Positions 1 to 38,722 of a stretch of DNA of 38,722 bases are shown one piece after another (positions within the stretch are counted from its first letter, which is position 1; each line of letters starts with the position of its first letter). The stretch spans positions 265,341 to 304,062 of the forward strand of contig KE561047.1 in the NCBI GenBank assembly GCA_000442015.1, read 5' to 3'. The notes beneath the pieces are model-generated. The model did no database searches and was not told where the DNA came from. It saw nothing but the letters and a program-made list of their open reading frames with translations. The stretch comes from Rozella allomycis CSF55 (lineage: Eukaryota). A program made the position numbers and the translations under genes.

Positions 1-5
1 TGTAG

Positions 6-2796
6 GTATTGTGGAATACATAATCCAAAGTCGGTATTGAAATGTTTGACATGCCAGAAATGGTTTTGTAACTGTTCAGGAAATTCAAAGGGAACGCATA
101 TAGTGCAGCATCTAGTGAGAGCGAAGCACAAGGATGTTTGTTTGCATGCGGATTCCCTTTTGGGAGATACTGTGCTTGAGTGTTATAATTGTGGATGTAG
201 GAATGTGTTTCTGCTTGGGTTTATACCAGCTAAGAGTGATATGGTGGTAGTTATTTTGTGTAGACAGCCATGTGCGAGTGGATCGTCAAAGGATATGAAT
301 TGGGATCTGTCACAGTGGCAGCCTATTATTGAGAATAGAGCGTTTTTGGACTGGATTGTGATACCCCCGACGAAAGAGGAGATTGCTAGATCAAGAAAGA
401 TTACACCTGGAAAGATTGCTAAACTTGAAGAGTTGTGGCAAACGAAGCCTGAAGCTGAATTGGAGGACTTGGAAAAGCCTGGCATTGATGAAGAGCCTAA
501 TCCAGTGCAATTAAAGTAATTTAAGAATGTGAAATATTATAGATATGATGATGCATTTCAGTATCAAGAAATATTTGCACCGTTGGTTAAATTAGAAGCT
601 GAATATGATAAGAAAGTGAAAGAATCGCAAACACAAGATGATATTGTGATTAGATGGGATACGACAACTAGTTCAAAGACATCGATAGCGTGGTTTGTGT
701 TTTCAAAGTTGGATAATGATATAAGATTAGCTACGGGCGATGAATTAAGAATAAAATATAAAGGAGAATTGGCTAAAGGATGGGAGAGTGTTGGATTGGT
801 TGTTAAAGTTCCAAATAATCAAAGCGAAGAGATTGGAGTTGAATTGAAGAGATCAAATAACACTCCAACTTATTTAACACATGGATTCTCTGTAGAATTT
901 GTATGGAAAAGTACTCCCTTTGACAGGTAAATCAGTAGTAGTTTGATTATAGGATGTTGAAGGCTTTGAAAACATTTTCTTTGGATGATAATTCAGTTTC
1001 TAATTACATTTATCATTTAGTGTTGGGACATGAAGTTCCAGTTCAAGTTTTAAAGGCAAATTTACCAAAACGATTTTCAGCGCCAAATCTACCAGAACTG
1101 AATCATTCGCAAGTGTATGCAGTGAAAACTGTTTTACAAAGACCATTTAATCTTATTCAAGGCCCACCAGGTAATTTAATGAATAAAAGTTGAATAAAGG
1201 AACTGGAAAGACTGTTGTGTCAGCTTCTATTGTTTATCATTTGGCAAAGTCAGGTGGTGGTCAAGTGTTGGTGTGTGCTCCTTCCAATGTTGCTGTTGAT
1301 CAACTTTCAGAAAAGATTCATTCCACAGGATTGAAGGTTGTTAGAATCACAGCCAGAAGTAGAGAAGCTCTAGATTCACCAGTTTTGTTTCTTTCTCTTC
1401 ATGAACAAGTTAGAAACTACAAGGGTAATCCAGAAGCAACAAAGTATTTCACACTTAAAGAAGAACAAGGCCATTTAAATGCTGCAGATGAAAAGAAATT
1501 TAGACAAGCGAAAAGTGCATCTGAAATGGATATTCTTAGAAATGCTGATGTTATTTGTTGTACTTGTGTTGGAGCTGGTGACCCTAGATTAAGAAAATTT
1601 AGATTCAAAGCTGTTTTGATTGATGAAGTCACTCAAGCTGCTGAACCAGAATGTTTGATTCCTTTAGTTTCTGGTGCTAGACAAGTTATTCTTGTTGGTG
1701 ATCATCAACAATTGGGTCCAGTGATTATGAGTAAAAAAGCATCAAATGCTGGTTTAAATCAATCTTTATTTGAAAGACTTGTTTTGTTAGGAATCAAACC
1801 AATTAGATTACAAGTTCAATATCGATCTCACCCCTGTCTTTCTGAATTCCCTTCAAATATGTTCTATGAAGGTTCTTTACAAAATGGTGTTACTTCAAAT
1901 GAAAGATTAAGAAAAAATGTAGATTTCCCTTGGCCTGTGCCTGAAAATCCAATGTTCTTTTATTTGACTTTGGGTCAAGAAGAAATTTCACCTTCTGGAA
2001 CTTCATACTTGAATAGAACTGAAGCTGTTAATTGTGAAAAGGTTGTCACAAGATTCTTAAAGGCTGGAATATCTCCATTGCAAATTGGTATCATCACTCC
2101 TTACGAAGGTCAAAGAGCTTACTTGGTTAATTACATGCAATATTCTGGAACAATGCGAAAAGATTTATACAAAGATATTGAAGTAGCCAGTGTTGATGGC
2201 TTTCAAGGCAGAGAAAAAGATTACATTATCCTCTCCTGTGTTCGTTCAAATGAAAAATCTGGAATTGGATTTCTTTCAGATCCAAGAAGATTAAATGTGG
2301 CTTTGACACGTGCTAAATATGGTCTTGTCATTGTTGGCAATCCAAGAGTTTTATCAAAACATGCGTTATGGCATCATTTATTAGTTCACTTTAAAGAAAA
2401 GAATTGTCTAGTTGAAGGTCCTTTATTCCATCTACGACAAAGCATGATCCGTTTCAGTCAACCAAAGAAATTGAACAATGATCGTTTCCACAGGTTCAAT
2501 GACCCAACATCTGAAAACATTCAACCTACCCTTGGCAAAATATCCAAGGAAACTCTCAGTCAAGCAACAATGTTTATGCCATTTCTTTCTCAAGATTTAT
2601 CAATGCTTTCGCAAACGTCAATTTTAGGTTCTCTGCCAATCACTCAGTCAATTTCTCAAGCTGATAGAATCCAAGTACATTTTATTTAATTTAATCATTA
2701 TAGGAATCTAAAGACGAAGATTCTTACAAGCTCGACATTGATAATGATTTCTTTGCTCAAGCTTTTGGCGATGCTTCAAACTTTACCCAGTTTTAA
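6..2796 (+). CDS. UPF1: UPF1/NAM7 nonsense-mediated decay SF1 RNA helicase (5'-partial)
   Basis: CH domain ([22 protein letters not shown]...LECYNCG), Walker [37 protein letters not shown] and [10 protein letters not shown] motifs. Acceptor at 1-5; introns 516-542, 927-952, 1171-1199, 2675-2703; ends ...FTQF TAA 2794-2796. Confidence 0.96.
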
Positions 2797-3317
2797 TATC
2801 CTTGCTGATATCCATCTTCTAGTTGGATTAACCAATCGTTGTCTCGTTTAAAGATGGATTATTTAACACTGGAATAAAGCTGACTTTCTCTTACTAAATA
2901 TATTTTTTTTCGTAAATTGAATACACCTGAATCATCTGGAATATAAATCTAGAGAATAAAAATAACCAAATCTTTATCTTTATTTTCATAATCATGATCA
3001 TTCCTCGCTACTTATATTTAGTAGCATCGATGGAAACTTTTATGGCTATGATCGATATTGAAGTGAATTTCTAAATCCTTAGAACACAGATATATATGAA
3101 CTTATTTAAATTGAAATTTGAAGAGACTACGAATAAATCAATTAAGTGATGCATCTAGAATAAGCTGTCCGTTTATTTGGACTTTTTAGAAATGTAATTC
3201 AATTGTGTTTCAAAGAGTAAGCACTAGTATTCAACACTTAATGCATGTGATTTATTTAAGTTTTCATCTTTGCCATAATGTTATTAAAACCAATTTTGGT
3301 CATGTGGCTAGGCCGAA

Positions 3318-5711
3318 ATGTTTCGATCAATTTTCAAAGTAATACCAACAAGACCACGTCATTCATTACCATTTCTTAAATTTTATTCCATTGGTGGTAA
3401 GATAAATATATTTTAATTGAAAGGATTTAAACTTCCTGGACAAGACCCATTTCCACCTGGCGAGGCACTAAAAAAGTTTGGAATTGACTTGACTGACTTG
3501 GCTAATAAAGGGAAACTGGACCCCGTCATTGGAAGAGAGGAAGAAATAAGAAGAACAATTCAAGTGTAATTACTTTCGCTCATTGGTAGAAATAGACTTT
3601 CTAGAAGGCAAAAGAACAATCCAGTTCTTATTGGTTATTGGAGTAGGAAAGACGGCTATTGCAGAAGTAAAAATAGTTTCAATTTAAAAAAGGGATTAGC
3701 AACACGTATAATTAATGGAGAGGTTCCTGATTCTATAAAGGGCAAGAAGGTTATAAGTTTGGATTTGGGAAGTTTGGTAGCTGGTGCAAAGTTTAGGGGT
3801 GATTTTGAAGATAGACTGAAAGCTCTTTTAAAAGATGTTCAATCAGAGAAGAATGTGATATTGTTTATTGACGAGATTCATATGCTTCTAGGTCTAGGTA
3901 AAGCTGAAGGTTCAATGGACGCATCTAATATGTTGAAGCCTCAACTAGCAAGAGGAGAGTTAAGATGTTGTGGGGCCACAACTTTAAATGAGTGGAAGCA
4001 GATTGAAAAAGATGCTGCCTTGGCCAGAAGATTTCAACCAATTTTGATCCAACCACCAACGGTCGAAGATACTGTTTCAATATTGAGAGGATTGAAAGAA
4101 AGATATGAAAATTTTCATGGGGTTAGAATCTCAGATGCAGCTTTAGTTTCTGCTGCCATAAATTCACAAAGGTATATTTCAGACAGATTTCTGCCTGATA
4201 AAGCAATTGATTTAATTGATGAAGCTGCTTCAAGATTAAGACTTCAACAAGAATCGAAACCAGAAGTATTGCAAGATTTGGATAATTCAATTTTAACGAT
4301 TCAGATTGAATTGGAATCTTTGAGAAAAGAAACTAATAAAGCTTCATTGGAAAGAAGAGAGAAATTAGAAAAGGATTTGGAACTAAAGAAGAAGGAATCT
4401 GAGAAATTGACATTATTATGGTTGGAAGAGAAACAAAAATTGGAAGAAATTAAATCATTGAAGGCTCAATTAGAAGTTGCTAGGAAAGAACTTGAAAATG
4501 CTCAAAGGTCTGGAAATTTAATGAGAGCTGGAGAACTTCGCTACAGTGTCATTCCAGAAATTGAAAAGAAACTTCCAAAAGAAAGGTAGATGAATTGAAT
4601 TGTATTTAATGTAGTGAAGACGAAGTTGAAGATGTTCATCTAGTGAGACAATACGTTACTAGCAATGACATAGCAGCTGTTATATCAAAAGCAACTGGGA
4701 TTCCAATCGCTTCAATGATGAAAGGGGAAAGAGAAAAACTTCTTGAATTGGAAAAGAGGCTTGAGACCAGGGTTGTTGGACAAGATGAAGCCATCAAAGC
4801 TGTTGCTGATGCTGTTAGACTTGGAAGAACTGGCTTTCATAATCCAAAGAGACCAATAGCTTCATTTTTGTTTTTGGGTCCAACTGGTGTTGGCAAGACT
4901 GAATTATGCAAAGCGCTGGCTCAATTCATGTTTGATTCTGAAAATGCAGTTACAAGAATTGATATGAGTGAATACATGGAGAAGTTTTCTTTTAGTAGAT
5001 TAATTGGTGCACCCCCTGGCTACGTTGGCTTTGAGGAGGGCGGTGAATTAACAAACGCTGTTAGAAGAAAGCCTTATTCGATTGTCCTTTTAGATGAATT
5101 TGAAAAGGCACATAGAGAAGTCGCCAATCTTTTGCTTCAGGTTCTTGATGATGGCCACTTGACTGATTCGCAAGGTCGCAAAGTTGATTTCAAAAATACA
5201 ATAATTATTATGACGTCAAACATTGGAGCTGATTTACTTGCTAATGAAGATGAAGGAATCAATTCGGAAACAAGAAAAGAAATCACACTCATGCTGCGTC
5301 ATCAATTTTCACCTGAATTTGTCAACAGAATCGATGAAGTGGTAATGTTTAATAAATTGTCAAAGCAAAACTTGCGTTCAATCGTTGATATCCGCTTAAA
5401 AGAAATGGAACACCTTTTATCAAGTCATCAATTGAAGATTAACGTTTCAGATGAAGCAAAAGCTTATCTAGCAGAAAAGGGTTACGATCCAGTTTTTGGA
5501 GCTCGTCCACTACAGAGAGTTTTACAAAGAGAAGTCATGTCTCCAGTAAGTTAATTCATATTCTTAAACAAAGCTCTCAAAAATGATGATTGATGGATCA
5601 ATTTCTGACAATGAAAGTGTAAACATTAACGTCCAAGAAAGCGAAAATAATCAAAAACATCTTCTAATTGAAAAAATTCCTAAACCTACTCAAATGGTTG
5701 AAAAGTCTTAA
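3318..5711 (+). CDS. HSP78: Mitochondrial ClpB-family disaggregase Hsp78; apparent frameshift in the NBD1 Walker A codons
   Basis: Basic presequence [16 protein letters not shown], no Clp N-domain, [68 protein letters not shown]. Introns 3397-3423, 3566-3595, 3667-3692, 4586-4614, 5546-5573. Frame break at about 3636-3639. Confidence 0.9.
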
Positions 5712-5758
5712 ATAAAAATATGTTCCATCAACAAATGGATTTTTCGTAAATATTTTTG

Positions 5759-6779
5759 ATGCTTTCTCCTCCCAATTCTCGCCATTTATCCGATATTGTA
5801 AAAAGAGCCATTTTCAACAAGGAATTGGCAGAGTCCCTGACGTTTCATCTCGAAGTATAACAACAACTTTCTAATTAATCTAGAATGCTTCAAAAGAAGC
5901 TATCAACAAAATGGTTGAACACTTAATTTCAAGTTTATCTTTTCAAGAAGATCTTGTCAAAGCAACAGCATCTAAAACGGATCGTCTAGTGACTCTGCAA
6001 GTTTTATACGAGCTTTGTCAACTTAATTCGCCTTCAATCCTTGATATTTTACTGATTCCAGTCCCTATTTTAATCTGGATTTACCTAACATCTGAAGGAG
6101 AAAACGAACAAGCCGAATTGGAAACCACTATTCTCCAAATATTCAAAGCAATTCAAGAGTTCCCAACAGTATCTAAAGATTCCACAAAAATTCCTTTATT
6201 ATATCTACCAAACATATACAGTCAAGTAATTTTAAATTTCTCGAATGAAAGGGAATATACCCGGTCCAGAAATCAAACTATTTCATGGTTTACGATGAAG
6301 AGATTATTACCTACAATGCACAAGGAATACCTAACGATAATATAAACGACAGAAATTTGGGATTGATCTTGCATGTATTTATCAAGGAAATCGGCGATAG
6401 GATATCTCTTTACGCGCCAATAGTTCAACTTTGCACAACATACTTGATGTTCAAGTAAATTATAAATCAAATTTTGTCCAGAATTTTGGGAACCAGTATC
6501 AGAAATGTTCAAGAGCCTACTATACATTGCGATAATGAACTGCACAGCAGTATTATAAAGGAATTTGCAATCAGAAACGTCAATAACAAGAGATTTAGAC
6601 TGCATGCAAACCTCTTATTAGAAATGATCTCCCTAGTGGTTTATCTAAAACACAGGGAAGATGAAAATATCTCGTCTTTAGCATCGAAATGCTTCTCGTT
6701 AATTCATAGAAGGGCCAAATTAGATCTTATTCCTGAAGTGATGACCGCTGTAGAATCATACATTGCTAAGGAATTGTAA
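5759..6779 (+). CDS. Hyccin/FAM126-like protein (putative PI4KIII-alpha complex subunit)
   Basis: Spliced ORF (introns 5855-5883, 6226-6251, 6455-6481). Segments VPILIWIYL, IPLLYLPNIY and IHRRAKLDLIPEVMTAVES resemble, from memory, FAM126A LPELIWCYL, IPSLSKPSVY and IIYRAQLELYPEPLLVANA, in the same order. Confidence 0.6.
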
Positions 6780-6790
6780 TAAAGTTTTAT

Positions 6791-7443
6791 TTATATATCA
6801 TCAAATCCAGCTAGTACGTCACCATCATACTCTTCAGTTGTTTGATTTAGCGGATCAGTAATGGGTTCTTCGTCGATCCCCAGGCTTAAGTCGCCTATAT
6901 TAAGAACAATTATCAAGTACCATACGAGTCTCCCAGATCAAAGTCATTGGGAGATAATTGAACACCACATTCTTTTAAAATATTTACAGCCTCCTTTATT
7001 CTGTCGTGTAAAAAATGGGTGAACTTAACTAGATGTCTCAAGTTATCGACCGCCTTCTTTTCAGAGCTATGGTGAGCCCCATCAAAGCCATAGGCCTCCT
7101 TCAGCATTTCAAAAGCCTGTTTTTGAACCATCGGGTCAACTTTGTCCTCATCTTCATGTAAAATCACTACCGCCTTCAAAGTCTCAACAAGCCCTGTCGC
7201 TTTCTTATTATCCATGCATTTGGAGGACGTTTCTAATTCTACCATAATTCTTTTCATTATTTTCATTGCATTTTCATGACGCCTCATAATTAGCGCCTGC
7301 TTTTCCAATTTGCTACTTCTCTTTTGAAGATTCTTGGTCATCGCCTCGAAATTAGTAAATGATTCATCAGTGTGGTCAATATCATCCGTTAACATTGCGT
7401 GGCTGGGGGTATTCATAATATCTTCCATGGCTTGCCCAAGCAT
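6791..7443 (-). CDS. Hypothetical helical/coiled-coil protein with acidic tail
   Basis: 176-aa ORF extended by intron 6895-6920 to a stop at 6791-6793 (...VLAGFDDI). The start could lie further upstream at 7506 (see findings). Confidence 0.65.
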
Positions 7444-7580
7444 TCGGAGCCTATTTCTGAAATTTAATGTTAATTAGCGAATAAATTTTTTGTCAATATT
7501 AGACATTAACCGCAATACTAATGTCAAGTTTAAAAACATAAAGGTTGATTGTTTTGCTTTCGAAGATTTTCATCAATCAG

Positions 7581-8233
7581 ATGATCTTGGTTTTAGTCGC
7601 TAACGGTAATCCGAAACAATGTCATTCTATCAGGAAGCGAAGAAATTGAAACAGTAACGATTGTAGATGTACTGCGAAGAGCGAAATTGGAAGTAGTACT
7701 AGCTTCTGTGTCTAGCCACTTGGAGGTTAAGTGTTCAAGAGGAGTTGTCCTAAAAGCGGATATTCTAATAGATGAAGTGGTCGATACCGTAAATTTGATC
7801 TAAAGTTTTGAAAGAATGACTTTGTGGCGATAGTGCTTCCCGGAGGGTTACAAGGCGCCAAGGCATTTTCAACTTCGTCAAAAGTTCTGGATCTCTTGAA
7901 GAAATTTGACTTTGAAAACAAAATTGTAGCAGCTATATGCGCCGGTAAATATTTGGTTATTTTTCTTATAGGACCTATAGCGTTAGCAAAAGCAGGAATT
8001 GGAAGGGGGAAGAAGGTAACGTCTCATCCTGTAGCGCAAAATGAAATGAAAGGTAAGTTACCGTATTTATCTCAAAAGATTTTCAATTCTCACCTGATGA
8101 TGTTGTAGTTGATGATCATATTGTGACAAGTCGCTGTCCCGGGACAGCAATTACATTTAGTTTGGCATTGGTGGAATTATTAGCAGGAAAGCATGTCAGT
8201 GAGACCCTCGAAAAAGAAATATATTTGAAATAA
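7581..8233 (+). CDS. PARK7: DJ-1/PARK7 (ThiJ/PfpI family) glyoxalase/deglycase
   Basis: MILVLVANGSEEIETVTIVDVLRRA...IVLPGGLQGA...AAICAGP...VTSHP...IVTSRCPGTA. Introns 7606-7633, 7789-7814, 7945-7971, 8053-8078. Confidence 0.9.
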
Positions 8234-8250
8234 CATGTCTATTATTAAAT

Positions 8251-9153
8251 TTATTTCTTCGCACCGGACATAGTTTTCTTCAATTTTTGTACTTCTTTCG
8301 CCAAAAATTTAACTTTTTGATATTTATTAGGTAACTTGTCTAAACTTCGGGTTCTACTTATCGCAAGTTCGTGTCTTAGACGACCTAAAACATCTTCTTT
8401 CTTTTCATTTGTTAAACTTTCGTATAATTTGATTGATATATTGGCGGCTTCATATTTCAAAATATGAGCGTATATTCTCTCCATTAAAAAATCGTCTAAG
8501 ATCTTTTTAGAAAGCATTTCATTAAAATACAACGAAAATTTTTCGTATTTTCTATTGTGAAGCAATGATGTGATGAGAAGTGTGTAATGCCTAACGTCTA
8601 ATTTGTGTCCTAATTACACATTCGTTTGCTATTTACCTTCACTCTGAACATCAAAGAAGAACTTTTCCAGTAAATCAGGGTCCCTGGAGAATAATTGCAT
8701 CATCTGCAAAATTATATTTTCGTCTATAGGAAACTTCATTTCTCTATATTTATCAATGAATGGTCTGATATCAATTTTTTCCTTTTGAGATATCTTTAAT
8801 AGTGAGTCTAAGATTTCCTTATTACATAACTTGTTATTTGACAATACGATGTCTTTAATGTCTGCAATCAAACTCTTTTCATTTTTATGACTGTTAATGA
8901 ACGTGAATATTAGTTCATTGTTAATGCAAGAGTAGTTTTTTATGATTTCCAAAGACGTGCTATAAGAAAAGTCAGTTTTGTTTCTTATTAATTCTTTTAA
9001 TTCGTCTTGTTTAATCGAATTAGCTAGCTTATACAATTCGTGAACTTCACCCTTTTTCTTCAAAGCATTCAAACTGTGAGTGATTTTATGTGACTCTATT
9101 GAAAAAAACCTTTTTAGACGACACGTAGCGTTGAAAATATTGTAACAATGCAT
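8251..9153 (-). CDS. Probable mitochondrial PPR-like helical-repeat protein
   Basis: Two ORFs joined by intron 8610-8636. Presequence-like N-terminus ([18 protein letters not shown]) and a PPR-like unit [36 protein letters not shown]. Confidence 0.55.
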
Positions 9154-9191
9154 TGAGCAAATTTCCACTTTTAGGAAGGAAATTTTCTGAA

Positions 9192-9473
9192 ATGGAAAAG
9201 ACGGAAGCCATTTCGGAACCGTTGGATTTAATAAAACTTTGTCTGGACGAGAGAGTGTATGTGAAATTGCGTGGCGATAGAGAACTCTTTGGTAGATTAC
9301 ATGCTTATGATCAACATTTAAATCTGGTGCTGGGCGAAGTTCAAGAAATAGTCACAGTTGTTGAAATAGAAAATTCACTGAAAAAAGAAAGTGTCAGAAC
9401 GCATGAAAGAGTATTTCCAATGTTGTACGTACGAGGAGACTCTGTAATACTAATTTCTCCTCCCGTCAAATAA
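9192..9473 (+). CDS. LSM3: U6 snRNA-associated Sm-like protein LSm3
   Basis: [40 protein letters not shown]...[15 protein letters not shown]; intronless. Confidence 0.93.
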
Positions 9474-9537
9474 AGTGACCTGCTAGTTTTAATATTTGAA
9501 ATGAAAAATATAATATGTGCTTAATAAATTTATTATT

Positions 9538-10933
9538 CTATAGTGCAGTTAATTTTTCGTCATGTATTTCCAGTGAATCGATGTTGTTAACCAATTCGTC
9601 AACACTAACTACTTCACTTTTATCCACTTTGGCAACTTCTGATAAATCTTTCTCGTAATCTTGAAGAAGAAGCTCCTCGAATTCCTTTTCTATATCATCA
9701 TCATTAATCGTTGGCAGAGATTCGATTTGACGATGAATCGCTTGATCAATATCGTTTGCTTCTTCTAAAATATCTTCAAGCGCATCCATTGTCTCTTCTA
9801 CGTTTTCTATGCTCAATCTATTCGTTTTAAGAATAGATTTGAGGGAGTTAGTACCAGCCTTATAGGCATTAAGGACCTCTAATCATCTATTTAAACAATT
9901 ACCTCTGCTTCAGAATTGGATTTATTTATGTTGTTTAGTATCATTTCGAGATTAAGAAAGCAGTCTGTTTGCTTTGCTTGCGTTTGTAGAACTAAATTCT
10001 TATGTTTCAAGGTCATCTTTGCCATATTCTTGTCTCCACTTTTGACGTACTTTTTGGCAGTTTCTGTAAGGCTGAGAACTTTTTTGGATAATTCTTCTAA
10101 TTGGATTTTTAAAACCTGCTGAGCTCTCTTAACTTGATAAATGCCATTAATTGTCTCCGTCTCCGAGACAGGAATTTTAATACCATTACAAATACGAATA
10201 ATCTATAAAGTTTGAATCCCTAAACTTACAAGATTGTTCAATGATCTAGGAAGGTTGGGATTGGTTAATGAAATTTGAACATTTTTGCAACGATTCAAAG
10301 CGTGAAGTAATATTTCAGCATCTAATTCCGATATTTTATCAATTTCAAGTACGTTTTCCAGCAACTTGAGAAAATCAGGCCAATTCATTATACTATCTGT
10401 AAAATCAACAGGTGCGTTATATTTGCTATCAAACTTGCTTAACAGGCCCTAAGAAATCGGAGAAAATTATCATAATTACATTCACAGATTCAATTGAAAC
10501 ATATTCAGTACAATTGGATTTTAGGAAACGAGATAACGGTGTGAACCCCAGTAAACTTTTAACTGACCATAGAAGCCAACTTTCTGAAGAAAGATAATCA
10601 TCTTTTAAAACTATTAAACCTCGTTTCTTCCATTCTTCCTTTTTTCAAAACTTGAACAATCCTTACAAATACTGCATCGAAACCTAAAGGAGAAGCTTGA
10701 TCGTGCTTTATAGTTTTTTCCAATTCTTTTCTGTCGATAACACATCTATGTTCACTCAATAGACCCATTTGAGTCATATCGGTTAAGGCCTTAATCCAAA
10801 AGTCAACTTTGGCTTTATAACCAGTTGGATTAACATCTTTAAGAATGTCTAATGGTCCGAATAGGGATATGATAGTATCTTTGTCTTTCCACTCGTTTAA
10901 AGAGGAGAGAAAAGAGCTGATTTTATCTGACAT
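9538..10933 (-). CDS. CHMP7: CHMP7/Chm7 ESCRT-II/III hybrid protein
   Basis: N-terminal VNPTGYKAKVDFW winged-helix region plus C-terminal Snf7 domain (VLNAYKAGTNSLK...IENVEETMD...DDIEKEFEELL). Introns 10639-10666, 10449-10479, 10203-10229, 9877-9902. Confidence 0.8.
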
Positions 10934-10978
10934 TATAGAAATTTCAAAAACTGCAGTGGAATTATTAAGCAGCAAAAT

Positions 10979-12025
10979 TTATTGGATAGATGCACTTATA
11001 ACAAGTTTTCTCATCTGATCTAAGAGAAATTCATCTGGAATAATCGGAGTAATCTGCTGAATTGTAGCTTCTGGCGTCAATTGTCGCGTGTTAAACCTTG
11101 AAATTATCCCAGCAAATTTTTCAAATTGCTCTGTCGTGACTATTTTCTTGATTTTTTTGTACAAGGTAGGGGCATCGATAGAAACAGTATCATGATAAAA
11201 TGTTTTTGAATCACCAAATTTATGTTTGTTCGTTGTGTTATTTAAATCGGATTCGAAATTGTTAACATTTTCAAGACTTGCGGATTTAGATAACTTGTTT
11301 TAATTTAAAATTATATTATTACAGAGTCTTGAATTCTGGAATGAAGCTGTTCCATGTCCAATGGCTTGTCATTGTTACTCATCTGGCTTTCCTTAAAATA
11401 GCTTTGGGTAATCTTTTCTTAATTACTTTTACTCATTACCTGAAAAGAATGATCATCTTCGTGGATCGCTGGTTTTTGTTCATCTTGAAGTATACTGGCA
11501 TCCAAAACGTATGACATTTTTCTTCCGGGACGATTATTGCCGTTCAAAGCATCAATATCTTCCTTGCTACTTTTCCTTGAATTCGTATGGCTATCTCGAA
11601 ACTGCAACCTTGTTTGCTCTTGAACAGGTGAATCCAATCCCGTTCCGAATTCAACTACACTGAGTATTGATTTTCTAAAATTTTCTAATTGCGCAGCAGA
11701 TCTTTTCACATTTGAGTATTTTTCTTTCCATTCCTGCACACCAAATAACAAATCCCGCTTTTCACTCTGAAGGGCTTTAATTTGCGCTTCAAATTCATTA
11801 TTTTTAATTTTGAGAGATGAATTTTCATGTTCTAATTGTGAAATCGATATTATTAGGCTATAAACTTTACTCGATCTCGTAGTTGTGAAAACTGGGACTT
11901 GAACTCTTGTATTGCCGTTTGCGTATCTAGCTGCTTTTTCTCGTAAAATTCTCGCAATGCCGTCAATAAATTATTGAATTCCTTTGCTGTGAAAATATCG
12001 CTATTACTTTGTTTTCAAAATCCAT
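10979..12025 (-). CDS. Coiled-coil protein with At4g15545/NAIP-like motifs
   Basis: Coiled coil ending QLENFRKSILSVV, low-complexity linker, C-terminal IDAPTLYKKIKKIVTTEQFEKFAGIISRFNTRQLTPEATIQQ. Introns 11982-12007, 11845-11870 (GT-CG?), 11413-11439, 11294-11322. Confidence 0.6.
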
Positions 12026-12056
12026 TGAGAAAATTCGCACATTTTGGAACAATAGT

Positions 12057-12696
12057 TTATTTATTCAAACGTAACATACTTTTCTGTCTCTCATGCATAA
12101 TAATAAATTCTTCCATAGATCTCTTATCTAGCGTTCGCTCTCCAGAGGAAATACGTTTCACTAGTGAAAGATATTTTTGAATTTCTTCAGATTCATTAAT
12201 ATTGTGATTGATATGAGATTTTATCTCTAAATATTTACTCACTACTTTTAAGACACACTACTATATACGCGCAATCTTTTTGTAACTTTGTCCCATTTCA
12301 TTGTACCCAGATGGGTAATCTAAAGGCTGGTATGAAGAACATTTCTGAAACCCGCTACTTATTATGAAAGCTGCATCCTTTAAAAAGGAATATATGAAAT
12401 GTTACTTTGGGAAGGTCCCCATTGTTTATCGGCATGAAGGGCTTTGGAATGGACCTAATGTTCCTTGATAGTGTTATGTATCTGTTAATGGACAAGATTA
12501 TTAAAATAAAAATCTATCAGGTAATGCATAATAGAACATCATTTACGAGTAAAATATATCCACCTCCTAAAACGAAAATAACACTAAAAGAATTTGTTGC
12601 CGTTAATAAAGAAATGGCTGTTATCAATGTGCAAACTACAGCAGATATCGCTAATGTGGTAAGGGCAAGCCGATACGCGGTTAATTTTATGGCCAT
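12057..12696 (-). CDS. Dlt1-like (defect at low temperature 1) membrane protein
   Basis: Two N-terminal hydrophobic helices followed by NRYITLSRNIRSIPKPFMPINNGDLPK, resembling the fungal Dlt1 motif from memory. Three short introns (the first is 12514-12546) join it to the 12057-12242 ORF. Confidence 0.55.
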
Positions 12697-12804
12697 TATT
12701 CCAAAAAATGGAATATTGACTATTTGAGTAACAAGGTTGAAATTTAATGTGAAGTTCAATTGAAAGATATTTTGATGTAATAAGTGTTTTTATTGATGAC
12801 CTAA

Positions 12805-13944
12805 TTAGATGCCTTCTTCCTTACAAAGAGAAGGACCTGCTCCACATTTCGCATGAATTATTTCCACCGGAATATTTGTTTTTGGAATATTTTCACCCAA
12901 TTCATTAACAATTGTAACACATTCATTAAAATCTCGAATGGACTTGAACTTTGTGACATCGACCAATTGTTTGAGTAACCGCACAACATCTCCTGTGTAC
13001 TTTGATCGCATGTATAATACAGGATTTGGTCCCGCATCGAAAGTGTAAGCAACTGCTGTTTCTCCTGCCATTCTATTGTACTCGTGCACAAACTCGATAA
13101 ACCATCTTGAATCTTCATTTAAATATATGATCGGAGGAAATGTATCCAAACAGACAGCATGAAACTGATTCGAATCTGCCATTGTTAAATTTGCAAATGT
13201 TTCGAAATCCTTGGCAATGATAGCTCTTTTCATCGTTTCCAGTTTCGCAGGCATACCCTCAACGCGATGTTTGAACAATGCTGAAGACTTTACGGTTTGT
13301 TGCATTCCTACTGTAGATCCAACCTTCTTCTTTTCAGATTTTACAATGCATACGAGAATATCAAGGTCTTCCCAACTGTCGCAAATACTATCCGCAACCG
13401 ATGTAGAGGAACTGTCACCTAAATGCCACTCAACAAGACCAGGAAAAAGAGAGCGACATGAAGATCCTGATCCAAGTCTTGCAAATTCTGACAATTCAGT
13501 TCTAGTCAGATATGCATCCAGGTGATACAACAATGATAAACAATACACAAGGCAAGAATACCCGCTGGCAGAAGAAGCGAGCCCAGCAGCTGTCGGAAAA
13601 GTGTTTCTTGATTTGATAGTAATAAAATGCCTGGGATCTGCAGGTGATTCTAGGGGACTTTCAGATTTGTATTTTATTTGCCTGTTGCCGCATCGTATGG
13701 CAATGTTTCGCATTTTATCAATGACTAGTTTCATGCGACCAGGGATTTCAACTAGTTCACCGTTTAGAACAAGAGAATCTTGCTTGATTTGTTCATTAGA
13801 CTCTACACAAGTGATAGTCTTGATGTGTTCCATAGAGAGAGTGACAGAAATAGAGCCGTTAGTTGGTAAATTTAGTTCAACATTTTCTTTTCCCCAATAC
13901 TTTATGACGGCGATGTTTACTGGAGACTGGCAAGTGATTTTCAT
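12805..13944 (-). CDS. MVD1: Diphosphomevalonate decarboxylase
   Basis: PVNIAVIKYWGK, NTFPTAAGLASSASG, ARLGSGSSCRS, DSNQFHAVCLDTFPPI, AYTFDAGPN; intronless. Confidence 0.95.
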   Translation of the reverse strand: MKITCQSPVNIAVIKYWGKENVELNLPTNGSISVTLSMEHIKTITCVESNEQIKQDSLVLNGELVEIPGRMKLVIDKMRNIAIRCGNRQIKYKSESPLESPADPRHFITIKSRNTFPTAAGLASSASGYSCLVYCLSLLYHLDAYLTRTELSEFARLGSGSSCRSLFPGLVEWHLGDSSSTSVADSICDSWEDLDILVCIVKSEKKKVGSTVGMQQTVKSSALFKHRVEGMPAKLETMKRAIIAKDFETFANLTMADSNQFHAVCLDTFPPIIYLNEDSRWFIEFVHEYNRMAGETAVAYTFDAGPNPVLYMRSKYTGDVVRLLKQLVDVTKFKSIRDFNECVTIVNELGENIPKTNIPVEIIHAKCGAGPSLCKEEGI

Positions 13945-14036
13945 CAATCTTGATTGCACCAAGAAAATTCCATTTTAGATCAAAATAAAATGACAAAATA
14001 ATCATTTGAAAAATATTAACATTTTTGAATTGATAT

Positions 14037-17000
14037 TTATTCAGTTTGATTTAGGACCAAACAAACACCTTGCAAAACCCAATGACTGGAATGTTCAGAG
14101 GTAGCGATATCAGCTTCAAAAACGAGTCCGACGCCCATAGCATTTCTTCTCTGCGAGGTAGTATAAACGGGTGTTTTCAAAGTGTTCATGAGTTTCAGCT
14201 TGTGCGACTCGATAGGAATAATTCTCAGAATAGGCAGTTCACAGCTCATCGGGCCACCGGGAACCATTTTAGCCAGACAATTCTTTTCAGCATCCCAGGT
14301 AGCACCTTCCAGAAACAATCCACGGGCGTAGCATCCAAAATTGGGGCGTTCGGGAACCTGGTCAATGTCCTTGTACGTTGTGACCTGAGTGTACAGAGTA
14401 GAGCGGTCCAGTGGCCAACCGTTTTTGCGACATGTAGTTTGAACGAGAGCAGTTAGATAAGCCTCGGGGATGTGTAAGCCTGACAGCCACATGACCATTG
14501 GTTCACCTGATTTAGCCCAGGAGTTGTACTGCTGGTATCGTTTTTCAAAATGGACCATCCAATCGCCTAAATTTTTCAGAGTTTCTGGAGCCAGCTGTCT
14601 CCACATGAAGGGAAGTTGACCATTGTAGAGAGAATTTGCAAGATCGTCGAGAGATTGGGACATTCCGATTTCACCTTTGAGAGCTCTAGCCAATTCCTTT
14701 AAACTTGATTGCATGGTGTCTACAAGAGTGTTGAATCTTTCCAATTCTTGCAGGAGAACAATTTGTGTTGGCGAAGGAGTGCCAAATGTTTTGTATAGTC
14801 TAGCGATATCAAAGAGAGGAGGCAAGCGTGATTGAATATCCAAAGCGATAGAGTTTATGTAGTCTTCTCGGCTTGTTCCCAGAGCGGAAGAGTTTGTTCT
14901 TGGCTGTAGACTGATCAAGAATTGCCACATTTCTTTAACAGAGTTGGACAAGTACCCAATTTCAGCATTGGAGTGAAGACCGAATACTTCAGGTGAGTTG
15001 TTTAAAGGAAGAGATTCAATGTATTCAAGAAATGCATCCCTGGAGGTTGCTTTAGGAATTGAATAGTCGACCAAAGAATTTGAATAGAAATGAAAAGGTT
15101 GAAAAGAATCGAACAGAAAGTCACCCAAGTATTCGCCAAGATAAGTCATCAAAACTCTTCTATCGTAATCATCAGTGACTCTTCCACCATAAATAGTTTC
15201 GCCGATTAAATACTTGATGCTTTCCCATGGCACTTTAGATTCATTGTTTGTAATCATTTGATTTAGATAAGTTTTGAGAATATTTAAAGAGACTCTGAAA
15301 TCAGATTCATTGAAATCGTATTTAACATTCCAGCCAATTTTGCCATACTTGCTTCTCTCTTGAACAACAGCGTGAAAGAATGCTACAACAAAGACTAACG
15401 GTCTATAATAAGAATGTGCAGATTCAGAGAGCATATCATTTGTTAATCTATAATAATTAGATCTTAAATTCAATTTGAGACCATTTGGCGGTTCAGTGAC
15501 AACTTTGAGCGATCTTTGTAGGATGCCAATAGGAAAACTAGAAATAGGTTCAGTTGTAAGCCACAATCTAAAATCTTTGTGAGGCTTATCAATCTTATCT
15601 AAATATTTTTCCAAAGATTTCAACCAATTCAACAAGAGATGGCAATTCTGAAGCATAATCCATTGGCCTCTAAGAATAGCGGTTTCTAACAATTGCATAG
15701 CTACTGGCGCTTGGCCCTGACCAAGAGAAACAAATTTCAATCTGTTTCCAGCGAATCCTACAGCTTCAGCTAGTTTAGTCAAGTCAGCAGCTGGATCAGC
15801 ACCAGGACTCAGAATAAAAACAACAGGAATAAATGGCGTTGTTTGGTCCCAAATATTTTGATAGTTTATTACTGGCGGTGTGACATACTTTTCACCAAGC
15901 GTATTAATAACAAATCTTGTCATTGCGTTGAATACTCTATCTACTCTGAAACATCTCAATAAACACAATTTCTGAAATTCCGTTAATTCTTTATCAAATG
16001 GAATTTGTTCAACTTCAGTTAATTCAGATTCAGCCCATTGCTTCCATTTAGCTTCATTGTTGGAAATTGAATCAATAATAAACTTGAAAGTGTCATTCAA
16101 AGAAGAAAGTCTATTCAAATCTTTCCATCCTTGCGCTGTAATCCAATTAAATGGTTTATCTTTGGGATTCTCAATTGAAACATTTCCTATCAATTACCCA
16201 AATCTATTTTAAATACCCTTGTAGAAAAAGTCTAGTTCATTTGAATCAATTAAACCATCGCCATCCAGCAACTTTACAGTCATTTGAAACGAAAACATTA
16301 ATTTATGCTTCTCAAACAATCCAGTGCACACATAATTATAAACATTAATCTTCAACGTTTCGATTATTTTATTCAATCGCTTAGCTAGAACAGGATCAGG
16401 TCTACTTTTAGCCAGCGACATGTGGAACACTTCAAGAAACGCATTTAGTGAATATTCATACATTGGATTAATCGCTGGCAGTTCACTCAAAACAAAAAAC
16501 AAAATAGCTCCACCTAAACTAAAATTTAATACATTTGATTACATTTAGCAACTGGTCTATATGCATCACGAGAAGCTTCAACTTCCAACGACGTCTGATT
16601 CGCCAATATCAACTTTTGTGCAATTTCATTAGCTTTTGATTTAGTTTCTTCCAACGTTTTAATCAATTCAATGTTATCCAACATCAATCCAGTTGAAGAC
16701 GCCAATTCCCTCAACAATGTATTTTCCAATTCCTCCAACAATGATTTATTCTTGCTCATTTCCAACACTAATTTCTCTCGCTGCTCCTCCAACTCTTTTC
16801 TTTCATGGCCAACAACAACATTCAGCAATTGATCCTGCAACCCTTTCAAAGTCACACTGTAATTAATAATCATCGCAGAACCAAACAGTTTAGGCGAGAA
16901 TGATGGATTAGATAGCTTTGTCGTCAAGTACAATCTAAAATTCGGATCATAGTCTACTTCCTTGTCACCCAACACTATAAACTTTCTTGACCCCTGAACT

Positions 17001-20000
17001 TTGATATTCTTTTCCAAAACATTATCAATTACAGGGTCAATGTACTCATCAACATCTTCAAACAGAAACGGCAACCCATAAGTGATCGCCAACTCTAATT
17101 GTTTAAGAAAATCATGATCATTAAATGAAGACACTTTTAAATTGTTGTTCATTTCTCTCTTTTTAATCCAATGCAACGCCTGCTGCTGTGGATCAATACA
17201 AATTGGAAATCTAGATGCTTTGGTTGTCAATATCCCATTCTGAATAGACAATTCATCCTGTGGCAATGACTCTGATGCCCATCTACTAATCTCAACATCT
17301 GTAGTCTGAAATTTCTCAATTTTAAAATCATTTGACAGGGGTATATTTCTATTCTTTAAATCATTAAACCATTTGTTATAAACCAACTCAGTCCTAAATT
17401 CCCAATTAAATGCACCAGTGTAGCTCATAAACGCAGCGAGTAACAAACAATTCCCAACCAGCTCAATTTTCTGTGATTTCAAATAATCCAAATCTTTTGA
17501 CCATCTAATCCTCTCAGATTCCAGTCCAGAGATCAACTTATCAGCCGCAGCCAATCTTCTCTCCATTAACGCAGCCATTTCCTTCAATTCAACTTGCTCA
17601 GATTTAGCTTTTTGGAACTGATCTTGCAACTGTTTCAATTCATTATTAAGCTTTTGCAACTCTCTAGTAATATCATTATATTCTTGCAAACTTTCAGCCA
17701 AATTCTTTTCCAACGTAGCTACAGCTTGTCTTTTAGGTGCAATCAACTTTGCCACATTGCAATAGCCAACCACTGCTAGAACAAATTTCAATAATCCTGC
17801 CCCAGCAACTGATATTTCCTTCATTCTTTCCAGCGTTATTTCTGTTTCTCTTAGAACATTTTTAACATTCTTTATTTGCTCAGTGGAAATGGAATCAACA
17901 TCCATCGTCATCAAACTAGTCTTAAAATCACCTATTGTAAAAGATTAACATTGAATACCAGCAGCCATCATTCCTTTGGCACTCTTCCACGATACATCCT
18001 TTATATTCTTCAAAATACAAATACATTCACAAACCTTTTCACAATTAAATAAATTTTATACTTTTTGAACTTCTTTTGGTGGTTTAGCAAACGATCTAAT
18101 TTCTGTAATTTCAGAACTACTTAGATTTTGTAGAGCCAATTTAGCTTCTTCTAGAGCAGGCAATGCTTCAGCTAGAGCAACTTCAGCTTCTTCTTTATCT
18201 TTAGCTATTTGTAAATTTTGTGCATTCAATTCTCCCTCTTTTCTTGTAGCCAATTCTTTCTTTTCTTCAGCTACTGCTGTATTTGTTGTAATAATTTCCA
18301 ATAGTTTGTTACAAGCTTCAGTTTTGTTCCTTACAGCGATATTCTGTTCAGCCAATTTTTCATTCAAATCATCCAACTGCCTGCTACTCTCTTCCAACTT
18401 GTCTAGACCAGATTCTAATCTTGTACACAACTGCAAATTTTCTTGTCTTTTTTCTTTTAATAGTTTAAAGAAATTGTTAATGTAATCTAGATAATTCTTT
18501 GGTGTCATGAAACAAGATCGTTTGTATTTAATGTAGAAATCTTGTCCTGCTGTGCCTGCTGATTGATGAACAAATACCATGTGGCCAACTATTTCCTTTT
18601 TGTATTCTTTTGGTATCATTTCATCTGTCAACACTGACAAGAATGCTTCTGCTACTGAAAACAGAGCTTGCTGGGGCCACGGTGGAAACCAATTAATAAC
18701 AGTATTATTAACCAAACCTTTTATTAAATAAAACAATTAATTTACCTAGATTAATTAAAGTCTTTAATCTTTACCTGGAAAGTTTCTACATCGAGTTCTT
18801 AATAAATCACCATTAGGCGACATACACAACACAATATGCAGATTCTCGGCACATTTATTAATAAAATAATTCCAAATTTTCTCTTTTGATTGAATATTAA
18901 ATTTAGCAGCTTCATCTCTAATCCCCGAAATAATCCCATCCTTTTCATCATCAGCAAACAATGCTGGAACATACCCACTAGTTAGAATATTATTAATAGA
19001 CTCTAAAAACCCTTCCTGAATAATCTGCGCATCAGTCAGCATGAAGACCAACTTTTTGTTATCCAGTCCAATCATCTTATAAACTTCTTTTAAATTCTCT
19101 TTGAATTCTACTTCACCATAACCTCTGCTCAGTGTTATTTCATAGATTGAATAGCCAGCTGTAAATGAAGCCAATTTTGTTAATGACTGTTTACCACTTC
19201 CAGCTACACCAACCAACAATCCATGACCCCTGTTCATTCTAATGATTCTATGGATTCGTATTAAATGTTCCAATGCATCATCAAACAAGACTAAATTCAT
19301 TGGTTTATTCTTTATATTGTATTCTTCTATTATTTCCTGTATAATAAACTTGACAGCAGTGAAATCCAGTAAATCTTCATACAACCTTGCATTCTCTTCC
19401 TGAATCGCATGTCTGAAATCTCCAAATAAGATTGGATCTTTTGTGGCATAATCAAATTCACTTTCAAATAATTCTAAAATGATTTTATTGATTTGATCAG
19501 AAACTAATTTCTTATCTTGATCTGATATCAACCTATCATGAAATATCCTCAATGATTCATTCCTCCACAATCTAATTATTCTCTCATTTGAATCAAAATG
19601 ATCAGGCGTTGAATTACACAACCCTTGAAACACTCTTGAAATATCTCTCATATTAAACAAATAATGAAATTTGCTGGGCGTTGGTGGCAATTTATTCTGT
19701 ACAATTGAATAAAGCTTTAATGTTGCTGAAACGAGATTATTCACATTGCTAAATATTTCTTGCTTGAATACTCCAAAGTGACCATTCAAAATTGATGTGA
19801 ATATTTTCTGTAATGATAAATCTTTTGGAAATGAAATGTTAAAGATATTAAATAAACTCATAAATCTTGAATCTACTTGTGATCTACCCCCTCCAGGTGG
19901 TCCCATCGCTGCTAGGAATTGAACATCCTTTAAATATTTCCAATTCAATTCTTTTCCTCTATCATACAATCCTCCCTTTTCTATCAATAACTTTAACAAT

Positions 20001-23000
20001 GCAATTGGTTGTTGAGTTCCATAAATATCTTTCTGTGGCATATTCAAATCATCCACAAACACTATCAATCTTTTACCTGGATTATAAGTGTAAATCATTT
20101 ATACCTAATATTAAATTAATGAATCTTTCGTACCTGCTGTTGGGCCATAAGTATCCTTTGTTCTCTTTTCAACATTAGCTTCCAAATTCACTTGAACATC
20201 CATCGAACTAGTTCTACTGCTAAAATTCATATTCAACAAAATATTCTTTTCATCAGACAAATTTCTCAAATAATGCTGCACAGTAACAGTTTTGCAACAT
20301 CCAACACCCCCAATAAACAATGCCGGCTTTTTATTAGAAACTGTCTTTTCTAACAACCAACAATGTCTCATAACATCCATCGTGGGCACTAGTATCTCAT
20401 GCCACTTTAGACTCCTGTCATGCTTGTATTCTGGTACATAGGTATTCCAACTCTGCCATTTACATTCATTCACATCAAAATGGTAATCATAAATAGTTCT
20501 ATCACCACCTGGTAACTCACCAACTGTTATTGGTTGCGCCAATGTAGTAATTAGAGTCATTTCAGACAGTTTCTTTATAACATTATCAAATCTCTCCCTA
20601 TCTTGTTCAATCAACACTCCACCAATAGACCACACAATACACTCTATGAATACAGCTTCAATCATTTCTGGTGTGAAATTAACATTCACATTCAGAACAC
20701 TCTCCAATAAATTACACAGTTGGAATATGTAGTTGCATGTTGATACATTCACTATTGTTTTAGGTGGTTTGCCTACAAACCCTTCAAACACTCCCTCTGT
20801 TATAAATTCAATAGCCATTGGAACATATTTAACAAAATATTTAGATAATATTTCTCCTTCTGTTTTGTTTCCCCTTTGATTAATCCATTTCTGAAAGTAT
20901 GGTTTATAGCCTAAATTCTTTGGATCCATATAAACCTTTTTGAGAAGTAAGATAAACAATTACCTATGTTAACATTTCAATCATTTCATTACCTATGTTA
21001 ACACTTCAATCATTTCATTACCATTCCACATCTACTAATCGTTGCAGGCGAGGCATACTGCAAATCACCAACCTCAAACAACAACGAAACATGCTTCTGC
21101 AATCTAATTCTCTCTCCATTTGGCAACGTCAATATCTTATTATCATCCATCACTGAATTCATATTCTCCACCCAAACAGCATCAACATCCCCATCAAACA
21201 AGATATACTTTCTTTCCTGTATCGAATATTTAAATAATGATTACCTTTTTATCTGTTGGCTTGTTGCATTCTCTAAATATATTCGACAACAATCCATCAG
21301 TCCAGTCACGCGTATTTGGATCCAGTATGCCATACAATTCATGCACTGACACAGCCTTGGCATTCAATGTATACAACTTTGTTGCTAGCCCTAGTTTCGA
21401 TTGTGCTTTGGCCAACGTCTCAATCACTACACTCTTACCACCCTGTGTTGGCCCAACAACCTCATTATAACACACAAACATTCATACCATTGTTGTATGT
21501 CTAGTCATCATTGTCTCATACAATTGAATAACCTTGTCAACCTGCTCTGGCACAATTATATAGTCTCCCTCTCTCAAACACTCTTCAACCGCATCATTAA
21601 AACTGGGATACCGGACTCTTGGACAATCTAACCCTGGAAACAGATCAGAGATCAATCCAAGAAACAATGGAACATCGTCAAATATAAATTTAGGCAGATT
21701 CATATCTCTTAACGCTCTCATTAAAACAACATCTTCGTTTAAATCAGGTGAAGATCTTTTCAACTGGCCAGCCATCACAAGAACACTCTTCAAAGCTCTT
21801 AAACCGAAATCGTAGTGATGTTGTCGTGATAATTGTCCTTTTGCTAGTTTGTACAATACAACCATCTTTTTCGCTAGTAATTTGGCCATTGTAAAACCTT
21901 CAGAAAATAACATTATTTCACAAATCAATTCCAAGTCAGGCACAACCATAACAACAGGTCTGAACAAGGCTTTCAAATTATCTGGCAATTCAGTTCTCCC
22001 AGCATACCCAGGATTCTATTAAAGTTTCAAACCTCTATTTACCATTGTAATGTGAAGAGTAACTTTCTTATCAAGAGCAATTTCATTCCCTTCAAACTGA
22101 AACCTCTTCAATCCAAGAGACAGAGCATTTTGAATAGTTTTAACCTGCGCTTGAATAACAGACAAGACAGCCAATTCAATTCTATTAAATTCATCAAAAC
22201 AACCCCAAGCACCCGTTTGACAAAGACCAGAAAATATTTTTCCCATTGCTTTAAAGTCTAATCCTTCACCACAGTTAGTAACAATACACAAACAGCCCAT
22301 CGCTTTGGCTAAATCTTTAACAGTCTCTGTCTTTCCTGTTCCAGCAGGACCTAAAGTTTAGATTTAAAATGTGAATTACCAGCAGGAGAACCACCAAGTT
22401 TTAGAGAGATTGCCAGAGTTAAAGTCAAGTAGCATCTATCGGTTAAAGGAGTGATGACTAGTCTTCCATTTAAACCCATGTACTCATGACCATAATCAAA
22501 TACTCCATTGCATTGCTTAACAAGGATATCATCAATATTTTTATCCCAATAGAATCTCAGTTGACTTGACCATTGAAAGTCTTGTGAATCAATAACACTG
22601 TCTCTAACAAATTTGTCAATAATGTCTCTAGCATGAACATCAACAATAATCTGCGTATTAATTTTCCTTCTATCATTTGAATTCAAATCTGATCGCACTT
22701 GCACGACTAGGTCTTCCAATTGAGATTGTAACAATTTGCTGTATTTCTTCATTGCCAATTTATCGCCACTTTTTATTTTATCAAATGAATCTTCAACACC
22801 AAACGTCCACCACACTTGAGACCCAGCTAAGCCAACCATTCCTTGGTATTTGTACAACCAATCTTTTCTATCCATTGTGACATAATAATAAATAGCTTCT
22901 TTATGAATTAATCTATTCGTTCTTTTCATTTCATTTTGAACGCTTGTCATCCATTCTTCAACTCTACCAACAGCTGGCACTGGCTGCACAAACTCTAACA

Positions 23001-26000
23001 CTTCGCCTTCAGTTGATTGCATTCCAACAACATTCTTTTCATTCCTACCAGTTCCAAACTGCAACTTTAAAACATTATCAAACATCTTTATTATATGTTC
23101 TTGAATACTTTTTGGATCATGACTACCAAGAATACTCAACAATTCATCATCACTAATGAAAAAGAATCTTGGGAATGCATTTCTCTTGGATTCTAAATAA
23201 TCACTTAAACTCTTTTGACAACTTTCTAATTGTTCTGATAACTCTTGCAACACTTGCAGTCTATTATCTGAATTACATGCATCCAACACATTGTTATTCT
23301 TTGCAGTGTCACTCATTATCTTTTTAAATGATTTATCAATCTTGTCAAACTTTAATGCTTCTTCAGGTAATCTATTTAATACAAAATAACATTGTTACTG
23401 TTGTCTGATGTCTCCACTTCCAATGAAAATACTTTCCAAGTACATCCACTTTCTTTGCACAACCATCCAAACATCTGTAACTTCTCCAATATGTGACAAA
23501 ATCTTTTCCCATTTCTGAACAATTGGCAAAAATGGAATCGCAAACTTTGATGCACTCATACTCTGCAAATTCATCGCATTATCATCCAACAGTGTTATAA
23601 TCTCATCTATTGCCCCCAGAATAAACCCTCTATCATCATTCCCTTTAATAACATTCAATTAACACTCTTACCTTTGGTATATTTAACAAGTGTAAATTTA
23701 ATATTCTTCCAAGTAACTTCAACTTCCTTTAGTCCATTCTCAATACTCAACTCTTTATTAGCAGCACCCACAATCTCTCCAATACTCTCTGAATGTTCAT
23801 GCAAATTCATACTAAACAATTTCTCAAGCGTAAATGTTTCAGGATTCATATCAAACTGTTTACCTCTTCAACAAAAACAATTCAAATTACCTGTAATCTC
23901 CATCAACTTTTTCCAATGTCTTTCTCTCAATGCTTCATTCTTCAAATCAGAGTACAATGGAATAGAATCCTTAAAAGAATTAATGTTCGCTGCAACAATA
24001 TTAAATGGTCCCATTTGTTTAATCTCTTTTGGCAACTTTTTCAATCTCAACACAAATGTTTCAATCGTTTTATTCATTGATGAAATATCAATCAACGACC
24101 ACAAAGACTTGCTCCATCCCATAACAGCCTTTTTCACATCATTATAAAGCTCATAAATGCCACTCAACAAAATCATCTCATTTTCCAAATCATACAAATC
24201 AGAAAACGTTGAAACATCCAAATTAAACAACTTTTCGGCTGAAACTAGATTCTCCCTTCTTTGTTGAAACTTTACAATCATTTCTTTCGCTGTACTCAAC
24301 TGCGTAGTTCCCAAATCTAAATCCTTGTCTTGCATCCTCGGCCCATGCTTTATAAAATCATCCAAAAATGTTTTAATCTCCATTTTCAATTCATTCACTT
24401 GTCTTATCGTCGCTTCAGTAAACTTTTTCTTAATTGGTATCAACGATCGATCCAGCCCCTTGGCTTTCTCTGTCACTTCATTCCATCCCTCAACCAGTCC
24501 ATTAGCTCTTTCCACTTGATCTTCTTCAACTTTGATATCATAGATAATCAACGTTCTATAACTCTCAATAATGTCTCTATATTTAATCTCCATTTCTTCT
24601 CCAATCTCCCTCACTTGGCTAATCACACTCAATATAAACGTCAGCTGCTCCAACGTCTCTGGAGTCTTTGACAACTCTTCATGAAACTTTGCATACTTAT
24701 CCTCCATGGCATTCAAATCTTGCAACACTGAATCGTTCAACAATTTCCCTATAGATGCGATCCACGATTGCGCCTCATTATATATTGCTGATTGCAAGGG
24801 TGAACTAATCACTTTGATAAAATCAATCTTTTTAAATGTTATCTGCGTTTCAACATCCTTTGCCAACTTGAAATAAAACACCAACTTTTCATCATAAGAA
24901 ATAAACGACGGCTTCTTTTGAGCAAACTTTTCCAAAGTGATTGTCTTGTCCACTTTCCACAATGGCCGGTATCTCCTCCATGAATCCAAATACTTTACAA
25001 GCCCATTAAACGTTCTAGTCAGCGCCTGATTAATCTGAACCATTATTGCAACTATATTAGCATTGGCCACAACATCCGAATAATAACTAAAAATAAATGG
25101 CTCCTCTTCATCAACTATCTTTTGTGGTGGTGTCAAGATACAAGTGCCATTCTGCCATCTAACAAACTTTTTCGTAGCTTCAACAACTGATCTAACAAAT
25201 TTTATAGTCATCTTTTGAATATCAATCATATTAGGCGACAAAACAATCTCTGGGGCACTTAAACTGGCACTCACTTTAAACAAGGGTTCATGTCTCATCT
25301 TCAACTTCTTCTTCACAACAACACTCCCTGCCTTTTTCATCAACGTTAAACTAAACATTGACGCCAATTGATACAAACTTGTTATCACCATTTGATTCAA
25401 CGCTACAAATATCTTCTTCTCCCAATGTGCATAATAATTTCTCAGCTGCGGTGATCTCCCCGTATTAGTGTTCGCTACCATGCTCTCCATTTTAATCATC
25501 AACGGGGTTATACTCGTATACTTTTGCACCAACCCATCAACAATCACATTCTTACTCTTATTCATACTCTCAAAAAATTCCTATTCATCAAACATCAAAT
25601 ATCTTACTTGCGCATCCATTAATTCTTCATCTTTCAATGATGGCTCCTTCAATAATGTAGCCTTGGCTATTGAATCAACGGCATGCGCTATATTCGTAGC
25701 ATTCTTATGCACTTGGTTAACCAACGCAGCAAACTTGCTGATTTCTTGATTTGCCCGCTGCAAAAAGTCTGTAATGCCAAGTGAATTCCAATTTAATCTA
25801 GTCAACCCTGGCTTTAACACTCTTTTCAACCCCTGGATCTGTTCAACAAGCAGCTTCTTTTCTGCCGAATCCAACATGTTCAATTGCTCATTATAACTTT
25901 TCAACATCATAGAAAGTTGCTCAACATACGAATGATACTTTTCTTCTTGCAGTGCTATATTCAAAGCTGACGATGGAATAGTGAAGTTCATTCTATCTAA

Positions 26001-28349
26001 ATACTTTGCTTCTCTCACAATATCCTTCAATTCCGGTTTATAATTCACAACAAATATTTCTTCTTTGCTTCCATCAACTGCCTCTTTGGCTAATATAAAC
26101 GCCTTCAAATATCCCAGCGAATTGCTCTCCACGTGATCACACCACTGTCTATAAAGTTGATCTTCATATTCCTTCATAGATTTAGCCACAGTCAAATACT
26201 TAGCAGTCACTTGCTTTCCCATATCAGAATCCAACATTTCTATCTAATTCAAATCATTAAAAAATACCTTTCATAGATTGGAATCGCAATATAGTCTTTT
26301 TGATCCTCTGAAACAATGATCTTGACCATGATATACTTCCAGCAATCTTGGGCTCATTCTTGTTCACTGGTGGATCATCCCTGCGTGATTATGAAAATTC
26401 ATAAATTACTTTGACTTTACAAATATTTCATTAATTATATCAATCTCTTTGCTATACTGCTCCAAAATATCATTAAACTTTTGCAACAGTTGCTTGTTGA
26501 TTGATTCGCGTGATTTAATATTTTTAATGTTCAATAACAAATCAAAGGCACCTTCAGCCGAACGAAGCTTTTTAAATGATGCATCAATAAATTGTTTAGC
26601 CATGTCTTCAATCTGCAAAATTTGTTCTCTAAACTTTGTCATCACAATATCCCATTGCGGTTGATGCTTTTTGTTAAACAAATCAAATGTTATTGATTCA
26701 ATTGGTATTATCAATCCTTCAATTCTCTTAATCACTTCATCAATCTGCTGTGGGTCACCTGTAACCGCCTTCAACTCTGGTCCAAATATACTATAAAATT
26801 GTTCCATAACTTCCACAACCTCAAACAAATCAGCACATCTTTGGGTCATATAATTGGTTTGCTCAAACAACTTTCTTCTATCAAATTCCCATCTTTGATC
26901 TCTTCCAGATTGCTCAATTTTATCTCTAACTTCAAAATACGTTCTACTCCATGCTTCCAATAAATTCTTTGCATCACTTATTGTTTTCTTGGCCTTTTTG
27001 GTTGGCTCCCTTAAAATTTCACGAACATTCACTATCCCCATAACTTTATTGGATATTTCCCACGCAATTCTCACCATCAATGGGACCATCCTTTCATCTC
27101 GGTTGTAATGACGTGACAAAATCCAAACCATCTTGATTGCATTCATAAGAGATGGCAAGGAATCCTTTCTTTAATTTTGGATGTTTAAATTACCTGCACT
27201 CCCTGCAATGAACCTGTAATAATAGATTTAAAATGTCTCTCCAAAGTACCCAAGAATTTTGTATTATCTCGTGCTTCAGTATACAACTTTTGTAATTCAG
27301 CAAGCTGTGTAGTCAAAGGACCGTGATGGACTGTCTCTGCTTGTTGCACAATATGAATAATAGACTTTGCAACAGGCAAGCTTAATTGCTCATATAACGT
27401 CGATAAGTTGCCATTTCTTTCCCTCCAGTAGTCAATTTCTGCTATTGGACCCTATTTATTATTAAAAAATCTTTTACATGTCCCTGTGGAACCTTCTTTG
27501 TTTCCTTGTCCAGAATACTGGCAATGATCTTAACCCATTCGTCTGCAACTTTATCCAACTCTTCCAATTTAGCGTTATCTTTTAATATAGCATCCTGATG
27601 ACTAATATCAATGTTTGGTATTCTTATTCGAACATCTCCAGCTACTTGCTGCACAGTATGCCCGATTTGAGTTGCAAACTTATTCAAAGCTTTAGTCAAT
27701 AAAAAATTTAATAATTACTAAGGCGAACTTCGTTTCGAAAATTATCATGTTCCCCGGTTCCAATATTGTTCAACATGGGCAAATACACTTCATTGATCAT
27801 TTGTTCCAAGGTCACAAGTAACTGTCCGTTCATAGAACCAATGTCAAATTCTCCAGGTAAAATATTGTTGGCATCTATTGAAAACACGGTGACATTTGTT
27901 ACCTTCCATGTTGGCAGGGACAGGTATAGGCACACCGTCTCTTGCAATACGAACAAAATACATTGACAAACACTCAGAAATGATCTTTGGAAACTTTTTA
28001 GCACATACACGCAATTTCTATATTTAACACCCATGCTATTTACTCCAGAATCAATGTAGAACAAAACAGCATTTACATTATTGCGTCCCTCTAAAAAGTC
28101 ATACAGAAGCCATGAACTTTCAAAGTTTTTTTCTTTAAGCATCTCATCAAATAAAGCAAAACATTTTTCTTTATCTTCAGCATAAAATAATGGTGAAACT
28201 CGCAATTTTTCTTTTATCCAATGATGCCTCATGTCGGCGCTAGGTGGCACTCCAGAAAGTGCTTCATTAGCATTTCCAGGAGTTTCATGTTTTAAAATTC
28301 CAGCGTCTGGCGGAGGCTCAGTGGTAATTGGGCGTTCAATATCAGCCAT
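14037..28349 (-). CDS. DNAH10: Axonemal inner-arm dynein f/I1 1-alpha heavy chain (DNAH10 type)
   Basis: Tail, linker, AAA1 ([16 protein letters not shown]...[10 protein letters not shown]), AAA2 ([10 protein letters not shown]), AAA3, AAA4 ([10 protein letters not shown]), stalk, AAA5-6 and C-terminus [10 protein letters not shown]. 22 interruptions: 28018-43, 27875-902, 27690-718, 27452-77, 27165-93, 26381-409, 26240-67, 25581-607, 23864-90, 23643-71, 23372-98, 22351-79, 22016-42, 21461-87, 21217-44, 20936-21021, 20077-133, 18718-74, 18035-61, 17932-58, 16514-42, 16187-216. Confidence 0.93.
18718..18774 (-). other. Composite 57-nt intron: two abutting GT-AG mini-introns (29+28 nt)
   Basis: CCAG|gtaaagattaaagactttaattaatctag|gtaaattaattgttttatttaataaaag|GTTTG; removing both units restores NFPGLVNNT. 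Confidence 0.8.
20077..20133 (-). other. Composite 57-nt intron: two abutting GT-AG mini-introns (29+28 nt)
   Basis: GCAG|gtacgaaagattcattaatttaatattag|gtataaatgatttacacttataatccag|GTAAA; removing both units restores [15 protein letters not shown]. Confidence 0.8.
20936..21021 (-). other. Composite 86-nt intron: three abutting GT-AG mini-introns (29+29+28 nt)
   Basis: ATG|gtaatgaaatgattgaagtgttaacatag|gtaatgaaatgattgaaatgttaacatag|gtaattgtttatcttacttctcaaaaag|GTT; removal restores SRCGMVYMDP. The first two units are 28/29 identical. Confidence 0.8.
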
Positions 28350-28459
28350 TACTTTGTTTTGACAAGGGTCTCATCTTAATTAAACACCAAATAATTTATC
28401 GATACAATGTTTTATTAACTTTATTATCAATTATATTGCTTTCAAAGACAATTGAACGT

Positions 28460-29658
28460 TTAGCACCCAGGACACACATGAAGGACATCATGGATGTAAA
28501 CGTCACAATCCATGCAAAATGTTTTAAGACATTTAGGACATTTTAACATAGAATTTAGAGGTAATTCGCTGTCACAAGATGTGCAGCAATATATTTCGGA
28601 AGCACTTTCACTCGTGATTGTTTCAAACTGTGGGATCGGAAACAAATGGTGATTTGATCGTGCTAAATGAGGAGCGGATATTAAAGTCAGACCACAAACG
28701 GGACATTCCATCGGTAACATACAAACTTTTGAGCTACAAGTGGGACATATGAATCCTCCGGAATAAATCGTGGAATGGCTTTATGTTGTATAGTTTAAGA
28801 TTTTACCATGAACATAAAGAGTGATCCTGGCTAGATAGCTGCAAAGGAAATCCCATTTGTAGTAGAGATGCCTTTTTAACAACAGTTGTTGGAGGTGGAA
28901 TAATCATTGACATGAATATATCTTTAAGGTGATGCTCATCTACACATACATGAAATTCACCTTTGAAAAACATATATAATCAATACCATTAGTTTCTTTA
29001 GCTAAAGTCTTGCATATTTTGAGTTCAGCGGACATGCTGATATATGAGGATCTAATCTGACTTGATTTCATAAGTGGCAAAATATCAAAAATATCAGAGG
29101 GATCGGTTGAAGTCAAAGAACTGTAAACAAGGACTATTTCTTTTGAACCTTGACTTCCAATAATACTATCAACATTTAGTATATCGGTTACTTAAGTGAC
29201 TTGGTGGCAAGATCTAATGCATTGAAAATAGACATCTCGCCAAAAGGTTCTGGAAAGTCAGATATTTCTTTCATTAACTTTTCTGGTGTTCCGGTCATTT
29301 CCACTATTTTTTTAGCGACGCCATCTCTCATAATAATTATACCTAATTGACTAATTGGATTTTGATCAAAAAATTCGGTAACGAAATTCTGTAGCGCAGA
29401 TTTTAGACAAGAAAATCTGGATGGAATAAAATCCTTTTCCATCAGGGAGTATGACAAATCAACACATATATACAAAAACCTAATCAATCCTCTTTGAATA
29501 CTTTGAGTCTGTCTTTTTTTCAGCCGTAAATGTCTTTGAAGTTCTAAATTCGCAATGGCGCTTTTCAAGCTGCCCTTTTCATCTTCTTTTAAGGCGTCCC
29601 AGGATCTCTTGTAACTTTCTTCCCATGAGTAATTTGTGCTGTCCTCATTTGTTAACAT
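28460..29658 (-). CDS. SSL1: TFIIH subunit Ssl1/p44 (GTF2H2)
   Basis: YSWEESYKRSWD, RGLIR...EFFDQNPISQLGII vWA domain, C4 zinc finger, CPVCGLTLISAPHLARS and C-terminal FCMDCDVYIHDVLHVCPGC. Introns 29166-29191, 28961-28986, 28779-28806. Confidence 0.93.
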
Positions 29659-29684
29659 GAAAAATTCGAAAATAGAATTTGAAT

Positions 29685-29903
29685 TTATTGTAAGCCCTTG
29701 ATGGCATCATTTTGTGTTTTTGGTTCACAATCTAATTCAGGAATATAAGTTTTATTACATATGGCTGCTAGAACTGAATATTGATAAATGAACCCTAATA
29801 GAAATCCTGAAGTGCCGGATACAAGCCAATCAAATAATCTTGGGTTTCTATATTGCCACGCTACAAACGAAGGAAGCTTAAAGGGTGAAGTGATTTTTAT
29901 CAT
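29685..29903 (-). CDS. Small hypothetical single-pass membrane protein
   Basis: ATG ORF filling an intergenic gap, with one hydrophobic segment (WLVSGTSGFLLGFIYQYSVLAAI) and a typical 27-nt GT-AG intron candidate at 29732-29758. No family recognised. Confidence 0.4.
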   Translation of the reverse strand: MIKITSPFKLPSFVAWQYRNPRLFDWLVSGTSGFLLGFIYQYSVLAAICNKTYIPELDCEPKTQNDAIKGLQ

Positions 29904-30092
29904 ATCCTCAATCCTGTGGCTTTGATGAAATGAAATGAAATGAAATTTATTTAACGAGGTTACGAGGGGGGGTACCGATAACATCGATTTTGAAGCCTAA
30001 CAATTGATTAAATTCGAATTTGACGACATTCAAATGCACTAAATAACTATTATCTATACTAAATAATGAATAATGAAAATTATATGAGCCAT

Positions 30093-32686
30093 TTATTGCC
30101 AAAGTTGTTTGACCCATTGAATGCCTTCATCTGCCTTCACGGAAACAGCATTTATTTCGGTTTGTGTTCTTTTGGAACGCCAAAGATGATTCCATAGACT
30201 AAGCCAATTGCATAGCTGTGTCGACGTGGTAAATTCTTCTTGTAGAAAACCACCTACATTGGAATTCATTATCTTATTATAGAACGCTTTATCTTGAAGA
30301 AGTTTAAATAGCAAATTTGCGACGATTCCAGGACTATTAGGAGGTACCAAGAATCCATTCTTTTGGTCGACAACTTGCCAAGGGATGCCTCCAATTTTAG
30401 TAGTTATCTAATTGAATTTTGTAATAAATTCTACTATAGGAATTTTTTTCATTATGGCTTCCGAAACCTTTATTTCAAAACCCTCGCGAATTGATAATTG
30501 AAGAGCAGCAAAAGCACCTCGTAATATAGTGTTTAAAAGCTGGTCCGATGGAGGTAATCTCGCTATAATTATATCGTGTCTGTATTTAAATAAAGTCGTA
30601 TCATTTTGAATCATGTTAAGGGCTTGCTCATAAACCAAAGATCCATCTTTTAGGGCGAACTAGAATCTTTACCTGGATCGTCAATTGATCCATGACCACA
30701 TACCACCAATTGAGGTTCATGACCGTTTTTGGCGTCAATGTGGTCGCTATCCAACATGCTCCTTAATATTTTGTATGAATTAATAACATCAGGAATTCCT
30801 AAGAAACTGAATAACATAAAGGAACTATACCTTTGGAAGGGTCGAATCGACTTATTTGGACTATGTNCTTAATATTTTGTATGCATTAATAACATCAGGA
30901 ATTCCTAAGAAACTGAATAACTTAAAGGAACTATACCTTTGGAAGGGTCGAATCGACTTATTTGGACTATGTATGGTCTTGAAATGTCCAACTTCGGCAT
31001 ATTCTGCTCACCGCAAATTCTCCTAAACATGTGAAGATAGTACTCAATGTCCCTATTTGATAGAGTCTTATTTAATCCATCCAAAGGATCAGTTCTACGC
31101 ACCATAAATTAAGAATTTACGTTGCAGGCATAAAATATACCTTAGATTTGTCAATTTCAGATGGCACAAATGAATTGACGGGGTGACTAATAAAAGCGTC
31201 ACATTTCTCGATCTTGCCTTTGAACAAATAATCCCAGACATCTTTTTGTGATGAATTTAACGATAACAAGTCTGTTCGAATCTCAATGTGCGAACGATAA
31301 ATCAAAACGCATTCCGAGTTAACTTCCTTTATAAAAGGAATTAGTCCCACGACTTTACAGATCGAAGAACATTCTTACCTTGTGGATCGTCAAGAACTAT
31401 TATGTCTGCAAGTTTGAAAACACTTGACTGCCAATACCTTTCAGCGTTAAATCTAGACCATTTCTCATACAGATCTTTTTCATCAATTGTCAAACGTTCA
31501 GTGCTAACACCTGTAGTTGACAACATAAATTTAGTCCTTACCCTGTAACACATTATGTATTTTTCTTTTTGTGACCTGAAAAACAGCAGGATTAGGTCTA
31601 ACGACGTACCATTGAATATTCAATTGGAACAATTTGCTTAGCCGAATTAAGGCGTGTCGCATCAATGCGACACCACCTCCTTGAGGGGTGGAGCTAATGA
31701 ACGATACATATATATTTGGTTTTAGATTTGAAAAAATAGATACTTGTTTTAGCAAATTCTTCCATAAATACTCTGAACAAATTTTCTCATAATCATGTAG
31801 GTTAACTAAGCGAATGGCATTACAATCTACTTCAACTCTGTTTTTAAATCCGATAGAAAGTCTTGGAATGGAGACGTTAGGTCCGAAGAGTCCAATAGCT
31901 TTGCGAACAGCCGAATCTGCTCGTTCATCCGTTGTAACACCTACATTTATAATAATATAAATTTAAATACCAGATGTATCAAATTCACATGGAAGTATGT
32001 CTAGTTCTAGCCACAGCCTAGACATGAATGATTGCAAGACGTCTATTTTAATTTTGGCGCCAGACGGTGTTGAAATTGTCGTTGTAAAACAGTTTTTACA
32101 TACACTCACTGCAATAATCTTATTTTTCTTTTCTTTCTGATATTTAATCAACCAGTTAAGTAAGTAATTTTCTAATTGAAAACCTAGATTAGACATTATT
32201 CCTTTACGTTACTGATTTTATCTAACGTTTTTCTTACAATTGAGTCATCATTAGCCAAAAATGCGTGAGAATGATGTAAAGTGTCATTCCACGATATTTG
32301 GTATTCAGGTTCCCACGAAACACCTCTGATCATTGGACTGCTTGAGCCTGAAAGAGAACAACTGTCTCCGCACTTTATTTTTCTCATATCATCTGTTTCC
32401 ATATTGAAATATATTTTTTCGCAAAGTGTTTCCAAAATGTAACTCCCATCGTGTATTGCAACACAAAAACGACCAATCCAATGATTCTGACATAGTTCAT
32501 AACCGGATTTCTCGTAAGAATCATTGCATGAGATGTCTTGGTTTCCGTGATTTGTAAATAAATTATTTTTTGAACATCTATTTCCACATGAACAAAACGC
32601 TACTTATCTGGCTCGATTTCCACCTCAATGCCTACAAATACTGACGGGAAAAGGCATGGTGCTTCAAATTGCTTCGTTTTTGACAT
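30093..32686 (-). CDS. Fungal-type trehalose synthase/trehalose phosphorylase (GT4, CCG-9-like)
   Basis: IHDGSY, RLWLELDILP, DERADSAVRKA..FGP, SSTPQGGGVALMRHALIR, DDPQ, RSHIEIR, TDPLDGLNK, QISRFDPSKGIPDV, GHGSIDDPDG, LQLSIREGFEIKVSEA. Nine introns of 26-32 nt; the assembly is interrupted by the duplication at 30762-30972. Confidence 0.88.
30762..30972. repeat. 105-bp direct duplication flanking a single N (probable unmerged contig overlap)
   Basis: 30762-30866 and 30868-30972 are identical except for two substitutions; N at 30867. Confidence 0.9.
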
Positions 32687-33004
32687 GACTAGGCTTAAAT
32701 GTTAAAATTTGATCTGATTAAATATTCTTCAGCTTTCCTTTTCATTGTTTCCAAATTTTGATGAATAAATAATCGAATCTATTTAGCTTTTACAATTATA
32801 CACTATTATAAACAATTATATGTTAATAATTTTTTAATTCATAAGGTCTTCGAACGTTATGATTCATGATGTTAGATATAGGGTGGAATCCAATCATATA
32901 AATTCTACATACATATGTCTTGCTGAGCTCTTTACCAAGCAAGTTGGAATCAAAGAAAAATATTTATTATCACCAATTTAATATATCCATTTCGATGAAC
33001 ATAG

Positions 33005-33264
33005 ACTTATTTTTTTTTTTTTTTTTTTTAATAAGTTAAAGAATTTATTTATAATAATCTTTTAAATCAGCCAACGCGAAGGAATAAGCCTTGAGAATCT
33101 CTATTTCTTCCCTACTAGGTTTCCTAAGGTTTAAACTGTCATAAAACATTAAATATACTGATAGACTATTTTCTGTTAAATGAATATTATAAATATCTTT
33201 TATATTCTTTATGAAATCAGTCCAAAAGGGTATACTAACTCCTGGACATTCAAAAAACTTATTT
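33005..33264 (-). mobile_element. 5'-truncated non-LTR retrotransposon (L1/Tx1-like LINE 3' end) with poly(A) and 8-bp TSD
   Basis: T20 run at 33010-33029 (poly(A) on the minus strand). ACTTATTT direct repeats at 33005-33012 and 33257-33264. The enclosed ORF starts FFECPGVSIPFW, like the end of the LINE ORF2 C-terminal Cys/His motif, and stops at 33045 within AATAAA. Confidence 0.78.
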
Positions 33265-33326
33265 AAAAAAAAGAAATTAATCAATAAAAAAGTTGATATA
33301 TTTAAAAAAAATTTAAACGAATGTAT

Positions 33327-34645
33327 TTATTCGTGAAGATAAGGAACAGCAACGAGTTCTGGATTAAGACAATTTCTGTTTTCGTCGAACTGAAAGAGAT
33401 CAAAGCATTCTTCACAGTAAAGGCAAGGAGTTTCTGGGGCGTTAGGATCGTTTAAGCACCCAACAGCAGCAGAGTACACATCGCACATTCTGCACTTTTT
33501 TCTTTTCAATTTGCTCAATAGCGTTCTGATAGGATACAAACTTCTTTCCTGACAATCTTGTGACGTAATATTTCTGACATCTTTGATGATCAATGCATGC
33601 TGGCAATCACCGGCATGCATATAAACATATTCATTATTGACTCGTAGGCATAAATCTGAAAAAGTAACTTTATCCATTTCCGATGTTGAAAGAACACCTC
33701 CGTAAGGCTGTTTATCACGGGGCATTTGATTTATAAAATTAATAATATTTCTAGGTGTATAAATTTTTAAAATAATACTTGCTATAATCAATTGCGTTAT
33801 GTTCTCTGAAATCATTGTAAAAAACACCTTCAATAAAGAAAAAACCAGAACCTGATCCTTTGGCAGATTTGATTGGTCTTTCAAGTAATGGATAAAATGG
33901 ATTTTCAGGTCTTTCTTTTTGAAAATAATAGTTATTCGCGCAATATATTAAGTCCCGAAGTTCAGATAACTTTTGTGACCCCAAGACCAAAAATTCTTGT
34001 ATTCTGGCATGAAAACTTCCTTGTGAAAAATAATTAATGACTTGAATCTGAATAATTATCTCACTTCCCGATATCGGATCTTGAACAGGCGTGTTTCTTA
34101 TCTTCTCCATCTCTTAATTGTACGAAATTAATCTTACCATAGATTCGTTCATAAAATTATTGGGAGTGAGTGGGTACTTGCTCATTTGTTTCGTTTGTTT
34201 TTCAATGCGGAAGTCTGCAGAAAACATTGTTAAATTGCTTTCTTTTATCCTTTTTTTATATTCTAGATACTTTAATTTCAAACTTATCTCTTGGGGAGGA
34301 ATATTTAGCTTGTCAACATATCTTCTCGATTTCGCTTTGTTATCAATCGGCTGTTCAACGCGTTCGTCAATTTCATCTTCTTTTACTAAATCTATAAAAT
34401 ACAATAAACCACACCATACCTTTGGGGATGTAGTCTGTTAGAAGATTAAAATATCTTGGATCATTGATTATTTGATTCACAAATTTAGTGTTTTCGTCGT
34501 TAATTTCGTAGTACTCTTCCTCTTTGTCAGGTAGTGTTGGCATGGATTTAATTGAGTTTTGAATTTCTCGGACTTGGTTTTTAAATTCTCTGATGCTATC
34601 GTAGGTTCCCGCGGGTTGTGCGAATATAGAGAAATTTTTGGACAT
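33327..34645 (-). CDS. SNAPC3: snRNA-activating protein complex subunit 3 (SNAP50)
   Basis: QEFLVLGSQKLSELRDLIYC, SGFFFIEGVFYND, YMHAGDCQH, KCRMCDVY...PCLYCEECF. Introns 34392-34419, 34111-34137, 33751-33778. Confidence 0.85.
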
Positions 34646-34795
34646 GTGTGGCTTGGTTTTGAACAACGACTTTCAATCTTTAAATGAATAACAAAAACAT
34701 CAATTTAAAAAAATTCCAAATGATATTGTGACTTCGATTCCAAATCTTCAATTAATCCTTAAAATATATTTTGTGTGGCTAAACACAGCAAGGGT

Positions 34796-36162
34796 ATGTC
34801 TGAAGAAACTCCAAGCGTTACTTTTAAATCTCTTGGTTTAGCGGACGTGTTGTGTGAAACATGCGAAAAATTAAATTTTAAAGCACCAACTAGAATTCAG
34901 CAGGAAGCTATTCCTTGGGCTTTACAAAATAGAGACATTATAGGCCTTTCGGCGACAGGATCTGGAAAAACTGCTAGTTTTGCTCTTCCAATTCTGCATT
35001 CACTACTGGAAAATCCTCAACCATTTTTCGCTTGCATTATGGCCCCGACAAGAGAATTGGCGGTTCAAATTTCGGAACAGTTTTCTGCACTCGGCTCAGA
35101 CATGGCTGTTAGATCTGTTGTTCTTGTTGGGGGTATCGATATGGTCGATCAACAAAGAATGCTTGCGAAAAATCCTCACATTATTGTAGCGACACCAGGA
35201 CGACTTCTAGATCATTTAGAGAATACTAAAGGATTTTCCATGAAGAAGCTTAAGTACCTTGTCCTTGATGAGGCTGACAGATTGCTTTCTATGGATTTTG
35301 GCGAGGAAATTGATAAAATTTTAAAGTGTATTCCGAAAGAAAGACGTACATTTTTGTTTTCAGCCACGATGACAAAGAAGGTTGAAAAGCTCCAAAGAGC
35401 ATCCCTGACAAATCCTGTGAAAGTTGAAATTAATACAAAGTATTCGACGGTAGATACTCTTTTGCAATATTACATGTTCATACCAGCTAAACGCAAGGAT
35501 TGCAATCTGGTTTATTTGCTAAATGAAATGGCCGGTAATTCGGTAATAGTATTTACTGCTACTTGCGTCAATGCTCAAAAAGTGGCACTTTTATTACGAA
35601 ACCTCGGATTTGAAGCTATCCCGCTTCATGGAAAACTCTCTCAAGCAAAGAGATTAGGATCCTTGACAAAATTTAAGTCTGGAAATAGAAATATATTGAT
35701 TGCGACAGATGTTGCCAGCAGGTAAGATGATTGTGGTATGTTGAAATATAGAGGATTAGATATTCCTCAAGTCGATGTGGTCATTAATTATGATATACCA
35801 CAACACTCAAAAGATTATATTCATAGAGTCGGTAGAACTGCACGTGCCGGAAGAGCTGGGAAGTCTATTAATCTTGTTACGCAATATGATGTTGAATTAT
35901 ATCAAAGAATAGAGGTTCTTCTCGGGAAAAAATTGGATGAATTTCCTCACGATAAAGAAGCGGTTCTAATTCTTCAAGAAAGAGTTGCAGAAGCTCAAAG
36001 AATGGCTATACTTGTAAAAATATTCATGCTTCTTAAACATAGCAATTAAGAGACCAAGAAGACAATAAGGGCCCAAGAAGAAAGAGAAGTAGAACTATTT
36101 CAACGTATGAAGAGCAAGAAGCAGAAAAAGAGTTAGGATTAGATGTATTAAAGAGAAAATAA
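34796..36162 (+). CDS. RRP3: DEAD-box rRNA-processing helicase Rrp3/DDX47
   Basis: [64 protein letters not shown]. Introns 35722-35751, 36014-36042. Confidence 0.93.
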
Positions 36163-36165
36163 AGT

Positions 36166-36577
36166 TTAATTTGCATTAGAAACCATTCTGACATTTTCTT
36201 TCGCTATATCTTCAAACAAGGCCTGATTATCTCTATCAGGAACTTCAATATTGTAATATTTCCTAGCCTTATTAATATATAACAAATAACTAACCATCGA
36301 CTCAAAATCACCCAAGTTTCCTATGTAAAGTCCTTCTCTCCTATAAATTAGGACATCTTCCAATGCAATTTTATTCCATTTGTTTCTGGAAGTGATTTCA
36401 TTCACTTTTTCCTCAAACATATTGTCATTGTTCTCAGCGATAATTTCAATTCGAACGCAGGGCAAATTCCTATTTAGAAAATACGCTAAAGCCTCTGCCT
36501 TAAATATAGAAGTTATATAATAGTACTTTCGCAAATTGTACAGACCCAATTTTCCCCATAATTACGATGTCAGCCAT
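36166..36577 (-). CDS. Stand-alone protein resembling the N-terminal (glutaredoxin-like) domain of ciliary MDH1B/PPIL6
   Basis: Spliced product MADIVIMGKIGSVQFAKAEALAYFLNRNLP...ARKYYNIE...IAKENV resembles, from memory, MDH1B MAKFVIAG...AKTELVADYLQKNLP...AQLYYDV...IAQENL. Introns 36499-36526, 36268-36294. Confidence 0.6.
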
Positions 36578-36688
36578 GCCGATCCTATTCTCCGTCGTCC
36601 AATTTTTCTAATGATAGATAAATTATTTAATTAGACACACATAGCAATCATCTTCAAATTTCACACTTATACTACCTAGTTCTCAATC

Positions 36689-37087
36689 ATGGACAATAAC
36701 ACATCTGAATTACATCTAAACAAAGAGGACGAAGTCTATTTATGGGGCTCAACGACCACACTTACAATGGAACGGAATCATTTGTTCACTAATTATATAG
36801 CTCATCAGCCTAGTAATAATAGCGTTGTGACTAATACTACCGTTCCTTTTGATAACTCAAAAAATAGAATGAATACTTATAGTTGCTTCCCTGAGGCAGA
36901 AATCTTGAATCATGAATTATCTAAAGACATTGCTTCATTAGGATTTTTATTGTCGGCAGTACTTTCCATTGTGATATGCTCCATTCTGATATTTTCAACG
37001 CATTCCTTTTTACCGAAATGGCACCACATGGCAAGAAACGGAAAAATTGTCAGAATAGATGATTTTAATAAAATATTTGGAGTATGA
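36689..37087 (+). CDS. Hypothetical single-pass membrane protein
   Basis: 132-aa ATG ORF with an N/T/S-rich N-terminus and one strong hydrophobic helix (IASLGFLLSAVLSIVICSILIF). Confidence 0.5.
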   Translation: MDNNTSELHLNKEDEVYLWGSTTTLTMERNHLFTNYIAHQPSNNSVVTNTTVPFDNSKNRMNTYSCFPEAEILNHELSKDIASLGFLLSAVLSIVICSILIFSTHSFLPKWHHMARNGKIVRIDDFNKIFGV

Positions 37088-37117
37088 ATGTTTTCAAACA
37101 TTACTGTGGCGAAGTTG

Positions 37118-38592
37118 ATGAGCATAACCAAACTAAAGAGAGAAGAAATTTTTGAACTAATTATAAGGTATTTATTTGAAGTAGACAACAAAGTCAAATT
37201 CAATATTTTGGTATGAATGCACTGGCTGCTTCAGTGGCCTCTGCCTGCCAGATTCCATTGAGCACAGTGGAAACATCAAATAAGCTACATGACTATATTT
37301 TATTGGGAATGAGATCTGAGGCTTCTGGCGGTAATAAGATTTGGCTATGTGAAATTAGCGACCGATAATAATACTACTGTCGTCGTGGAATCGAAAAATG
37401 ATGATTCACAAAGTGACGCAGATGAAGAAGACTTAATTCCGGGTTATAAAATGCGCCTAGAATTTCAAAATGATGTGAAGTATGAAACAAAACATGCACC
37501 AAATTACAATACTTGGTATATCACTACGCATAAAGAAGCAGCTCGATGTGCTGCATTTAGTCCTGATGGTATTAGGCATTCATTATTACTTATCAAAGGC
37601 CGATTTATCGCTACTGGGTCCGAAGATACCTCATTGAAGATTTTGGACGTCACTAAAATGAATTTGAGAAGTGACGCTGAAGATAAACCAGTTATTAGGA
37701 CCCTTTACGATCACCTTCAAGTAATGTTTTTACAACTTTGATATAGCCCGTTACCGAAGTAGCATTTCATCCTAACAATTTGATGCTCGCATCCTGCGCA
37801 TTGGACAACAATATAAAGCTGTACGACTTAACTAAAGTGGGTGTTAAAAAAGCTTTCAGATACCTATTGGATTCTCATCCATTTCGTTCTATTTCCTTTC
37901 ATCCATCCGGTGACTTTCTTTTGGCGGGGACAGAGGACGATAGAGTGAGAATGTATGATATTAAAACTATTACTTCATTTGTTCCATTGGATTCCTCTAG
38001 AAACCATAAAGGACCCATTACTTCAGTAAACATTGATTTGAATGAATATAAAGGTTAGGTTTGGGCCAAATGGTCGACTCTTTGTTACCTCAGGAGAAGA
38101 TGGCTCCATTAGAATTTGGGATGGCGTCAACATGAGATGTGAAAGAGTTATCGAGGGTGCTCATAATGGACACGAAGTAAATTTATTTTTTTTCCGGTTT
38201 TCAAAGGTTTGTTCCGTGAGAATTTCAAAGAATGGAAAGTATTTGCTTTCTAGTGGAAAAGACTCTGAGCCCAAGCTTTGGGATTTGGGGTCCGGAAAAG
38301 TTATTCAAAAATATATCGGAGCAACTCAAAATGTAACATTTTTCAATATCTTTTAAAGAATTTCCCTATTCAAGTGGCGTTTGACTATGCGGAGGATTTT
38401 GTTCTAGGAGGAGATGAACCCTCCAGCTCAATTTTCGTTTGGGATACCAAAACTGGGGAAGTTGTAAAAAAGCTATCAGGGCACAATAGCGTCGCATCGT
38501 ATATTGCTTCTTCCCCGGTTGAGGGTTGCTTTATCTCATGCAGTGAAGATCATCGTGCAAGATATTGGAAAATTGGTGATCTTGAAGCGTAG
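37118..38592 (+). CDS. CSTF1: Cleavage stimulation factor 50-kDa subunit (WD40)
   Basis: N-terminal REEIFELIISQ dimerisation motif, YITTHKEAARCAAFSPDG, PVIRTLYDH, SISFHPSGDFLLAGT, FISCSEDHRARYW. Introns 37168-93, 37331-58, 37569-98, 37721-46, 38026-53, 38177-206, 38333-58. An alternative in-frame ATG lies at 37088. Confidence 0.88.
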
Positions 38593-38722
38593 TAATAACA
38601 ATAAAATATTTCTATTTATCTTTATTAAACTGCATAATAGGTATTGTGTCTTTGATGCTTGGAATCTATATCCTGCGCCGTTATGATGCTGCTTCAAAGT
38701 CATGGTATAAGTTGTTACAACC

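Follow-up and report, generated by a model that had tools for sequence, protein, structure and literature searches.

Arrays of abutting mini-introns in a DNAH10-like dynein gene: candidates for recursive splicing at the scale of 28 to 29 nt

We analyzed one stretch of 38.7 kb, referred to below as the window, and found on its minus strand a gene for a DNAH10-like axonemal dynein heavy chain in which three intron sites are composite. The gene, these sites and their units are as follows, with slashes marking splice boundaries.

14040 to 28370, minus strand: DNAH10-like axonemal dynein heavy chain gene, recognized by its Pfam domains, named DNAH10 matches and stop-free spliced frame
20936 to 21021, minus strand: composite site 1 (intron 14), 86 nt (29 + 29 + 28), phase 0, between the CGM and VYMD codons; from 21021 to 20936 it reads ATG/GTAATGAAATGATTGAAGTGTTAACATAG/GTAATGAAATGATTGAAATGTTAACATAG/GTAATTGTTTATCTTACTTCTCAAAAAG/GTT
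20993 to 21021, minus strand: site 1 unit 1, 29 nt, GTA...TAG, intron-model score 13.6, within the range of the single introns
20964 to 20992, minus strand: site 1 unit 2, 29 nt, tandem copy of unit 1 that differs at a single base
20936 to 20963, minus strand: site 1 unit 3, 28 nt, GTA...AAG, not similar in sequence to either of the other two, intron-model score 13.8
20077 to 20133, minus strand: composite site 2 (intron 15), 57 nt (29 + 28), phase 1, splitting a Gly codon (G/GT) in YGPTAG/KRL; from 20133 to 20077 it reads CAG/GTACG...TTAG/GTATA...CCAG/GTA
20105 to 20133, minus strand: site 2 unit 1, 29 nt, GTACG...TTAG, intron-model score 10.8
20077 to 20104, minus strand: site 2 unit 2, 28 nt, GTATA...CCAG, intron-model score 9.5 (lowest among the seven)
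18718 to 18774, minus strand: composite site 3 (intron 16), 57 nt (29 + 28), phase 1, splitting a Gly codon (G/GT) in NFPG/LVN; from 18774 to 18718 it reads CAG/GTAAAG...CTAG/GTAAAT...AAAG/GTT
18746 to 18774, minus strand: site 3 unit 1, 29 nt, GTAAAG...CTAG, intron-model score 13.2
18718 to 18745, minus strand: site 3 unit 2, 28 nt, GTAAAT...AAAG, intron-model score 17.3

The dynein gene has 20 intron sites, namely 17 single GTA...AG introns of 26 to 30 nt and the three composite sites, which are consecutive (introns 14, 15 and 16; 86, 57 and 57 nt). Removal of all 20 left a frame of 4552 codons without a stop. The predicted protein harbors DHC_N2, AAA_7, AAA_8, AAA lid, Dynein_heavy and Dynein_C domains, that is, the full dynein motor set, and is 54 to 67% identical to named dynein heavy chain 10 proteins. 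DNAH10 proteins (axonemal dynein heavy chain 10, inner-arm I1 type) were its best named matches; the assignment was made from domains and matches rather than from a tree, and orthology is thus by similarity. Protein searches with the dynein returned no match above 76% identity, and among the named matches it was nearest to chytrid-type fungi. Elsewhere in the window, MVD is 43 to 47% identical to fungal and vertebrate proteins, and a two-domain ClpB/Hsp104-type gene, which animals are not known to have, speaks against an animal host. Stop codons are standard in the window, and Rfam and tRNA scans of it found nothing.

The single introns of the window are uniformly tiny. We catalogued 56 of them, hand-picked from scans for joins between open reading frames, and all those chosen start with GTA. 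They measure 26 to 31 nt with a mean of 27.75 nt (13, 15, 9, 13, 4 and 2 introns of 26, 27, 28, 29, 30 and 31 nt, respectively). Three further single introns, kept outside these statistics, measure 33 nt (37082-37114), 26 nt (37168-37193) and 32 nt (30936-30905), and the range of 26 to 33 nt given in the preliminary description is therefore confirmed. Within the window the distribution is narrow and unimodal below about 35 nt, as in genomes with tiny introns. Among about 62 intron sites (about 59 of them single), no resolved join called for an undivided intron above 33 nt; this count leaves out the ambiguous joins 5871->5884 and 3339->3417, both in poorly conserved genes, the former of which can be solved with 29 nt from another upstream frame or with 42 nt. 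The only intervening sequences above 33 nt are the composite sites, and all three are exact sums of modal lengths. At two to three times the modal intron length of the window, they resemble an unusually long host intron that is subdivided, here at absolute lengths of 57 to 86 nt. It should be kept in mind that the sample is one window, with three composite sites in a single gene.

At all four internal junctions a TAG is directly followed by GTA with no exon base in between, which is the arrangement of a zero-nucleotide exon. Every unit begins with GTA and ends with AG, both intact before any splicing, and all three sites have G/GT flanks on the minus strand. Full unit removal restored the dynein motifs SRCGM/VYMD, YGPTAG/KRL and NFPG/LVN, and the alignment across the junctions was ungapped for all nine homologues at all 26 covered junctions, one homologue (P0009) stopping before site 3. 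By contrast, any partial removal of units leads to a stop within 4 to 20 codons. The preliminary description had reported introns of 57, 57 and 86 nt that split into 28- to 29-nt GTA...AG units joined at TAG/GTA, the G/GT flanks and the return of the motifs upon full removal, and had predicted frameshifted or stop-containing partial products; the anatomy and the stops were reproduced at the same positions.

We then compared the units with the single introns by means of a model of position and composition trained on the 56 singles, which were themselves scored leave-one-out. The seven units scored 9.5 to 17.3 and the singles 6.7 to 17.7, while 202 exonic GT...AG decoys of 26 to 31 nt did not exceed 7.4; all seven units thus outscored every decoy. 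Divisibility by chance is rare: in simulations of 400,000 intron-like sequences per length, only 0.21% of 57-mers and 0.0005% of 86-mers could be fully divided into GTA...AG units of 26 to 31 nt. Similarly, an AG/GTA center flanked at unit distance by GTA and AG occurred seven times in the window, both strands included, compared with a mean of 2.0 and a maximum of 5 in 200 Markov shuffles of the whole window. Four of these seven centers are A+T rich (A+T 0.74 to 0.84) and are precisely the four composite-site junctions; the other three (A+T 0.58 to 0.65) have an upstream half that looks exon-like by eye. A search for a branch-site motif in each unit yielded no discriminating one, since the branch-site region is A+T rich and degenerate, and TTAA, TGAA and TTGA are common both near the 3' ends and elsewhere in the introns. 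No hairpin bridging the distant ends was found (folding z = -1.96, +1.03 and -0.23 for sites 1, 2 and 3), and the slight tendency to fold at site 1 traces to the duplicated palindromic GTTAAC.

Regarding the origin of the arrays, units 1 and 2 of site 1 are identical in 28 of 29 bases, and their pair score of 22 far exceeds the maximum of 10 among 1540 background intron pairs. Tandem Repeats Finder independently delineated the repeat at 20959-21022 (period 29, 2.2 copies, 97% matches). At least this one unit was therefore born when an entire intron was duplicated in tandem. It is the only pair recognizable as a tandem duplicate: the other three junctions join sequences of background similarity, with pair scores of -4 (site 1 units 2/3), 0 (site 2) and 3 (site 3) that are reached by 83, 39 and 11% of the 1540 background pairs. 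Nevertheless, these three junctions have kept an exact TAG/GTA and units of 28 to 29 nt. We infer that the older pairs likewise began as duplications and that their internal splice sites have been kept by selection; if the units were instead recently inserted, rather than anciently duplicated, intact internal signals would need no selection. Descent of the three 57-nt arrays from one ancestor was considered and rejected, as their pairwise scores (12 to 15, versus a background of 7.2 ± 4.4) are reached by 5 to 17% of random pairs. Copies of the units among the other introns of the window were not significant either (best uncorrected background fractions of 0.002 to 0.06, with 56 comparisons each). 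A metagenome scan for relatives recovered 80 loci encoding distant dyneins, with full matches at no more than 41% identity and two short partial ones at 49 to 57%, and an intron scan by chaining open reading frames gave only noise in these 80 loci, with no tiny-intron locus among them.

Taken together, the sequence favors separate units over single long introns: the units are intron-like in length, ends and composition, no resolved one-piece intron exceeds 33 nt, and the three junctions between unlike units are exact. We thus propose, with moderate confidence, that the 57- and 86-nt sites are arrays of autonomous mini-introns without an exon base between them, cleared by successive ordinary splicing, and that the units are probably removed one at a time. 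Each 28- to 29-nt unit would be a complete mini-intron of the kind standard in this genome. Because the units end with AG, the next base is always G and the upstream exon ends with G, excision of any one unit would recreate a G/GTA or AG/GT context for the next reaction; regeneration of the splice site, predicted here from sequence, holds for either order of removal (G/GTA or TAG/GT). Since each excision would restore the splice context, the array could be cleared in any order by repeated ordinary reactions, and the process would amount to recursion via zero-nucleotide exons, played out at the organism's standard intron scale. Under a tight constraint on intron length, duplicating an entire intron in tandem would be among the few harmless mutations that increase it, because every copy brings its own splice sites.

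The preliminary description had likewise proposed stepwise removal, by a spliceosome limited to about 26 to 33 nt. Units resembling ordinary introns, a length limit in the catalogue and preserved junctions all speak for stepwise removal as the probable route. A stronger version, which includes a hard limit of the spliceosome, seems possible but doubtful to us, namely that intron recognition in this lineage might act as a ruler with a strict maximum of about 33 nt, so that longer sequences would exist only as chains of mini-introns cleared by recursion, with whole-intron duplication as a regular and nearly neutral source. If so, one would expect secondary length peaks genome-wide at about 55 to 58 and 83 to 87 nt, made up entirely of divisible introns, and duplicated chains would be a route to new intron material.

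We regard it as rather unlikely that the sites are ordinary introns of 57 and 86 nt removed in one step, by pairing the outer 5' splice site with the branch site and AG of the last unit, the internal TAG/GTA being unused relics of an origin by duplication or insertion, or only occasionally used. Nothing in the sequence forbids this outer pairing, and the final mRNA would be identical via either route. In other eukaryotes, the known length limits of spliceosomes are lower rather than upper ones, and one-step removal of 57 nt is thus mechanically possible. Moreover, the internal junction between units 1 and 2 of site 1 can be explained without selection, as the two are young duplicates, and Lipomyces starkeyi is reported to clear one of its complex introns in either one reaction or two. 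However, a one-piece intron of such length would be without precedent among the roughly 59 resolved single sites, and chance divisibility (about 0.2% per site) does not account for the arrays. The three older junctions also combine exact signals and modal unit lengths with sequences that have drifted to background similarity. Finally, intron definition would favor the nearest strong sites, and every unit scores as strong.

An improbable alternative takes stepwise splicing for granted and assigns it a role: the arrays might be a regulatory device whose deliberately slow or incomplete removal yields stop-containing intermediates, the decay of which would throttle or time the production of dynein. 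Indeed, all partial products reach a stop, and a UPF1 gene in the same window suggests that nonsense-mediated decay is probably available. The three sites are also consecutive. By post hoc estimates, the chance of this is about 0.001 when all intron sites of the window are considered and 0.016 when only those of the dynein gene are, but such clustering fits a single mutational event equally well. The premature stops, which were the sole basis for the throttle on dynein expression in the preliminary description, are not specific to these sites, as retention of any single intron here would have the same consequence, and that claim is thus unsupported. Additionally, the nearest available relatives appear to have no introns at these positions.

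False tandem copies can arise in this assembly: the single N at 30867 is surrounded by a 106-nt tandem duplicate with 98% matches, which resembles an unmerged scaffold join and whose copies differ by two bases where the assembled units 1 and 2 of site 1 differ by one. Still, it is very improbable that the arrays, or the extra 29-nt copy at site 1, are absent from the organism's DNA: site 1 contains no N, the runs of a second sample contain 95% of the sampled words of 17000-26000 (a figure that is not site specific), a duplicated overlap cannot explain sites 2 and 3 or the unit 2/3 junction of site 1, all of which join unrelated sequences, and without the extra copy site 1 would read 29 + 28 like the other two, leaving the finding in place.

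Two answers compete as to why genomes with tiny introns keep intron length within so narrow a band, namely mutation together with selection for accuracy, or a mechanical constraint on intron definition, and abutting arrays of standard-length introns offer a natural test between them. Unit-by-unit splicing that fails without the internal AG/GT would mean a mechanical limit, while removal of the arrays in one step would mean that the upper limit is not mechanical. The arrays further suggest that a whole intron can be duplicated in tandem without harm, and that intron sequence and recursive sites may readily be gained in this way, which has so far been considered chiefly for duplicated exons. In annotation, a gene finder that has learned introns of 26 to 33 nt will break genes at such arrays unless chains are allowed.

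Several known systems share features with these arrays. Genomes with tiny introns, which are reported to include Paramecium (about 25 nt), Stentor (15 nt), Nyctotherus, nucleomorphs and myxozoans, likewise have a very narrow length distribution near the lower limit; the present organism stands apart from them in its standard stop codons in the window and in proteins that are nearest to fungal and animal ones. Our literature search, which covered openly accessible main texts including papers on short introns, met with no account of mini-introns that abut or are spliced recursively. In the reported model of intron gain by tandem genomic duplication (PMC4974935, PMC3443670), an AGGT-containing segment is repeated and the repeat provides a second pair of splice sites, as do units 1 and 2 of site 1. 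However, the classical model duplicates exon sequence and makes a new intron, whereas here a whole existing intron was duplicated and the mRNA is unchanged.

Stwintrons and the complex introns of Lipomyces are reported to be removed by consecutive standard U2 reactions with the smallest intron first, in that the sites used at the outset in Lipomyces delimit the shortest internal intron available, and small tandem duplications of splice elements have been proposed as their origin. In this they are akin to the dynein arrays, whose host is, like theirs, probably fungus-like by protein similarity. In a stwintron, however, the internal intron interrupts a splice signal (donor, branch or acceptor) of the external one and the order of removal is obligatory, whereas the dynein units abut rather than nest, their signals are intact and their order would be free.

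The closest parallel is recursive splicing in flies, mammals, Cryptococcus neoformans and Schizosaccharomyces pombe, where a 3' splice site likewise lies directly against a 5' splice site (AG/GT) with no exon base, and where internal splicing likewise leaves a functional site for the next reaction. As reported, there are 196 zero-nucleotide-exon ratchet points in Drosophila, the annotated 375-nt intron of C. neoformans BOT1 consists of 210 + 165 nt around a zero-nucleotide exon, and S. pombe SPNCRNA.445 has a 336-nt intron with an internal zero-length exon. The view of the preliminary description that such recursion is known for very long animal introns is thus outdated by the two fungal cases. 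Evidence for the known cases comes from junctions, lariats or spliceosome profiling, whereas the dynein arrays are known from their sequence. They differ further in that the dynein gene has three such introns in succession, one with three units and one visible tandem copy, and in scale, the known recursive introns being unusually long, from hundreds of nucleotides to many kilobases, whereas the pieces here are 28 to 29 nt, the standard intron length. Flies, mammals and two fungi already provide examples of zero-nucleotide-exon recursive splicing, of which the dynein arrays would be a miniature variant.

G+C content lies between 31 and 39% across the window, the genes are densely packed, and TAA, TAG, and TGA all close long frames, indicating that the three standard stops are in use. 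The dynein gene, whose best-matching named proteins are annotated as dynein heavy chain 10, has 20 intron sites when neighboring open frames are joined by GT...AG introns, and excising all of them gives a frame of 4552 codons with no stops. Plus-strand GC skew is -0.25 to -0.36 over window positions 16000-28000, a marked strand asymmetry that makes the coding strand of this gene far richer in G than in C. Seventeen of the sites are single introns of 26 to 30 nt (one of 26 nt, seven of 27, two of 28, six of 29, and one of 30), and introns 14 to 16 are composite, each built of two or three units joined end to end:

~28370-14040, minus strand: axonemal dynein heavy chain gene (Pfam DHC_N2, AAA_7, AAA_8, dynein lids, Dynein_heavy, and Dynein_C)
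21021-20936, minus strand: composite site 1 (intron 14), 86 nt = 29+29+28
20133-20077, minus strand: composite site 2 (intron 15), 57 nt = 29+28
18774-18718, minus strand: composite site 3 (intron 16), 57 nt = 29+28

The anatomy given in the preliminary description, exact chains of GTA...AG units, was confirmed at all three sites. Read on the minus strand, every unit starts with GTA and ends with AG, the four internal junctions are all TAG|GTA, and at each site the upstream exon ends in G and the downstream exon begins with GT. The dynein motifs are indeed restored once all units are removed: aligned with nine homologues, one of which stops before site 3, the fully spliced protein was ungapped at 26 of 26 covered junctions (SRCGM|VYMD, YGPTAG|KRL, and NFPG|LVN). 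Partial products contain stops, as had also been proposed, since all 13 partial-removal combinations reach one 4 to 20 codons beyond the junction. The exon 3' of site 2 (20076-20040, minus strand) opens with GTAAAAG, which resembles a good 5' splice site. No further unit follows there, the next AGs lying at 7 and 15 nt and none at 26 to 33 nt downstream of GTAAAAG.

We catalogued 56 single introns in 12 genes, chosen by hand from ORF-joining scans of both strands. They measure 26 to 31 nt (mean, 27.75 nt) and all start with GTA. Three singles found later stand outside the intron statistics:

37082-37114, plus strand: single intron of 33 nt in a WD-repeat gene (GTATGAATG...GCGAAG), the longest single found and less A+T-rich than the others
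37168-37193, plus strand: single intron of 26 nt in the WD-repeat gene, separated from the 33-nt intron by a 53-nt exon
Glycosyltransferase gene, minus strand: single intron of 32 nt

The range of 26 to 33 nt first reported for single introns is thus accurate. No resolved join in the window requires removal of more than 33 nt in one piece, two joins in poorly conserved genes being ambiguous.

The composite dynein introns are a real, nonrandom feature. When 400,000 sequences per length were simulated from an order-1 model of single-intron interiors with fixed GTA and AG ends, only 0.21% of the 57-mers and 0.0005% of the 86-mers were fully divisible into GTA...AG units of 26 to 31 nt. The window holds seven AG|GTA centers flanked at unit distance by GTA and AG, compared to a mean of 2.0 in 200 shuffles, and the four that are A+T-rich are exactly the four composite-site junctions. 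We also scored intron likeness with a simple model of the first 8 positions, the last 10, and the composition of the interior, contrasting the 56 singles with exon background. The seven units scored 9.5 to 17.3, the singles 6.7 to 17.7 (leave-one-out), and 202 exonic GT...AG stretches of 26 to 31 nt reached a maximum of 7.4. The branch-site region of these introns is A+T-rich and degenerate and offers no discriminating per-unit test.

The arrays also show two regularities. That all three fall in consecutive introns has a post hoc chance of ~0.016 within the gene and, again post hoc, of ~0.001 across the intron sites of the window (61 sites; a hand figure of 37/32509 with 59 sites is of the same order, and the final total is ~62 sites). 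Furthermore, the three older junctions (units 2 and 3 of site 1, units 1 and 2 of sites 2 and 3) all join 29 to 28 nt; drawn from the length distribution of singles, an identical ordered pair at all three has a post hoc chance of ~0.002. The clustering and the repeated 29/28 order could reflect one event converting a gene tract or an unknown constraint.

We consider it fairly probable, judging from the arrangement of splice signals, that the composite introns are spliced stepwise. Under intron definition, the machinery would pair whichever good 5' site, branch region, and AG lie closest together, and every unit supplies all three at the favored spacing. In neighboring units, the branch and 3' site of the first lie within ~15 nt of the 5' site of the second; on steric reasoning, two spliceosomes would scarcely fit one array together, and the units would therefore leave in succession. 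The G|GT flanks would make the reactions commutative, as a remaining unit would keep identical flanking bases after any excision. Removal of the whole 57 or 86 nt in one step is a less probable but serious alternative. Folding of the three arrays revealed no hairpin bringing the outer splice sites closer.

At site 1, units 1 and 2 form a tandem duplicate, identical at 28 of 29 bases and with a pair score of 22 versus a background maximum of 10. Tandem Repeats Finder assigns the repeat a period of 29, with 97% matches over 2.2 copies. A whole intron was thus duplicated in place. If the extra copy were instead an assembly falsehood, site 1 would be 29+28, like sites 2 and 3. A 106-nt tandem duplicate at 30762-30972, around the window's single N (30867), lends this improbable reading a little plausibility, as it resembles a scaffold join left unmerged or two alleles set in tandem; there is, however, no N at site 1. 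Both 106-nt copies (98% matches, 2 mismatches) fall within a minus-strand glycosyltransferase/trehalose-synthase-like gene, and each has a 32-nt intron.

The remaining within-site unit pairs resemble each other no more closely than random pairs do (background fractions 0.83, 0.39, and 0.11), and kinship among the three 57-nt arrays is not convincing. These pairs may be either old duplicates that have since drifted or of other origin. Common descent has left no mark on the interiors, yet the unit lengths and all five junction bases are intact. This is most simply read as the internal sites being maintained through use, a reading that fails if the units were recently inserted.

The window that holds the composite introns also contains a decay factor gene, with four introns of 26 to 29 nt:

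1-2848, plus strand: UPF1 gene (nonsense-mediated decay factor), with zinc-binding, 1B, and helicase domains

That partly spliced products throttle dynein expression, as initially suggested from their premature stops, is very doubtful, since such stops are equally expected from any retained intron here and UPF1 indicates only that decay machinery probably exists.

The nearest database proteins to the dynein are 70 to 76% identical (P0009, 76%; P0124 and P0127, ~70%). The open frame of P0009 is uninterrupted across sites 1 and 2, and those of P0124 and P0127 across site 3. Over dynein codons ~2059-3212 (window ~21900-18170), the relatives' frames cross introns 12 to 15 or intron 16 unbroken, and they end where the Rozella gene has no intron, so that intron positions differ between lineages. 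If these entries are plain ORF calls, the relatives would lack introns at sites 1 to 3. Protein similarity places the organism near zoosporic fungi and animals. A two-domain ClpB/Hsp104-type gene, of a kind that animals are not known to have, is present in the window. At 3596-3666 (plus strand), its frame shifts between ...NNPVLIG and GVGKTAIAE, where the first ATPase domain has its Walker A region, and a 7-nt direct repeat (TTATTGG TTATTGG) stands at that point. The shift is not explained by any intron and may reflect an indel error or a real frameshift, or mark the gene as a pseudogene.

Recursive splicing at zero-nucleotide exons has been shown experimentally in Drosophila and mammals, a 375-nt intron of C. 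neoformans is actually 210+165 nt removed by such recursion, and a 336-nt intron of S. pombe is also spliced in this way. By the published definition, the dynein arrays are not stwintrons, as none of their splice signals is interrupted. A search of openly accessible articles, recent papers on short introns among them, turned up no account of mini-introns that abut or are spliced recursively. The sequence arrangement of the arrays is the one that defines recursive splicing at zero-nucleotide exons, and by architecture they belong to this known kind. What is new is their scale, the visible whole-intron duplication behind one unit, and the bearing they would have on an upper limit of intron length.
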